Origin: an uncultured virus (IMG/VR IMGVR_UViG_3300020595_000014) | Taxonomy: Duplodnaviria > Heunggongvirae > Uroviricota > Caudoviricetes | Reading direction: 5' to 3' (one strand) | Virus record (IMG/VR): IMGVR_UViG_3300020595_000014 | Length of the DNA stretch: 64,000 bases | Part shown: piece after piece, positions 1 through 64,000 of the stretch | Layout of the letters: each line of letters opens with the position of its first letter | Numbering within the stretch: position 1 is the stretch's first letter | Position numbers and translations under genes: made by a program | Notes under the pieces: model-generated | Seen by the model: the letters and a program-made list of their open reading frames with translations, nothing else | Databases searched by the model: none | Told to the model about the DNA's origin: nothing

Positions 1-50
1 GAGGATAATTTATACTTGCCATTACCTGACTTGATTGATAAAATATTTTA

Positions 51-824
51 ATGGTCTCAAGTCAACTATCAATACCTCTTCAACGAGGCCTAGTACGCTT
101 TGAAGAGCTATCTTACATAGAATATAAAAATATATGTAAGATGCTCCTTTCAAGTGATCTAGAGGAGATTAATAATTGCTTCGAGACAATCACACAGCGC
201 ATATCATCTAGTTACGATCTCAATATTATCGATAAATTTGAAGCATTAATATATATTAGAAACTCTATACTAGGTAATAATATAACACTCACTCACGACG
301 ATAGAGATGTTAATTTTTCATTGAAGGAACAATGTATAGGTGTCTTTCGAGAGGATGCTTTTGAGTACGGTGGATGTAAGTTCAAGACACCTAAGTATTT
401 TCATAGCAAGGATATTACAGCTACTGTAGCGGATTATCTTTATGATGTTAATGGTAATGATGTAGATAGGTTTTCAATACACGATAAGATCTTAATATTA
501 AATGAAACCGATATACATATTATAAAGGTTGCCGGCATTATAAATAAGATCAAGGATAGGAGTGGCGTGGATATTCTTGAAAATAGAGCAGAAATTAATG
601 TGTATAATGCATCGATACTATACTTCCTACGTGAAATTTTCACTAGTGATCTAATGGAGATGTATGAATTCGAGTACAATATATCGCAACGTCTAAATTT
701 AAAAGGACACGACCTACAGTACTATACACTACCGGAGCTTAAAATTAATTTAAACTTCTATACCAAAGAACAGGCTGAGAAAACTGAAGCCGAAAACAGT
801 AGAACTCCGGACAACGGGGAGTAA
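51..824 (+). CDS. baseplate hub assembly protein (T4 gp26/gp51-like)
   Basis: C-terminal LMEMYEFEY..LQYYTLPELKINLNFY resembles gp51-type assembly catalysts; sits at the head of a baseplate cluster. Confidence 0.45.
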   Translation: MVSSQLSIPLQRGLVRFEELSYIEYKNICKMLLSSDLEEINNCFETITQRISSSYDLNIIDKFEALIYIRNSILGNNITLTHDDRDVNFSLKEQCIGVFREDAFEYGGCKFKTPKYFHSKDITATVADYLYDVNGNDVDRFSIHDKILILNETDIHIIKVAGIINKIKDRSGVDILENRAEINVYNASILYFLREIFTSDLMEMYEFEYNISQRLNLKGHDLQYYTLPELKINLNFYTKEQAEKTEAENSRTPDNGE

Positions 825-832
825 ATATTGAT

Positions 833-1573
833 ATGTCCGATGTAAGTAGTATCATTCAAGAGCTTAAAAAAGCAAAAAAGGTTATAAGTGTATTCTCACC
901 TACACTTAAGAGTAGCATTGATATTGCTCCTATTACACTCGCACAGCAATCTAAGATCATCGAAACTGTAGCAAACATTACATCAAGTGCTGGCAGCCCT
1001 ATTATAGCTATCTTAGAATTTAATAACGTGATGTATTCTATTCTTAAAAAGAATATTAGTGAGTATCAACCCGTCTTTAATACTATTGACCGAACTAACT
1101 TTATCCTCGCGCTTAAAGGATATATTGATGGTATCGTTACTACCGAAGATAGTATAGACTTCGATATCAAAAAGATGCTCACTAGAAATGAGAGTATTGA
1201 GCTTGAAGTTGCACCAGAAAGCGTCACAGTTGACGATATTACATTTCACCTTGCACCACCTTCAATGGATGACGACCATATCGTTAACGGTCTTATTCTA
1301 CGTAAGTATAAGAGTAATTCAGCTAAATCTCTTCTGAGTGACGTGTATCATTTTGAATCATTAAAATTTATTAAAGCCATCTCTATTGGTGACCAGACTC
1401 TTAAAATTAGAAAAGATACTAAGAGCATAGATATTATTAAGGAGCTCGATACAGTGCAGTTACGACCTGTATACGACTATATTGGTAAGGTTAGAGCCGC
1501 TGAAGAAGTGCTAACTAACCACCTCACGGCCGATGAGCAACTAGATATTACCCCAGACCTATTTATATCGTAG
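833..1573 (+). CDS. baseplate hub subunit (gp26-like)
   Basis: SPTLKSSIDIAPITLAQQSKII resembles the gp26 N-terminus; gene context. Confidence 0.4.
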   Translation: MSDVSSIIQELKKAKKVISVFSPTLKSSIDIAPITLAQQSKIIETVANITSSAGSPIIAILEFNNVMYSILKKNISEYQPVFNTIDRTNFILALKGYIDGIVTTEDSIDFDIKKMLTRNESIELEVAPESVTVDDITFHLAPPSMDDDHIVNGLILRKYKSNSAKSLLSDVYHFESLKFIKAISIGDQTLKIRKDTKSIDIIKELDTVQLRPVYDYIGKVRAAEEVLTNHLTADEQLDITPDLFIS

Positions 1574-1593
1574 TGTGATGTATAAATATATGT

Positions 1594-3411
1594 ATGGCAG
1601 AACCTACTATTGCGGAAGCAATTTCGCTACTAACTAAAGTATCAGCTGATACGGCGAACCAACTAAAAATCCTTCAGAAAGAGGTTGGTAAGGGCGCGCG
1701 CGCATCAACAACATCGCGAGGCTCTACTGCACCGCGCGAAGCTCAAGGGCCACGAGATATTGTAGAAAGGCCTAAAGATGTTGTAATTACTAATTTTGGA
1801 CCTGATGCTGAAGATGATCTTGCTAGAGCTTTCGGTCGCGAGACTGAAGCAGCTTTAGAAAAACAGCAGGAGAAAAATAATAGTGACCTAATGGGCCTAT
1901 TAAAATTAGTAGGAGTCGGTGCAGGTCTTGCGGCATTAGTTGATGGTCAAGGTATTGTAGGTCTTGTATCAGGCTTACAACAAGTTTACAAGAGAATTGA
2001 TAAGTTTGCAGTAAGAGCTGGGAATGTATTATCACGGATAGGTACTAGAATTAGTGATTTGGCGAAATCTATTAGGAAAGGAGTAACTAGCCGACTTGAT
2101 AAAGCGAGTAAGGCTGTGAGCAAGGCTATTGCACCTATGCGTAAAAAGGTTATGGAGATGGCTGCCCGTATAGGTAATAGGCTCAGTAGCGCCGCCACGA
2201 GTGCCAAAAAAGGCATAGAAAAGGCCGGTACAAAAGTTAAAGAAATAGTTAATACTATATCGACTAAATTTGGCGGAGCCTTTGAAAGAATTGCAAGTAG
2301 AATATCCAAGTTTGGATCATCTCTCGTGAAGGGAATGGAGGCAGCAAAGAAAAAAGCAGCTGAAATAGCTCGGAAGATAACCGGGTCACCGGCCGGTAAG
2401 GCAGTCAGTCAGGCCGCTAGTGCAACTAAAGGCTTTTTTTCCGGGGCTGCTAGCTACGTTGGTAGTAAAGTGAGCAGTGCAGCCGCCAGGGGCGCACAGG
2501 CAGTAAGGGGCGGAGCACAAGCGGTTGGAAGAGCCGGCGCGGCAGTAGGCGGGGCAGTGAGGAGTGGAGCTACTAGAGCACTCAAATTTACAAAGGATAC
2601 AGTTTTAAAGCCAGTAGGCGCCGCAATTCAAAAAGTTAAACCGTTGAAACTGGTAAGAGGGCTTTTAAAAAGTCCCCTTTTAGCACCCATACTCGAGTCT
2701 TTTTTCACATATAAAGATGTGGAAGAGTTGGTAAAGCAGCATGAGCTCGGTGACATAGATGATGCTGAGTTGAATGAAAAGGTCGGTACAAGGTTAATTA
2801 AAGCAGTAACTGGTGTTATTGGTGGAGCTGGTGGCGCTATTCTCGGAGGTGCAATTGGATCAGGGGTCCCAATAGCAGGTAACATAGTTGGTGCTATTGC
2901 TGGTGGTGTATTAGGTGACGTAGGTGGTAGGCTCCTAGGGGGACTTATTGCAAAAAAGTTAGGTGATAAGACTTCAACATTAGGAGAATGGGCATTAAAC
3001 TCAAAATTGTTTAAAGGCCTGAGACAACCAATAATTGGTGAACCACTCGCACAAGTTGATGATGGCATTATCTTTAGTCAAGACGGTCGAGTATTAGCTC
3101 AAGCTAATCCGATGGACACCATATATGCTATGAAAGAAGGAGGACCACTCCTAACAACATTAGCAGCCGGTTTTGAAAGTAATGGTAAAATATTAATAAA
3201 TCTACATGAAATGCATGCAGATCACATGGCTACACAAATTGAACTGGATGAAGAGCGTAATACGTTATTATTGGATCTCGGCAAATTACTATTTAGTACG
3301 TTGACACCAAGCGAAGGAGGACGTACAACTCCTGGATATGCTGGTACATCAGACTTCACCGGGATGTCCGTAGCAGACATGCGCGCAACCTCAACAGGAC
3401 CAATGGTGTAA
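1594..3411 (+). CDS. tape-measure/gp29-like tail length protein
   Basis: 605 aa, long K/A-rich helical tract and Gly-rich hydrophobic GAIGSGVPIAGNIVGAIAGG segment; TATAAATA just upstream. Confidence 0.55.
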   Translation: MAEPTIAEAISLLTKVSADTANQLKILQKEVGKGARASTTSRGSTAPREAQGPRDIVERPKDVVITNFGPDAEDDLARAFGRETEAALEKQQEKNNSDLMGLLKLVGVGAGLAALVDGQGIVGLVSGLQQVYKRIDKFAVRAGNVLSRIGTRISDLAKSIRKGVTSRLDKASKAVSKAIAPMRKKVMEMAARIGNRLSSAATSAKKGIEKAGTKVKEIVNTISTKFGGAFERIASRISKFGSSLVKGMEAAKKKAAEIARKITGSPAGKAVSQAASATKGFFSGAASYVGSKVSSAAARGAQAVRGGAQAVGRAGAAVGGAVRSGATRALKFTKDTVLKPVGAAIQKVKPLKLVRGLLKSPLLAPILESFFTYKDVEELVKQHELGDIDDAELNEKVGTRLIKAVTGVIGGAGGAILGGAIGSGVPIAGNIVGAIAGGVLGDVGGRLLGGLIAKKLGDKTSTLGEWALNSKLFKGLRQPIIGEPLAQVDDGIIFSQDGRVLAQANPMDTIYAMKEGGPLLTTLAAGFESNGKILINLHEMHADHMATQIELDEERNTLLLDLGKLLFSTLTPSEGGRTTPGYAGTSDFTGMSVADMRATSTGPMV

Positions 3412-3451
3412 TTAGTGTAGTGACTATACACATGCAATATAAATATATATA

Positions 3452-4723
3452 ATGAATCTATGGCATCTTAGAGAAGGCAGCACGAAGACATTACCCATGC
3501 TGGAGAGGGCTGGTGGAGGTATCACTGCCGCCGGTGGTGACTTAACTAACCTAACTAACCTCGAAGGATACACACAAGGTAAAATGGCAGATCCAATTAA
3601 TGTCGTAGATGACTTCTCATGGACTGTAAGTCCGAAGAGTTCAAGAAACGATGTACCACGGCTTCAATTGATTGAGAAAAGAGTTAAACTCAACTCTACG
3701 GTCACAAACCTCGCGTATAGTGCTCTCGCTACTGTAGATTCTGCAGAAGGCGCTGTTAACACAATAACTGGTCTAGTAGGCCCCGTAACTACTACCGGTG
3801 ATGAGGAGGCACCGGGATTAGCAGGGCAACTAGCTAACGGGGTCATTGAGGCAGGTAAGTCAGTTAGTGGCCTACTGAATAAATTTCAAGAGGAAGCTGT
3901 ACGGTTAGGCGGGTTGACAAAATTCCAAAATCCGGCCCTTACACCGTATGACGGGTTGTATAGTCTTGAGAATACCGGGTTTAGTTATTATTTTCCATAC
4001 CTCGATGATACCTTTATAAAGAGTAACAACTCCTTCGGTCAGGCTAATGAAGGTTTAGTGGCACCAATTGCTAATAAACTCGCGGGATTAGCGGAGGGTC
4101 TTGCCGGCGCCGCAAATTTAGTAAAGCCAGGTACTTATATTGAAAAGGCAAAACAATTTGAAATGAAAGATGAGGGTAAGACTTTGAGTTTTACATTACC
4201 TCTCCTCAATACCATATCTGTTGATGATATCTCTAGAAATTGGCAATTATTATTCGGCTTAATCTACCAGAACACACCTGGTAGAATCAGTAAGAGTATA
4301 ATTGACCAGCCTGTACTATATGAGTTACACTTACCAGGTGTTGCATTTATGCCTTATGCATATATTTCGGAACTAAGTGTAAAGTATGTAGGCTCTCGTA
4401 GAAAAATGACGATAGAGGTACCTATACAATCACCCGGGAGCGATACCGCGTCAACTTCTATTGAGACAATAATACCCGACGCATATCAGCTCGATATATC
4501 CGTTACCGGGTTAAATCCTGAAACTAGAAACTTTTTATATGCTAATATAGCTAAGCCGAAACTAACAGTAAACGCCGCTCTAGACCCCATTCAGGGCGTT
4601 TTTGACGCCTTTGGCGGTGCGAACGCTGCCGCAGAAGCACCTACACAGGGCCTACCTACAAGATCACGTAACAAGGCAAAAGAGGATATCGCCAGTGATA
4701 GCCTCCTACCGCCGAGACCCTAA
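3452..4723 (+). CDS. baseplate/tail-tube cap-like structural protein
   Basis: position between tape measure and gp53-like gene; gp48/gp54-like beta-rich C-terminal half; late promoter. Confidence 0.4.
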   Translation: MNLWHLREGSTKTLPMLERAGGGITAAGGDLTNLTNLEGYTQGKMADPINVVDDFSWTVSPKSSRNDVPRLQLIEKRVKLNSTVTNLAYSALATVDSAEGAVNTITGLVGPVTTTGDEEAPGLAGQLANGVIEAGKSVSGLLNKFQEEAVRLGGLTKFQNPALTPYDGLYSLENTGFSYYFPYLDDTFIKSNNSFGQANEGLVAPIANKLAGLAEGLAGAANLVKPGTYIEKAKQFEMKDEGKTLSFTLPLLNTISVDDISRNWQLLFGLIYQNTPGRISKSIIDQPVLYELHLPGVAFMPYAYISELSVKYVGSRRKMTIEVPIQSPGSDTASTSIETIIPDAYQLDISVTGLNPETRNFLYANIAKPKLTVNAALDPIQGVFDAFGGANAAAEAPTQGLPTRSRNKAKEDIASDSLLPPRP

Positions 4724-4779
4724 GGTGAATAAATACTCCGAATAGGTGATATAAGAGTTAACCTGTTATAAATATTAGT

Positions 4780-5148
4780 ATGGCTGACTTAGGGAAATTT
4801 CAAGAGGATATTACTAATCTAACTATACTCGAACAGTATAGGTATGAGAATATCTTTAAGATTTACGAAACAGGTGACAAGGATTTTTTCTATTATAATA
4901 TCCTTAAGAAAATAAAACTGCCTGATGATATGGATGATGAACTGTTTAATACAGTAGCGTATAATGATGCTCTACCCATTACAACGTTAAGCTATAGAAT
5001 TTACGGTACTACCTACCTATGGTGGTTAATTATGGTGGTTAATAATATCTCAAACCCTGCTAAGATAGCAGCTGGCAGCCGGGTAAAGTATATCAAAAAG
5101 CAATACTTAAAACCTACTATAGACAGCATAAAACAGCAATTACAGTAA
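4780..5148 (+). CDS. baseplate wedge subunit (gp53-like, LysM-like)
   Basis: LSYRIYGTTYLWWLIMVVNNISNP motif. Confidence 0.75.
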   Translation: MADLGKFQEDITNLTILEQYRYENIFKIYETGDKDFFYYNILKKIKLPDDMDDELFNTVAYNDALPITTLSYRIYGTTYLWWLIMVVNNISNPAKIAAGSRVKYIKKQYLKPTIDSIKQQLQ

Positions 5149-6686
5149 TGAGATATAACTTTGACACCTCTTATGAAGAGAGATTTAGCGCTATTATTGA
5201 TACACAGAAGTATCTGTTTAAAGTAACTTTGTTCAATCCAGAAGGTGACAAAGTTACCTTAACTAAAAGGGAAGTCAAAGAACTTAAGCTCATCGATAAT
5301 CTCCGCGACCCGTGGGTAAGGGGATCTATAGCCATCGATAATACCCAATCCGCTATAGAGCGTTTCGTAACTGACCCGGCAGACCGAGAATTTCAACCCG
5401 ACCTTGCACCATTAAAGGGTTATACTTACCGCGGTGATGGTAGAGATTTTATTCAGATTGAAATTATTCCTCTAGACTCCGGAGATCTCTCAGAGTTTAC
5501 TAATGATGATAAGGACTTTAAAACGACATTTGGTCTCAGATATATCTTTAGTATTAAGCAAGGTAGTAATACTACTATTAATGGTACTGAGTGTAAATTT
5601 TTTAATATTGGCGATGCAGACGAGGAAATCCTAAAGGAGAAGAAAGCATTTTTTTCGACTGGTAAGTTAGCAACCCCGGAAGGTGTTGAAGCAGCACAAT
5701 CTAATAACGAGGGTAGGTATGCTACTACAGGAGATAGTATAAGAGCTATACTAAATGATAATCTGGATGGTGGAAATGTTATTAATGATTCGGAGTTCGA
5801 GGCTGGAGCATCCAAGCTATTCTACTCCTCACCTATTAATAACACAGCTTATGACGATTTAAATTATCTTTTAGACCGGCACGTAAGTAATAGTTCATCT
5901 AACGACTTTTCATTTTTAAAGAAATCAAACTACACTGGTGAATATAATTTACAGAGTGCGGAGAGTATATTCGGTAAAGCTTTTCAAAAAAATAGCAACG
6001 TAGGTGGTGAGTTATTCGTCGAGAACTTTACCATTAATGGTATGGATAGCGGTGATTCGAGTATAATCGAGCCATCTAAAAAAGCACCTGCAGGTGCATT
6101 AGAATTTGGTAGTAAGGGTGATGTACTAAATTATAAATTCTTTGATACTGATGGTGAGCAATATAAAAAAGCGATTAAGACCCAGGTTGTCAATTCATAC
6201 GATTTTAAAAATAAGCGATTTAATATAGAAGTTAAGGATAGTAGCGTCGCGACGGTACGCGATAAGTTTAGTGATGTATATGTAAATCCACTTAAAGGTG
6301 ACAATAACAAGCCTTACCCTAACCTTCCATTAACAGATCTTCAAAAAGAGAATCAAACGTTTGAGTCAAATTTTTCAGAGTATGGTGAATCTTCGGAAAT
6401 CAGGAAGTCATACGGTTCTAATAAGCTATTAAAGTCTAGTCTGTTTTCTAATATGGCTATAGAGATTATAATTAAGGGCCAGCTCTTAAGAAAGACAGGT
6501 ACTTTCTTCTCTGTTGACAGGCAGGGAGCATATATAGAAAATCAATATGATAATAAGGTATTAGGTATGTATCTACTAACAGAGGTAGAGCATCAATTTA
6601 TTGATGAATCTAACTACATTCAACGGATAGTTGGTATAAAGACCAATCACTTCAGTAACCCCAACTTTAACGAGAGTATAATTTAA
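5148..6686 (+). CDS. baseplate hub protein (gp27-like)
   Basis: follows gp53-like gene; C-terminal GMYLLTEVEHQF typical of hub proteins. Confidence 0.55.
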   Translation: MRYNFDTSYEERFSAIIDTQKYLFKVTLFNPEGDKVTLTKREVKELKLIDNLRDPWVRGSIAIDNTQSAIERFVTDPADREFQPDLAPLKGYTYRGDGRDFIQIEIIPLDSGDLSEFTNDDKDFKTTFGLRYIFSIKQGSNTTINGTECKFFNIGDADEEILKEKKAFFSTGKLATPEGVEAAQSNNEGRYATTGDSIRAILNDNLDGGNVINDSEFEAGASKLFYSSPINNTAYDDLNYLLDRHVSNSSSNDFSFLKKSNYTGEYNLQSAESIFGKAFQKNSNVGGELFVENFTINGMDSGDSSIIEPSKKAPAGALEFGSKGDVLNYKFFDTDGEQYKKAIKTQVVNSYDFKNKRFNIEVKDSSVATVRDKFSDVYVNPLKGDNNKPYPNLPLTDLQKENQTFESNFSEYGESSEIRKSYGSNKLLKSSLFSNMAIEIIIKGQLLRKTGTFFSVDRQGAYIENQYDNKVLGMYLLTEVEHQFIDESNYIQRIVGIKTNHFSNPNFNESII

Positions 6687-7555
6687 TGAGTAATCAAGTT
6701 TCTTTAACACCAGAGTATGTAGGTATGGTACAGCAAACTAGTACCGATTTTTACCAAGCAAATAACTCTCTATTCGAGAGCTTTCAAGAATTTTTAGATG
6801 AGTTGGGTACTTGTATAGACCTAGAGAAGGCTAAGAGCAGTGATGGTATTGCACAGAGTATTAGTAATGTATATATAGAGTTGAATAATTCAAAACTCGA
6901 TAGCTATAATGAGCAATTTCAATTATACTTCATTGAAAAATATCAAAGTCTCTTGACATCTGTTAAAGATTTTATTACTGATAGTTTAGGCGCCGGTAAT
7001 GTATACTTAATTGCTTTCAGTGACGATATAGGTAACATCGTTAATCAGACTAGTGTTATTGATAATAGCACGTCCCCCTTCTTTGATACCTACGATACGT
7101 CTTTTAACTACCCCAACGCTCTCCCTGCGTCTCTGTACAACAAAGTATCACAGACGCAGTTAGATAACAATATAAAACTCGCCGTCTACACCGACGCTTT
7201 AATGAAGACGAGCCTTGCAGGCCTACAAGCAACTACGGATGTAAATATTGCTAAAACTGCGCACGGTGATAATCTAGTTAATGATAATCTATATATAGAT
7301 CGGTTATTTTTACTGAAGGACCCGGTAAACGCCAAGATTAAAACTCTGCTTAAAAATATGGCAGACTTTATTAACTTCTTTAAAGAAGTTAACTGGCAGG
7401 ATAGAGATCTTAATAGAACCAGTATTGATTTGGCCTATAATACAACGATCGAGGGAGTAGCTACTACACTAGATATGCTAAAGAATAAAATAGATGCTGG
7501 TAATAGTGGTATTGAAGCTGATCTAGATGATAGGTATGCGGCCACAGGCGCTTAA
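6686..7555 (+). CDS. hypothetical (probably virion) protein
   Basis: 289 aa ORF coupled to the upstream gene (TAATG). Confidence 0.5.
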   Translation: MSNQVSLTPEYVGMVQQTSTDFYQANNSLFESFQEFLDELGTCIDLEKAKSSDGIAQSISNVYIELNNSKLDSYNEQFQLYFIEKYQSLLTSVKDFITDSLGAGNVYLIAFSDDIGNIVNQTSVIDNSTSPFFDTYDTSFNYPNALPASLYNKVSQTQLDNNIKLAVYTDALMKTSLAGLQATTDVNIAKTAHGDNLVNDNLYIDRLFLLKDPVNAKIKTLLKNMADFINFFKEVNWQDRDLNRTSIDLAYNTTIEGVATTLDMLKNKIDAGNSGIEADLDDRYAATGA

Positions 7556-8028
7556 GCCTGCGTCGATATAGCCTCTCCATCATCTACAATTTCTGCATCT
7601 ATAATTAATTTAGACATTAGCTCTTCTCTATTGAGAAGTAATTTATGATCTTGGTCGCTCTGCTGCAGTACTTTCCTACTCTCAATATCTAATGTCTTTA
7701 TAAAGATAGAGTTTTTATTTTTTTCATTTGCGATGTGTATCTTCTGCAAACTGTCTAGTGCAGTAGCTGATGACGATATTAATTTAGCTAACGCCTCAAC
7801 ATCCCTACTATCTGGAGCCGCAGAAACATATGCACCTATATCGTCGATATATGACATACTATCTTTAATTAGCTTTCCGGTATTATTCAAGATAAAAGCT
7901 TCGATATCATCCTTATCGAGTGTAAATTCTTCATTCTGGTTTGAGGTAGCCTTAACCTTGATATCGCCTTTCACTTTAAGCGCATCTAGTAAATCATTAA
8001 CATCTGGATTGGTTTCCTCTTTCGACAT
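7552..8028 (-). CDS. terminase small subunit (gp16-like)
   Basis: PDSRDVEALAKLISSSATALDSLQKI and LLLNREELMSKL resemble the gp16 PRAYEV..TAELQKL pattern; start moved to the ATG after TAAATA. Confidence 0.5.
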   Translation of the reverse strand: MSKEETNPDVNDLLDALKVKGDIKVKATSNQNEEFTLDKDDIEAFILNNTGKLIKDSMSYIDDIGAYVSAAPDSRDVEALAKLISSSATALDSLQKIHIANEKNKNSIFIKTLDIESRKVLQQSDQDHKLLLNREELMSKLIIDAEIVDDGEAISTQA

Positions 8029-8085
8029 AAAAATATTTAATATAACCACTTGAATATTCAAGATTAGCCGTTACAATAGATACAT

Positions 8086-8568
8086 ATGAATAGTACTGAT
8101 GTAAAAATTGACGCGGAGATTAAATTTGTTAAGACCCATGACGCCGCTAAACTACCTGAAAAGGCTCATAATGACGATAACTGTTATGATTTGTTCGCAG
8201 TTGAAGATACGACCATCCCCGGTGCTCGGTCACATTATGATCATAAGGTGTCTGTTGGTAGTGCTGTAGTGCCTGTTGGTATTAAGGTCGGTTATATTAC
8301 CCCCGGTTTCGGGTTTGTAATTAAACCTAAGTCTGGTTTAGGTTTTAAAGCTGGTCTACAGCCGCATCTTGGTGAGATCGACACCGGATATCGAGGTGAT
8401 TGTGCAGTGAAGATGTATAATTTTTCTAATAAAGATTACCACTATAAAGTAGGAGATAAGGTAGCTCAAATTAAGGTAGAAAAGAATTGGACGACCACGA
8501 TTGAGTGGGCAGATGAGGTTGAAGTAGCTGAAAGAGGTGAAGGTGGATTCGGTTCAACAGGCAAGTAA
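8086..8568 (+). CDS. dut: dUTPase
   Basis: motifs YDL, PKSGL, GEIDTGYRG, GDKVAQ, RGEGGFGSTG. Confidence 0.95.
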   Translation: MNSTDVKIDAEIKFVKTHDAAKLPEKAHNDDNCYDLFAVEDTTIPGARSHYDHKVSVGSAVVPVGIKVGYITPGFGFVIKPKSGLGFKAGLQPHLGEIDTGYRGDCAVKMYNFSNKDYHYKVGDKVAQIKVEKNWTTTIEWADEVEVAERGEGGFGSTGK

Positions 8569-8630
8569 TATAAAGCAGTTGAGAATAAAGGAACACCATT
8601 ATAATATATTAACATTAAAAGTAAAAAGAT

Positions 8631-8741
8631 ATGGGAAAGACAACTAGACAGAAAATAACAGAAAAGAAAGTAGGTAACGCTAAGATACGTAAAACAGTAA
8701 CCGTAACTGTTACTAAACCACCGAAAAAGAAAAGAAAGTAA
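8631..8741 (+). CDS. small basic protein, 36 aa (below ORF-track cutoff)
   Basis: MGKTTRQKITEKKVGNAKIRKTVTVTVTKPPKKKRK; GGAAC-N5-TATAAT at 8590; stop overlaps the next ATG. Confidence 0.55.
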   Translation: MGKTTRQKITEKKVGNAKIRKTVTVTVTKPPKKKRK

Positions 8742-9655
8742 TGTTTAACAACCTTTGGGTCGAAAAGTATAGGCCACGGACGCTAGCTGATTTAGTTTTA
8801 TCGGATACTAATAGAAAGTATTTCGAATCTATTGAAGACGAGATACCCAATCTACTCTTTGTAGGTACACCAGGTCTCGGTAAAACTACATTAGCTAGAA
8901 TTCTCATTGAGGATATCTTAAAGTGTCAGTATCTGTATATTAACGCATCAGACGAGAATGGTATCGATACTATTCGCTCAAAGGTTGTTGGCTTTAGTCA
9001 GACCAAGTCGCTTACTGGTGGTATTAAGGTAGTTATACTTGATGAGGCTGACGGTATAACTATCGACGGTCAACGTGCTCTACGTAATACTATGGAAGAG
9101 TATAGCGGGCAGACTCGCTTTATTCTAACTGCAAATTATAAGCATAAGATCATACCGGCTATTCAGAGCCGTGCTCAATCCTTCGACCTTAATCCACCGT
9201 TTGATGATGTGTTGAAACGTATTGTTAGCGTTATAAAGTCTGAAGACATTAAGATCGATGATGACCAGAAGACTAACTTTGTAAATGTAATTAAACAGAA
9301 CTATCCTGATATTCGTAAGATTATTAACGCGGTGCAGAAAGCGTGTATCAATGGTGATTTTAATATCGATATCGCTCTAGATAGTAAAGAGCTTGTCGAT
9401 AGGATACATACTGACGTACAAGGTAGTGACGTGATGGGACTACGCAAGTATCTGATCGAGAATGAAAATGAGTTTCAAGGTGACTATCATAATCTCATGA
9501 AGCAGTACTTGAACTTTGTATATTCAAGTACTCTCCATGACGATAAGAAGCGAGAATATATTCTCGTGCTTAGTGATTATATGTATAAAGATGTCTTTGT
9601 ACTAGACAAAGAAATTAACGCATTTGCCTGCTGGGTAGCATTAAGCAAGATTTAG
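8741..9655 (+). CDS. sliding-clamp loader AAA+ subunit (T4 gp44/RFC-like)
   Basis: LWVEKYRP, GTPGLGKTT, INASDE, ILDEAD, AIQSR motifs. Confidence 0.93.
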   Translation: MFNNLWVEKYRPRTLADLVLSDTNRKYFESIEDEIPNLLFVGTPGLGKTTLARILIEDILKCQYLYINASDENGIDTIRSKVVGFSQTKSLTGGIKVVILDEADGITIDGQRALRNTMEEYSGQTRFILTANYKHKIIPAIQSRAQSFDLNPPFDDVLKRIVSVIKSEDIKIDDDQKTNFVNVIKQNYPDIRKIINAVQKACINGDFNIDIALDSKELVDRIHTDVQGSDVMGLRKYLIENENEFQGDYHNLMKQYLNFVYSSTLHDDKKREYILVLSDYMYKDVFVLDKEINAFACWVALSKI

Positions 9656-10242
9656 GACATATACTGTGCAGTATAGTTCTCATTAACCGCCGGAGACGGT
9701 GTAGCTGGCTTTGAGGGTATCTTAGTGTTCTTCTTAGCTAGCGAACGCTCAGATTTTTTAAGACTATCGCCCTGCTGGGTCATCGTTTGCTGCTGCTCTT
9801 CATTTTCCTCAGCTTCGACAGGATCAATTTGAACCTTGTTATCGTACTTAACTGAGTCAGGTACTGGAGCACTTCCAAAATCAGCTCCATGACCACCATC
9901 GTCAGCAACTAGTATACCCATGGGAACAGTTACTGAATTCTGATTATCGTATAGGCCGTTAGTAAGCTCAATAGCTACTGTAGCGATGAAAGAATCTCCT
10001 CTGTTGTCCTCATTACCTGGCGCGGAGCTAGGGTACTTGGTTTTAATATTAATTACCTTTTTATTAAGGTCTGTATCCTTGAACATCTTTTCAATATGGT
10101 CCTGGACTGCTTTGGGTAATTTTGCAAAGCCTTCATGAGACTTGTAACCGTCTACTAACTGAACTCTATCACCAGTCAGGATACCACCGTTAGTCATTCT
10201 CTCTATAGTTGCTTCGATAAGATTTAGAAATTTGTTCGCCAT
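9652..10242 (-). CDS. hypothetical protein
   Basis: 196 aa ORF with TAAATA upstream. Confidence 0.55.
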   Translation of the reverse strand: MANKFLNLIEATIERMTNGGILTGDRVQLVDGYKSHEGFAKLPKAVQDHIEKMFKDTDLNKKVINIKTKYPSSAPGNEDNRGDSFIATVAIELTNGLYDNQNSVTVPMGILVADDGGHGADFGSAPVPDSVKYDNKVQIDPVEAEENEEQQQTMTQQGDSLKKSERSLAKKNTKIPSKPATPSPAVNENYTAQYMS

Positions 10243-10295
10243 ATTATTATTTATGGTTTCGAGTTAATAATTCCATAGCTTAAATAATATATACA

Positions 10296-10772
10296 ATGGC
10301 CGAGATTAACTTAAACATACTAACACAAGCTCAACCACAGAAAGCGAATAAAGTTATTTATAATGACCTTAGACTAGATTTAGTTTTAGGTTTTACAAAT
10401 AACAACCCGCTTGATAAAGCTAAAGAAGTTAGAGACATTCTAGATGATGTAAATGTCGAGGCAATACAAAACTCATTTATTAATCTTATAACAACATCAC
10501 CTGGCGAGAAGCCACTCAACCCCACATTTGGTATCAATTTCGGTGACCTTCTTTTTTTACCGGTAACAGAAGAACGAGCTGATGCTATTGGTACAGGTAT
10601 TATTGATAATGTAGCGGCAAATGAGCCACGGGTGAACATTATTAACCTGACAATAACACCAGATATTGAGAATCATAGTTACATATGCAACTTCACATAC
10701 AGTATTCCTAGATTTAAAGGCGCTAAATTTAATCTAACCGGTAATTTGTCTCGTTCCGGGTTTTCCGTTTAA
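10296..10772 (+). CDS. baseplate wedge subunit gp25-like
   Basis: AIQNSFINLITTSPGEKPLNPTFG and EPRV motifs. Confidence 0.9.
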   Translation: MAEINLNILTQAQPQKANKVIYNDLRLDLVLGFTNNNPLDKAKEVRDILDDVNVEAIQNSFINLITTSPGEKPLNPTFGINFGDLLFLPVTEERADAIGTGIIDNVAANEPRVNIINLTITPDIENHSYICNFTYSIPRFKGAKFNLTGNLSRSGFSV

Positions 10773-10800
10773 TTAATGTTTTTTATTCATAAATAAATAT

Positions 10801-12633
10801 ATGGCGGATAATACTGACTTTACTTTACCGAAGAACGCGTATGCGACTTTCGATGCTCTAACTTTAAAGGGTTTAATTAAGGACCGTTTAAGAGAAGGTG
10901 GTACCTTTACTGACCAAGATTTTGAAGGTAGTAACCTATCTGCTATTATTGATATCATCGCCCTGTCGTATCACCTTTCACTATTCTATCTTAACCAGAC
11001 CTCTGCTGAATCTTTATTCAACGAAGCCACTGTTTTTGAGAATATTAACAGGATTACTAAGCTTATAGGGTACAAGCCTACCGGTTACAAAACAGGAGTA
11101 TTGTCCTTTGAAGCAGAAGCTAGCAGTAGGTTACCGGTAAACATATATACCATAAAGAGGTACTCGTATTTTACAGTCGATGGCACTGACTTCTCATTTA
11201 TCAGTGATGCAACATTTAGTAAGACTAATATTGCAGATGAGAGCCTATCCACACTGTCCGACAATACCCTGCTGTATCAAGGGAAGTATGTAGAACACCC
11301 GGTCATTAGGGCTATTGGCGAAGAGTTTGAAACTGTAACGTTATTAGTTAGAGATAATATTAACCAGACGCCGATTGATATCGAGGCTGACTCCATTAAC
11401 GTATATGTTCAGAGTGCTAATACCAACAAATACAATGAATTCAATGAGATTGATTCTCTCTTTAATGCTACTAATACGAGTTATGTATTCGAGAAGCGTT
11501 TAAACGAGAATGGGTTTTATGAAATAAAATTTGGTAACGGTGTGAATGGTGTCCAGCTCGGTACCGCAGATAAGATCTTTATATATTACTTAAAGAGTGA
11601 TGGTACCGCTGGTAGAGTTTCTGCTGGTAAGCTAGACGGTAATAATATTAATGTATTTACATCGATACAATTTGAAGCAATATCGCCCGATATATACGAG
11701 ACTAATGTGCAGGTATTAACACCTAATCTTGCTTCAGCAATAGCATTTACAAATTCTGTTGCCTCTACTAGCCCCGGCGAGATTGAAACAGTTGATCAAA
11801 TTAAAGAAAATGCCCCTAGAACCTTCTTTGCGCAGAACAGGATTGTAACAAATGATGATTTTCAAGCGTTTATTGAAAAGCGTTATAGTAATATCGTCAC
11901 TAGTACCGCTCTTGTGAGTAATGAGGCATACGTCGATAATGTTATAAAGTATTATTATGATCTAGGTTTAGATAGACCTAACCAAGATTCAAGGTTCTTG
12001 TTTAATCAGGTAAAATTCGCTACTACCAATCAGGCTAACCAGGTATACGCTTTCATGGTACCGAAGATAAAGATAGCAGATAGTGATAATAATTTATTTT
12101 ACTTAACACAGGCGCAGAAATCAGAAATTATTAATACTGCTCGGGTACAGAAGATTATTAACTCCGAAATACAACCAATGGATCCGGTATATGTCGGAGT
12201 TACAGTTGGGTTGCAAGATACATTTAATGACAAGCCATCTGTTGATGATATTGAGTACACTGAACTAGTCATACAACGTAAACAGAATAATAGAATTAGT
12301 GCGGCACGTATTATAGAAGAAGCTAATAACGTTTTCGAGGAAGCGTTCGACCCGGCAAATCTAGAACTCGGTGGTATAATTAACATTACAGCTATCACTA
12401 CTAAAATTCTAGCGATTGAAGGCGTCGCAGGGATAAGAACTGTTAAACGTAATGCTGATACTGGTGAAGTAGTTAGAAGTGTGCCGTTCTTGAACATGTA
12501 TAACTTCAACGCTGCGTATCCCGATGTCGATATTGAAAGCACAGGATCGAACGTATCATTGCCGTACTTCAAATTTCCGTTCTTATATAGTAGTGATTTG
12601 AAGAGTAGAATTAACGTAGAAATTATTGATTAA
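10801..12633 (+). CDS. baseplate wedge subunit gp6-like
   Basis: FTDQDFEGSNLS, YEIKFGNGVNG, AQNRIVTNDDF motifs. Confidence 0.9.
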   Translation: MADNTDFTLPKNAYATFDALTLKGLIKDRLREGGTFTDQDFEGSNLSAIIDIIALSYHLSLFYLNQTSAESLFNEATVFENINRITKLIGYKPTGYKTGVLSFEAEASSRLPVNIYTIKRYSYFTVDGTDFSFISDATFSKTNIADESLSTLSDNTLLYQGKYVEHPVIRAIGEEFETVTLLVRDNINQTPIDIEADSINVYVQSANTNKYNEFNEIDSLFNATNTSYVFEKRLNENGFYEIKFGNGVNGVQLGTADKIFIYYLKSDGTAGRVSAGKLDGNNINVFTSIQFEAISPDIYETNVQVLTPNLASAIAFTNSVASTSPGEIETVDQIKENAPRTFFAQNRIVTNDDFQAFIEKRYSNIVTSTALVSNEAYVDNVIKYYYDLGLDRPNQDSRFLFNQVKFATTNQANQVYAFMVPKIKIADSDNNLFYLTQAQKSEIINTARVQKIINSEIQPMDPVYVGVTVGLQDTFNDKPSVDDIEYTELVIQRKQNNRISAARIIEEANNVFEEAFDPANLELGGIINITAITTKILAIEGVAGIRTVKRNADTGEVVRSVPFLNMYNFNAAYPDVDIESTGSNVSLPYFKFPFLYSSDLKSRINVEIID

Positions 12634-12635
12634 TT

Positions 12636-13448
12636 ATGCCTATAACATCACCAGAATCTCAGATTTATAATTTTGATAGAGATTATAGTACCCTACCACC
12701 TATAAACCTACCCGTACGAGTCATCGACCCGTCTACGAGAGAGAGTAAATGGGGAGGTTTATCCGCTATTCCAGGATTTGCAAATGAGCAGTATGTGTTT
12801 AGAATCTTTCCTGATTTTTCCGGTACAGATCTTAACGGAATATCTGCTTCAACTCTAGCTGATAGTTATCGGTATTTTATAGACTTAGGTGACGGTACAA
12901 TATCAACAGACCTCACTGCATCCCACTATTATAAATACCCGGGTGAATATAAAGTTACATTAGTAGCAGTAGATAGTGCATCGAACTTCTATAGCGTTGA
13001 GACGCGACCTATTTTCAACATAAGTAACGTTATACCTGATAGATTATTTCTAACATATCAAGAAGGCAGTAGCGCATTGAACTCGACTCTTGAAAATCCA
13101 ATTATACTGACTAGGTTTAATTCATATCAAAGCTGGCCATCTGTCTCTGCCGATGATGGGTATACTATTAATTTGAGTGTATCGGGTAATAGAAGTAAGA
13201 CTTTAACAAACGCAGAATATTACAGTGATATAAATGCTCACTTAAAACTGTTTAACAGTTTTGTGCAGATTGAAGATAATGCTGGGGTGCTGATAACAGA
13301 ATCAGTAAAGACTGGTAATGAGTTTATATATGGTAAGCTAAATACAGTTACCTCCGACCCACCTTACTTTTTATATAATAAACCAGAAGCAGGTACAGTA
13401 TTTTTAGGTACATCAGGTAGTACTTCCTTTTATTACTACGAAGATTAA
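12636..13448 (+). CDS. PKD-like domain structural protein
   Basis: DLGDGTISTDLTASHYYKYPGEYKVTL. Confidence 0.6.
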   Translation: MPITSPESQIYNFDRDYSTLPPINLPVRVIDPSTRESKWGGLSAIPGFANEQYVFRIFPDFSGTDLNGISASTLADSYRYFIDLGDGTISTDLTASHYYKYPGEYKVTLVAVDSASNFYSVETRPIFNISNVIPDRLFLTYQEGSSALNSTLENPIILTRFNSYQSWPSVSADDGYTINLSVSGNRSKTLTNAEYYSDINAHLKLFNSFVQIEDNAGVLITESVKTGNEFIYGKLNTVTSDPPYFLYNKPEAGTVFLGTSGSTSFYYYED

Positions 13449-13468
13449 AATTATACATAAATAATCTT

Positions 13469-14962
13469 ATGGGTGAACATAATGTTATACTATTTGCTGC
13501 TTTTGAGCCGCGTGTTTTTCTAGACCCTGAAAGTGTCGGTATAGGTGCTGACCCAGATTTACCAGCAATTAATGCTGGGCCTGCTACCATTTCCTATTCT
13601 ATATCAGCAAGACCTGAAACATTAGAAGATAAGACTTTAAGTATCACTACTAACGGCATTACGGGTTTCATAACCTCCATATCATCATTTAATATACCTA
13701 AAATTAATTTTGTTAATCAAGATATATATTTTACTGCTAAAATGGTTGATCTTAGCGGTACGCCTTTAAAGAGGTACCCTGTGTTGGAAAGCTCAGTCGA
13801 GCTACTAAAGACTCAGACACCAGGCCCGGTGGATGAGCTAGTACAAGTTCAAAATACTATAGAGGATTTTATAATAGTTGAGGAGGGCGGTCTAGATGTA
13901 TTCTTAGTAAGAAGTGACGGTACGGTTGTCTTAGATGGGGAATCAACATACCGTACTAATTACGGAGATCTTACCGCTAGTCCTGGTGGTGGTTACCTCA
14001 AGGGTATTATACAGACATCTGTCGCCGATACAGATCTGAGACTTCAGGTGAATTACACCAGTGGTGGTGTGACAGTTTCAGGTGTATCTACACCATTTGA
14101 TGTATATCCGGCGGAGCCGATATACGATATCAGGAAGATTGGAGAAGATAATAATCAGGCACAGAATTATAAGGACCTAGCTACTCAACCCGTACTGCAA
14201 CGCGAGCCGATCTTTATGGAACAACTACTGGGTCAAATCGTCGGCGATAATAATAACTACCCCGAGACACTAGGGATTAAACTTCACGAGAAAGTTAGTA
14301 ATTACGTCGCTAACATTAATGATCCGGATTATGCAAACGTAGATTCGCTGAACTCTCTCATTCGTCAGCTATCAATGACTATGGATGAGTATAACCAGCA
14401 ATTTCCACCTAGCTTATCGCGGCTAATTGATATACTATCTGTTAGTGTAAGTCGGCAGATGGGTAGTAAGAATCAATTCCAAGGCAACTATGATTCAAAA
14501 GGTTATATTAGTAAAGAATTTTATGGTAAGAATCGAGGAGACATCTTACCAATAGAGACTACTTTACTCGAGACCGGTGTAGGTTCAAAGAATATATTGG
14601 CGTATGAAAAATTTAGTGAGCAGTATAAATTGCTCAATACTAATATTCTAAGTGCTACCGATATCGGCTATACTAGCGATAATATGTACCCACTTTCAGC
14701 ATATAACCCGTCTTGGGGATGGGGCTTAATAATGCCTACGAGTATTACGAGTGCTGATATTAATAAGTACTACGTATTCTATGACTTTATAGATACAATA
14801 GAGGGCTCTTATCTACAGAAGTTTATCGATTTTGATAATGTAAATAATACATATCTGACTAGCTTAACTTCATATGACCAGTATATTGATAAATGGGGCA
14901 TAGCGGAAAAGGTCATTTCACATAATCTATATACTAACCTAGGTCTTATATCAGGATCGTAA
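13469..14962 (+). CDS. virion structural protein (baseplate region)
   Basis: 497 aa, TAAATA upstream, gene context. Confidence 0.5.
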   Translation: MGEHNVILFAAFEPRVFLDPESVGIGADPDLPAINAGPATISYSISARPETLEDKTLSITTNGITGFITSISSFNIPKINFVNQDIYFTAKMVDLSGTPLKRYPVLESSVELLKTQTPGPVDELVQVQNTIEDFIIVEEGGLDVFLVRSDGTVVLDGESTYRTNYGDLTASPGGGYLKGIIQTSVADTDLRLQVNYTSGGVTVSGVSTPFDVYPAEPIYDIRKIGEDNNQAQNYKDLATQPVLQREPIFMEQLLGQIVGDNNNYPETLGIKLHEKVSNYVANINDPDYANVDSLNSLIRQLSMTMDEYNQQFPPSLSRLIDILSVSVSRQMGSKNQFQGNYDSKGYISKEFYGKNRGDILPIETTLLETGVGSKNILAYEKFSEQYKLLNTNILSATDIGYTSDNMYPLSAYNPSWGWGLIMPTSITSADINKYYVFYDFIDTIEGSYLQKFIDFDNVNNTYLTSLTSYDQYIDKWGIAEKVISHNLYTNLGLISGS

Positions 14963-14982
14963 TTCAAGAATAAATATTTTAT

Positions 14983-17355
14983 ATGCCTGCCTTAAGCGAC
15001 ACCCCTGTATACTTCAGTGTAACAAATACTTTAGATGATGCAAAGAGAGATTTAAATAAACCTTTTTCTTTTCTTGACTTTTTAAAGTATGCTGATATCA
15101 ATGATAAGGAGAATGAGCTCTCGAGTTATCAGAGTTATCTACAATCCTGGGAGGTGTATACAAATACCTCGTTAACCTCTATTAACATCGATGTTAGAAC
15201 GCAGTTTATTAATTTCTTATCGGAGATCAATATGCTCTTTTTCACTAACGAGGAGAGGCGTTATTTTGATAATATAGATTTAAACAATAACGAGCAATTA
15301 ACAATTGCACTCCCCTTCTTCACATCGAAGATTAAAGAAATAGCCATATATTTCAAAAAGAAACGTAATAGTATAACCAGTAACTTGGAGTATATTAAGA
15401 AAAAGGGCACAGATGGTGGGGCGGAAACATTTATTAAGGATCAAATACTTGATATATTTTACGGTGATGATGTTGCACCGGGTATAAACCCTAACGGCAG
15501 GACACCTGAGGAGGTCGTTAATAGTATCGATATCAGCTTCGAGAGAGTCTATGATACATTCAACGATTACTTTGACCTGGACCCTACTAAGCCCTCGACT
15601 TTCTATGATTCGGTATCGGGCGATAGATCTGACTATTTCACGTCTAATACAAATACGATAAGCAGTTCTTTCTATATAAACGATGATCAGGCTATTATTG
15701 ACATTATAAACACTAATGGCGTTGGTTTAGAGGAGATTCCAGGCTTATTAGTTACATATAATCAACCAGATCTATCATTATTACCGAGTAATCAATTTGT
15801 TAATTACCAAAATACTGGTGATAGAGTAGATTTAAACTTTAATCTCACAAAAGAGATTCCTGTTAACTGCCAAGGTACTGATATGTATTATATCTCTACT
15901 GGAGATAACACGGATTATGTATACGATAAACTATTCACAGCCAGATACCCGCATAGAAACTTATTAAACGTCAATCACCCTTCTACACTGGCAGTTACTG
16001 GTAATTCGTTTAAGAGTGAAAGAAGTGTCGGTCTATTCTTCAAGCCATCGGTAAGAGGTGCTCTTAAAATGGAGTGTGACTTTAGTAGCTATATTGTAAC
16101 TGATGATTTTGAACGTAATAATATATACGTCATACCAAATCCATCTAGATATGGTTCAGTAGAGGGCGTCGGGGGTTGTATGCGACCTAATCCACTCATA
16201 TTTAATAGTACATTTAACCGGTTTAAAAATGTATCATCATCATTTGGTAGATTTCTGCCGGAAGTAGATAGTAAGGATCAAACATTCCATTCATATAATA
16301 CGACTGAGCAGAGATTGTTTGATCCTAATAATATCACTCCATTAGTTGGTATCGAGAAACTTACAGTCCCGAGTCAAATATATAAAGAGGTAGGTGATAT
16401 TTACGGTAACCTATTTTATATTACCAATGTCACGGATGCGAGTAATAGAAATCTTGATAATTTTGAAGGAACCGAACCGGTTCAAGAAAGATATTCAACT
16501 GTATTTGAAACTGTACCCACTGATAACCGTAAAGAAACAATAGCTGGTATTAGACATAAAGGTAAGCTTATCGAGGTTGCTAACGTCGTTAATAGTACAG
16601 TAAGGCCTATAGCAGATGAATTCGGCACCGTTTTTAGTCGCTTTACTTATGATCCCGTTTTACGAGAGCAATTGCAAAGTGGTAATTACCAAGATCTAGA
16701 TATTTTTGAAACTATATTCTTCTTTAAGACGGAGAGTTACCTCGTCATTGATAGCATTGACTATATAGACGGTAAATTTACCCCGGCGCAATTCTCTTCA
16801 ACGGTTAGGAAGTATAATAAGGAGATAATAATCGACCAAGCTACCACTACTATTAGTAATATCAGTAACCCTGTTAGACGCGGCCGTGATATCTTCTATA
16901 TTAAACTTACTAGTGATCCCTCCACGACATCTCCAACGAACCTTAAGTTCTTCCAGTTCGAGATGTTTAAGTACGATAAAGATACTAAAAGAGAGGTAAA
17001 TCTTGTAACTAATACCTCGCAAAATCAGAGTTATTTCGCTGACAATTTTACTTTCAACTTAGATACTAATATTATCGAGATAACAAACATTGCGCTAGCG
17101 TATAATAGTAAGCAAGGCAAGTTTATTGCGGTCACGAACTTTAGAGATTTAAATCACGCTTGCTTTATACATGTACTTGTGTTTGAGCTTAACGGTGATA
17201 TATTTACGGTTGCTGATAACTATATAATAGCTCCAGACAACCTTACTGAAACTATAAACTTTTATTCTCCTAATACGTTTATAAATAACTTTAACGCTCG
17301 GAGTATAACATCCGATCCTGCACAAGACCTGACTTATGGCACACTTAGATTCTAA
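14983..17355 (+). CDS. virion structural protein
   Basis: 790 aa, TAAATA upstream, gene context. Confidence 0.5.
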   Translation: MPALSDTPVYFSVTNTLDDAKRDLNKPFSFLDFLKYADINDKENELSSYQSYLQSWEVYTNTSLTSINIDVRTQFINFLSEINMLFFTNEERRYFDNIDLNNNEQLTIALPFFTSKIKEIAIYFKKKRNSITSNLEYIKKKGTDGGAETFIKDQILDIFYGDDVAPGINPNGRTPEEVVNSIDISFERVYDTFNDYFDLDPTKPSTFYDSVSGDRSDYFTSNTNTISSSFYINDDQAIIDIINTNGVGLEEIPGLLVTYNQPDLSLLPSNQFVNYQNTGDRVDLNFNLTKEIPVNCQGTDMYYISTGDNTDYVYDKLFTARYPHRNLLNVNHPSTLAVTGNSFKSERSVGLFFKPSVRGALKMECDFSSYIVTDDFERNNIYVIPNPSRYGSVEGVGGCMRPNPLIFNSTFNRFKNVSSSFGRFLPEVDSKDQTFHSYNTTEQRLFDPNNITPLVGIEKLTVPSQIYKEVGDIYGNLFYITNVTDASNRNLDNFEGTEPVQERYSTVFETVPTDNRKETIAGIRHKGKLIEVANVVNSTVRPIADEFGTVFSRFTYDPVLREQLQSGNYQDLDIFETIFFFKTESYLVIDSIDYIDGKFTPAQFSSTVRKYNKEIIIDQATTTISNISNPVRRGRDIFYIKLTSDPSTTSPTNLKFFQFEMFKYDKDTKREVNLVTNTSQNQSYFADNFTFNLDTNIIEITNIALAYNSKQGKFIAVTNFRDLNHACFIHVLVFELNGDIFTVADNYIIAPDNLTETINFYSPNTFINNFNARSITSDPAQDLTYGTLRF

Positions 17356-18523
17356 ACATACACTAACCGTAAACTTATCCAACTATCAACCTCAAGATAG
17401 TAGTGTTAGTTTTATAACAAGAGAGGCTATTCAAGGTAATACGGTAGTCACTTTTCTGTTGTCCGGCATTCAGACCGATGTAATAGACTTTCACTCTGAT
17501 AAGCCTGGATTTAATAGTGTTGAAATCGATTTTGGTGACCCGGCTTCGAGAGGTGTTACTACATACTCAGCTAAATTTAGTGGTGGTGTAACAAATACTT
17601 TACCGTTCACAAGTATATCACATACATATTTTACTGACGCCTCATCTTACACTACTTTATCAGCTAACATTACTATCAAGTACGAGCAGGTAGATCAGAA
17701 TACAGGCCCTTTATCAGCAGGTCATATTATTGAGTTTAGAACAACACCAGAAAATATTGTAGATAGAAACATAGAGGTCCTGAACAGTCAGTTGTTTACT
17801 GTAGGTGGGAGTGCTGTACCGTACTTTAACGTAGAGACGGATGAAAATATTATATACCCGTTAACGTATCTCGAACTTCAAACGACGTCACGTGTGTTCT
17901 CTGGTATCTATCTTAATACTGACCCTGAAGACACAGTCCAGTATCCTGATAACTTCTTCTTAGCAAGGACTGAGCTGTCTCCATCGAGCGCGCTGTCAGC
18001 ATTCGGTGATATTGCTCTAAGCGGTGCAGGGTTTCAGCTACAAGGACATACAGGCAGGCGATATGCTTTTGCTTTCTCACTATCTAGTGAACCTACACAC
18101 ATAACAACCTTATCATCTACTAGCTTAATTAACTATACAGATATAGCTATGCCGTATATACCAGCAACTACGTTAGAGACTGGTGTACTTTCAACATACG
18201 CCACGTTCTTTGATGCTATTACAGGTAGTTTTAACGATTTAGGTATAGTAGGTATAGGTAATGAGTTTACTAGTCTAGCTACAAGCTACGATCCAATTAA
18301 GATAACCTTTAATCAGACTAACTTATTACCACCAGACGCTACTGTGTACACATACGGTACACTTGTTTCAACAGGTTATGTACCTGGTACATCAGATCCG
18401 AATAATATATTTATCTCTAGTGATACTGATTTTCTCTACACATACCCAACATCAGGTTATGGGTTAAGTGCTATAAATAGAGTAATAACCGATCCTGACG
18501 GTGATAATATTACATTATTGTAA
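17336..18523 (+). CDS. virion structural protein
   Basis: 395 aa, S/T-rich, PKD-like IDFGD motif. Confidence 0.5.
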   Translation: MAHLDSKHTLTVNLSNYQPQDSSVSFITREAIQGNTVVTFLLSGIQTDVIDFHSDKPGFNSVEIDFGDPASRGVTTYSAKFSGGVTNTLPFTSISHTYFTDASSYTTLSANITIKYEQVDQNTGPLSAGHIIEFRTTPENIVDRNIEVLNSQLFTVGGSAVPYFNVETDENIIYPLTYLELQTTSRVFSGIYLNTDPEDTVQYPDNFFLARTELSPSSALSAFGDIALSGAGFQLQGHTGRRYAFAFSLSSEPTHITTLSSTSLINYTDIAMPYIPATTLETGVLSTYATFFDAITGSFNDLGIVGIGNEFTSLATSYDPIKITFNQTNLLPPDATVYTYGTLVSTGYVPGTSDPNNIFISSDTDFLYTYPTSGYGLSAINRVITDPDGDNITLL

Positions 18524-18534
18524 TAAATAATAAT

Positions 18535-20271
18535 ATGGCAAGTGATATTCGTATATCGGAACTCAACGAGATTAATGTTAATAGCGATGTTAATGAAATT
18601 ATTATTAATAGTAGAGAATCCTCTAATGATACAGGCATCTCTAAAAAGATTCAGGTAAGTAATTTACTGACAGATAGTATAGTAAAGACTAATAACCTAG
18701 ATAATTTCTCAGTAACTACAGATAAGTTAGCTGGCCAAGCAATTACTGCTAATAAGATCGCAGACAGAACAATTACAGATAGTCAAATAGCTGATTGTAC
18801 GATCACTAATAGGGTATTGGATGATAACTCTGTTAATAACAGGGTGTTAGATAATGGCAGTGATTATACTGTGAGAGGCATTACTGCTACTAGTAGTGTT
18901 GCTTCACCGGCGGTGCAAGTATCAAATAGGTTATCTGTATCTACTGGTCAAGTTACTATTAATAGCATACCATACAATTTTCCAGCAACCGAATCACCGC
19001 GGAACTTTCTTCGGACAGATGGATCTGGTAACCTAACGTGGTCAGAAGCGGTACCTGGAGACGGCACTGCATTAGTTTTCAATGATATCTCCCCTGTCGG
19101 TACAATCATACCATGGGCTGGGGGTCAGTCTAGTATACCAGATGATAAGTGGATTAACCTAGGATCGCAACGCAGATTTTTAGGTTCAGATTACCCGGAG
19201 CTTCGAGATCTACTCGGCACGAAGTGGGGACCTCGAACTACATCGGGTGGTGCAACTTCACCTACAGGTGCTTATTATGCACTTCCGGATGTAAGAGCTA
19301 GAGCCATAGTAGGCGCTGGTACAGGTGATGACGGTACAAACAGGGTTCTGCTGGACTCGTCATGCAATACCCCTTTTGGTACATATGGTGGTCAGTATTG
19401 TCATCAATTAGTTCGCCAGGAAATAAACCATATGCACTTCACAGGTACATTTTCCCAACCGGGCAATGATGATTGGTACCCTTTCCTGATAAACAAGCCG
19501 GGTTCGACAACATTTAACCCAGGTGCTCGAGCCATTACCAATACTAGTTACTGCGGAAGATGGGTAGCTGGTGAAGGCAATGGCACCAATCCTAATACCA
19601 TGCCAGCAGGGCCGAATGCAAATAAGCCTTACAATGCGATGACTGCAACGCAGCTATTAAATGATGACCAGCATATGGATAATGTTGCACACGAAAACGT
19701 TCAGCCATACGTTGCTATGAGTTACATCATTAAGGCTAAGCCTGATGATATAGAGCAGTATGACATGAGTGTTGGTCGTGGTTTATCGGCTCTTGATGCA
19801 GTCGGTATTCAGACATCAAGTGTGAATTTATCTAGCACTGAAATCGGATTAAAAGTAACAGATGATTTTAACTTTGACGGTTCTGGAAGATTAAAGCTAA
19901 CAGGTACTCGGGTTAATGCAACAGTTGAGCATGACCCTACGTTCCCGGGAACATCGTATCTCAGGAATTGTACATTAACGAGAACAGGTATTGGTAGATT
20001 TACTATAACAGTTGACGATCTCGGTTCTAGACCGACCGCAGTTGGTTCCTTAGCAAACAACTGGACATTACAATCAGAGGTAAATAGTGTATTTACTGGT
20101 CAATATGCTATCTCTGTAAGTATAGATAACAGTAATACCGCGGTATATGTCGAGTGCGTAGAACTTAAATCAGCAAAATCCGGTGAGCCTGGGCGAGATG
20201 ATGGTAATACTATATCGAGGTATACTAGAAGCTATGCAGATGTACCGTTCCAAGTGATTATTGCTAATTAA
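18535..20271 (+). CDS. tail fibre protein with tail-collar domain
   Basis: PVGTIIPWAG, YPELRDLLG, LPDVRARAIVGAG and HENVQPYVAMSYIIKA; ITANKIAD repeats. Confidence 0.85.
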   Translation: MASDIRISELNEINVNSDVNEIIINSRESSNDTGISKKIQVSNLLTDSIVKTNNLDNFSVTTDKLAGQAITANKIADRTITDSQIADCTITNRVLDDNSVNNRVLDNGSDYTVRGITATSSVASPAVQVSNRLSVSTGQVTINSIPYNFPATESPRNFLRTDGSGNLTWSEAVPGDGTALVFNDISPVGTIIPWAGGQSSIPDDKWINLGSQRRFLGSDYPELRDLLGTKWGPRTTSGGATSPTGAYYALPDVRARAIVGAGTGDDGTNRVLLDSSCNTPFGTYGGQYCHQLVRQEINHMHFTGTFSQPGNDDWYPFLINKPGSTTFNPGARAITNTSYCGRWVAGEGNGTNPNTMPAGPNANKPYNAMTATQLLNDDQHMDNVAHENVQPYVAMSYIIKAKPDDIEQYDMSVGRGLSALDAVGIQTSSVNLSSTEIGLKVTDDFNFDGSGRLKLTGTRVNATVEHDPTFPGTSYLRNCTLTRTGIGRFTITVDDLGSRPTAVGSLANNWTLQSEVNSVFTGQYAISVSIDNSNTAVYVECVELKSAKSGEPGRDDGNTISRYTRSYADVPFQVIIAN

Positions 20272-20275
20272 ATTA

Positions 20276-20617
20276 CTAGCGAGTTTTAATAAACTTATTA
20301 ACATACTCCCTCGGTACAATATATGCTGAGCATGTCGAGTTGTTTATCTGCTTCCTATATGTTACACGGTGTCTTCCGTCTAAACAAAAATCGTCATCAG
20401 TCACAACAATAGGCTCTCTACACACTCCTTCCTTTTTGTAAAAATTAATAACGCTAGACTTTAACGGACTTGCTTTACACTGTGTATTACTAATATCATA
20501 ACTATCAGTATATTTTAAGACTCTTAGTGCATTGAGTGTAACAACCAGTGATTTTATATCGATATATTTATCTTCTCCTAAGGAGTGGTTACTAAATGTT
20601 TGATTAAACACTGACAT
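20276..20617 (-). CDS. ParB/sulfiredoxin N-terminal-like protein
   Basis: EPIVV...LDGRHR motif. Confidence 0.55.
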   Translation of the reverse strand: MSVFNQTFSNHSLGEDKYIDIKSLVVTLNALRVLKYTDSYDISNTQCKASPLKSSVINFYKKEGVCREPIVVTDDDFCLDGRHRVTYRKQINNSTCSAYIVPREYVNKFIKTR

Positions 20618-21140
20618 ATCTCAATCCGATTGAAACTCTGTAGCCTGATTCACATTCAACTTTATGATATGTGTAGGGTGACCTACCGGTAATTTCAAAT
20701 GCTCTTAACGTAATACCATCAACAACGTCATAAGTATCGATGAAGTCACCGTCTAGAGAAAAGCGGTATGAGAATTTGGACCTACCAGTTGCATACGTTA
20801 TGTATAGCGTGTCGGATGGGTCATCGGAGTTTGTATGTTCATCGATGCGATCACCAGGGCCGTAGACGAATTTACCGCTTATTCTAAATCTTAGCGACGG
20901 GAAACATTTCTTTAATACCGGTAATAAATCTATTGCATCTGAATCACTGAGCTTTGCTAGCGATGCATTAACAGCGTGAGGAGCGTCTGAATTTAGAGCC
21001 CCACTTCTTACTGTTTTTTCTAATCTGTCGTATACACTTTTAGGTGACAGAGATTTTAAAGCAGCTGCTAAATCTTCAGCGTGTTGTAATTTAGGTACAC
21101 CTTTACCGTGTATATCATATTCTGTATATTTTACTTGCAT
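20604..21140 (-). CDS. cupin/2OG-Fe(II) oxygenase-like protein
   Basis: YGPGDRIDEHTN...YHKV...RVSIG double-stranded beta-helix pattern. Confidence 0.5.
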   Translation of the reverse strand: MQVKYTEYDIHGKGVPKLQHAEDLAAALKSLSPKSVYDRLEKTVRSGALNSDAPHAVNASLAKLSDSDAIDLLPVLKKCFPSLRFRISGKFVYGPGDRIDEHTNSDDPSDTLYITYATGRSKFSYRFSLDGDFIDTYDVVDGITLRAFEITGRSPYTYHKVECESGYRVSIGLRYVSV

Positions 21141-21573
21141 AATGCTTCGGGAAATCTATACTTAATTCTGGACACGTAAGTGTATCGATTTCTTTGATAG
21201 TTTTAAGACTTGAAAAATCTTCATTTATAAAATCATTTAGTGCTGTAATTGCCTGTGCGATTTCACCAGCGATCTCAACCTTGTTAAGGGCAGCTGCCTC
21301 AACAATTAATTTTCGCAGTTCATATATACGCTCTTGTATATCTGCAGATAAAGTTTGAAGCCTTTGAGCTAAGACCATCACCGGGTCAGATACCAACTTG
21401 CTATTTTTATCTAATTCACAACAATCTATGTATTTAATATGTAAGCTGTATTCTTGTGTTTCTGCTTGGCTCAACTCAATGCATTGAGATTCCATGGTAA
21501 TTTTTTTACACGAAGTAGTTAGCACCAACTTATTGGTATTATCGCATTTATGCACATAATAATATAATCTCAT
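21115..21573 (-). CDS. hypothetical, possibly tail-fibre assembly protein
   Basis: 152 aa, helical C-terminus; next to a fibre gene. Confidence 0.4.
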   Translation of the reverse strand: MRLYYYVHKCDNTNKLVLTTSCKKITMESQCIELSQAETQEYSLHIKYIDCCELDKNSKLVSDPVMVLAQRLQTLSADIQERIYELRKLIVEAAALNKVEIAGEIAQAITALNDFINEDFSSLKTIKEIDTLTCPELSIDFPKHYASKIYRI

Positions 21574-21610
21574 ATAATATCTCTGCTAATAATGTTACAA
21601 CAAAAAAGGA

Positions 21611-22306
21611 TTAAGCACCTTTTAACTCTTCTACCTCAGCGTCTAAGCGCTTAACCTCTTCAATAAGGTATGGGATAAGCTTAACGTAGTCGACTGATTT
21701 AAATCCATCAGGTCTTTCATGTACTAATTCCGGAAGTACCTTTTCAACATCTTGAGCCATTACACCGAAGTCCTTACCTTCTCTATCTGCCTCTTCTTTC
21801 CAGTCGAAGGAATACCCAGTTAGGTTATTGACTACTTCTTTAGAGTTTACAATCTTATTTACATTCTCTTTTAATCGTTCATCAGAAGAGTAGAATGCTA
21901 TAATATCAGAGCACCCTCTAATAACACCTGTTACAGTTGCAACACCTGCTACTGCTAGATTACGGCAAGCTCTCAGATCTTGCCTTGCAAGTACATCAGC
22001 CTGAGCATCAAGGCTATTTTGTGTACTAATTAGTCCGGATGAAGATACGCCGGTAGCATTAACCTGATTAGCGTTGTTAATACTGTTACCGCACATATTC
22101 AGGTTACCTCCTCTAACCTGTACTGTACCGCAGGCTATTAAACCATTACCCTTAGTGCGAAGATATAGACTCGATTGCTGCCCTGTACCATCCGTAACTA
22201 TACACGCGGTATTACCATTTAATACACAATTCTGAGTACTAGCGCCTCCTAAATTAAGTATAGATTTGAACGTATTACATATATTTTTTCCAGTAAAATC
22301 AGCCAT
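21611..22306 (-). CDS. tail fibre/spike with peptidase S74 intramolecular chaperone
   Basis: SSDERLKENV, GVMAQDVEKVLPELV, VDYVKLIPYLIE. Confidence 0.9.
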   Translation of the reverse strand: MADFTGKNICNTFKSILNLGGASTQNCVLNGNTACIVTDGTGQQSSLYLRTKGNGLIACGTVQVRGGNLNMCGNSINNANQVNATGVSSSGLISTQNSLDAQADVLARQDLRACRNLAVAGVATVTGVIRGCSDIIAFYSSDERLKENVNKIVNSKEVVNNLTGYSFDWKEEADREGKDFGVMAQDVEKVLPELVHERPDGFKSVDYVKLIPYLIEEVKRLDAEVEELKGA

Positions 22307-22333
22307 ACAAATATTTAATCAAAGAAAACGAGA

Positions 22334-24205
22334 TTAAAAGAGTACTATCTCACTATATGGGTACTTTAAATTAGTCACATTAAACTGTAAGTGCTTCATA
22401 ATGCTTAGCTGGTAAGTGTAAATCTTTTCAATACATCTATTAAATACTTGAGGTGTCAGAACTTCATTTACGCCAACGAAATTATCATAGGTGGGTTCTT
22501 GTACTACAGAAGCTGATAGACTTGATATACCTGTTAGTGCTAAAAGCCTCTCTGTACCATATGCTACATTGAATTGAAATTGAATATTTGAAGCAAGGTT
22601 GTCGTGATTGTAGAGTAGTTTCTGCAGACTCTTATTAAAAGTAATATTATTAAAATACTGTTCTTTAACTACTACATCTTTTCTATCATATATTTTAAAA
22701 TTAGCATCTTCTAATACATTTAAGAGATTATTAGGTTCATTAAACCTCATTAATCTATCTCTACCTCTATATTCATCACCTACCTTAACAGTATCTTTAT
22801 TAAGTATGAATAACGAGTCTCTATTCTCATTCTCTGCGAGGATTTTGGCGTCAAATATCTTACGAGTGCCAGTAAAATTAACACCCGGCAAGTCTGTGAA
22901 GTTAAAAGTACCTATCAGTTCATCTGTACCACTATACACCAGAAACTTAAATACGTTAGTATCGGTAATAATATAGTATATATTACTATCATTCTGTGAA
23001 AATAAAATACGTGTCGGGGTACCTGGTGACAGCTGACCAACATCCGGTGTATGAAGTATAGCTGTGGATCTAAACAATGAATCGATTTCTAATATAGTAA
23101 AATCATCAAATACGATAAACAATACCCCGGTCACAGCATTAACTGCAAAGTCCTTTACTTGTTTTTCCGTGAAAATGTTATTATTGTATTCCCTTAGCCT
23201 AGCTAGGTTATCTCCTAAGACGACTATTGATTTACGACCCTCGTTCCACGTATATATTTCATCGTTGAAATAATACATATTATTAACTCCAGATAGGGTA
23301 CTTTGGCCGGCAGTATTTAGTTTAAATCCTCCTGCGTTCAAAAGATCAAAAGAAGAGCCACCGAGAGATTTATCATTAATAACAGGATCGATGTATAATC
23401 TATAAATTTGGTTATGAAAAGAGTCACTGACATACAACGTGTCCATGTCATTCGTCGTAATATCAGTAATATTTTGAAACGGCTGTGAGAATAAACCGTC
23501 TGCTCTATCTGTGGACAGTACAAAAGTAGCCGTACTATCTGCATCAGGGGTATTTGCATTTATAAATACATGAAGGGCTGACGTGGTGTAATATATCGAT
23601 GCAAACGTGTTAGGTGTATCTACCGTCAGAGGGTTACTCGAGCTATTAAAGTTACCTATCAATTCAAAACCTCTCGCGTCTTGCAAGGCCAGATCACCTG
23701 TATCTGTATACGTACTGTTTAAATTTGTGGTGTAATTTAAGTACTCAGTAGGGTTGTTACCTGTTACTCCGATGAACCCAGTGTAGTTAAGTGGTAAATT
23801 ACTGTTACGTGCAAACGAGTAGTTATATAAATCTAAGAAATTTTCATATAGTTTAGTTAATTTAGTATTAATAGAATTTTGGTTAATAAACTCACTTGGC
23901 TGGAATCTTAGTTGTTCTAGGTTATTTGTAAGCTCAAAGTCTTGGTTCGCCGATCTATTGAAGAAGCTTCGCTCCATAATAAAATTACCTCGAATGTTAT
24001 CTACAGCTGACAAGATGCCGGTATTACTATCTACCACCCTACCACGATATATACGATTACCAGATACTGTATAGTACCCTATATAATCTTCTCCGTCGAA
24101 CTTGAAAGCATTGCCCTCTGTATACTTAAAAACATCCACAGGTACTCCAGTCCCCTGTAAGTTAATGGTAGACATGCTATTGCTATTTAGTGTATACTGC
24201 GACAT
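22334..24205 (-). CDS. virion structural protein (possible beta-propeller)
   Basis: ~623 aa; LYVSDSFHNQIY NHL-like strand; TATAAATA upstream. Confidence 0.5.
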   Translation of the reverse strand: MSQYTLNSNSMSTINLQGTGVPVDVFKYTEGNAFKFDGEDYIGYYTVSGNRIYRGRVVDSNTGILSAVDNIRGNFIMERSFFNRSANQDFELTNNLEQLRFQPSEFINQNSINTKLTKLYENFLDLYNYSFARNSNLPLNYTGFIGVTGNNPTEYLNYTTNLNSTYTDTGDLALQDARGFELIGNFNSSSNPLTVDTPNTFASIYYTTSALHVFINANTPDADSTATFVLSTDRADGLFSQPFQNITDITTNDMDTLYVSDSFHNQIYRLYIDPVINDKSLGGSSFDLLNAGGFKLNTAGQSTLSGVNNMYYFNDEIYTWNEGRKSIVVLGDNLARLREYNNNIFTEKQVKDFAVNAVTGVLFIVFDDFTILEIDSLFRSTAILHTPDVGQLSPGTPTRILFSQNDSNIYYIITDTNVFKFLVYSGTDELIGTFNFTDLPGVNFTGTRKIFDAKILAENENRDSLFILNKDTVKVGDEYRGRDRLMRFNEPNNLLNVLEDANFKIYDRKDVVVKEQYFNNITFNKSLQKLLYNHDNLASNIQFQFNVAYGTERLLALTGISSLSASVVQEPTYDNFVGVNEVLTPQVFNRCIEKIYTYQLSIMKHLQFNVTNLKYPYSEIVLF

Positions 24206-24274
24206 CAAAAGTATTTATATTAAAAAATCAATCTTCAAACTAATTTGCACTATTTATAATAAAACTGTATTAAC

Positions 24275-27200
24275 TTACACCGGCGAAGGTACATCACGTA
24301 ATATTTCAACACTATCTCCAGGTTCGAAATTATTACCTATACTGTAATCAAAAATAACATGAGTGACATTTTTTGGTAGGAAGGTCTTAACTTTTGATGT
24401 AAGAGTGTCAGATAGTATCTGACCTTCTTTACTCGTTAAGCCGCCATTCTTAATATATATCTTTACTCTATTTGCGAGGCTACCTGGTATAGTGTAGCTG
24501 AATAAGTTATCAATAGTTTCGGCATTGTTTCGTGTACCGGAAGTTATATCAAAATTTATAGGGTCGATCTCAGCGCATTCTAAGAACTCATAGTCTATTA
24601 AATCCTGGAAGAGCTGCGCATTATACGCTCGGAAATTTTTAACAGTAATAAGTTTGGCGTTGAAATTCTGATTCGTAATAAAATTTGAAATCGGCGTGAT
24701 ACTATAGTTCGGCTGACCTATAAAAAAGCTATTATTCAGATAATTCTTAAGAGGTCTCATACCTACTGTTATGTTAATATTGGCTACCTCGGTACCATTT
24801 ACATTCACTGTCGTCTTACCGGTTAGCAGATCACAGTTCAGTGCAATACAATTCTTACCAGGTATTAGGTTCGGTATTATTATTATATCACTGTTATCGT
24901 CTAGGGCACCTTCACCTCCACTATAGTTAACAGACCAGTTACCACTTGATATGTCACTCCATATACCATCCGCGGTATCCCAGATTATATCAAGTGGTGA
25001 ACCAGCATAATCATTATCAAATCTAGTTAGTACGCAAAACTTATTTTCATACTCTTTGAATGTTTGTTCCATACTATATACATTAGTAGGGTTTTCGAAG
25101 TTACCTAATTTAGTACCGAAGTCATATCCGAGGTCAGCACCTGTTATTGGTAGTGCATATGATGATAGTGTATAGCCGCTTGATGTAGTAGGTGTAAGTG
25201 TAATTTTATCTGCGATTAGCTTACCATTAATATCCTTTGAAAACACTAATGGTTTAGTTATGTAATCTTCTGTAACAAAATCAATCTTATGTCCTGAGAC
25301 TGCGGAGGTGGATAAAGTAAAGCTCGAGAGTAACTCTCTCTCGGTATTGAAGACTTGGAGGGTATTATCAGTCTGTATATAAAGTTCCTCATTAAAAGAA
25401 TTAATATCCCATATTTTAGTGTTCGTCGAGAGGGCTAAGAATGTAGTATCTTGTATAAAATCCTTAAATATTACCTTATCCGACATACCGTAATTACTAC
25501 CAGTACCACTTATAGCTGCTCCTAAAGTATCATTTAAGTTGACACCTCTCAGCCCTCGCATCGTACCATACTCAGTATTATTATTCCGTCTAATTATTGA
25601 TTCATCTGCAGCTGTAAATACTTCAGTTGATGGCTGACAGATTAAAGTCTGTGTATCGAGATCCCAAGCTCCTGGAGCAATAGAATTAAGGTCCTTAATT
25701 AGTACCTTCGAACCAGCTCCATACATTACGCGCGAACTATAATCAGAGGCGACAATATCTGTTACAATTTGGTCACTATTTTCCTTCTGGACATCGCCTG
25801 TATAAGCTACACGCATGATTTTATCACCACCTGGGCCTGAGCCGACGACTACAATATCTGTACTCTTACTAACATATAAGATATCCTTAATAATTGTTAA
25901 AGATGGTATTACCGTCGTTTTAACTAAGTTAAAATCTGTGTCGTAGTAATAAATGGTATTACCTTCATATAGGTATATAAGCGGGGTAAAGTAAAAGTTC
26001 TTAAGAATGCCTAGACCTCCATTAAATAGGTTGCCTGCTAATTGAAATGCTTTCGGGTCTTCGAGATTCGGTATATCTAATTCAAAAGAGAGATTCAAGC
26101 CATTAACCTTTCCGCGGTTATCTGCAAGTATGGAGAATGTATCGTAAGCAGATGCATTAACAGTTAATGTATCAGTAGAAGGTCCGATATAAGCTGGGTC
26201 GTCGTTACGCCTAGGAGTGAAGTTTCTCTTAACCAGGTCCCCGGAGAGTTTATTTAAAACAGTAGATACAGATTTATGACCTATACGTGCATAGTAATAT
26301 ACGCCATTAGGCTCGAACATTAATGTGCTTTCAATATCGACGTAGTTCAGCTCATTAAAACCAAGTGTATCTACTATTTGATCAATTACAGGAGTCGACT
26401 CGGATAATGGTATCGGTGGGTTGTTTAAATTACCCTCTTCTGCCTCAACGCCAGTAATATCTTGAGGTAGATAGTATCTATCATACCATATACCTGCTAC
26501 CCCATTATCGTATAACCAGCTACATAAGTACTCTCCATTTTCATTAAGATTATTAGTAACGTCTTCTCGATTACCAATATCTTTATATATCCTATCACTA
26601 AAGTAAGGTGAATCAGCTGCATATGCCCCTGCAGCCTGCAACCCAGCATCATTGAGATTGATCTGAGTAAAAGGTAATATGTTATCGGGCAATACAAATT
26701 TCGTAAAGGTATCCGGTCGGAAATTATACTCTACTGTATTAAAGTTATATTGTAGCCTTAAGAACTCTTCCGATGTTTCCTGCGTCTCGTTATTCAATAT
26801 AGATGAATACTGTCTCTGCATTTGTTTATCTACGAACGGTAAATTTTTATTAACGTTATGGTGATTAGATATCTGATTTTTTAAGTTAAAGTAATTTAAA
26901 TTAGCGCATATATTACCGTTCTTAATATAATTATCCTCATAATTACTGTACATTAAGAAGTTGTACTTATTACCGCTTAGTGTGTTATCTTCATCTATAT
27001 CTGCGCCAGAAACATAATACACAAAATTATTACTTACATCCAGGTATTTTGTATTCGGTACACCACTATTAGATAGTGTGATTGTGCCGGCCTTATAGTC
27101 AGTAAAACTCGGTGAAGGTATAGTAGTTAATGCACTACCATCAACACTAATTAAACTTGAGGTTAGTGCGCCTGTAGCTGTTTCGCCTTGCAAGGATAAC

Positions 27201-27760
27201 CGCAAACTGGCATCACTCCGAATAGCGTTAAAGTATGTAGTTGTAACTAACCCGTCAATATTAGGTATTGTATCAAAAACTAACTGATCTGTTTCAGCGT
27301 GATAAGCTAAGTACTTTCTGTTATCACCGTCATATGTAAAGACGCTGCAATATAAATCATTTTCAATAGTGGATAATAAAACAGTGAACGATTGTGCACT
27401 AACATTATTAAAGGTAGTTACGCTCTGTACACTTGAGAGAGTACTGTTATTCCTATCTATTGTAAGATACCCAGCTGGGTTATCACCAAATTGTAGTGTT
27501 GTTGCGAAGCTATTTACTATTTCTTCTGGTTGATTAAGATCAAAGATATCCTGCTCAGTTTGAGGATTCGTTAAGTATGTTGTGGTGTAGTTTTTATTTA
27601 ATACATCATTAGCACTCAACAGGAAGTTATATTCCAGTAAACTCATTCCCTGCTGGGTAGCGAATGGATTCGGAATAGAGAGATCTAACGCCCTATCAGG
27701 ATCCTCCAGCATAAAGTTAACTGGTCTGATATTACTATAGCTCTTTATCTCAACAGGCAT
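24275..27760 (-). CDS. large virion structural protein
   Basis: 1161 aa; TAAATA upstream; possible LamG-like C-terminal strands. Confidence 0.55.
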   Translation of the reverse strand: MPVEIKSYSNIRPVNFMLEDPDRALDLSIPNPFATQQGMSLLEYNFLLSANDVLNKNYTTTYLTNPQTEQDIFDLNQPEEIVNSFATTLQFGDNPAGYLTIDRNNSTLSSVQSVTTFNNVSAQSFTVLLSTIENDLYCSVFTYDGDNRKYLAYHAETDQLVFDTIPNIDGLVTTTYFNAIRSDASLRLSLQGETATGALTSSLISVDGSALTTIPSPSFTDYKAGTITLSNSGVPNTKYLDVSNNFVYYVSGADIDEDNTLSGNKYNFLMYSNYEDNYIKNGNICANLNYFNLKNQISNHHNVNKNLPFVDKQMQRQYSSILNNETQETSEEFLRLQYNFNTVEYNFRPDTFTKFVLPDNILPFTQINLNDAGLQAAGAYAADSPYFSDRIYKDIGNREDVTNNLNENGEYLCSWLYDNGVAGIWYDRYYLPQDITGVEAEEGNLNNPPIPLSESTPVIDQIVDTLGFNELNYVDIESTLMFEPNGVYYYARIGHKSVSTVLNKLSGDLVKRNFTPRRNDDPAYIGPSTDTLTVNASAYDTFSILADNRGKVNGLNLSFELDIPNLEDPKAFQLAGNLFNGGLGILKNFYFTPLIYLYEGNTIYYYDTDFNLVKTTVIPSLTIIKDILYVSKSTDIVVVGSGPGGDKIMRVAYTGDVQKENSDQIVTDIVASDYSSRVMYGAGSKVLIKDLNSIAPGAWDLDTQTLICQPSTEVFTAADESIIRRNNNTEYGTMRGLRGVNLNDTLGAAISGTGSNYGMSDKVIFKDFIQDTTFLALSTNTKIWDINSFNEELYIQTDNTLQVFNTERELLSSFTLSTSAVSGHKIDFVTEDYITKPLVFSKDINGKLIADKITLTPTTSSGYTLSSYALPITGADLGYDFGTKLGNFENPTNVYSMEQTFKEYENKFCVLTRFDNDYAGSPLDIIWDTADGIWSDISSGNWSVNYSGGEGALDDNSDIIIIPNLIPGKNCIALNCDLLTGKTTVNVNGTEVANINITVGMRPLKNYLNNSFFIGQPNYSITPISNFITNQNFNAKLITVKNFRAYNAQLFQDLIDYEFLECAEIDPINFDITSGTRNNAETIDNLFSYTIPGSLANRVKIYIKNGGLTSKEGQILSDTLTSKVKTFLPKNVTHVIFDYSIGNNFEPGDSVEILRDVPSPV

Positions 27761-27794
27761 CTTAATTATATTTAATTAGAGACTACGTCTCGAA

Positions 27795-28463
27795 CTATAC
27801 CCAGTCAGATCTATTTGTACCTAGACCATTACAGGATAGACTGTGTGTGACAACAAACTTATCCTCGGCCACCCGATACACCTCCATGGACGAGAAGGGT
27901 ATCTCACCTGCTGCACCACTATATCCAGAACTCAAAGTATCATTGACTGATAAAATTGTAACACCAGGACCGGCGCTGAGGTAAATTGGCAGTTCTCCGG
28001 TTTGAATGAATTTAACACTCCATCCAACCGGTAATTCCTCCTGAGTGCTATTAGGTATAGTAGCATTCATACGCTGTGGTGAAGAGGGAGGATTAATGGC
28101 ACCACCAGATATACATACAATGCTGTTACCATACTGTGTTAGTGTTTCACCAGCACCTGGCCATTCGAAAGGCTCACTAGGGGCATTAAGAGTCTCTATA
28201 TTTATCACCTCGCGTGTATTCCTAGGCATAAAGCTGCTCGCTAGACCTAAACTTATATCTTGACCACCGGATAAATAACTACCACCGTTAACACCAGGAT
28301 TCACAATATCAAAATTCCCGGTTGTAGTTACCGAAGCTGGTATATTGCTAAAGAAATTTTCAATTGTAATACTCTTTGAAAGATCCTGTTGTACTATATA
28401 TATTAAGTCTGAAGCAGCCGTATCGCTTACGCCGTTTAATTCTGTTAATTTGAAATTAGCCAT
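27795..28463 (-). CDS. fibre-associated structural protein
   Basis: N-terminal FKLTEL anchor motif shared with 18535 (IRISEL) and 34232 (RITDL). Confidence 0.5.
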   Translation of the reverse strand: MANFKLTELNGVSDTAASDLIYIVQQDLSKSITIENFFSNIPASVTTTGNFDIVNPGVNGGSYLSGGQDISLGLASSFMPRNTREVINIETLNAPSEPFEWPGAGETLTQYGNSIVCISGGAINPPSSPQRMNATIPNSTQEELPVGWSVKFIQTGELPIYLSAGPGVTILSVNDTLSSGYSGAAGEIPFSSMEVYRVAEDKFVVTHSLSCNGLGTNRSDWV

Positions 28464-28474
28464 GTTATTTATAT

Positions 28475-30439
28475 TTATGATGCTGATGTTAATATACCAT
28501 TAATGGTTAGGTTTTGAATTTCCATAGGCATATGACCTGAGTATGAAATCCCCAACTTAACGCCAGCTGGTATTTGTTCTAAGTTAAATCCTGTACTGAA
28601 AACTTGTTGAGTTTCATATATGCCGTTTTCACGTATATATAGAACAACATCTTGTAGGTTCCGTTTAAATCCAACTCTTAGAAGCTTCCACCTATCATCG
28701 ATAGTTGAATAACCATCTTCAGGTACAACAGCACCTTTAAAGTCAAACGTACATAATTCTGCTGATCTAGTGCTCTGTAATGCAGATAATGCCCTAACAC
28801 TGAATACCTTTGATGATAATGTCTCAGTACCGCCACTATAAAATCCATCTTGACTACCTGATAAACTAAAAGCTCCGTTGTTATCTACACAAGCTAATAC
28901 TAATGCACCGGATAGGAATGAACCGAAAGATGTAGGGTCAGTCAATCTTGTAACTGGCTGAGTTAGGTCTGTTAAAACGCTAGCCCCAGGGCCATCGAGT
29001 TCATAAGCATTGTCTATCGACAGACCATATTTGGTTGTAAATCCTGATAATGTTAAATCGACTGTACTAGCTGTAGAAAGAGCATATGTATTAGAGCTGT
29101 TATTGGTAACGTACCAACTTGGTATCTCCCATGGAAATAAACCACTAGCAGAAGAGACTGTAGTGTAGAAGCAGTTTGTGCTGCTGCCTGGCTCGGCTGT
29201 TGTATATCTAAACTCCCACCCATTTTGAGGACTACCATATTTAGAATCGTTGTAAGTATATCTGAATTCAGAAGTACCGGCTGAGTCAACCCATGCAGTA
29301 TCTGCATTCCACCCCGCACTTGTAGGTGATTCCACTAAATCTTTAATCACGAATAAGGTTAACCCGCCAACAGTTTGCCCAGGGCCAGCAGTCCAAGAAG
29401 AGTCATTTTGACGAACATGAATCTCTGTTAAGCCGTTATTTCCGCCTAGTGAATTAACTCCTGCATCAACAATCGATTTATTCACATAGCAATTAACCCT
29501 CGTTAAGGCTAGCACGCTGCCTCGATCACCTGGGAAACCGGCAGTCGGCTGCGCAAACGCATTTGCTCCAATACTTGTTACACTACTTGGAATAGTTATC
29601 GATGTGATACCGCCCCCGTCGTCAAGAGTGCCAGAGGTTGCAAAGGCCGCTTGACCAATAGTTATAACACCTTCAGGAATTATTACTTCACCTTCTAGCT
29701 TCTCCATTTCGTAAAATGCTGCATCTCCTATATTTACCAATCCACTATCTAAACTTATTGATGTAAATCCCGTACCTTGAAAGGCTTGAGTGCCAACATC
29801 AGTTACACTATAAGGTATTAGTAATTCCGTAGAATTTAATCCGGAAGCTACGTTCGAATATGTAAAGGCTTGGAAGCCAACTACAGTACAGCTTGTTCCA
29901 ATTTCTAAGCGAGTCGCAGTCGGGTAAGATGAGCCGCTAGTGTTCCAGTTATCTGGTATATCTGTTGTTATGGAAACTACTGGAGTACCACTCGTATCAT
30001 ATAATACTGTTGGGGTTGCAGGTGGTAGTGGAGCTGATCCAAAACTCCTATAATACCTATTCGGTACGGGGTTATCGCCGCTTAGGAAAATATTACCAGG
30101 TACGTGAGCAACATCAAAAGCAGAAATTGCCGTGCTACGCGAGGGCCCGTCAATGCCGGAAAAGTTCGACGTATCTACTGATGCATCAAAGAGATATAAA
30201 CATAGATTCTCAAACTCATTAGAGAAATTATAACCAAGTGTACCAGTCGGGTTCTGTCGCGTAGGCTCAAGTGCCAGTAGGCTGCCGCCGAAACTACCTC
30301 CCTCGAGTCTTAATGCACCTAGGTTTTCCTGCTCTTCGTTTGTACGTACTAGAGATACAATTAAATCTTCCCTAGGATCAAATACTTCGTTGTATAAGAC
30401 TGTGCTACTGAAATGGTATATAGACGTTCCCTTACTCAT
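28475..30439 (-). CDS. mosaic protein with BspA-type (LRR_5) repeats
   Basis: IPYSVTDVGTQAF, IPEGVITIGQAAF, IPSSVTSIGANAF. Confidence 0.7.
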   Translation of the reverse strand: MSKGTSIYHFSSTVLYNEVFDPREDLIVSLVRTNEEQENLGALRLEGGSFGGSLLALEPTRQNPTGTLGYNFSNEFENLCLYLFDASVDTSNFSGIDGPSRSTAISAFDVAHVPGNIFLSGDNPVPNRYYRSFGSAPLPPATPTVLYDTSGTPVVSITTDIPDNWNTSGSSYPTATRLEIGTSCTVVGFQAFTYSNVASGLNSTELLIPYSVTDVGTQAFQGTGFTSISLDSGLVNIGDAAFYEMEKLEGEVIIPEGVITIGQAAFATSGTLDDGGGITSITIPSSVTSIGANAFAQPTAGFPGDRGSVLALTRVNCYVNKSIVDAGVNSLGGNNGLTEIHVRQNDSSWTAGPGQTVGGLTLFVIKDLVESPTSAGWNADTAWVDSAGTSEFRYTYNDSKYGSPQNGWEFRYTTAEPGSSTNCFYTTVSSASGLFPWEIPSWYVTNNSSNTYALSTASTVDLTLSGFTTKYGLSIDNAYELDGPGASVLTDLTQPVTRLTDPTSFGSFLSGALVLACVDNNGAFSLSGSQDGFYSGGTETLSSKVFSVRALSALQSTRSAELCTFDFKGAVVPEDGYSTIDDRWKLLRVGFKRNLQDVVLYIRENGIYETQQVFSTGFNLEQIPAGVKLGISYSGHMPMEIQNLTINGILTSAS

Positions 30440-30517
30440 TAATATTATTTAAGACGGTTAAACCTTTATTCTATAGTTGACCTTTGGAGTTTAGTGTATA
30501 AAATAATATATATATAT

Positions 30518-31417
30518 ATGGATAAGGAGGAATATTTAATTTTTAACCCTGAAGGAGGGCTAGGTAAAATTATTGCATCTACGGCTGTCACAAGAAATAT
30601 TAAAGCTGCCCACCCTGAGAGAAAGATCATCGTTGTTACTCCATGGCCTGAAGTATACTTAAACAATCCTGATGTATACAGGGTATTTAGATCCGGTGTT
30701 ATTCCATACTTCTATAAAGATTATATAGAAGGTCGTAATACAATCATACTCAAAGGCGAGCCTTATTTCAATACAGGTCACCTATACAACAAGCGAGTAC
30801 TTGCTGAGTCCTGGTGTGATACTCACAGCATCAAATGGGATGGCGATAATACGCCCGGTTTATTCTATACGCCTGCAGAGGTGGAAAGAATGAGTAATCA
30901 GTTTGCTCGCTCTAAACCCACTCTACTACTACAGACTAATGGTGGTATGTTCCATGATAATGAGATAGGATATTGTTGGACGAGAGATATTCCTAACGGT
31001 CAGGCTCAAATACTCGTAGATAATCTAAAAGAACAATACCATATACTACATGTAACGAGGCCAAACTGTCCAAGCTTGCATGGAGTTGAAGCGTTACCTG
31101 AGATAGATAAACGTACATTAATGCTATTACCCGGGATCGTTCAAAAACGTATACTTATCGATAGCTGTCTTCAGCATGCAGCAGCTGCATTTAGCGTCGA
31201 GTCTTCTGTACTATGGATTGGTACGAGTCCAGATGTATTCGGTTATGATGTGCATAAGAATTTTAAGCCGACCGTTAAACCTATCGAGGGGCAGAATACT
31301 GCTGGTATTGACAGCTTCCTATTCGATTACGACTTTAATGGACCGGAGCATGAATTCCCGTACCCGCAATCAGATATATTTAACCTGCAGGAAGTATTTG
31401 ATTCAGTAAATAACTAG
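30518..31417 (+). CDS. GT-B glycosyltransferase (GT9/heptosyltransferase-like)
   Basis: GGLGKII and IDSCLQHAAAA motifs; TTGACC-N16-TAAAAT upstream. Confidence 0.7.
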   Translation: MDKEEYLIFNPEGGLGKIIASTAVTRNIKAAHPERKIIVVTPWPEVYLNNPDVYRVFRSGVIPYFYKDYIEGRNTIILKGEPYFNTGHLYNKRVLAESWCDTHSIKWDGDNTPGLFYTPAEVERMSNQFARSKPTLLLQTNGGMFHDNEIGYCWTRDIPNGQAQILVDNLKEQYHILHVTRPNCPSLHGVEALPEIDKRTLMLLPGIVQKRILIDSCLQHAAAAFSVESSVLWIGTSPDVFGYDVHKNFKPTVKPIEGQNTAGIDSFLFDYDFNGPEHEFPYPQSDIFNLQEVFDSVNN

Positions 31418-31638
31418 ATACTATCTTCCTCTGAAAACGGCTTAATATCGTTATCGATAATATATTGTTCAATTTCTGCTTTATCGTCTCCCTTAACCAT
31501 TACATCCGGAGATGATGTATATCCACTACACTGCATTAGCGGCGAAATTGTGTCTAAATTAATCGAACTATATATCATCCACCAATCCGTCGATGATGTC
31601 TGAATATTGTCTACTTCTGTTATAACTTGATATGCCAT
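31414..31638 (-). CDS. hypothetical protein
   Basis: 74 aa ORF in the minus-strand run. Confidence 0.55.
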   Translation of the reverse strand: MAYQVITEVDNIQTSSTDWWMIYSSINLDTISPLMQCSGYTSSPDVMVKGDDKAEIEQYIIDNDIKPFSEEDSI

Positions 31639-31645
31639 AGTATTA

Positions 31646-32374
31646 TTAGTTTGTACTTACAGACCACCCTCTACCAATGAGGGTATTCTTATTTGCAATA
31701 CCTGCTGCTGATGGAGCTGAATTACCCGACCCACCAAGGTTTATTACACAACCACTCATATTTGTGGTTCTATTAGCATCAACGACAGCTTGGAGTACAT
31801 TATCAACCGCGGTTTCTGTAAGGTTATTGTTGTTTAGGAAAATCCGACGAAGCGCAGTCGGAAAACCCCCGGTAAAGTCTGTGAGACTATTACCGTCAGC
31901 TAGAAGATAATCTAGGTTTGGTGTGTTACTACAGTCTGGAATAGACCCAGTGAAGGAATTATCGTAGACGTTGAACCGGAACATGGATGGAAACTCTATC
32001 GACGCTGGTAGGGTACCAGTCAGATTATTACCACCAACATTTATAAGTCTCAGTTCAGTATTTTGAGAAATATCCGGAAACGATCCGGTAAAGCCATTAA
32101 CCATAACCCAGAAATATTCTAAGCTGGTCATACCAGTGATGTCCGGAATGGGTCCGCTTAGTTGGTTTTGCGCTGCTAGCACCACTTTTATATTAGGATT
32201 TTCTGCATACCCTGTAAACTCTGCTATGTCATTCCCGTCACATCTTATTTCTTCTAAATTTGGAAAAGCAGAAACATTAAGAGTACCACCAAGTTTAGGA
32301 GAACTATTACCGACGTCGATTTGCGTCACTGACGAATTACCATCTACGGGAGCTATACTCAACAATGTTGCCAT
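31646..32374 (-). CDS. leucine-rich repeat protein (NxLSGxIP type)
   Basis: NQLSGPIPD, NGFTGSFPD, NNLTGTLPA, NSFTGSIPD. Confidence 0.8.
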   Translation of the reverse strand: MATLLSIAPVDGNSSVTQIDVGNSSPKLGGTLNVSAFPNLEEIRCDGNDIAEFTGYAENPNIKVVLAAQNQLSGPIPDITGMTSLEYFWVMVNGFTGSFPDISQNTELRLINVGGNNLTGTLPASIEFPSMFRFNVYDNSFTGSIPDCSNTPNLDYLLADGNSLTDFTGGFPTALRRIFLNNNNLTETAVDNVLQAVVDANRTTNMSGCVINLGGSGNSAPSAAGIANKNTLIGRGWSVSTN

Positions 32375-32382
32375 AATAATAT

Positions 32383-34230
32383 TTAGTATGTTTTATTTAT
32401 AACCTGACCTGAATTTACAGTATCTTCAGTACCGTCACCCCAATTAATGATAACATCACCACTTGAGGTGGTTATCTTGAAACCTGTAATTGTAGAGCCT
32501 CCTGGTGATTCGAAGCTCCAGAGAGCGAGATCATTAGGCCACACTCTTGTTGAATCAAGATAAGCTGCGGTAACTTGAAGAGCACCAACCTTAAGATTAT
32601 CAGCTAAATTTAGAACTGGTGATGTATTTGGCGCTGACGGTGGCTGTATTGCTACGACACGAAAACCGACGCCGGCGATCTCGTAGTCCGGGGGGTGGAT
32701 GGTGCTGCGGAAGGACGACTGCAAGTCGAGGGAGGAGGAATACCAGGCGCCGCCGCGGATGACACGAGCTCCATTAGTATCATTGTTTAAACCGTCCGAT
32801 GTCGATTCGTTCCACTCGTACGTATTACCGCCTTGAGCCATCGTACCATACGGACTAAGCCCGCCGGCTAGATCTACATCAGCAGGACCTGGTGGGTTTG
32901 GATTCACTCCGTCAATGTATACCGCAGTGTCAGGGAGTGTACCTTCGGTTGTTGTTGCTGGAGCACTATTGCTTCCTGTTGGGTATGTATAATACACTCC
33001 CCCACCATAATATGCTGCTTTATACCACTCATCTTCACTTGGCAAAAAGTACTTAGCATCTCTATGCCTAAAGAGATTTTCACCACCTAGTTGCCAGGCA
33101 TCAGCACTATCCCAAGGAGTAATATTACTAGTAATATCATCATCAAGAAATAGATATGCTGGCAATCTAGACTCTTTAATATTGAGCCAGTTTACATATC
33201 TCGCACACTCATTCCAAGTTACGTCTGTTGCTGGTTTATTAGCACCACGACTATCTTTTGTAATAAGTGTGTTCGCGTTAATTGGATCGGCATTATAAGC
33301 ATCAATCTCAGACTCAGGAGCTTCGAACTTACTTATTTGGTATTCGTAACTAACAGCACCATACCCAGTAGTGTCATCGACATTACTAGTATTAGCAATT
33401 GTAACAAATTGATTCGGCACTAGTGGTCGCGGAGGTGCTGGAGCTGACACTTTTGCGACACGAAGACCTACCGAAGGGCTCCCGGTTTGTGCACCGGCAA
33501 ACGCACGTGAGGTATTTATCAAGGTGTTTGAAAGGGTACCAGAGCTACCGCCACGGTATACCCGATTAGCAAAGACGTTAACGTTAGCGCCATCAAAAGT
33601 ATTCTCCGTATGTTCGTATACATTACCACCTTGTCCCATTGTACCATAAGGACTGAGCCCACCAGCCTCTGTGACATCAGCTGGGCTTAAAGGTGTTACA
33701 CCGGCACCGACATATACCGCGGTATCATCAACAGTTCCAGATGTTACAGCTGTTGGAGCAGTATCGGATCCTGTTGGATATAACCAATAACCAGCGTTAG
33801 TGCCGCCACCCTTATAATAAGCGGCTTTATACCACTCATTTTCGTTCGGTATAAAGTATTTTGCGTCTTTATGTCTAAAGAGATTCTCACCATCAAGCTG
33901 CCATGCTTCGCCAGAAGTCCAAAGATCAATATATTCATTAATGCCGGGTAGAGCAAAATTATACGCTGGTTGAGCTCCATCATTTATATTAAGCCAGTTA
34001 ACATAACGAGCACATTCGTTCCAAGTTATGTCTGTAGCTGGTTTATCAGTACCACGACTATCTATTGTAATCAGACGAGTGCTATTTGCAGGGTCAGCAT
34101 TATATTCAGCAATGTTACCTTCAGTAATTTCAAACTTACTAATATCATATGCATATGATACATCACCATAGCCGGTGGTATCAACAGCGTTACCTTCATC
34201 GCCAATAGTTACAAACGTTAAAACACTCAT
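32383..34230 (-). CDS. tandem FGE-sulfatase/C-type-lectin-fold protein, putative DGR target
   Basis: two domains, each with FVTI..DTTGYG, P.E.EWYKAAYY, SPYGTM.QGGN.YE, RGG and VG.RV motifs. Confidence 0.85.
   Translation of the reverse strand: MSVLTFVTIGDEGNAVDTTGYGDVSYAYDISKFEITEGNIAEYNADPANSTRLITIDSRGTDKPATDITWNECARYVNWLNINDGAQPAYNFALPGINEYIDLWTSGEAWQLDGENLFRHKDAKYFIPNENEWYKAAYYKGGGTNAGYWLYPTGSDTAPTAVTSGTVDDTAVYVGAGVTPLSPADVTEAGGLSPYGTMGQGGNVYEHTENTFDGANVNVFANRVYRGGSSGTLSNTLINTSRAFAGAQTGSPSVGLRVAKVSAPAPPRPLVPNQFVTIANTSNVDDTTGYGAVSYEYQISKFEAPESEIDAYNADPINANTLITKDSRGANKPATDVTWNECARYVNWLNIKESRLPAYLFLDDDITSNITPWDSADAWQLGGENLFRHRDAKYFLPSEDEWYKAAYYGGGVYYTYPTGSNSAPATTTEGTLPDTAVYIDGVNPNPPGPADVDLAGGLSPYGTMAQGGNTYEWNESTSDGLNNDTNGARVIRGGAWYSSSLDLQSSFRSTIHPPDYEIAGVGFRVVAIQPPSAPNTSPVLNLADNLKVGALQVTAAYLDSTRVWPNDLALWSFESPGGSTITGFKITTSSGDVIINWGDGTEDTVNSGQVINKTY
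32656..32763 (-). other. putative DGR variable region (VR)
   Basis: 108 bp at 71/108 GC; 26 of 36 codons end in C, none in A; covers RGGAW...GFRV. Confidence 0.7.
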
Positions 34231-34231
34231 A

Positions 34232-34756
34232 TTATCCTACGATTATGTAAAGTATGGTCGGGTCAGGTGTACCTATAGCATCATATTGCGCTTGAGTTAG
34301 TCTTTGTATAAATTCAACACCTCCTCCGTTCTGTATGAACTGACCTTTGTAGGCAAAAATGTCGCCAAGATTTTCACCTGCAGATAATATATCCCCGGTT
34401 GTGACATCCAGGTCACCGCCGATGATTTCAACGTCTTCATTGAATTCTGAAGGACCTTCTACGACGAGATCATCTGTTACTTGAAATTCAATGCGCCCAG
34501 CTTCTTCACCGATGGCAGTCCGTGCACTGGTCATTATAACATCACCAAAAAATTCTGACGTACCACTAAAGGTTGCACCACCAGTAACATTTATAAAGGG
34601 TGCTGCTGATAAGGTAAACTCTTGTATTGAAGATAGCGTGGTCTGCACGGTATCAATACCTGTGACCGTAAGAGTAGACTCCTGATCCATAACAAGAGCT
34701 TCAGTGCCTATCAAGGGTGTACTAATCGGTAGGTCGGTTATACGTTTATTAGCCAT
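34232..34756 (-). CDS. fibre-associated structural protein
   Basis: NKRITDLP N-terminus; C-terminal LTQAQYDAIGTPDPTILYII motif common in phage tail proteins. Confidence 0.65.
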   Translation of the reverse strand: MANKRITDLPISTPLIGTEALVMDQESTLTVTGIDTVQTTLSSIQEFTLSAAPFINVTGGATFSGTSEFFGDVIMTSARTAIGEEAGRIEFQVTDDLVVEGPSEFNEDVEIIGGDLDVTTGDILSAGENLGDIFAYKGQFIQNGGGVEFIQRLTQAQYDAIGTPDPTILYIIVG

Positions 34757-34839
34757 ATGTACTAATATTTATTTAATGTAACGGGTATTACTGCACATTT
34801 GTGCAGATATAGTAACCGGAACACCGTTATAATGGGTAT

Positions 34840-35001
34840 ATGAAAAATAAGAAATCTCAGCGTATCGAAAATACATCGATAAAGCGCCGGAATCTAGTGA
34901 GACATCCGATGCCACAGCCGAGTTTTTCTTTCGCAGATAAGAAAAAGCGAGAATCTCAGAAAAAATGCCGGAAAAATAATTGTAGTCGTGAGGGAAATTA
35001 A
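34840..35001 (+). CDS. small basic protein, 53 aa (below ORF-track cutoff)
   Basis: ATG 6 nt after GGAAC-N5-TATAAT (34818); MKNKKSQRIENTSIKRRNLVRHPMPQPSFSFADKKKRESQKKCRK... Confidence 0.55.
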   Translation: MKNKKSQRIENTSIKRRNLVRHPMPQPSFSFADKKKRESQKKCRKNNCSREGN

Positions 35002-35057
35002 CCGGAACACCGATATAATTAAAGGGAAGAAAGAAACAACAACAACCAATTAATATA

Positions 35058-35978
35058 ATGAATCTAGGATACGAAACAACGCAATTCCAATCTGTTAGCA
35101 ATATCAAGATACCGGACCTCTTTTATCGCCGTTATAAATCAGGTATAGAGACCATCGATGATCTATTCGGCGAAGGTGTTCTGCCTGGTAGTGCAATTAC
35201 AATGACTGCTCCTGCAGGCTGTGGTAAGACTACTCTCCTATTGCAGATGCTTGAAGGCTTATCTAAGCAAGGTTACGAGACTGCTTATGCTTCAGGTGAA
35301 GAAAGTTCTGTGCAGTTAGCTTTTACGTGTAATCGTATTAAAGTTAAGAACGTTAAGGTTGCTAATGAGACTGATATAGATACTCTATGTGAAGTTATGA
35401 AGCAATTCGATGTTCTAGTTGTTGATTCTTTCCAGGCCTTAACTTCCAAGAAGAAGATGAATCGAGCTGAGCTCGAGCGCTATGCAGTAAGCCGTTTGAC
35501 GCGCGCTGCTAAAGATACAGAGTGTACTGTATTCTTCGTTATGCACCTTACTAAAGACGGTAAGCTAAAAGGTAGTACTATTGTACCGCATACTGTTGAT
35601 GTTAATATGGAAATCGCGATCGAGGGTGAATTCGAAGATGGTCTTCGTAAGATTCACTTTAGTAAGAATCGTTTTGGAGCCTTGAATGAGGTAACTTTAT
35701 CTCTCGGACATGGAGGATACGATTTCGGTAACCCTGTTAAGATTGAAGATGCTGATAAAGCTCCTTCAAAGAAAAGCCGGAAGCAGGTAGAGTTCGAAGC
35801 TATACTTGATATGAAAGAGCCGCCTCATATTAGTATCGATCGTGTTATGGATAAGCTTGACTGCGACTACAATACTGCATATAACCGCTTACGTGAGCTA
35901 GTATTGAATAATAAGCTCGAGAAGTTTGGTAAAGGTAAGAATTCCATCTACAAGCATGCAATGGTATCAGCAGTTTAA
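35058..35978 (+). CDS. RadA/Sms-like RecA-family ATPase with C-terminal HTH-like region
   Basis: APAGCGKTTLLLQ, YASGEES, VVDSFQ, HLTKDG, HTVD and KNRFG motifs. Confidence 0.8.
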   Translation: MNLGYETTQFQSVSNIKIPDLFYRRYKSGIETIDDLFGEGVLPGSAITMTAPAGCGKTTLLLQMLEGLSKQGYETAYASGEESSVQLAFTCNRIKVKNVKVANETDIDTLCEVMKQFDVLVVDSFQALTSKKKMNRAELERYAVSRLTRAAKDTECTVFFVMHLTKDGKLKGSTIVPHTVDVNMEIAIEGEFEDGLRKIHFSKNRFGALNEVTLSLGHGGYDFGNPVKIEDADKAPSKKSRKQVEFEAILDMKEPPHISIDRVMDKLDCDYNTAYNRLRELVLNNKLEKFGKGKNSIYKHAMVSAV

Positions 35979-36069
35979 AGGAAAAAGACCTTGAACAAAG
36001 AGGAACTACGGTATAATTAAAGAGTAAGAAGGAACGATTCCTTCAGCAATAAACTAAAAAAACAAAAAT

Positions 36070-37074
36070 ATGGGACATAATATCACAAATAGGGATCAAC
36101 AGCACGGATTAAAGCAAGCCTGGCACCGGTTGACGAGGGTAAAGGAAAAAATTGACCCGAATGACAATTACCTAACATCGTGGGATGTTGAGCGACGCAC
36201 TCTCTCGTTCGAAGTGGATGGTGAAGATGTTGATTCAGGATTCGATATCCTGGTCGGTAGTGATGATGAGCAGTTAATTGGTAAGCCGATGTCAAAGGCA
36301 TACAAAGAAATTTCGAATGAATCATTTATGGATCTCGTCAGCGATGCAATGAATAGACTGCCTAAGGCAAAGCTTGAGAGTGTAGGTTCGGTTAGTAACC
36401 GTGGTAAGGTTTTCGCAACTATCAGCCTCAGTGATCATAAAGATTACAATATTGGTGACCGTAAGTTTCAAGACTTCCTAAATTTCGGTAACGCTCATGA
36501 TCAAAGCTCTCGTCTATGGATCAACAATACGAATATATGTACTGTATGTGAGAATACGTTCAACTTCAACCTACGGAGTAATGAAGGCTTAGTTGGTTCA
36601 GCTGTGCACCGCGGGGACGTCGAGCTTAAGCTAGCCGATTTAACAGTATTAGTAGATGAGTTTCTCGGCACACAGGAAGATTTCAAAACCAAATTCGATA
36701 AACTCCTACAACGTCGCATTGACCTTGAAAAAGCTCAGCAGCTGTATACAGGCTTCCTCACTCGCAATAATCCCAGGGAGCGTGCGAGTGCCCGGTGCCT
36801 CAACACAGTTGAACGTCTTGGTGAGTTATTTACTAGGGGTGCAGGTAACCGTGGAGAGAACTACGCTGATGCGTTCTCTGCAGTCACTGACTACTACACA
36901 CATAGTAGTACGCGTGGGGGTGGTAAGAATAAAGCTAGCCAGTATTATTCGTCTGAGCACGGGTTAGGTCGCATGAATAAAAATGCATTCTGGACAGTGG
37001 TTAACAATCGCGAGCTTTGTGAGAAGACAATTCAACGAGGTAAAAAGTTTCTAGACCTTGCATCAATCAACTAG
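36070..37074 (+). CDS. DUF932/DUF945-like protein
   Basis: AWHRL, NAHD, VCENT, FSAVTDYYTH motifs. Confidence 0.75.
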   Translation: MGHNITNRDQQHGLKQAWHRLTRVKEKIDPNDNYLTSWDVERRTLSFEVDGEDVDSGFDILVGSDDEQLIGKPMSKAYKEISNESFMDLVSDAMNRLPKAKLESVGSVSNRGKVFATISLSDHKDYNIGDRKFQDFLNFGNAHDQSSRLWINNTNICTVCENTFNFNLRSNEGLVGSAVHRGDVELKLADLTVLVDEFLGTQEDFKTKFDKLLQRRIDLEKAQQLYTGFLTRNNPRERASARCLNTVERLGELFTRGAGNRGENYADAFSAVTDYYTHSSTRGGGKNKASQYYSSEHGLGRMNKNAFWTVVNNRELCEKTIQRGKKFLDLASIN

Positions 37075-37113
37075 GAGCGACTATATAATAAGACAAGTAA
37101 TAAAGATATATAT

Positions 37114-37299
37114 ATGAATAATATTAAAACAGAAGGTTACACTTTTACTCTTAATCCAGATACGGGCGTGGTTATAGTGTATGCAGATAAAGACGCAATG
37201 GATCCTGTGTATGTTGGTGTTAATGGTAATATCACAGATCAGAAATCTTTCGAGATTGAAGTTGCGTATATCCTTAATGAGCTACCCTCATGTCAGTAG
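37114..37299 (+). CDS. hypothetical protein
   Basis: ORF in co-oriented run. Confidence 0.55.
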   Translation: MNNIKTEGYTFTLNPDTGVVIVYADKDAMDPVYVGVNGNITDQKSFEIEVAYILNELPSCQ

Positions 37300-37520
37300 G
37301 CCGAATACTTGAAGTTGTTAAGAGAGGTCATACTCATCTCGTTAAGTTTGACCTTGAAGCAACCTATAACATGGATGAATTCAGAGATTTTGTTACAATG
37401 AAAGAGAGTAATCTTAAGATCAGTAACCGCACGTTAAAGCACAAGTTCGGCGCAGATTTATACGTACATCTCGACTTAGCTTATAACCTATTAAAAGAAG
37501 TTGCTATTAGCGACGAATAA
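37290..37520 (+). CDS. hypothetical protein
   Basis: ORF in co-oriented run. Confidence 0.5.
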   Translation: MSVGRILEVVKRGHTHLVKFDLEATYNMDEFRDFVTMKESNLKISNRTLKHKFGADLYVHLDLAYNLLKEVAISDE

Positions 37521-37534
37521 TATATAATACAATT

Positions 37535-37738
37535 ATGCAACCAAAATATAGAAAAGGTCAAACAATTAACTATAAGTCAGGGGAGCACTTTCACTCTTAT
37601 GGTGAGGTAATTAATATAGAAGAAAAAACGATCTCAGGTAAGACTGAAGTAGTCTATCTTGTATCAGAAGGTAATGGTGGGCAGAGAATGACTTATGTTA
37701 ATCAGTCTGATATTCTGACCCTACTCACCGAGGATTAA
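37535..37738 (+). CDS. hypothetical protein (SH3-like)
   Basis: PKYRKGQTI...GEV pattern. Confidence 0.55.
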   Translation: MQPKYRKGQTINYKSGEHFHSYGEVINIEEKTISGKTEVVYLVSEGNGGQRMTYVNQSDILTLLTED

Positions 37739-37750
37739 ATCATACGCATC

Positions 37751-38092
37751 ATGCCGCGACACAGTAAAGCTACAATATTAATCCTTGGCTATGTATGTAT
37801 AGTCACCACCCTACTCATCATTGTTTTTAAGCCATGGGAGGTCGTAAAGGCTACTCCGCAGACTAGAGCTACTCCTACTGCTTTAATAGATAGTAATTCT
37901 ATTATTACACCTGAGTCTGATTTACCTCTCCCCAGGTTACCAGTCGCGGAGGTCGAAGAAGAAGGTATATATAACTATGTAGATCATATTAGGTATCTAC
38001 CTGAACAATCAGCTGTCGTAGAAGAAGTGGAAACTAAACCAAAAAAGAAGAAGCGCTGGTTCAGGTTTGCTAGTCCAGCACGGCAGCAATAA
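37751..38092 (+). CDS. membrane-anchored hypothetical protein
   Basis: N-terminal hydrophobic helix. Confidence 0.55.
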   Translation: MPRHSKATILILGYVCIVTTLLIIVFKPWEVVKATPQTRATPTALIDSNSIITPESDLPLPRLPVAEVEEEGIYNYVDHIRYLPEQSAVVEEVETKPKKKKRWFRFASPARQQ

Positions 38093-38101
38093 CGCTCCAT
38101 T

Positions 38102-38332
38102 ATGGAACACCAATACAATTATAGTATGGGATTAGATCAAAAAGAAACAGACCTCGAGGTAATTAAGCGCCGTAATTACGAAAATACTTTCATTGAAGAG
38201 CAAGCAGAAAATATACAATCGTTAGGTGTCCAGAACATTATTACCAAGTACGGTACTGATGATATCGATAAGATCGATAGACTGTGGTTCAGTGTATTGC
38301 GTAAGATGATCGATAACTATATGATCAAGTAG
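38102..38332 (+). CDS. hypothetical protein
   Basis: ORF in co-oriented run. Confidence 0.5.
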   Translation: MEHQYNYSMGLDQKETDLEVIKRRNYENTFIEEQAENIQSLGVQNIITKYGTDDIDKIDRLWFSVLRKMIDNYMIK

Positions 38333-38454
38333 GAATTTCGAACGTATAGGCTACTACGTTACTGTAGTCTGTGGCTGGCTCCGGCTGAGAGTGATAGCGT
38401 AAGCAATGATTCACAGGGCAATTTATTTAAAAGGAACACCGATATAATAATAGT

Positions 38455-38703
38455 ATGATACAAACAATTAGAAGGTATAAAGGGTTAGCTAATAAAGAGC
38501 TTACCGTGGCGTATAAGAAGATTAGCAGAGACCTTGATAGAGCGTATAGTAAGGCTTTAGGCGAGGCTGAGAGAATGGCTGATAATATGGAAGAGCATAA
38601 ACCATCTAATATTAAGAAGCTTGAGAAGCTCGATGAAGTAGTATGTTGTCTTCAGACTGAACTGGATGCAATTGGTATGCTCAAAACTGGACGATTCAAT
38701 TAA
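38455..38703 (+). CDS. hypothetical protein
   Basis: ATG 6 nt after the repeat promoter at 38433. Confidence 0.65.
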   Translation: MIQTIRRYKGLANKELTVAYKKISRDLDRAYSKALGEAERMADNMEEHKPSNIKKLEKLDEVVCCLQTELDAIGMLKTGRFN

Positions 38704-38704
38704 T

Positions 38705-38902
38705 ATGAAAATGATTATTAAGTTTAAAACTAAAAAGGCGTATGATACATGTCATACATTTATTAACGGAAACGGGTTCTGTTTTAGGACGCGCGGAGAG
38801 GAAAAGATGATTGAATTCTTCTATGAGTATACGATGCTAGATGTCGCAGGGTTCTGTAGTGGTATGCTAGGACTTGAGGGTGATTTTGAAATTGTAGTAT
38901 AG
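38705..38902 (+). CDS. hypothetical protein
   Basis: ATG right after the upstream stop. Confidence 0.5.
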   Translation: MKMIIKFKTKKAYDTCHTFINGNGFCFRTRGEEKMIEFFYEYTMLDVAGFCSGMLGLEGDFEIVV

Positions 38903-38904
38903 TT

Positions 38905-39129
38905 ATGGCAATGATTTATACTAACAAGTCGATTGAAAAGGAGAAGCAAGCCCATCAATATAAGCAGCTGCTAGCCGATGAACACCATCAACTAGCTCTC
39001 GACAAGGCTATGCTATTAGACTTCGTACATCTTGTAGTTGCTGGTAAGCGACGCTCCGGAGAGTATAGCAACAGCCGAGACGATCTTCGCGTAAAGGCGG
39101 GTGAAGTATTAACAGAATTAAAACTTTAA
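38905..39129 (+). CDS. hypothetical protein
   Basis: ORF in co-oriented run. Confidence 0.5.
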   Translation: MAMIYTNKSIEKEKQAHQYKQLLADEHHQLALDKAMLLDFVHLVVAGKRRSGEYSNSRDDLRVKAGEVLTELKL

Positions 39130-39133
39130 ATAC

Positions 39134-39424
39134 ATGTACACGCTCAAGCGCATAAAAAAGTTCTGCTTACATAGCTACGAAACTGATCGTGCTGCCTTTG
39201 CGTGTGAGTTGGTAAGTTTGGTCTTCGCTGTTATTGCTAGTTTAATGCTTGCGTTAACAGCTGAAGCGCCTAACATGGCATATATATACCCAGGGTTCTT
39301 TGTTAGTTGTACTGCTGCAACGTACGGGTACTATAAGCGCAAGCTTGCCTGGCCAATGATACTAACTTCGTACTATATGGTAGTAAATATATTTGGAATG
39401 GGAGTAGTGTATGGAGTATGGTAA
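39134..39424 (+). CDS. small membrane protein (3 predicted TM)
   Basis: three hydrophobic segments. Confidence 0.6.
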   Translation: MYTLKRIKKFCLHSYETDRAAFACELVSLVFAVIASLMLALTAEAPNMAYIYPGFFVSCTAATYGYYKRKLAWPMILTSYYMVVNIFGMGVVYGVW

Positions 39425-39442
39425 TCCTCTAAATAATAATAT

Positions 39443-39646
39443 ATGAATATACTAGCACAGATAGAACAATTGGTTGATGATAAGTTTCATCAAAACATGA
39501 TGGACGCTGCCGTAGTAGTTGAAAAGACACCAGTCAGTTTCTTTGTAAAAACTGCTGCCCTTTTTGCAGGTACTATTATATTAGCTTTTCTTTTTAGACA
39601 GTGGAAGATTAGTAGAATAAAGAAAAAGAAATCCCAAGACAAATAA
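39443..39646 (+). CDS. small membrane protein
   Basis: TAAATA upstream; one TM segment and a basic tail. Confidence 0.55.
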   Translation: MNILAQIEQLVDDKFHQNMMDAAVVVEKTPVSFFVKTAALFAGTIILAFLFRQWKISRIKKKKSQDK

Positions 39647-39659
39647 AAATTAATATAAA

Positions 39660-39745
39660 GGGTAGGTACTCAAGTGGCCAACGAGGGGAGACTGTAAATC
39701 TCCTGGCTATCGCCTTCGCTGGTTCGAATCCAGCCCTGCCCACCA
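39660..39745 (+). tRNA. tRNA-Tyr(GTA)
   Basis: GGGTAGG/CCTGCCC acceptor stem, GGAGA-CTGTAAA-TCTCC, GGTTCGAATCC, encoded CCA. Confidence 0.95.
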
Positions 39746-39754
39746 ATATAATAA

Positions 39755-40027
39755 ATGAAGTTCGTAAGACTACATAAACTACCTGAAGATCATATTCTCC
39801 GGAATACATCAGTAGTGGGTTTCGCGAGCAGGACGTATGAGTGTCATGGTAAAGGTAAATATGATTGGAGCATGTGGAAGCGGGTCGGGGCGGATTGGCC
39901 GATTGCGTCAAAGACGTATAATGAACTAGGAGAGGTATGGAAGACGAAACCAATCTCGGAGTGGAGACCAACTAAAGAATTAGAAGAAAAATATCAACAA
40001 AGTGCGCCTATAGTTAAACGGATATAA
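39755..40027 (+). CDS. hypothetical protein between tRNAs
   Basis: 90 aa ORF filling the gap. Confidence 0.5.
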   Translation: MKFVRLHKLPEDHILRNTSVVGFASRTYECHGKGKYDWSMWKRVGADWPIASKTYNELGEVWKTKPISEWRPTKELEEKYQQSAPIVKRI

Positions 40028-40029
40028 AT

Positions 40030-40106
40030 GCACCAGTAGCTCAGTTGGATAGAGCAACGGATTTCTAATCCGTGGGTCGGGGATTCGAGTTCCTCCTGGT
40101 GTACCA
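40030..40106 (+). tRNA. tRNA-Arg(TCT)
   Basis: GCACCAG/CTGGTGT, ACGGA-TTTCTAA-TCCGT, TTCGAG, CCA. Confidence 0.93.
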
Positions 40107-40126
40107 TTTTACATAAATATATATAT

Positions 40127-40348
40127 ATGAGTGAAGAAACAAATACAACAACACAAGAGGTAGTTGAATGTAAGCATAGCTTTGTGCAAGATAGTATAAT
40201 GACTCGACTTAAGCAAGAGAGCACATGGCGTGGTATTATTACCGTCGCTACTTTATTGGGATGGCGTCTCGCTCCAGATCAAGTAGAAGCTATTATTACC
40301 ACAGGGGCAGGTTTGGTCGCTGCAATTAATGTTCTTAAACATGATTAA
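40127..40348 (+). CDS. putative holin-like membrane protein
   Basis: RLKQESTWRGII plus two hydrophobic helices; TAAATA upstream. Confidence 0.55.
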   Translation: MSEETNTTTQEVVECKHSFVQDSIMTRLKQESTWRGIITVATLLGWRLAPDQVEAIITTGAGLVAAINVLKHD

Positions 40349-40512
40349 TAATAAAAATATATGGTTCGAGGTGGGTATACATCTTTTTATTATGCTCGCT
40401 ATCATACCCGCGACAATCTTTGCATGTTTAATTACAATAAAATCAATGCTATTTGCGTATCCTGAGTATGTATATAATGCATATGCATCTAGATTTTATA
40501 ATTGGAAGTAAT

Positions 40513-40722
40513 ATGGAGAGGCGCTTACATATAGAGCAGGAAGACGCTAATAAGTTCTTCGAATACTTAATTAAGTTAAGTGAAGAGAGTGGGAAAACAT
40601 ACCCGGATCAATACCCGCACGCTATATTAGCAGATACTTATGGTCTAGGGCTCGGTCAAGCTGAAGAGCTTTACTTAAATTGGCTGGATATGAGAAGATT
40701 TCAAGCCGGAACACCGTTATAA
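40513..40722 (+). CDS. hypothetical protein
   Basis: ends inside the promoter repeat at 40708. Confidence 0.5.
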   Translation: MERRLHIEQEDANKFFEYLIKLSEESGKTYPDQYPHAILADTYGLGLGQAEELYLNWLDMRRFQAGTPL

Positions 40723-40856
40723 TAGTGGTAAGAGCGACATAAAAGAAAAGTCGATTCGAGTATCTGACAGATCTATGTTAAAGGTGATAATTCCGGAACG
40801 GAACACCGATATAATTATAGAGAAGAAAGAAACAATAACAACCAACTATTATAACA

Positions 40857-41384
40857 ATGAGCAAAGTATTAGACTATAAGCATTCGTCGACAGAGATCGA
40901 CTTCAGTAAAGCATCCGCAGCCTCTAAGATCGGAGAAAAGAATGATTGTTCAGTCCGAGCAATCGCAACTGCAGTAGGCGTAACTTATGACGCTGCTCAC
41001 AGATATATGAAAGATGTCATAGGTCGAAAGGACCGTAAGGGCGCAAAGGGTATGACTGATAAGCTCGAAGCTTTCACTGATCATGATAACCCTGTCCAAA
41101 CAGCAGGTGATATTAATTTTAAATACAAAAAAATACCTACTGTTAGCCTCTGCAATGAGTATAAGCTCCGCGGAGAGATAGTGCATCGTAAGAAGACTGT
41201 TAAGTCGTTCATCGATGCCTTCCGCAAGGGTACATTTCTAGTATTTGTATCTAAACACGTATTCACTGTTAAGGATGGTGTACTCATCGACAACTATGGC
41301 GAAGAGTTTCGACCTACTCGTAAGGTGCTTAATGCGTTCAGAGTCGATGTTGTGCCTGGTGAAACTCAATTAGAACTCTTCTAA
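40857..41384 (+). CDS. phage protein with DCSVRAI..H motif (papain-like fold?)
   Basis: NDCSVRAIA and KHVFTVKDG motifs. Confidence 0.55.
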   Translation: MSKVLDYKHSSTEIDFSKASAASKIGEKNDCSVRAIATAVGVTYDAAHRYMKDVIGRKDRKGAKGMTDKLEAFTDHDNPVQTAGDINFKYKKIPTVSLCNEYKLRGEIVHRKKTVKSFIDAFRKGTFLVFVSKHVFTVKDGVLIDNYGEEFRPTRKVLNAFRVDVVPGETQLELF

Positions 41385-41418
41385 GGTATATATAAAGGAA
41401 CATCAATATAATAATAAT

Positions 41419-41673
41419 ATGACTATGACAATATGCGGCTGCGGTCGACCGGTAGAAGAGGCACGAGTAGAGCTCAATCTCAAGAGATGTAAAACGTGTG
41501 CGTTTGCTCTCCCGGATGTAGAGAGACCTAAAGGGGTAATGATATACACTGGAAAAGTCGGCGGGGAGATTGAGATCCACTCAGCTGACTCCTGGAAAGA
41601 GAAGCGTAAATACTATGTACCTAATGGCGCTAGGAGCGCGGTTAAAAACTTTTCGAAAAATCCCTGCGCTTAA
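41419..41673 (+). CDS. C4 zinc-finger protein
   Basis: CGCGRPVEEARVELNLKRCKTC; leaderless after the repeat at 41397. Confidence 0.6.
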   Translation: MTMTICGCGRPVEEARVELNLKRCKTCAFALPDVERPKGVMIYTGKVGGEIEIHSADSWKEKRKYYVPNGARSAVKNFSKNPCA

Positions 41674-41679
41674 AACTAT

Positions 41680-41901
41680 ATGAGGTATACATTAAACGAA
41701 CTAAACTATAAGGAATGGAATAACGCGCTTGACCTATACTTAAAATATAGGAAGCGAAAACCATCAGGTCAGTGGCATGATTGGTATATGGGTAGAGTAG
41801 AACACGTCCAGAAACTCCGTGAAATGGAAGACCGGTTTCCAAACATTGAAGAAAGTGATATTATCGGTGAGTTTGATGTCATTGATGAAAAAGGTGCTTA
41901 A
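41680..41901 (+). CDS. hypothetical protein
   Basis: ORF in co-oriented run. Confidence 0.5.
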   Translation: MRYTLNELNYKEWNNALDLYLKYRKRKPSGQWHDWYMGRVEHVQKLREMEDRFPNIEESDIIGEFDVIDEKGA

Positions 41902-41928
41902 TTATATACGGACACAACACAACTAATA

Positions 41929-42243
41929 ATGAAAATATCAATAGAACATTACGACGATACGATTACAGTGGAGACTAAAAACGATGACCTTACTATCAGC
42001 GAGGTAGTCAGTCATATGTACGGGCTATGCATCGCAGCTGGGTTCGATGCAGATAATGTAGCAGATGCATTTATGGACAAGTCTATAGAATGTGCTCCAT
42101 TACGTAATGCGAGTGACCAGATGCCATTTTTTGAATCGGGTATAGAGCCGTATGACGGGCTACTGCGTGATGATACATCGTTCGAAGTAGAACTGGATAA
42201 AGACTATCGATTTGGTAGTGAATATAAAAATAAAAATATATGA
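41929..42243 (+). CDS. hypothetical protein, paralog of the N-terminus of 42621
   Basis: shared MKI.IE.Y.D and YGLCIAAG motifs. Confidence 0.65.
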   Translation: MKISIEHYDDTITVETKNDDLTISEVVSHMYGLCIAAGFDADNVADAFMDKSIECAPLRNASDQMPFFESGIEPYDGLLRDDTSFEVELDKDYRFGSEYKNKNI

Positions 42244-42461
42244 AAAAGAAGAAATGGCTTATCGATGATAGCGGTAAGGAGGTGATAATCGAAGCGCTGA
42301 CGATGTGGGGCGCTCTGGGCATTCACTTTACAGGTGACCGTTTTGGTTTAAGTAATGAGTGGCAGTTTACAACAACAAAGACAGGTTGGATTCTTGCAGT
42401 AGATGGCGCAGAACGAAAGTTTGGCCGGCAGAAAATTAAACTAAAGGAAATTGAAGATTAG
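42240..42461 (+). CDS. hypothetical protein
   Basis: ATGA overlap with the upstream gene. Confidence 0.5.
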   Translation: MKKKKWLIDDSGKEVIIEALTMWGALGIHFTGDRFGLSNEWQFTTTKTGWILAVDGAERKFGRQKIKLKEIED

Positions 42462-42505
42462 TTACTAATAAATGCAGGTGTGGTGGAATTGGAAAAACAT
42501 TTAAA

Positions 42506-42592
42506 GGTCGTGTGCTGGAATCGGTTTACAGAGCAGTCTTAAAAACTGCTGGGGGTTACCCCATATGGGTTCGAGTCCCATCACGACTACCA
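42506..42592 (+). tRNA. tRNA-Leu(TAA)
   Basis: GGTCGTG/CACGACT, GCAGT-CTTAAAA-ACTGC, long variable arm, GGTTCGAGTCC, CCA. Confidence 0.92.
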
Positions 42593-42620
42593 TGTTTACC
42601 AACTCGAATACTAAAAAATT

Positions 42621-43244
42621 ATGAAAATTACAATAGAAGTTTACGCAGATAAGTTTACATACGAAAGTGAACACGATTCAATGGGGATGAGTGACCTGAC
42701 TGAGAAGTTATACGGTCTATGCATCGCCGCTGGGTATCATCCAGATTCTGTAGGTGAGTGTTTCCTTGAAAAAGGTCGAGAAATGACAGAGCATCTTTAT
42801 CCAAACGATAAAATCGAAGTTGATTTTGATTCTGCTGAAGATGTAGTGTCTTCAGCCGGCCTTCAAAGACTACATTCCAGTTGGGCCAGTGTGCCGGCAC
42901 ATTCCAGTTGGGCAGGATCGCCAACTGAAGATGTAGTGTCTTCAGGTGTCTCTGATCCAATTCAAGGTGAAGAAACAATCTCGATTCTAAGCCGATACAA
43001 TGAGGAACGAAAATTCACTATCATATCTAAGTATTGCGTTGAGTATTCCTTTGAAGATGATGATCATGTTGGAATGTCAATGGACGCTGAAGGCAAGTTA
43101 TCCTCAGTTGATCCAAGTGGTGGGCCATATATTGGTGTAGGTACAAATCTCGGTGATGTGCATAAGGAATTAGAAGGCTTAACTGTTACGGAGATCAAAT
43201 ATAATGATTCGAAAACAGGTGCTTACTATCTTACAGTAAAATAA
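42621..43244 (+). CDS. two-domain hypothetical protein with repetitive linker
   Basis: N-terminus paralogous to 41929; internal DNA repeats. Confidence 0.6.
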   Translation: MKITIEVYADKFTYESEHDSMGMSDLTEKLYGLCIAAGYHPDSVGECFLEKGREMTEHLYPNDKIEVDFDSAEDVVSSAGLQRLHSSWASVPAHSSWAGSPTEDVVSSGVSDPIQGEETISILSRYNEERKFTIISKYCVEYSFEDDDHVGMSMDAEGKLSSVDPSGGPYIGVGTNLGDVHKELEGLTVTEIKYNDSKTGAYYLTVK

Positions 43245-43245
43245 A

Positions 43246-43455
43246 ATGAATGAATACGAAGAAAAAGAAAATGCATGGCAAGAAGCGACTGACAATTGGG
43301 TTAAGTTGACTCTTGAGAAGTATGACAGATTCGAACCTGACGAACTGACTCAAGTCTTTATGCGAGGTCCGTTTGCTGGATGGAGTGAGCGTATGGTTGT
43401 TGAGTTAGCAATGGGTATGGATGACGCAAATAAGAAAGTACCGAGACATAAATAA
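43246..43455 (+). CDS. hypothetical protein
   Basis: ORF in co-oriented run. Confidence 0.5.
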   Translation: MNEYEEKENAWQEATDNWVKLTLEKYDRFEPDELTQVFMRGPFAGWSERMVVELAMGMDDANKKVPRHK

Positions 43456-43457
43456 TT

Positions 43458-43724
43458 ATGAAAGTAAAAATCAAAGCAGAACTAGACGACGAAGCATTTA
43501 AGACTGGAGACTTTATTCAGGAATTGGGTAAGATTCAAGAGGAGTACTTTGATAAGCTTATGGCTAAGGTCGAGAAAGAGAAATGGGTTGAAGGTATGAC
43601 TAAGATCGAAATTCGCGATTGGCTATTTGATTATTGTTTCAATGGTCGGGGTAATGATGAAGCAGGATTCGAAGATACATTCTCAGAGAGTATCAATAAG
43701 TGTCCGAAATATGAGGTGGAGTAA
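43458..43724 (+). CDS. hypothetical acidic protein
   Basis: ORF in co-oriented run. Confidence 0.5.
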   Translation: MKVKIKAELDDEAFKTGDFIQELGKIQEEYFDKLMAKVEKEKWVEGMTKIEIRDWLFDYCFNGRGNDEAGFEDTFSESINKCPKYEVE

Positions 43725-43731
43725 TTATCTT

Positions 43732-44052
43732 TTAATTCTTCGCGTTGTCTGCCGTAATCTCTAAAGTACGAGCGATCTTTTCTACTTCGTCTAAGTGCTT
43801 TTCGATGTACTGTAATCTTAGATTTTGTTCAGCATCTTCAGGTAAGGCACCGAGTTCGCCTCTCGGCCATTTAATACGAAACTCTGTATTCGCTCCAATC
43901 TCTACATCACGAATATTTCGATCGTGCTCGAGCTGAGTAATTCTTGCAGTAACATTAACATAACTAGTGACACTAACCGCTACCATAAAGATTAGTGCTA
44001 AAAGGTTACGAAGTGGTATGTTTATATTGGTGTTTTCGTTTAGATCAACCAT
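43732..44052 (-). CDS. membrane-anchored coiled-coil protein
   Basis: TM segment then coiled coil; TAAATA upstream. Confidence 0.6.
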   Translation of the reverse strand: MVDLNENTNINIPLRNLLALIFMVAVSVTSYVNVTARITQLEHDRNIRDVEIGANTEFRIKWPRGELGALPEDAEQNLRLQYIEKHLDEVEKIARTLEITADNAKN

Positions 44053-44110
44053 GTTAATATTTAGTTGTATATGTATCGCTTTTTGTTAGTATTACCAAAC
44101 TACATCATTT

Positions 44111-44141
44111 AAGACCTCAGCCTTCCAGCTGAGGTTTTTTT
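44111..44141 (+). terminator. rho-independent terminator
   Basis: ACCTCAGC-cttcca-GCTGAGGT followed by a T run. Confidence 0.8.
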
Positions 44142-44170
44142 ATCTATACCCTACCATGCTTACACGTAAT

Positions 44171-44282
44171 ACACAGTGTGTGCTGCAAAGACAATCTACG
44201 CTAACAAGGGGGATCACATTTTATACATAACTACTACACCACGCGATGGAATGCTCATACTAACGCAGGACAGCACATGTGT
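44171..44282 (-). ncRNA. candidate rod-like structured RNA
   Basis: nested helices that pair fully only on the minus strand (G-U pairs). Confidence 0.45.
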
Positions 44283-44356
44283 TAAATATAATAGAGGCAC
44301 CAAAGTTACTAATGTTGTTGTTGCGATAGTGAAAAGCTATATATAAATACATATAT

Positions 44357-44701
44357 ATGAAAATACCAATTATTAATTACATTAGGCGATATTGGCCGCT
44401 TTTACTTGTTCTCGGATTGCTTATCTTTGCATACACTTCCGGAACACTTGCAGTGGCCATGAAGGGCCTTCTGCTTATTCCTATCTTTACTCTTACCGCT
44501 TGTGCTTCTGGCTTACTCCTTCGCAATGTTTATAATAGATCAACGACTGATCGTTACGTTGATGATAAAGAGTGGATCAATAGAGATTGGGACTCACTAA
44601 CACCATGGCAAAGAATTCTTATTACAAAGATCGAAGCTCTAACATACTTTGCTGGCGGGGCACTTATTGCCGCTGGTTTAGTTATAATTATTAATGTATA
44701 A
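44357..44701 (+). CDS. membrane protein (holin candidate)
   Basis: three TM segments; TATAAATA upstream; directly precedes the lysozyme-family gene. Confidence 0.55.
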   Translation: MKIPIINYIRRYWPLLLVLGLLIFAYTSGTLAVAMKGLLLIPIFTLTACASGLLLRNVYNRSTTDRYVDDKEWINRDWDSLTPWQRILITKIEALTYFAGGALIAAGLVIIINV

Positions 44702-45368
44702 GCTCCTTGCATGCCTTGCGTGTCTCCTCCTATTAGCCTTTGCTAACCGCGGGCTAATAGGAGGCCCGACACCACCAAAGAGACATAACCCTCTCACGCA
44801 TCACGAGGAGTTGTGGGATAGTGTTGAGATAAAAGGCTCACAAGTATTTCGAATCGATAAGGCTATCTCACTATATGTCGACAGCAAACCTACGTATGTG
44901 GCTATTGAGAAAATGAGAACTGGAGGGGTACCCTCTGCAGTCGTCTTTGTTTTACATGGTAGAGAGTCCACGTGGAGCTTCAAGAAGCATCTACATGAAG
45001 GGTCACCGCTAACTACAAGGACAAGATGGGTCCCCAAGGGGAGACCTAAGGCTCCACCAGCCAACGGTATGTCTTATACGTTCTTAGAGTCAGCAGAAGA
45101 TGCTCTATATAAGTTAAAAGATCTTGAAAGTATCGATTGGACAATATGTAACGACGCCCTATACAATATTGAGAAGTATAATGGATTAGGCTATCTTAAA
45201 TACAGACCAATACACTCGCCTTACCTATGGGCTGGTACAAACCATTACACTAAAGGTAAATATGTTGCCGATGGTAGGTACTCATCTACAGCTATCGATA
45301 AGCAATTAGGCACATGCGCCATTCTTAAGAGAATGTCGGATAGAGGTATTGATATAGGGTTTAAGTAG
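44694..45368 (+). CDS. lysozyme-family protein (COG5526-like) with N-terminal signal/anchor
   Basis: HGRES, EKYNGLGY, SPYLWAGTNHYTKGKYVADG, DKQLG motifs. Confidence 0.75.
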   Translation: MYKLLACLACLLLLAFANRGLIGGPTPPKRHNPLTHHEELWDSVEIKGSQVFRIDKAISLYVDSKPTYVAIEKMRTGGVPSAVVFVLHGRESTWSFKKHLHEGSPLTTRTRWVPKGRPKAPPANGMSYTFLESAEDALYKLKDLESIDWTICNDALYNIEKYNGLGYLKYRPIHSPYLWAGTNHYTKGKYVADGRYSSTAIDKQLGTCAILKRMSDRGIDIGFK

Positions 45369-45378
45369 TTAAACTCAC

Positions 45379-47007
45379 TTACATCATTCCACTCATGGGT
45401 GAGCCCATTTCATGAGGTGCTTCGGCGCTAGCTGATGTGGGTTCATTTACAATTAAACATTCAGTAGTTAATAGCATTCCGGCGACTGATCCTGCATTCT
45501 GCAGAGCCGATCGCGTTACCTTTGTAGGGTCAACAATACCAGCTTCAAGTAAATCGACGTACTCATCTGTCGCTACATTATAACCTAGTCCTAATTCGAG
45601 AATCTTAAGAACAATTTGCGACCCATCGACGCCAGCATTCTTGCATAGCTGTCTAATTGGAGCCTCAACAGACTTCTCAACTAATCGAGCGCCGATAGCT
45701 TCATCACCTTCAAGGCGAGTAGCTGCCTCAGCAATGGCGCCCTTAGCTTTAAGCAGTGCAGTACCACCACCAGGTACAATACCCTCTTCTACAGCCGCTC
45801 TTGTTGCTGCGAGTGCATCATCGACTCTATCCTTCTTCTCCTTCATTTCAGGTTCTGTTTGAGCACCTACATTAATAACACCAATACCACCCGTTAGTTT
45901 AGCTAACCGCTGTTGTAGTTGATCACGGTCGAAATCAGATCCTGATTGCTTAATCATTTCTTTAATTAGATCGACACGTGCTGCAATAGCTGGTGTATTA
46001 CCTCTACCGTCTACTATAGTGGTAGCTTCGCGAGTGATCGTTACCTTCCGAGCTTTTCCAAGATGTTCGAGTTTAATGTTTTCAAGTCGAAGTGTATCAT
46101 CACCAGTTACAACGGTGCCATCTGTAAGTGCTGCAATATCGTAGAGTGAGTCGCGGCGACGGTCTCCGAACCCGGGTGACTTAACTGCAGCGACGTTCAA
46201 TGTACCTCTTAACTTATTTACAACTAGTGCCGAGAGAGCTTCACCTTCAACATCCTCCGCGAGAATGAGTAGAGGCTGATTCTTCTTAGCAACAAGCTGT
46301 AGCAGTGGTAGTAGTTCATTTAGGTTAGTGATCTTTTTTTCGCATAGCAGAATTAGAGCATTATCAAACGCTACATCCATACTCGCCTCGTTTGTTACGA
46401 AGTGCGGACTAAGATAGCCTCTATCGAATTGCATACCCTCGACAACGTTCAATGTAGTTTCTAACCCAGAGCCTTCTTCTACAGTAATAGTACCGTCACT
46501 ACCTACCTTCTCCATAGCATCAGCGATAATATCGCCAACGTCTTTATCCCAGTTAGCAGATACAGTCGCAATCTGGCGAATGTCATTCATATCTTTAACC
46601 GGCTTGCTAATTGCTTTAATGCTCTCAACAGCTGCAGCTACTCCTTTATCAATGCCTCTTTTAACAAATACCGGGTTAGATCCAGCTGCTACGCTCTTGA
46701 GGCCTTCCTGGTATATTGCCTCGGCAAGTACCGTAGCAGTTGTCGTACCATCTCCAGCACTATTAGCAGTACGGCTGGCGACCTCATGTACCATTTGTGC
46801 GCCCATGTTTTCAAACGGGTCTGCTATAGAAACCTCCTTAGCGACTGAAACGCCATCCTTTGTAACAGCCGGTACACCAAAGGATTTTCCAATCATTACG
46901 TTTCGACCTTTTGGTCCAAGCGTGACCTTTACGGCCTTAGCTAATGTCTTAACACCAGCCAGGATCTTTCTACGACCTTCATCGTCGAATAAAATTTGTT
47001 TACTCAT
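45379..47007 (-). CDS. groEL: chaperonin GroEL
   Basis: [41 protein letters not shown] motifs. Confidence 0.97.
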
Positions 47008-47087
47008 ATATATAGTATTTTATGGGTAAAAATCAAAAAATCAATAGTACACCCTTATATTTTATGGTAAATAACATAAATAATAAT

Positions 47088-47957
47088 ATGGCTAAATTAT
47101 GGACTCCTATTTTCCTACCCTTCGGTTCTTTAACGAACTGGTACGACTCGACTGATACTACTACATTAACTCTCTCAACAGGCGATACAGTTGCAGATTG
47201 GAGAGATAAGAGTTATGATGCTAACAATCTTTCAGAAGCTGATTTTGCTGATTTACCTATTTACGGCACTACAAATATCAATGGCTTATCAACAGTTGAC
47301 TTTGATGGTGGTACTGCTGTTAACTTAGATGATAATAGTGTTAATACACCTACTGATAGTAATTCTAATTTATATATAATATATGTAGGTTTTAATAACA
47401 CATGGACGTCGACATCAACGATGTTTAACTTCACCAACGTAGCCGGCGACAGTATGCTTTTGAGAAATGGCGGCGCGACAACCACACAATTGTTAATAAA
47501 AAAGGGCGCTGCCTTTAATTTAAATACGAATTTAACCAAGCCTAGTGATAACCGAACTGTTATATATACAATCGACTGTACAGATAGTAGTGATGTGACA
47601 CTGGAGCTGAATTACACTAATGCACAAACTAGTCCTCGCAACCTCGCGAACAATCCAGGCTTATATACCAATCTTACATTAGGTGCGCAAAGTATTGATC
47701 TCAATGGTCTTAATGGACAAGCTGGTGAATTTGTTGTTGTACAACAAGCCAACATGACACTTGAAGACAAACAAAAGCTTGAAGGCTATACAGCATGGAA
47801 GTGGGGCCAGGTAGCTAATCTACCAGGTGGCCATCCTTACGAGACTGCAGCACCTACTGTTACTGATGTAGAGTTTAGAAACAAGCTGTACGAAACATCA
47901 ACCGAAGAAGGTTCTTCTAGATTCCGTAGATTGTTCGAACTTGGATTCGTTGGCTAA
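47088..47957 (+). CDS. virion protein, LamG/concanavalin-like
   Basis: WYDSTD, VADWRDKS and QKLEGYTAWKWG motifs; TAAATA upstream. Confidence 0.55.
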   Translation: MAKLWTPIFLPFGSLTNWYDSTDTTTLTLSTGDTVADWRDKSYDANNLSEADFADLPIYGTTNINGLSTVDFDGGTAVNLDDNSVNTPTDSNSNLYIIYVGFNNTWTSTSTMFNFTNVAGDSMLLRNGGATTTQLLIKKGAAFNLNTNLTKPSDNRTVIYTIDCTDSSDVTLELNYTNAQTSPRNLANNPGLYTNLTLGAQSIDLNGLNGQAGEFVVVQQANMTLEDKQKLEGYTAWKWGQVANLPGGHPYETAAPTVTDVEFRNKLYETSTEEGSSRFRRLFELGFVG

Positions 47958-47961
47958 TTGA

Positions 47962-48759
47962 CTACAGTTGATTTATCCAATCAAAGCTCTGTTTTATCTG
48001 CTCTGAGAACTCCTTACCTAAGACGTTATGCCAATCTGGCTTTAACGGCTTGACCACGTTACGGATCTTATGCTCACCGTAAGGCCAACCAAGTTCATGT
48101 TCATCTGTATACTGTTCTACGTTTAGCGGATTGACCTCAAACCTATCCATTTCTAGATAATCCCAGACTGCATTCATTGCTTCGACAGGATTGGCGGTGA
48201 GATCCTCTGCATGGACAAAGTGTAGTTTATCTTTATGTGTTTTTATTGCATCATGCAATCTCTCTACTGCAATACCAAGTGGTGGAGTATTGAGCCATCC
48301 CTGCGACCTCTTCTCAATGGTTGTCCAGTTCTGTGGATTCTGCTTTTCAATACCAACAAATCTTGACGGGTGCTTCATTCTTAGCTTCTCAAAACTAGAA
48401 AGAATGCCTCTTACATCTCTAACTGGCACTAATACTTTAGCATCTGGAAATACTTTATACAATTGATCCAAATGACCAATCCATGATCTGCACTTATCAA
48501 CAACTACTGGTCTATCTGTGTCGCCATCAAATGCGCTTTTAATACCACCTCTAAGGAAATTGTGGTATTGTCTTTCACCATCTAGTGGGTTTTTAAATGT
48601 TTTAAATTCCTCTGTTTCAAAAAAGTCTCTAGCAATATATCCTATTTCATGAACACCAGATGTAGCAGTTGCATGTACCTCAGGGTTTTGTGCTAATAGA
48701 TTTTGAAGAAGAGTAGAGCATGCTCTAGGAAGACCAGATGTGAAATGAACTGTTTTCAT
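47962..48759 (-). CDS. sulfotransferase-family protein
   Basis: SGLPRACSTLLQNLL, VRDVRGILSS motifs; TTGACT-N16-TATAAT upstream. Confidence 0.85.
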   Translation of the reverse strand: MKTVHFTSGLPRACSTLLQNLLAQNPEVHATATSGVHEIGYIARDFFETEEFKTFKNPLDGERQYHNFLRGGIKSAFDGDTDRPVVVDKCRSWIGHLDQLYKVFPDAKVLVPVRDVRGILSSFEKLRMKHPSRFVGIEKQNPQNWTTIEKRSQGWLNTPPLGIAVERLHDAIKTHKDKLHFVHAEDLTANPVEAMNAVWDYLEMDRFEVNPLNVEQYTDEHELGWPYGEHKIRNVVKPLKPDWHNVLGKEFSEQIKQSFDWINQL

Positions 48760-48802
48760 ATACTAGTATTATATATACTAATAATAAAAAGTCAAGAAAG
48801 AA

Positions 48803-49882
48803 TTATGGTATGTTAGGGTAGTTTGCCCAATCTATTACGGTTACTCCAGATTTACCGCCAACTGTTTGACCAGCGCCTAATGTCCAGCCATTGGCTACTG
48901 CGTCATTAGCATAGACTGTGGTTAATCCAGAGTTGTTAAATGCATCACTACCAACGTTTGCTAGTGGCGGCGCTAGATATGCTGTAGTTAAGCCAGAGCA
49001 ATTATAAAAAGCATAAGTCCCAATACTCGTAACACTATTTGGAATCACTAAACTAGTAAAGCCAGAGCAACTATCAAACGCATAATTTCCAATAGTAGTA
49101 ACACTATCTGGAATCACTAAATCACCAGTAAAGCCAGAGCAATCATTAAAAGCATACTGTCCGATAATCGTAACACTATTTGGAATGACTAATGAACCAG
49201 TTAAGCCAGTGCAAAAATCAAAAGCATAACTCCCAATAACCTCTACTGTATTAGGTATACTTAATTCACCCACAACCCCACTTGCCTCAAATGGACCATA
49301 AACGGAGTCGATTGCACCAAGGTTAACAACACTTCCTAAATCTAAAGTAAACTGTGATCCCTGTGTATCGTAAAATATTGGACCATAAATATTCTTACAA
49401 CTATCCAACAAAGTAACACTCTCTATACTACCACAGGCTTCAAACGCACCATACCCATCTGCTGGATCACCGAGGGTCTCCATTTCTATAGTTATATCAG
49501 TGATATTTGTACCATAAAAGGCACCTACGCCAAGGGACAGGGTACTAGGCAGAAATATGCTGCCGGTTATAGGTGTATCAACAAAGGCATAATCCCCTAT
49601 ACTCGTTAAAGTAGAGGGCAGGGGATTAATAGGACCGAGCTCAGTAAGGCTGCTATTATAACCAAAGGCGTAACTACCTATACTTGTGCATGATGTTCCA
49701 ATCTGTAATTGTTTAATGTCACTTTCCTTCTTCCAATCATCAGGTATATCTCCCTGCACTTGACCAATCTCACCATTCGTTGTGCTACTCCAAACAATCG
49801 TAGGTGTTTTAAACTCCTGCTCATCTTGGAGGGTGAGTTCTACTACATTGTTGGTAATTTGTCCTTTGTATGTTTTGCTCAT
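48803..49882 (-). CDS. BspA-type LRR_5 protein
   Basis: LVIPNSVTIIGQYAF repeats. Confidence 0.85.
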   Translation of the reverse strand: MSKTYKGQITNNVVELTLQDEQEFKTPTIVWSSTTNGEIGQVQGDIPDDWKKESDIKQLQIGTSCTSIGSYAFGYNSSLTELGPINPLPSTLTSIGDYAFVDTPITGSIFLPSTLSLGVGAFYGTNITDITIEMETLGDPADGYGAFEACGSIESVTLLDSCKNIYGPIFYDTQGSQFTLDLGSVVNLGAIDSVYGPFEASGVVGELSIPNTVEVIGSYAFDFCTGLTGSLVIPNSVTIIGQYAFNDCSGFTGDLVIPDSVTTIGNYAFDSCSGFTSLVIPNSVTSIGTYAFYNCSGLTTAYLAPPLANVGSDAFNNSGLTTVYANDAVANGWTLGAGQTVGGKSGVTVIDWANYPNIP

Positions 49883-49886
49883 GAGT

Positions 49887-50534
49887 CTATACTAAATCCT
49901 TTATAACTTCTATACCATAAATACCACCAATGTTCTGATTAGTTCCAGCAGTCCATGTACTGTCACTCACTCTAGCATGAATAGTGGCTAAGTTACTTGA
50001 CCCGATAAACACTTCTGTATTTTCATCAATAACTGTTTTAGATATATAACAATTAACATTAGTGAGGTTACTATTTATGCCAAAAGACCAATCTCCTATA
50101 AGCTGAACATTTCTACCTATGGTGAGGTTAGGGCCATATGTACATCCTGCAAAAACAGCAGAATAATCCAAATTATCCCCGATAGTTGTAACACTATCTG
50201 GTATAACTAAGTCACCTGTTATATTAGTTGCAAAATAAAACGCACCGCTTTCAATTGTTGTAACACTGTCTGGAATTACTAATTGGCAGTTGTATCTGTT
50301 GCCACCTAAACTGTTAAAACCGATTTTTGTACAAGATGTACCTAAAACGATTGCTTCACTGTCAGCTCCGTACCCGGCAAACCCACCAGTTGTTGCTTGG
50401 TCTATATCACCAAATATCTGGATAACTTCATTCACCCCAGTATTCTTTGTAATAACAGTAGGTGTGCCAACAGGATCAAGCAAGTTAAGCTCAACTACAT
50501 TATTAGTTACATTGCCTTTAAATAACTTGCTCAT
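49887..50534 (-). CDS. BspA-type LRR_5 protein
   Basis: LVIPDSVTTI repeats. Confidence 0.8.
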   Translation of the reverse strand: MSKLFKGNVTNNVVELNLLDPVGTPTVITKNTGVNEVIQIFGDIDQATTGGFAGYGADSEAIVLGTSCTKIGFNSLGGNRYNCQLVIPDSVTTIESGAFYFATNITGDLVIPDSVTTIGDNLDYSAVFAGCTYGPNLTIGRNVQLIGDWSFGINSNLTNVNCYISKTVIDENTEVFIGSSNLATIHARVSDSTWTAGTNQNIGGIYGIEVIKDLV

Positions 50535-50540
50535 ATTAAA

Positions 50541-51107
50541 TTACCATGTGATTGCCTGTAACTCCACTATAGTAGTTGCGGCAGTGATTTCGTCATTGAT
50601 TGCCTTTTCTCTTGCGAAAGAAGTTTGAATGTGACTTGTGATTGCATCTGCTATTGAAGCAATCAATGTAGCATCAACAGTAATGAATGATCCATCACCG
50701 ATCTTCCAATCAGTAGTGAATGCAGGGTCTGCAACTGCTAGTGAATTTGCTTGATAAATCCTTGCTACTGTAAGTCTATCAGTTCTTACTGGCAAACCAC
50801 CAACATCAATACCTCCGACTTCTACATTGTATCTTTTATCGGCGTAATGATCTCTTGAATGTTTCTTTGCACCATCAATATCTGCGCCAAAGTCTGTGAG
50901 TTGTTGATTGAATCTTTCTGTTTGTTTTTGCTCTCTAAATTCATCTTGTGTCAGTAGAGTACCGTTAACAATAAAGTATGTTTCATCAGAGGCATCAACA
51001 GTAGCTGCATCTGCATCTGAAATTTCGCTATAGTGTGGAGCTTCTGTCGGCTCTACATCTTCTATTCTGCGGATTCGTCCTTGAGGACCTGTGATTGCGT
51101 ATTTCAT
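50541..51107 (-). CDS. DUF4376-like tail-fibre assembly protein
   Basis: RYNVEVGGI..RTDR..WK..DGSF..HIQTSFARE..ELQAITW. Confidence 0.7.
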   Translation of the reverse strand: MKYAITGPQGRIRRIEDVEPTEAPHYSEISDADAATVDASDETYFIVNGTLLTQDEFREQKQTERFNQQLTDFGADIDGAKKHSRDHYADKRYNVEVGGIDVGGLPVRTDRLTVARIYQANSLAVADPAFTTDWKIGDGSFITVDATLIASIADAITSHIQTSFAREKAINDEITAATTIVELQAITW

Positions 51108-51127
51108 TTTTTTGTTTTAGTTAAAAT

Positions 51128-52132
51128 TTATGGTATGTTAGGGTAGTTAGTCCAAGGTAGCACTGTCATACCAGATCCTCCTTGGAATGTGGCACTATAT
51201 TGACCAATGACATCAGGTCCTTCGTATATATTAACAAGTGCAGTTGTGTTCAATAAAGCACCCGTTCCAACCCACGATGCTGCTGGTGTGTTGGTGTAAA
51301 GAGTAGTAATGGAAGAGCAATAACGAAAAGCCTGACTCCCAATACTCGTCACACTATCTGGAATCACTAAATTGCCAGTTAAGGCAGTGCAACCTTTAAA
51401 AGCAAACCCCCCAATACTCGTAATACCATCTGGAATCACTAATTCACCAGTTAAGCCAGAGCAATTATAAAAACCATTACCCCCAATAGTTTCAACACTA
51501 TCTGGAATGACGAGCGAGCCAGTAAGAGAAGAACAATCCGCGAAGGTATAGCTATAGATTGTATTTATATTATTAGAGATAGTTAATGATCCGTTGAAGC
51601 CTGTGCAGTCCCAAAAAGCACCTTCGCCGAGACTTGTAACACTATCGGGGATTACCAAATCACCTGTAAACCCTGGATCAAAAGCAAAGGCATTGTTACC
51701 AATACTAGTAACACTATCTGGAATGACTAAGTCGCCAGTAAAACCACATTCACCCAAAGCATAGTCGCCGATGCTCGTAACATTACTTCCAATAGTTAGC
51801 GAACCGTTAAGGCTACTACCACAGTAATAAAATGCGTAAGATCCGATGTTCGTAACACTATCTGGAATTACTAAATCACCAGTTAATTGATTGCAATAGT
51901 AAAAAGCATAACTCCCAATACTTGTGCAACTTGTTCCAATAGCAAGCCCCTTCATGTCATTGCGAGCATCATAAAACCCACTACCCTGAACAATATCTCC
52001 ATTATGAACTACTTTGATTTCACCATTATTAGTTCCACCAATACCATAGGACAATGTGCCAGCATCTCCATCCAGTAAGTTTAATTCAACTACACTGTTA
52101 GTGACTTCACCTCTGAATGATTTACCTGCCAT
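51128..52132 (-). CDS. BspA-type LRR_5 protein
   Basis: ~9 repeats of TGDLVIPDSVTSIGxxAF. Confidence 0.88.
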   Translation of the reverse strand: MAGKSFRGEVTNSVVELNLLDGDAGTLSYGIGGTNNGEIKVVHNGDIVQGSGFYDARNDMKGLAIGTSCTSIGSYAFYYCNQLTGDLVIPDSVTNIGSYAFYYCGSSLNGSLTIGSNVTSIGDYALGECGFTGDLVIPDSVTSIGNNAFAFDPGFTGDLVIPDSVTSLGEGAFWDCTGFNGSLTISNNINTIYSYTFADCSSLTGSLVIPDSVETIGGNGFYNCSGLTGELVIPDGITSIGGFAFKGCTALTGNLVIPDSVTSIGSQAFRYCSSITTLYTNTPAASWVGTGALLNTTALVNIYEGPDVIGQYSATFQGGSGMTVLPWTNYPNIP

Positions 52133-52138
52133 GATACG

Positions 52139-52597
52139 TTATGATGCCTCTGTTTTATTAACTGTTACTTCCCAAACTACACTGTCTGCAGAATCACCAG
52201 TTACTTTAAACACTAATGCATCATTTGTATCGTCTGCTTCGACTGTAATATCCCATGTTGCATCTTCTTCTGCGAAAACTGTCTTCACTGCAGTACCTAC
52301 TAATGAGGTTGTACCTCCATCATTTTTAATAACGCCTTCGATCTTATAACCAGCACTCTCTGTAGCTGATCTTGCAGCAACCATAGCTGAGAACATCCAT
52401 GTTGTGTTAGTCGCTATAGTCATACGACTGTTAGCAACTCCATCAACAAAAATTTCAACGTCCGCAGTAGCGTCTGTGGTTGTACCTGATAGTGTAGTAC
52501 CGCCACTGGGAGTAATTCCTAAAACTGTTTTTGCTGCATCTGCATCTGCAGCTTGCATAAAATTATCGATTGTAGTTGATACTGTAAAATCTGCCAT
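52139..52597 (-). CDS. virion structural protein
   Basis: ATG after TAAATA; beta-rich. Confidence 0.55.
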   Translation of the reverse strand: MADFTVSTTIDNFMQAADADAAKTVLGITPSGGTTLSGTTTDATADVEIFVDGVANSRMTIATNTTWMFSAMVAARSATESAGYKIEGVIKNDGGTTSLVGTAVKTVFAEEDATWDITVEADDTNDALVFKVTGDSADSVVWEVTVNKTEAS

Positions 52598-52641
52598 ATT
52601 ATTATTTAATATATATTCTACAATAACCACGCCATTCTATC

Positions 52642-53286
52642 TTATAGATCCGCGTATTGTACATAATTACCACCGTTGTGGAACGCATCTACATGTTCTT
52701 GTGTCCAAGGTATATTCGCCCTACCCCAAATTGCAAAAGATGTCTGCTGACAATCCCAGCACCTCCACCAACTTGTATGTGGGTTGCTTGTGCCAGTTAT
52801 CGTGTTAATAAGAATACCATTTTTATAAACCTCCATTGTGAACCCGCTCTTAGAAAACACGAACGTGTCCCATTGTTGATTAATATGTGTTATTCGTCTA
52901 AACGAACTGCTTGAGGCACTTACATTTATTCCTGAACTTGTCGTCTCTTTGATGTTCTCCCCTACGTTTGTAGATCCTGTGCCAGCCCAATTTCGATAAC
53001 CGTTAGCACTTTTCCTCCCCGCCAAAGCAAATATTGTATAGGATGTAAAATCAGTAGCAGGGTTGTTCATATGTAATGTAATTGAACCCGGGTCTCGGCT
53101 AGGGTTGAATGTATCGGTAAAGGGAGATGGTGGAGCTAAACTTTTAGATCCTCGCAATCCACCGATAGTGGCTGTACCGCCTACCTTGTCTACTTTGTCA
53201 CCATCTTCCCACCAATGTACAAGACCTTCTTTAAGATCAATTCCACCTCTCTTACCAGCTAATGATATTGGAAAATTAATACTCAT
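52642..53286 (-). CDS. LamG-like virion protein
   Basis: GLVHWW, QWDTFVF..MEVYKNG motifs. Confidence 0.5.
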   Translation of the reverse strand: MSINFPISLAGKRGGIDLKEGLVHWWEDGDKVDKVGGTATIGGLRGSKSLAPPSPFTDTFNPSRDPGSITLHMNNPATDFTSYTIFALAGRKSANGYRNWAGTGSTNVGENIKETTSSGINVSASSSSFRRITHINQQWDTFVFSKSGFTMEVYKNGILINTITGTSNPHTSWWRCWDCQQTSFAIWGRANIPWTQEHVDAFHNGGNYVQYADL

Positions 53287-53789
53287 TAGACCTCAATGGC
53301 ATACGCTTGCTGGAAAAGAGAATCTAAATCTTGATCAGATAAACCTAGTGATGTGGCTAGGGTAATGAGTAGCGTTGAATCTCTCCTAAGAGTGTTACCT
53401 CCAAAGAATACTTCTTTCGCGACAGCTTTTTCGAGCGGATCAGCTATAGAGTCGATAGTTGTAGCTACATAATCAATCAATAGACCATCTGCATGCGGAG
53501 TAACATCAGCAATAGCTCTAACACGCCAAGCTGGTACTTCATACCATTCTGGTTCTAATTCATCATCCGAAATAGCCACTTGAGTCCATCCATATTGCTC
53601 TGTGGTAAGTTCACGTGACCACAAAAACCCTTCTGCAGGCTCTTCTTCCGGAATGTCAAGTTCTTCTACATATGCGTAGCCTGCAGGAGTCGGTGGAGCA
53701 GCTACATCACGTACTAACGTAGAAGGGAGACCATTTATACTCTTATTATATAAGGCTAACGGGTCAAGTTGTATTAAACGATATTTCAT
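53286..53789 (-). CDS. tail-assembly-like protein
   Basis: C-terminal RDSTLL..LGLSDQDLDSLFQQA. Confidence 0.55.
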   Translation of the reverse strand: MKYRLIQLDPLALYNKSINGLPSTLVRDVAAPPTPAGYAYVEELDIPEEEPAEGFLWSRELTTEQYGWTQVAISDDELEPEWYEVPAWRVRAIADVTPHADGLLIDYVATTIDSIADPLEKAVAKEVFFGGNTLRRDSTLLITLATSLGLSDQDLDSLFQQAYAIEV

Positions 53790-53807
53790 AAGTCTTTTTA
53801 TAAATTA

Positions 53808-54206
53808 TTAGCTACTAACTTCACTTGTAAAGTATAGCATACTCGGACTACCTGGCACGCTCGTACTCTCTGAATGATAAAGCCAACCAACGATACATAC
53901 ATCGCCTGCTACCATTGTTGCTATGTCAGCTACATCTCCTGCCAAATACTTATCATCAGGACTACCTCCAAAGAAGGTCCAGGGACCATTTCCATCCTGT
54001 GTGATGCATATCGAGCCACTATCACCTGGAGATAAGTCCATGAATAATGACCAATCGACTGATGATACATCCTCTGTTAAGTCTAAGGACGTATTGTACG
54101 CTGTTATACTCACAGTGTTAGAAGATACCAGCACTGGCTCTGGTGCAAGGTCTGGGTCTAGTTTATGCCAATTACCAGCTGTTGCGGTAGTAAGTTTATA
54201 TTTCAT
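53808..54206 (-). CDS. hypothetical virion protein
   Basis: ITQDGNG motif; gene context. Confidence 0.5.
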   Translation of the reverse strand: MKYKLTTATAGNWHKLDPDLAPEPVLVSSNTVSITAYNTSLDLTEDVSSVDWSLFMDLSPGDSGSICITQDGNGPWTFFGGSPDDKYLAGDVADIATMVAGDVCIVGWLYHSESTSVPGSPSMLYFTSEVSS

Positions 54207-54219
54207 TGTATGTCAGAAT

Positions 54220-54429
54220 TTATGGTGAACCTGGCCTTTTAAATAGATCCCCAGCATTAGGTGCAGAGCGTAGATAATTGAACCCTGCATTCGGAACTGG
54301 TCTGAGGTATAGATCTGGATCAACCGGTGGAGGTCCTCCAGGCTGAGGCTGTGCTCCATCAACATTCAGAGACCCTGACGGGTTTACTGTTGGGAATATA
54401 TGATTACCTATGGAGGGTATAGTTATCAC
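54220..54429 (-). CDS. hypothetical Pro-rich protein
   Basis: GTG start directly after the upstream stop. Confidence 0.45.
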   Translation of the reverse strand: MITIPSIGNHIFPTVNPSGSLNVDGAQPQPGGPPPVDPDLYLRPVPNAGFNYLRSAPNAGDLFKRPGSP

Positions 54430-54714
54430 TTATCTAGATGGTGAGTTACTATAAAATTGCGTTCTAATATATACATCACCAGTACCGGTTGCGCTTAGTT
54501 GATCACTATTAGTAACACCTCTAAATGTAAAGCTTTCTTTATCACCTAATACAAATGCATTTGCTGCATCACTATAACCACTATCATTAATAGTAATATC
54601 AGCACCGGTTCTATTAATAACAACAACTTCAGAGCAACTTTGATCTACAAGTTTAGTTAGACCAGCGATTGCAATCTTATATGATCTACATTTGTTTAAA
54701 TTGACATATTCCAT
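54430..54714 (-). CDS. hypothetical virion protein
   Basis: TATAAATA upstream. Confidence 0.6.
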   Translation of the reverse strand: MEYVNLNKCRSYKIAIAGLTKLVDQSCSEVVVINRTGADITINDSGYSDAANAFVLGDKESFTFRGVTNSDQLSATGTGDVYIRTQFYSNSPSR

Positions 54715-54778
54715 GTTAATATTTATACAATCTTGTCTCTCTTATCAGCTAGTATGTAGGATTTTTATAAATATACAT

Positions 54779-55006
54779 ATGGACAAAGGACTATTAATAC
54801 TATTGTCATTAGCTGTAATACTAACTATAACGATATTACTTGAGATTTTAGGTATCGTTACGCACGCGTACATCCAAGCTACTATGATGATAAGTCTCGG
54901 TTATCATATATGTTATGCTATCTATGCAGTCTGTGAGTGGAGGGGAAGAACACGCATACGCAATGTAAGGAGAGCTAACTTGAGGCCACCTGGTAGAGAT
55001 TTATAA
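54779..55006 (+). CDS. small membrane protein
   Basis: TATAAATA upstream; two TM segments. Confidence 0.5.
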   Translation: MDKGLLILLSLAVILTITILLEILGIVTHAYIQATMMISLGYHICYAIYAVCEWRGRTRIRNVRRANLRPPGRDL

Positions 55007-55165
55007 CTAAGCTTGCTGAGCTAATATAAGACCTACATTAGCGGCACCATATGATAGCCAAGTAATGGCCCATGGCAGATTGCCCTTAAGAAGATAGGAT
55101 GTACCTACCACTATATAGCCTACCATACACACGGCGACCACTATGTTCTCTAGCGTTAATTGCAT
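55007..55165 (-). CDS. small membrane protein, 52 aa (below ORF-track cutoff)
   Basis: MQLTLENIVVAVCMVGYIVVG...; ATG 6 nt after the minus-strand repeat at 55172-55187. Confidence 0.6.
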   Translation of the reverse strand: MQLTLENIVVAVCMVGYIVVGTSYLLKGNLPWAITWLSYGAANVGLILAQQA

Positions 55166-55240
55166 CCCATAATTATATTAGAGTTCCTGTTGATAGCTAG
55201 TATATCTTTTGCCTATACGGGAACACCGGTATAATAATGT

Positions 55241-55582
55241 ATGAGCAAACAAAAGCCAAGCCATATGGATGAGCTGACCTTGCAATTATTTGACGAGGTT
55301 AAGATTAAACCGGACTTATACCCAGGCTATGCTACAGGCGATGCCTCTGTACAGCATAGCTATTTCATCATTAAGAAATACGACGTTGAGTTAGGAGGGC
55401 ATACAGTACCGTTCGTGGATATTCTTAGACACTCAGAGCAAGAAGAGATTGATTTGCACAACCAAGCATGGCAATATGTTATGGCAATGCCGCGGTGGAC
55501 TAAGCCTTTTATACTTTCTTTCCCAGCTGAGAGTGTGCGTCGTGTGCCGACCCTTACCGTCCGGTTGAACAAACTCGACTAG
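55241..55582 (+). CDS. hypothetical protein
   Basis: leaderless after the repeat at 55220. Confidence 0.65.
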   Translation: MSKQKPSHMDELTLQLFDEVKIKPDLYPGYATGDASVQHSYFIIKKYDVELGGHTVPFVDILRHSEQEEIDLHNQAWQYVMAMPRWTKPFILSFPAESVRRVPTLTVRLNKLD

Positions 55583-55586
55583 AACA

Positions 55587-55724
55587 ATGAAGCTCACAAC
55601 AATAATAGCAATAGGCGCTAGTGTAGCAGTTGTCTTGAATGGTATTGGCGCCACAGATCAAATATTCGAGTTCATAGTCAATTTATTACACCTTCACACT
55701 TTATCCCAGATAACGCCGCCATGA
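55587..55724 (+). CDS. small hydrophobic protein, 45 aa
   Basis: fills the gap; ATGA overlap with the next ORF. Confidence 0.45.
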   Translation: MKLTTIIAIGASVAVVLNGIGATDQIFEFIVNLLHLHTLSQITPP

Positions 55725-55930
55725 TATTAAATATACAAGTGGAACCGCATAATAATCACTTTAAATCAGAAGAGGATTGGAGCGCGCCAGTAGTCAACCG
55801 GATTATTCCTAGAGAGAAGAGAACACTAAGGAAGGCATGCGTTACAGCTCTCGGGGTAGTCTTCTATATAACACTCGTAGTAGGCAGCATCTTAGGAGCA
55901 ATAATAACTATAACAAGCAATCGCGATTAA
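55721..55930 (+). CDS. small membrane protein
   Basis: C-terminal TM segment. Confidence 0.5.
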   Translation: MILNIQVEPHNNHFKSEEDWSAPVVNRIIPREKRTLRKACVTALGVVFYITLVVGSILGAIITITSNRD

Positions 55931-55932
55931 TC

Positions 55933-56118
55933 ATGAAGCCTATAGGAGAGTTGACACAACAGAATATATCTGACCGGTTAGAGTGCCTTGAGTGGTACCT
56001 GAAATATTATAAGAAACAGAACACTGAACTAGTGCATGCGTATGAAGAGTCGCAAGTAAAGATGGTTAAGGTTCTAGAGTCAATTGAGATGTATGAGAGC
56101 ATGCAAGAACAAACCTGA
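55933..56118 (+). CDS. hypothetical protein
   Basis: ATG right after the upstream stop. Confidence 0.5.
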   Translation: MKPIGELTQQNISDRLECLEWYLKYYKKQNTELVHAYEESQVKMVKVLESIEMYESMQEQT

Positions 56119-56123
56119 CGATA

Positions 56124-56288
56124 ATGTATACCGTTGAAGTAAAACATGATGGAAAGTGGAAGGAAGTAGACTCCGGAGAGTCATACCGGAATGTTAGGTT
56201 TACGGTAGATCTGTTTGTTGAGGCATTCGATACGGACAGGGTACGCGTGAGGGCACCAGATGGGAGCTATATAGAGCTAGAGAAATAA
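56124..56288 (+). CDS. hypothetical protein, 54 aa
   Basis: MYTVEVKHDGKWKEV...; ends just before the next repeat. Confidence 0.5.
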   Translation: MYTVEVKHDGKWKEVDSGESYRNVRFTVDLFVEAFDTDRVRVRAPDGSYIELEK

Positions 56289-56311
56289 CGGAACACTGAT
56301 ATAATAACAGT

Positions 56312-56461
56312 ATGAAACCAGAAGAAAGAATGCAAGCATGGAAATCAATCAAAGGAGCTAAGCCAACATGGGAGGAATTCAAGCGCTTACTATCAGCTAG
56401 CGAGTACGATGTAGAGAAAGCCTTAAAGAAATGGAAGAAGAAACATCCGTTCCTGAAGTAA
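56312..56461 (+). CDS. hypothetical protein, 49 aa
   Basis: leaderless after the repeat at 56290. Confidence 0.6.
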   Translation: MKPEERMQAWKSIKGAKPTWEEFKRLLSASEYDVEKALKKWKKKHPFLK

Positions 56462-56719
56462 TATCATAAGAAGATATAAGAAAACATATAAGGATAATAT
56501 AAAAAGACACAAAATTCCTGTATAGTTACTATATAACACTATGATAAAGAGACAATAGAGAATCTAAGAGAGAACATAGAAGAGACGGGAACTTCCGGAG
56601 AGAAGAGCTTTTACGAAATAGCTAAATGCAAAGGGAACACGATCGAAATAAGCGAATACAATTGTTCTAGAATCGAAATAGTCTGAGACCAATGAGAGAC
56701 AATCTATCTGCACAGTTTA

Positions 56720-56769
56720 AAGCTATATCTGCCTAGGTGGAGGGCTTTGCTAAGCTATATCTGCCTAGG
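56720..56769. repeat. 18-bp direct repeat x2
   Basis: AAGCTATATCTGCCTAGG at 56720 and 56752. Confidence 0.85.
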
Positions 56770-56907
56770 CGCTGCGGTTGAACTAGATAATATAAACGTG
56801 TGGAGATTATTACCTCGACTATATATCTCCCCGGGGCTCTGAGCTCTGCACCTCGGAATGCTACGCGCTTAGAGAGATGGGAACACTATTATAATAAGTA
56901 ATAGCAT

Positions 56908-57135
56908 ATGAATAAAGGACCATTTGAATCAAAGAAGTTTACAGCCCTGATCTCTGGGATTGTCTTTAATGCTATTTTCGCAGGCCTCTCATTGTACTTC
57001 ATTGCAGGTAATCCAGAGTCTGCTGTATCTATAGTAAACCTTATGACGGTATCATTAGCCTCTGTTAATGGTCTCATCTCTCTATATGCCATCGGCCAAT
57101 CTGCGGTCGACTGGAAGATCAATACACCGAAGTAA
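56908..57135 (+). CDS. small membrane protein (2 TM)
   Basis: after the repeat at 56880. Confidence 0.6.
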   Translation: MNKGPFESKKFTALISGIVFNAIFAGLSLYFIAGNPESAVSIVNLMTVSLASVNGLISLYAIGQSAVDWKINTPK

Positions 57136-57139
57136 CTAC

Positions 57140-57298
57140 ATGAAGAAGAAGAACGCCATTAGGCTCGAGCTATGCCAGCTGATATCAGACGGGCTACTGG
57201 ATAAGGACCTGGTACTGCTAGAGTTAATTTCTAGAACACCTCCTGGTAAGATTAGGGAACTAATCGAGATACTCAGACCATCAGAAGTGGTTGAGTAG
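57140..57298 (+). CDS. hypothetical protein
   Basis: ATG right after the upstream stop. Confidence 0.45.
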   Translation: MKKKNAIRLELCQLISDGLLDKDLVLLELISRTPPGKIRELIEILRPSEVVE

Positions 57299-57525
57299 AG
57301 GGAACTATTCTCATTATACTTTAGTTCCTATACACACAAAAAGGGAACTACTTTATAAAAAAAGAGTTCTCCCCAGACCTATAGTCTCATTGTTAGTCAG
57401 CTTGTCTGTAGGTCATACCCTCCCTACATCTATATTATATCGGTGTTCCTCTTTAGTGTAATTTGTACACTATACATCAAAGCTCCGAAGCCTATTATAA
57501 AAGGAACACTAATATAATAAAGGTG

Positions 57526-57711
57526 ATGAAAGAGATAAAGAGATGGATAGTAGCATACGACGCCGATGGTGAGACAGATATCTGCAGACATATAATGGCT
57601 GAAACGAGAGAGGAAGCAGAGAAGGAGTTAGCTAATCAGGTTAATTTAGAATTCTGTACTAATGTAGAGATGTTCGAAGATACACTCGCTCCTACGTGGC
57701 AGGAACTGTAA
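57526..57711 (+). CDS. cassette mini-gene
   Basis: starts after a repeat, ends in the next (QEL*). Confidence 0.65.
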   Translation: MKEIKRWIVAYDADGETDICRHIMAETREEAEKELANQVNLEFCTNVEMFEDTLAPTWQEL

Positions 57712-57722
57712 TATAATTAGGT

Positions 57723-57884
57723 ATGTTAAAAGTACTACTAGAGATGTTGGATCAAGTTGAAGCAGCTTGGAAGGCTGGCCACCTCACAAGAAGAGAGGCA
57801 CAACGCGAGTGTGTGTGGATTGGTGCATGTATGGATGCTTATGAGCTTGAGCAACAGATCGCTGCGAACCCTCTGAGGGGCTAG
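57723..57884 (+). CDS. cassette mini-gene, 53 aa
   Basis: MLKVLLEMLDQVEAAWKAG...; lies between two repeats. Confidence 0.65.
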   Translation: MLKVLLEMLDQVEAAWKAGHLTRREAQRECVWIGACMDAYELEQQIAANPLRG

Positions 57885-57911
57885 TATAGGAACACTAATA
57901 TAATAAAGGTG

Positions 57912-58121
57912 ATGAAAGATAATAACCATAAAGTCAGTGATGAGGTCCACTATAACATCCCAGTTAAGGTCAGAGAGATTGTCAATGGGCACCTGTTGAT
58001 AAATGAGAGGCTTCAGTGTCAGCACAACAGAGAGATACTAGATGAGATCATTGCTGATCTACAGCAGTATGCTTCTGAGTTACCATCAGTCTCTGATCTA
58101 GAAACCTGTAATGTCCTCTAG
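57912..58121 (+). CDS. cassette mini-gene
   Basis: after the repeat at 57889. Confidence 0.6.
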   Translation: MKDNNHKVSDEVHYNIPVKVREIVNGHLLINERLQCQHNREILDEIIADLQQYASELPSVSDLETCNVL

Positions 58122-58380
58122 TATGAATGTTATTAAAAGAAGAACGAGATGCGCCTTAGATCTAATGAAGGAGGGCGGTCTAACATCTGATGGTGAGTTA
58201 GATACACATAACAACTATATGATGGAAGACCTTAAGGATAAGGTAGATGATCTAGATAACTGGCTCAATGGAACTGATGGTGGGTTTGATCAAGATAACT
58301 CTTTACATATGAACATGTTGGCTGATATTGTCATGTGCTATGATAAGCTTGAAAGTATATGCGAGAGGGTAGTCCAATAG
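58111..58380 (+). CDS. hypothetical acidic protein
   Basis: ORF in co-oriented run. Confidence 0.55.
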   Translation: MSSSMNVIKRRTRCALDLMKEGGLTSDGELDTHNNYMMEDLKDKVDDLDNWLNGTDGGFDQDNSLHMNMLADIVMCYDKLESICERVVQ

Positions 58381-58417
58381 TTGGACTACGAAAAAGTAAC
58401 ACTGATATAATATACAC

Positions 58418-58597
58418 ATGATAGATTACCAACATTACGTAGCTGAGCGGTTAGAGAGTCTAGAGTTAGACCTGAAGTACCATAAGATGAGAAGCACACA
58501 CCTTGCGCGCAAGCTAGAAGAGAGTGAGGACAAGCTATCAGAGATCTTAAAAGAGATTCGCGACCTTAAGGTTAACTATAAACAGCCAGTACAGTAA
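58418..58597 (+). CDS. cassette mini-gene, 59 aa coiled coil
   Basis: after the degenerate repeat GTAAC-N5-TATAAT. Confidence 0.6.
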   Translation: MIDYQHYVAERLESLELDLKYHKMRSTHLARKLEESEDKLSEILKEIRDLKVNYKQPVQ

Positions 58598-58598
58598 C

Positions 58599-58760
58599 AT
58601 GACTAACTACATCACATATACAACAGACGGTAGATACTTCGTTATCGATAATACATCCCTGCAGCAAGACGGTATCCTTGCTCATGCTATTAAGTGCGAG
58701 TGTACGTCGAATTGGGACGCTCAGGAGATCGCAGATAGTCTTAACGGTGAAGTATTATAG
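58599..58760 (+). CDS. mini-gene, 53 aa
   Basis: MTNYITYTTDGRYFVID...; fills the gap. Confidence 0.5.
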   Translation: MTNYITYTTDGRYFVIDNTSLQQDGILAHAIKCECTSNWDAQEIADSLNGEVL

Positions 58761-58786
58761 AAAGGGAACACTTATATAATAATAGT

Positions 58787-58975
58787 ATGAGCAGTTGGAT
58801 TTGGAAATTTGAGCAAGGTGATGAGGTCATTGTCGATGGTGAGCTTCTGTATGTAGAGAAGAAGGCTAAGAAGAAGTGGTACCTACCGCTAGCGCCAGAC
58901 ACCTGGTGGTGCTATAATGGCTACGGCGAGGATCAATTAGTTAAAGAGAGTGACATGACGCATAAGGAACTCTGA
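58787..58975 (+). CDS. cassette mini-gene (SH3-like)
   Basis: ends HKEL* inside the next repeat. Confidence 0.65.
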   Translation: MSSWIWKFEQGDEVIVDGELLYVEKKAKKKWYLPLAPDTWWCYNGYGEDQLVKESDMTHKEL

Positions 58976-58988
58976 TATAATAAAGGTG

Positions 58989-59249
58989 ATGAAGACACAA
59001 ACTATGACACCCACCACGCCTGCTAACATCTACGACTTCAATGAAGAGGTTGTGAGCATTCCTTTAATCAGCCTGACCACACTAGTGAGTGGGCTTAAGC
59101 TGAGTGTTAAGTTCAATGAGGACTTTAAAGGATGTGTAAAGACAGCTCGACATCTACTATCAACTCCTAAGGGCTATAGGACAGAAGACATCCTGCACCA
59201 CCTGGAGACATCACTAGCTGACACTAAGGCACACTATGGCATAGAGTAA
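58989..59249 (+). CDS. cassette mini-gene
   Basis: between repeats. Confidence 0.65.
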   Translation: MKTQTMTPTTPANIYDFNEEVVSIPLISLTTLVSGLKLSVKFNEDFKGCVKTARHLLSTPKGYRTEDILHHLETSLADTKAHYGIE

Positions 59250-59272
59250 GGAACTCTGATATAATTAAGGTG

Positions 59273-59455
59273 ATGAAAAATAAAGATATAAAGAATGGTG
59301 ACTTTGTTCTCTACACGCAAGGAGACAAGAGTGTCATCCTGTACGTAGAGTTCTACAATGAGAGTGACGACGTCTGGTTAGGAACAGACTCTGACGGGGA
59401 AGATTACTTCTTTCAAGCTAGCGATATTGACCCATGTGACCATAAGGAACTCTGA
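59273..59455 (+). CDS. cassette mini-gene (SH3-like, acidic)
   Basis: ends HKEL* inside the next repeat. Confidence 0.65.
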   Translation: MKNKDIKNGDFVLYTQGDKSVILYVEFYNESDDVWLGTDSDGEDYFFQASDIDPCDHKEL

Positions 59456-59467
59456 TATAATAATAGT

Positions 59468-59758
59468 ATGATGAATATAAAACCGACAATTCGCGAGGTA
59501 AAGGTAATCCTTAACGCACTAGGAATCGATAGAGACGCAATCTCACACCATTGGAATGATACAAGAGTTCGGGGAGGGCGTATTAAGTTCTATTCTAGGA
59601 ACAATATTGACAATGTCTTACCGAAACTAAATGATCATTTAGTATCATTGTTCCCAGACTTTAAAGTCGAATCGACTAGTTATGGTAGGAACGTATATAC
59701 AATTCACTTCAAGGAGATGGATGCAACGTTTGACTTCTTCGGAGTCAACCCTTCTTAG
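59468..59758 (+). CDS. cassette mini-gene
   Basis: between repeats. Confidence 0.65.
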   Translation: MMNIKPTIREVKVILNALGIDRDAISHHWNDTRVRGGRIKFYSRNNIDNVLPKLNDHLVSLFPDFKVESTSYGRNVYTIHFKEMDATFDFFGVNPS

Positions 59759-59779
59759 GAACCCCGATATAATAATAGC

Positions 59780-60019
59780 ATGAACAACAACGAGATGAAG
59801 AACATAACACTCTCCCGGATCACGTCCGTTCTAGATACAGTGAGCTGTAAACTAGTACTCCTAGAGGCACTCGATCGCGATCAGAGCGATAGTGGTTACG
59901 GTGATCTTATCGATCAGATAGCTACAATGCGAGCAGGTCTCGCTACTCTTCAAGGAGCTGTCTCACGAGCAGAATCAGTAGTACCATCAACTATTAGCAG
60001 CTCTAGACATCTCGTTTAA
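59780..60019 (+). CDS. cassette mini-gene
   Basis: after the repeat at 59758. Confidence 0.6.
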   Translation: MNNNEMKNITLSRITSVLDTVSCKLVLLEALDRDQSDSGYGDLIDQIATMRAGLATLQGAVSRAESVVPSTISSSRHLV

Positions 60020-60116
60020 ACACTCTCTCGAAGAATACTCTTCGAGCGCTACCGAGGAGTGCTCGTACAAAAAAACGAGCACTCCTTACATAAAGGAACA
60101 CTGATATAATAATAAT

Positions 60117-60338
60117 ATGAACGCAAATAAAAAGCAAGTAAACGTCGAAAGCCGCACCCGTCAACCAAACCTATTCTCGGTTGTACTAGAGCGCGACCCA
60201 TCCACCGGTGACTTCACCGTGGTAGGTCATCAAGCAAAGCGCCTGGTAATGAAGAATCAGTTTAAGGGTGACTGGGTAAAAGTAGCGCCGCGAGCCATCG
60301 CTAAGGCACTCCGCAATAACAAGATCAAAGCTGCATAG
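60117..60338 (+). CDS. cassette mini-gene (basic)
   Basis: after the repeat at 60095. Confidence 0.65.
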   Translation: MNANKKQVNVESRTRQPNLFSVVLERDPSTGDFTVVGHQAKRLVMKNQFKGDWVKVAPRAIAKALRNNKIKAA

Positions 60339-60356
60339 CACCTACGATTTTCATCA

Positions 60357-60383
60357 GTCCCTGGACATGGGCCTAAACTGTCC
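60357..60383 (+). ncRNA. compact H-type pseudoknot motif, copy A
   Basis: GTCC-CT-GGACA-T-GGGC-CTAAAC-TGTCC. Confidence 0.55.
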
Positions 60384-60414
60384 GATCTTTTACAGTTTGA
60401 AGAAGAATGATCTG

Positions 60415-60502
60415 TGGCCTGTGCGCCGAGCGGTCGAAGGCGCCGGACTCATAATCCGGGACGTAAGATACATCGTGGGTTCAAATCCCACCGGGCCGAC
60501 CA
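60415..60502 (+). tRNA. tRNA with CAT anticodon (Met or Ile2) and long variable arm
   Basis: TGGCCTG/CGGGCCG, CCGGA-CTCATAA-TCCGG, 15-nt variable region, GTGGGTTCAAATCCCAC, ACCA. Confidence 0.88.
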
Positions 60503-60537
60503 TTCTTCACAAATAGGAACACAGATATAATAATAGT

Positions 60538-60717
60538 ATGGCCGACAGTATACAACTACAATCTTTAGAAGAGAGCTTAGCTCGAATGTTTGAGAAAGAA
60601 CTCGACAAGCTACATACTATTATAGCTGAGCTTGAGAGCAACATCTCTACTACTATGTCGGAGGTAGAGAAACTTAAAGCAGCAGCTAATCGAGGTAATA
60701 CGCCTTACGATTGGTAA
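60538..60717 (+). CDS. cassette mini-gene, 59 aa coiled coil
   Basis: after the repeat at 60516. Confidence 0.6.
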   Translation: MADSIQLQSLEESLARMFEKELDKLHTIIAELESNISTTMSEVEKLKAAANRGNTPYDW

Positions 60718-60802
60718 CCCTTTTCGATCGAGTGCGTCAAAGAACAACATGTCCTTATCACTACTAAATTAAGACGCCAGGCATAGCCTACGATCATCAC
60801 AT

Positions 60803-60876
60803 TGATCCCCGAGTATAATGTAAACTGGATCGTTAAACAAACTGCTCTAGGACCTTAGCATGTCTTTAAACTGCTA
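60803..60876 (+). ncRNA. two tandem pseudoknot motif copies (B, C)
   Basis: TGATCC-CC-GAGTA..GGATCG..AAAC-TGCTC; AGGAC-CT-TAGCA-T-GTCTT-TAAAC-TGCTA. Confidence 0.55.
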
Positions 60877-60906
60877 CCACTTTCTAAGAACCCCGTCATA
60901 ATAATA

Positions 60907-61032
60907 ATGAGACACGACCAAGATCCAATTGAAGAGATGATGCAATGGCTGCTGATGGGAGTCTGTATAGCGGCAGGGGGGCTAGCGCTAGCAGTATTTG
61001 TATGTATCGTACTACGTGCCATCATTAGTTAA
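60907..61032 (+). CDS. small membrane protein, 41 aa
   Basis: after a degenerate repeat; one TM segment. Confidence 0.5.
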   Translation: MRHDQDPIEEMMQWLLMGVCIAAGGLALAVFVCIVLRAIIS

Positions 61033-61039
61033 TAAAGAT

Positions 61040-61267
61040 ATGAGAAGTAAAAAGAAGACCAATTGGGAGTTCGTTATAACGTTGATGTGTATTGCCGCCC
61101 TAGGCTCTATGATGTGCTACGTAGGTAAGTACATTGATATGCAGGCTCAACGAATCGACTATCTAGAGATCGAGAACCTTAAGCACAGCGAGGCACTACA
61201 CATCCTACTACCTTCAGCCAGAGAGGAGGTTAAGGCTGGCGTTAGCTGGCACGATATGGAACCCTGA
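61040..61267 (+). CDS. membrane-anchored small protein
   Basis: TM segment; ends in the repeat at 61258. Confidence 0.55.
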   Translation: MRSKKKTNWEFVITLMCIAALGSMMCYVGKYIDMQAQRIDYLEIENLKHSEALHILLPSAREEVKAGVSWHDMEP

Positions 61268-61282
61268 TATAATATAGGTACG

Positions 61283-61480
61283 ATGAAGTTAAAAGGACCA
61301 CTAAAGCTGGATAAGATATATGATGTTGATGGTACGGATATGTATGGAGTACTGCTAGAGGATCATGGACTAGAGGAGGTAGTAGATGAGATGAATGTTC
61401 TGATGGATTACATTAGAGAGCTTAGTGGTAGGGTAGAGGAGCTTGAGTTTGCTTATGAGCGTGGAAGAGAGGAACTCTAA
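61283..61480 (+). CDS. cassette mini-gene (acidic)
   Basis: ends EEL* inside a repeat. Confidence 0.65.
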   Translation: MKLKGPLKLDKIYDVDGTDMYGVLLEDHGLEEVVDEMNVLMDYIRELSGRVEELEFAYERGREEL

Positions 61481-61492
61481 TATAATAATAGT

Positions 61493-61576
61493 ATGACAAT
61501 TATTGAATGGAGAGAGATGGTAGATGCAGGTCTTATTCAATTGGATGAGGATGGTAATGAAATAAAGGAACTCTGA
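61493..61576 (+). CDS. cassette mini-gene, 27 aa
   Basis: MTIIEWREMVDAGLIQLDEDGNEIKEL; lies between two repeats. Confidence 0.55.
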   Translation: MTIIEWREMVDAGLIQLDEDGNEIKEL

Positions 61577-61587
61577 TATAATTAGTT

Positions 61588-61842
61588 ATGATGAAAGTAA
61601 AAAATGTTATTGGATATAATGAAGTTGGGTTGGATTATAAATTATGTGAAGAGATTTATGAGAATGGAAGTGGGAAAGATATTGAAGGAAGGTTTTTAGA
61701 TGTTGAGTTTTTGAAGATTATTCTAGAAAGTACTATTGAGTGGGTTGAAGAGAATAGTGAATATTGTTGGTGGAAAGACAAATGTGTAATAATGCTTAAT
61801 AGTCTTGAGAAGTTTGATGATGAGGTGTTAGTAGAGTTTTAG
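61588..61842 (+). CDS. acidic cassette mini-gene (C-depleted)
   Basis: between repeats; similar to 61864. Confidence 0.7.
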   Translation: MMKVKNVIGYNEVGLDYKLCEEIYENGSGKDIEGRFLDVEFLKIILESTIEWVEENSEYCWWKDKCVIMLNSLEKFDDEVLVEF

Positions 61843-61863
61843 GAACTCCAATATAATAATAGT

Positions 61864-62133
61864 ATGATGAAAGTAAAAGGTTATAAGGTAGTTGAGTTTG
61901 GCGATACAAATGTTGATTTTGATGTTTGTAGTTCTTTATATGATATGTGGTCAGGATTAGACTTAATAGGTCGAGTTGTTAAGGTAAGTTTTTGGAAGGA
62001 ACAGATTACAGACTTTATAAAAGATATGAAGGATGATGGAGATTATGATAGTAAGGATGATTGGACTATTAAAGTAGAGAAGGTATTAGAAGAAGTTAAT
62101 AAGTTGGAAGAGGGTTTGTATATTCAATTTTAG
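61864..62133 (+). CDS. acidic cassette mini-gene (C-depleted)
   Basis: between repeats; similar to 61588. Confidence 0.7.
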   Translation: MMKVKGYKVVEFGDTNVDFDVCSSLYDMWSGLDLIGRVVKVSFWKEQITDFIKDMKDDGDYDSKDDWTIKVEKVLEEVNKLEEGLYIQF

Positions 62134-62154
62134 GAACTCTAATATAATATAAGT

Positions 62155-62319
62155 ATGATGAATTATAAAAGTGTTTGTGAAAAATATGGAGATGAAGTTG
62201 GTTTAAAAGTACTAGACTTTATTGAAGAAGGTTGGGGCGAGAATGGAGCTGATGAGTTCAAATTTGATGATGGAAGTGTCTTTAAAGAGGTAGTTGAGGA
62301 ATTTATTAAGGAACTCTAA
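62155..62319 (+). CDS. acidic cassette mini-gene, 54 aa (C-depleted)
   Basis: MMNYKSVCEKYGDEVG...IKEL*. Confidence 0.65.
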   Translation: MMNYKSVCEKYGDEVGLKVLDFIEEGWGENGADEFKFDDGSVFKEVVEEFIKEL

Positions 62320-62331
62320 TATAATAATAGT

Positions 62332-62475
62332 ATGATGAAAGATATATTAGAAGTTGGTAAGAAGTATAGAGGTGAGTTGTTGAGAGTTGATTATGGATAT
62401 GAGATTGATGATTGTGAAGATGATTGTTGGTTTTATATTCTAAAGGGTGGTGAGATTATTAAGGAGGAACTCTAA
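62332..62475 (+). CDS. acidic cassette mini-gene, 47 aa (C-depleted)
   Basis: MMKDILEVGKKYRG...KEEL*. Confidence 0.65.
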   Translation: MMKDILEVGKKYRGELLRVDYGYEIDDCEDDCWFYILKGGEIIKEEL

Positions 62476-62487
62476 TATAATAATAGT

Positions 62488-62697
62488 ATGATGAATGATT
62501 GTTTAGGAAAAGAGCAGGACGAGTTGGTAGCAGCAATTGCCAAGAAGCATATGCATATTAAAACACTTAAGGAACAAAAGTCAGATAGTCTTGATTTTCA
62601 TGATGTGAGTGTTTGGCGGCTTGAAGGCGCTCTTAAAGAGGCACTTCGAACTGGTATTGATATTGGTATTAAGATGACAGTAAATCATTTGAAGTAG
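62488..62697 (+). CDS. DUF6900-like protein
   Basis: IAKKH..TL..KSDSLDFHDVSVW motif. Confidence 0.65.
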   Translation: MMNDCLGKEQDELVAAIAKKHMHIKTLKEQKSDSLDFHDVSVWRLEGALKEALRTGIDIGIKMTVNHLK

Positions 62698-62718
62698 GAA
62701 CTCTAATATAATAATAGT

Positions 62719-63009
62719 ATGATGAATATAACATATAACAAACTAAGCAAGATTCGCGCAACAAGATACTTCAATGATATGGAGAGAGATGATAAGGAAA
62801 CTGCTTTATTATATCTCGGAGAGGAACTTGTCCAGAAGATTAAGAGAATCGATTCATGGATGAGTGATGAGAAGGGATTTGAAGGAACTAAGTTTGATGT
62901 AGATAATAATAACCACTCTAGATTATTCGCTAAGTTAGATATGTTAAATGACGAGTTAATGGATATTATTGAGAAGGCTGGATTAGATCTAGTGGCAGAG
63001 ATTCACTAA
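62719..63009 (+). CDS. cassette mini-gene
   Basis: between repeats; resembles 58111 (DxWxxxxxG.F). Confidence 0.65.
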   Translation: MMNITYNKLSKIRATRYFNDMERDDKETALLYLGEELVQKIKRIDSWMSDEKGFEGTKFDVDNNNHSRLFAKLDMLNDELMDIIEKAGLDLVAEIH

Positions 63010-63035
63010 CAGGAACACCAATATAATTAGTCACG

Positions 63036-63371
63036 ATGAATATACAAGACCTAATCCAAGCACTAGAAGAAATCGCTGAGCAGTCACCTAACGCTGAAGT
63101 TCGATTTGCGAGTCAACCTAGCTATCCATTTGAGTACTCCATTGCAGAAGTAGTCCCATGGGATAAGCATACAATGATCGACAATGAGATTGAAGAGATC
63201 CGACAATCGATTGACGAAAATAATCAAGAGCCTATGTCACATAAAGATATGAAGGCATTGGCTGAGCAGAATTTAGAAGACGAAGGAGTGCTCGAGGATG
63301 TGGTATATCTCGAAGAAGGTACACAGCTAGGCTATCTCCCAGAAGGTCCAAGGCATGCCTTAGGCTGGTAA
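63036..63371 (+). CDS. acidic phage protein
   Basis: AEVRFASQPSYPFEYSI and VYLEEGTQLGYLP motifs. Confidence 0.7.
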   Translation: MNIQDLIQALEEIAEQSPNAEVRFASQPSYPFEYSIAEVVPWDKHTMIDNEIEEIRQSIDENNQEPMSHKDMKALAEQNLEDEGVLEDVVYLEEGTQLGYLPEGPRHALGW

Positions 63372-63385
63372 AGATTTCATCATAA

Positions 63386-63411
63386 CACCTAGGTAAGTGC
63401 CTAAACTGCCT
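63386..63411 (+). ncRNA. compact pseudoknot motif, copy D
   Basis: CAC-CT-AGGTA-A-GTG-CCTAAAC-TGCCT. Confidence 0.55.
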
Positions 63412-63442
63412 ACTATATTAGGAACTCCGATATAATAATAGT

Positions 63443-63760
63443 ATGATGAATAAGAACTATAAAATAATCCACACGATGAAGGTCCTAATCAAGACACAAT
63501 ACAAGGAGTGGTATGGTTGTGAAGACCATATAGGCGATGAAGCCTATGGTCGTTACAAGAACAAAGGAGGCATGGACTATGTCTTAGAGGTCGACGAGCA
63601 TGTGTTTATGTATGATGAAGAGTCTGTTCGCAAGGCCTTCCATGATGTGTATGATGTACCTGGATCGTTCACTAGATGTACTATTGTCGATATCGAGCCC
63701 TGCTATAGAGAGCCAAGAGAGATTAAGCTAGACATTAAGAGTGATGCTCTAGTGCACTAG
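63443..63760 (+). CDS. cassette gene, hypothetical
   Basis: between repeats. Confidence 0.65.
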   Translation: MMNKNYKIIHTMKVLIKTQYKEWYGCEDHIGDEAYGRYKNKGGMDYVLEVDEHVFMYDEESVRKAFHDVYDVPGSFTRCTIVDIEPCYREPREIKLDIKSDALVH

Positions 63761-63780
63761 GAACACTGATATAATAAGTT

Positions 63781-63996
63781 ATGGACAAAAGGATAAACTA
63801 CCCATATGCATATGGGCGCTTGAGCTCTTCATTGAGTGGCTTCGCCCTAATGAAGAAGATGAAGGAGAAGGGCCTCGACCTAAAGAATTGGGACCTAGAA
63901 TGCGCAATCCAGGAGTTGTTGGACCAGGCCCTAGATGACCTGAAGAAAGAAACTCATGATGCAGCTGCAGTAGAGCACGAGAAGTACGGATCATGA
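63781..63996 (+). CDS. cassette mini-gene
   Basis: after the repeat at 63760. Confidence 0.65.
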   Translation: MDKRINYPYAYGRLSSSLSGFALMKKMKEKGLDLKNWDLECAIQELLDQALDDLKKETHDAAAVEHEKYGS

Positions 63997-64000
63997 AGAC

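Follow-up and report, generated by a model that had tools for sequence, protein, structure and literature searches.

Transcription templates that lack one base are known from the laboratory: in G-less and C-less cassettes, a promoter is followed by a template without one of the bases, and one NTP is dispensable. In the single-protein-production system, engineered messages without ACA survive the MazF toxin. Viral evasion at the level of composition is known from restriction-site avoidance, the one-orientation EcoP15I sites in T7, CpG depletion against ZAP and the footprints of APOBEC. The hyperplastic regions of T4-type phages hold promoter-headed mini-gene cassettes, the PeSL modules, and we know of no base exclusion described for them. 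GC-skewed R-loop zones occur in the immunoglobulin switch regions, in ColE1 RNA II and at the mitochondrial CSB.

Here, we describe five small genes with very little cytosine in the coding strand, located at 61493-62475 of a 64,000-nt stretch of DNA from an uncultured virus (IMG/VR record IMGVR_UViG_3300020595_000014), hereafter called the window. As in the laboratory C-less cassettes, a promoter is followed by a template free of one base (for 1,546 nt in the related locus L099), but those cassettes are engineered and non-coding, whereas the phage genes are natural, coding, conserved and selected, and the copies in the window keep 3-11 Cs. As with the ACA-less messages, recoding could shield a message from sequence-specific attack while the protein is kept; unlike that system, which concerns one triplet, the phage genes avoid every C, not specially ACA, and forgo five amino acids. 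Selection acts on the nucleotide content and not on the protein, as in the known composition-level evasion. The latter affects short motifs or dinucleotides, genome-wide and partially, whereas in the phage a whole base is removed nearly absolutely from one gene class. The T4-like phage background, the small ORFs with early-type promoters of their own and the shuffling via promoter repeats are shared with the PeSL modules; in contrast to these, the promoter implies that the messages are probably leaderless, and the phage cassettes showed no stem-loop part. The tract proteins are small, acidic and encoded among early genes, like Ocr, ArdA and Arn, but no sequence or fold similarity to these was found. 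An extreme G-over-C skew of the non-template strand downstream of promoters is also a feature of R-loop zones. Unlike those, the phage tract consists of translated genes, its skew belongs to single cassettes, U is not avoided as a selection for purine-rich RNA would need, and no G-quadruplex motifs were found in 60 C-less or in 60 normal cassettes. A description of natural cytosine-free phage genes was not found in the literature.

Results

The cassettes have one promoter each, with the layout GGAAC-N-TATAAT-N6-ATG. The motif GGAACWCYRATATAAT was matched 36 times in the window, where 0.6 matches were expected, and 34 of the matches are on the + strand. The ATG is located exactly 6 nt after TATAAT at 16 of 35 window sites and at 52 of 72 sites in G003; from this spacing between the -10 box and the ATG, the messages of the cassettes are probably leaderless. 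Contigs from RNA libraries span the tract, which by their nature cannot show transcription, its level or the 5' ends.

All five ORFs and their promoters, which were assigned by repeat match, are on the + strand. The promoter GGAACTCTAATATAAT at 61471..61486, for which the ATG spacing was also used, heads ORF 61493, and the ORF upstream ends on the CTC TAA of this repeat, which gives its last codon and its stop. ORF MTIIEWREMVDAGLIQLDEDGNEIKEL (61493..61576) encodes 27 aa with 6 Cs in 84 nt. Since homologous cassettes (MTIIEWRELVDAGLI...) are present in L099 and L092, the 27-aa ORF is a conserved gene. The repeat at 61567..61582 heads the gene at 61588..61842, which encodes an acidic protein of 84 aa, termed family A, with 5 Cs in 255 nt. 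The next repeat (61842..61857) is followed by a family A paralogue of 89 aa at 61864..62133 with 11 Cs in 270 nt, for which ten homologues with 75-79% identity were found. The promoter at 62133..62148 heads an acidic ORF of 54 aa (62155..62319, 8 Cs in 165 nt), and the one at 62310..62325 an acidic ORF of 47 aa (62332..62475, 3 Cs in 144 nt); these two ORFs end with KEL* and EEL*, respectively, within the next promoter. A C-poor cassette related to the 47-aa ORF (GELLRVDFGF...) is present in L077, and in the variant contig P0003 this ORF directly follows family A. The promoter at 62466..62481 belongs to the next cassette (62488-62697) and marks the downstream edge of the tract.

The base composition was determined for the tract and compared with the window. 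In total, 38 of the 983 nt are C (3.9%), with 26.8% G, 35.8% A and 33.6% T, corresponding to a GC skew of +0.75. An earlier, sequence-only reading had drawn attention to the tract by C counts for each ORF, and these were reproduced exactly. When the window was scanned in 200-nt windows (mean 18.9% C, sd 4.4%), the tract had 2.0-5.0% C and the minimum elsewhere was 9.5%. Greedy calling gave 106 ORFs; the four with the lowest C (2.0, 2.1, 4.1 and 4.8%) are the larger tract genes, and the upstream neighbour at 61283..61480 (+ strand, 65 aa) is the fifth with 8.6%. This cassette contains 17 Cs, where 22.6 are expected from its amino acids (z -1.6), and is not a full member of the C-less class. A content of 15-25% C, as claimed earlier for the neighbours, does not apply to the immediate ones, which are intermediate; 11.9% was found at 62488-62697 and 11.0% at 62719-63009. 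Several of the tract Cs do belong to GGAACTC, the promoter repeat overlapping the ends of the genes, as had been noticed, and in three of the five genes two Cs are in the last sense codon within the next promoter. The first C is reached at nt 5, 136, 39, 58 and 109 of the five ORFs. Internal Cs are present in all of them, and the messages of this phage are therefore not CTP-free. Tandem or internal repeats were not found in the tract.

The five tract proteins contain 3.4% of Pro, His, Gln, Thr and Ala together, compared to 22.5% in the comparison, and 25.7% of Asp and Glu, compared to 12.5%. This bears out the near absence of Pro, Ala and His and the D/E richness reported before. With 12.2% of Lys and Arg, the proteins have a strong net negative charge. 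The exclusion of C trims the alphabet of the proteins to about 15 amino acids. From the amino acids alone, a C content of 7.7-9.8% is expected, the lowest in the window (mean 17.7%), whereas 2.0-4.8% was observed. Synonymous C-containing codons were then counted. The tract uses 20 in 195 where 64.3 are expected (z -7.2), G002 uses 6 in 131 (39.2 expected, z -7.0) and G003 uses 8 in 214 (60.7 expected, z -8.9). The depletion of C hence works on two levels, the choice of amino acids and the synonymous codons. Selection at the nucleotide level, which had been proposed from the sequence, is confirmed by the synonymous deficit, by its survival through synonymous turnover at 42-98% identity and by C-free runs of >1.5 kb in relatives. 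Of the synonymous differences, 116 in 1,777 involve a C-containing codon.

The dN/dS of family A is about 0.22. At the given composition, stop codons occur with 0.107 per codon, so that the probability for 84 open codons is 7e-5. Together with the confident fold of family A, this shows that the mini-genes are real protein genes. The similarity of the proteins encoded at 61588 and 61864 was verified; they are 25% identical, have invariant positions in common and align as one family. The AlphaFold model of family A has a pLDDT of 90.7 and the order beta-alpha-beta-alpha-alpha-beta. When this model was searched with Foldseek against PDB and BFVD, no match with E <= 0.001 was obtained; the best E was 0.26, and DMP12 was found at rank 12 with an E of 2.0. 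The best result of a VIA search was part of an exopolyphosphatase, an unrelated enzyme (Z 5.7), and nothing was above background. With E <= 0.01, no Pfam family was found for the four larger window proteins and no PHROG family for any of the five. For 20 further C-less proteins, Pfam and PHROGs gave five weak sub-threshold hits (E 0.002-0.01) to unrelated families or families of unknown function. In 50,697 phage records, tblastn with the 84-aa protein as query gave no match, and the ESM Atlas gave no usable hit. From the small size, the early-type promoters and the variable gene content, we guess that these proteins make up a variable arsenal for host takeover or counter-defence.

To compare the tract with its relatives, 80 metagenome loci were collected around family A. 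In these loci, the C content of the family A gene is <=4.0% in 62 and zero in 17, counts that are not independent, since all loci were retrieved through a single family and are mutually related. A C content of <1% was found in 113 of 542 distinct cassette ORFs, with a trough at 5-10% and the main mode at 14-18%, and zero C in 73 of 172 low-C cassettes. Up to 13 C-less cassettes follow each other in related contigs. Four loci have absolute C-free runs of 1,546 (L099), 1,317, 1,087 and 1,052 nt, where the longest G-free runs are 17-27 nt. In an IMG/VR contig, a homologue of 53% identity is equally C-poor. A complete relative of 184.5 kb, in which T4-like core genes were found, has exactly one C-less tract with four cassettes, two of them without any C. 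The C-poverty recurs in related marine phage contigs, in some of them more strongly than in the window. The C-less gene clusters are a trait of a widespread lineage of marine T4-like phages, and the window copies are a mild, leaky case. Single-linkage clustering of the cassette proteins gave 18 families with low-C members, a rough number as the reduced alphabet lumped families together. Isolated Cs at gene ends are tolerated, and a gradient of the residual Cs by position along the ORFs was not found.

The closest record to the window, G001 (25.9 kb), does not have the region. The tract gave no blastn match in the 50,697 phage records, and a megablast of 20 kb of the window found a tRNA match only. 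In other IMG/VR contigs, most loci with the promoter have no C-poor tract within 2 kb; the tract may lie elsewhere. A low-C stretch at 4.4-5.4 kb of G002 was rejected as unrelated, since it lies antisense to a gene with Pro/Thr repeats that is encoded by the opposite strand. GroEL and the baseplate proteins did not reveal a useful host or a close cultured relative. The phage sigma factor is closest to the RpoD of Verrucomicrobiota, a resemblance that is the only hint to a possible host in this phylum.

The number of C-less cassettes in the island ranges from 0 to 13, with the flanking genes unchanged. Contigs skip from 61596 to 62158 and from 61841 to 62132, and the cassette order is altered in P0003 and P0014. 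Recombination between the promoter repeats adds and removes cassettes. In one clade of family A (support 100/99), the C content is 7, 10 and 16%, and the synonymous C-containing codons rise from 0.01 to 0.24, 0.29 and 0.47. This relaxed clade indicates that the constraint can be lifted, although the tree is midpoint-rooted and the clade may instead represent an intermediate in the gain of the constraint.

We then analysed how the exclusion of C is aligned with the cassettes. In L142, a cassette with 21% C sits amid C-less ones, and in L124, L137 and L138 family A is relaxed while its neighbours still have 0-2% C. The normal cassette inside a tract and the relaxation of family A alone show that the exclusion is a property of the cassette and not of the region. 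Promoters between two C-less cassettes are purged (0.70 C in the variable part, zero C in 26 of 60). The promoter in front of the first C-less cassette has 1.83 C (n=18), compared to 2.03 in promoters between two normal cassettes (n=132), and behind the final C-less cassette the value comes close to normal (1.65 C, n=20). Cs are allowed in hairpins between cassettes. The exclusion spans the putative transcription start at the ATG to the stop codon and includes the promoters that link adjoining C-less cassettes. The predicted folding energy is -0.083 kcal/mol per nt for C-less and -0.210 for normal cassettes (60 sampled each). Very probably, the tract lines up five autonomous cassettes of the early type in a marine T4-like phage; they encode small acidic proteins under purifying selection and belong to a class, present in many relatives, from whose transcripts C is removed by selection.

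Discussion

The sequence-only reading had suggested that the messages could be made without CTP or escape an attack directed against C. This agrees with an exclusion that follows the transcription unit, and it remains, as far as sequence can tell, the best class of explanation. Within it, the reading we tentatively favour, while holding it to be possible rather than probable, is a transcription that needs no CTP and would be insensitive to CTP shortage or to chain terminators of the ddhCTP type. On a template strand without G, RNA polymerase would make the messages without CTP, and synthesis would persist under CTP scarcity or in the presence of a chain-ending C analogue, for example the ddhCTP made by a viperin-type enzyme. 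A polymerase halted at a C would also occupy the promoter of the next cassette. The near-absolute purge suggests that every single C has a cost, and a stop or stall at each C fits this better than cumulative properties do. Against the reading, the messages of the window contain C, C-less accessory genes would be useful under a general C block only if their products lift the block, and a single task would hardly seem to call for thirteen different proteins of this kind. The literature yielded no example of a phage that evades viperin through its composition.

An RNA that is made, an RNA that is attacked, a constrained template strand and a constrained displaced strand lead to one and the same predicted sequence pattern. 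Somewhat unlikely, in our view, is the escape from an attack on RNA cytidines, by which the messages would offer no C to C-requiring endoribonucleases or to an RNA cytidine deaminase, either of the host or of a phage shut-off. Most toxins of the MazF, Kid and ChpB type, MqsR and the like require C, and total C removal would defeat many recognition sites together. Such an attack equally predicts the transcript-aligned pattern and the near-absolute purge, and the small early genes of the C-less set form a variable island, as for genes of an arms race. It does not predict the purge of the interior promoters, since a cut between cistrons leaves both ORFs intact. Each C would be under weak selection if only certain motifs of 3-7 nt count, and A-rich unstructured messages would suit A-specific toxins. 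The more specific proposal of an escape from MazF at ACA did not hold: 5 ACA remain in the tract (16.3 expected at the window rate), and among the residual Cs overall ACA is a common context that is not avoided (54 of 315). A constraint on the DNA coupled to transcription is unlikely. Here, the G-free template or the C-free displaced strand would dodge lesions or cuts directed against a base, with ADP-ribosylation of single-stranded DNA bases, excision of modified guanine, single-strand cytosine deaminases and dC-specific single-strand nucleases as candidates. The pattern begins at the start site and tracks the transcribed unit, and QueC, a QueE-like protein, QueF and GTP cyclohydrolase I are encoded by a complete relative; the Que pathway leads to 7-deazaguanine bases, which some phages place in their DNA. 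Yet no DNA transglycosylase was found among 23 proteins scanned, and the template G is normal in other early cassettes headed by these promoters. When the whole genome is attacked, the sparing of 1-2 kb helps only if the products end the attack. A deamination footprint would need T, which is not enriched (33.6 vs 29.2% in tract and comparison), whereas G rises from 20.3 to 26.8%.

We regard it as quite doubtful that the cumulative properties of the RNA are selected, namely invisibility for Rho, the absence of G:C pairs that would free leaderless translation, or both. Rho needs C-rich, G-poor RNA, and the composition with its positive GC skew is the inverse of a Rho loading site; the weaker predicted folding and the tolerance of isolated Cs at gene ends also fit. 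For such properties 5-8% C would suffice, whereas 73 of 172 low-C cassettes are at zero and C-free runs exceed 1.5 kb. Leaderless initiation should depend on the first 20-30 nt only, and translated monocistronic messages of 150-400 nt are poor targets for Rho. It is highly improbable that the avoidance of palindromic restriction sites by genes for DNA mimics of the Ocr or Arn kind, the other proposal of the sequence-only reading, accounts for the tract. The proteins are acidic, and 6-bp palindromes containing G or C are reduced to 4.1/kb, but 13.0/kb are found in the rest of the window (833 sites), which leaves the genome cleavable, and the clearing of 1 kb gives no protection. Site avoidance does not predict a strand-specific constraint aligned with transcription, and no Pfam or PHROG match and, for the family A model, no fold match was found that would link the proteins to the mimics. 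Least of all can we credit that selection on nucleotides is absent and that the depletion stems from the amino acids used, a mutation skew of the region, amplified repeats without C or a foreign origin. The amino acids alone do lower the expected C, and one array in G002, encoding VWDEV-repeat proteins, is internally repetitive. The repeat-free window tract, the phage's own promoters, the lack of the T enrichment predicted by deamination and the clade of family A that regains C all speak against it. Mutation bias, repeats and amino-acid composition are ruled out by the synonymous deficit, the step-like borders at the cassette edges with a normal cassette inside a tract, the relaxed clade and the promoter pattern.

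If the favoured reading of a CTP-independent transcription applies, the C-less cassettes may form a natural three-base gene class, an exchangeable arsenal with C-less messages, and would be the only genes expressed when CTP is unavailable or poisoned; this, too, is at present a conjecture that we consider possible. A host defence that drains CTP or supplies a chain-terminating C analogue could be the cause, as could a shut-off of host transcription by the phage itself. An expression class would then be defined by base composition, acting as a code for regulation and immune evasion, and the omission of one nucleotide would be a new viral means to protect or to time chosen genes. An activity of host or phage on CTP or cytidines would be predicted during the infection of abundant marine bacteria. 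Composition alone would single out a set of over twelve small proteins of unknown nature as candidate agents of host takeover or counter-defence. The C-less genes offer natural folded proteins without Pro, His, Gln, Thr and Ala, and the tracts are natural templates that should permit transcription without CTP. As C-free runs of >300 nt are easily scanned, their spread across viruses can be mapped.

Cytosine depletion in the tract

The cytosines of the five consecutive plus-strand mini-genes at 61493-62475 had been counted by hand, and the counts proved exact (6/84, 5/255, 11/270, 8/165 and 3/144 nt for the ORFs at 61493, 61588, 61864, 62155 and 62332). The tract has 38 C in 983 nt (3.9%) and 26.8% G; the window has 18.9% C overall, with a standard deviation of 4.4% across 200-nt windows. 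When C was followed in sliding windows of 200 nt, the tract gave 2.0-5.0% and the minimum anywhere else was 9.5%. The four larger tract genes rank 1-4 for lowest C among 106 greedily called window ORFs. The neighbouring cassettes (a cassette being one promoter repeat with one small ORF) had been put at 15-25% C, which was too high for the immediate neighbours, as these are intermediate with 8.6, 11.9 and 11.0%.

The depletion has two layers, amino-acid choice and synonymous codon choice. Every codon of Pro, His, Gln, Thr and Ala needs a C, and these residues make up 3.4% of the tract residues versus 22.5% elsewhere. From their own amino acids and the codon usage of the window, the tract genes are expected to contain 7.7-9.8% C, the lowest in the window (mean 17.7%), whereas 2.0-4.8% was observed. 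The synonymous sites were tested on amino acids that can be encoded with or without C: 20 of their 195 codons contained C, compared to 64.3 expected (z -7.2). Since the synonymous codons are also depleted, amino-acid composition, which the sequence-only reading had kept as an alternative, does not explain the depletion. In an ORF at 43458-43724, by contrast, the 10.9% C is wholly accounted for by amino acids (expected 10.8%, z 0.2).

Proteins of the mini-genes

The five proteins are acidic as previously described (D+E 25.7%, K+R 12.2%). This acidity is not a by-product of C-lessness; by hand arithmetic, random C-free codons at tract composition would yield Lys+Arg in excess of Asp+Glu. Because stop codons lack C, they are frequent at this composition (0.107 per codon), and the chance of 84 open codons is 7e-5 and of 89 open codons 4e-5. 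In the protein collection, the 84-aa protein of 61588-61842 (family A) is matched by homologues of 69-99% identity and its 89-aa paralogue (61864-62133) by ten of 75-79%. For a set of 22 distinct C-less family-A genes, dN/dS came to about 0.22 (median dS 0.27), and a codon with C is involved in just 116 of 1,777 synonymous differences. By these measures the mini-genes are real protein genes.

An AlphaFold model of family A from a 12-sequence alignment was confident (pLDDT 90.7, pTM 0.80), with the predicted order beta-alpha-beta-alpha-alpha-beta. No significant structural match was found with Foldseek (best E 0.26 in PDB, 0.53 in BFVD) or in a VIA search (best Z 5.7, to part of an exopolyphosphatase), and Pfam and PHROG scans gave no fitting family for any C-less protein tried. 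In the public protein records P0003-P0005, P0013 and P0014 the TAG or TAA between two cassettes is read through and printed as Q, which fuses two mini-genes, probably through a wrongly assigned genetic code and not as a true fusion.

Promoters and cassette architecture

The window phage carries T4-type baseplate and clamp loader genes, GroEL and four tRNAs, and its complete 184.5-kb relative G003 has a full T4-like core (major head, portal, sheath, DNA polymerase, UvsX/UvsY, gp32-like, primase-helicase). The cassette architecture matches that of T4-type hyperplastic regions. The repeat GGAACWCYRATATAAT heads each small plus-strand ORF from about 55 kb to the window end, with 36 window matches versus 0.6 expected by chance. 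The gap from TATAAT to ATG is exactly 6 nt at 16 of 35 window sites (e.g. 61471-61495) and 52 of 72 G003 sites, and a Shine-Dalgarno sequence is absent at the usual distance in the promoter-headed cassettes of 55000-64000. Transcription starting 7 nt past the -10 box would begin on the A of the ATG itself; the messages are therefore probably leaderless, on a large scale in the window and G003. We infer the promoter, the start site and an early timing of the cassettes from the sequence.

Three of the five tract genes run into the next promoter with their final sense codon and stop (CTC TAA or CTC TGA), which is why several cassette ORFs end in ...EL*. Promoter position 9 is G in 58% of the pooled normal cassettes, giving TGATATAAT, an extended -10 box, but in just 25% of the C-less ones, where A is found in 64%. 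This difference is not accounted for by C avoidance; it may reflect another promoter strength or class, or relatedness. Public-run contigs join 61596 to 62158 and 61841 to 62132, with one or two whole cassettes deleted between promoter repeats, and the natural population thus varies in cassette content.

The relative G002, an IMG/VR contig, encodes a sigma-70-type factor of 300 aa (locus L001, 12993-13895), whose closest genomic relatives are RpoD proteins of Verrucomicrobiota (72-76%, best segment). It may hint at the host or at a phage-directed promoter class. The window also encodes, on the minus strand amid tail-fibre-like genes, BspA-type leucine-rich-repeat proteins (48803-52132, 28475-30439 and 31646-32374), and in the same gene area an FGE-sulfatase-domain protein (32383-34230) and a sulfotransferase (47962-48759).

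C-less cassettes in related phages

The homologues in other phages were checked, and those of family A are equally C-poor in G002 and most metagenome loci. In G002 a homologue of 53% identity belongs to a set of three adjoining cassettes that have 1.5% C. At 16 of 45 conserved residues it uses other synonymous codons than the window gene, and just 3 of these 32 codons contain C. A second G002 array (L001 1681-3900, G002 66.5-68.7 kb; 5.5% C, 36% G) has ten cassettes for tryptophan-rich VWDEVWDKV... repeats of period 4, each ending RNSDII* within the next promoter. A VWDEV paralogue at L001 5481-5813 is of more ordinary make-up, with Gln, His, Ala, Thr and Pro. In another G002 paralogue pair, a C-less cassette (L001 10321-10521, 4 C in 201 nt) and a second copy (14573-14818, 31 C in 246 nt) share identical C-free codons at 24 of 27 conserved residues, and the extra Cs are all at diverged positions and the ends. 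The minus-strand gene of a 984-aa G002 protein (L012 2414-5368) is unrelated to C-less cassettes; its opposite strand looks C-poor because of long TPSITP-type Pro/Thr/Ser repeats. G003 has exactly one C-poor tract, of four consecutive acidic mini-genes (0.0, 6.0, 1.4 and 0.0% C), and its remaining cassettes, about 60, have 10-33%.

Scanning metagenome contigs with the family-A alignment gave 80 loci. The homologue has at most 4.0% C in 62 (none in 17) and 6.3-16% in 18; as the loci are interrelated and were collected around a single family, these proportions do not represent the phage population. Locus L099 has 13 cassettes in a row below 5% C. The longest absolute C-free runs are 1,546 nt (L099), 1,317 (L105), 1,087 (L102) and 1,052 (L110), whereas the longest G-free runs there are 17-27 nt. 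Among 542 distinct cassette ORFs, interrelated and thus not independent counts, C content is bimodal: 113 have less than 1%, the trough lies at 5-10% and the main mode at 14-18%. The 172 cassettes below 5% contain 370 Cs over 36,492 nt in all, and 73 of them are free of C. The number of C-less protein families is a rough count. The window tract is a mild case of a wide phenomenon. The window phage itself is common: 16 of the 24 runs listed contain half or more of the words sampled from the stretch, and the 20 holders come from 12 studies, mostly labelled marine metagenome.

The unit of C exclusion

Four results indicate that the unit of exclusion is the transcribed cassette and not the region. 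Promoters leading from a normal to a C-less cassette keep a normal C content, with a mean of 1.83 C in the variable part (n=18) versus 2.03 between normal cassettes (n=132), and 1.61 versus 1.55 in the 10 nt upstream; exclusion therefore begins at the -10 box and the predicted start site. Where both neighbouring cassettes are C-less, the promoters are purged (0.70 C, none in 26 of 60) and use variants such as GGAAATTTAATATAAT, and the promoter behind the last C-less cassette is near normal (1.65 C, n=20). Continuity across adjoining C-less cassettes thus seems to matter. In L142 a cassette with 21% C is flanked by C-less ones, and in L124, L137 and L138 the cassettes directly downstream of family A, itself at 10-16% C, have 0-2%. 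Hairpins between cassettes do contain Cs (G003 3362-3400; L001 about 10250-10275).

When 51 family-A proteins were placed in a tree, the forms with more than 5% C grouped in one clade (10 rows, support 100/99), sister to a C-less form, with one exception, an eleventh form (L079, 6%) inside the window's own clade. Along the higher-C clade, C rises from 7 over 10 to 16%, synonymous C-containing codons from 0.01 through 0.24 and 0.29 to 0.47, and Pro, His, Gln, Thr and Ala from 0.3 through 3.8 and 6.4 to 7.9%; the tree is midpoint-rooted and does not fix whether the constraint was lost or gained. In either direction, family A exists in both C-less and C-containing states.

Possible causes of the depletion

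A regional skew in mutation cannot account for the step-like borders, the normal cassette lying among C-less ones or the common promoters; with the synonymous depletion beyond amino acids (z -7.2), this upholds the proposed selection at the nucleotide level. A deamination footprint would enrich T, whereas the largest rise is in G, from 20.3 to 26.8%. The window tract contains no amplified C-free repeats, and a foreign origin is unlikely because the tract promoters are the phage's own. Avoidance of restriction sites, proposed from the sequence, would be pointless: the tract has 4 GC-containing 6-bp palindromes, yet the window has 833. A G-quadruplex motif occurs in none of 60 cassettes, and purine-rich R-loop-forming RNA would purge U as well, which remains at 24-34%.

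Composition-level evasion in nature, such as restriction-site avoidance, CpG depletion and APOBEC footprints, removes motifs and not a whole base. The nearest known things are G-less and C-less cassettes and ACA-less messages, but these are engineered. Full-text searches of the literature turned up no account of natural cytosine-free phage genes. Long stretches missing one nucleotide are, according to the abstract of PMC6526412, absent from most natural DNA and RNA.

That leaves a cost per transcript cytidine, or equally per template G or displaced-strand C, and four readings of it are inseparable by sequence alone. Escape from C-dependent RNases or RNA editing is unlikely, as it gives no reason for purging interior promoters, and there is no avoidance of ACA. 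We are more doubtful of a lesion-proof template or displaced strand. G003 encodes QueF (L058 5007-5921), a QueE-like protein (L059 6347-7123), GTP cyclohydrolase I (L059 8741-9352) and QueC (L060 16791-17519) of the 7-deazaguanine pathway, but no DNA transglycosylase was seen among the 23 proteins scanned. G003 further carries ThyX, a GMP reductase/IMPDH-like protein, PhoH and several glycosyltransferases, and with such genes modified DNA or tRNA is possible. The least probable of the four is avoidance of Rho or selection for structure-free messages, where composition and folding energy fit (-0.083 kcal/mol per nt in C-less and -0.210 in normal cassettes), but neither property requires zero C.

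Synthesis without CTP is ranked first, as a tentative candidate. Against it stand the Cs still present in the window's own tract genes, three of which need two Cs directly before the stop, and the variety of the products, since a single counter-measure would not need a dozen different proteins. In its favour, the purge of interior promoters would follow if a polymerase stopped by a C there also obstructs the cassette behind. If synthesis without CTP is the cause, the polymerase on a C-less cassette would never require this nucleotide, and the messages could therefore still be produced under CTP shortage or in the presence of a chain-ending C analogue such as ddhCTP.
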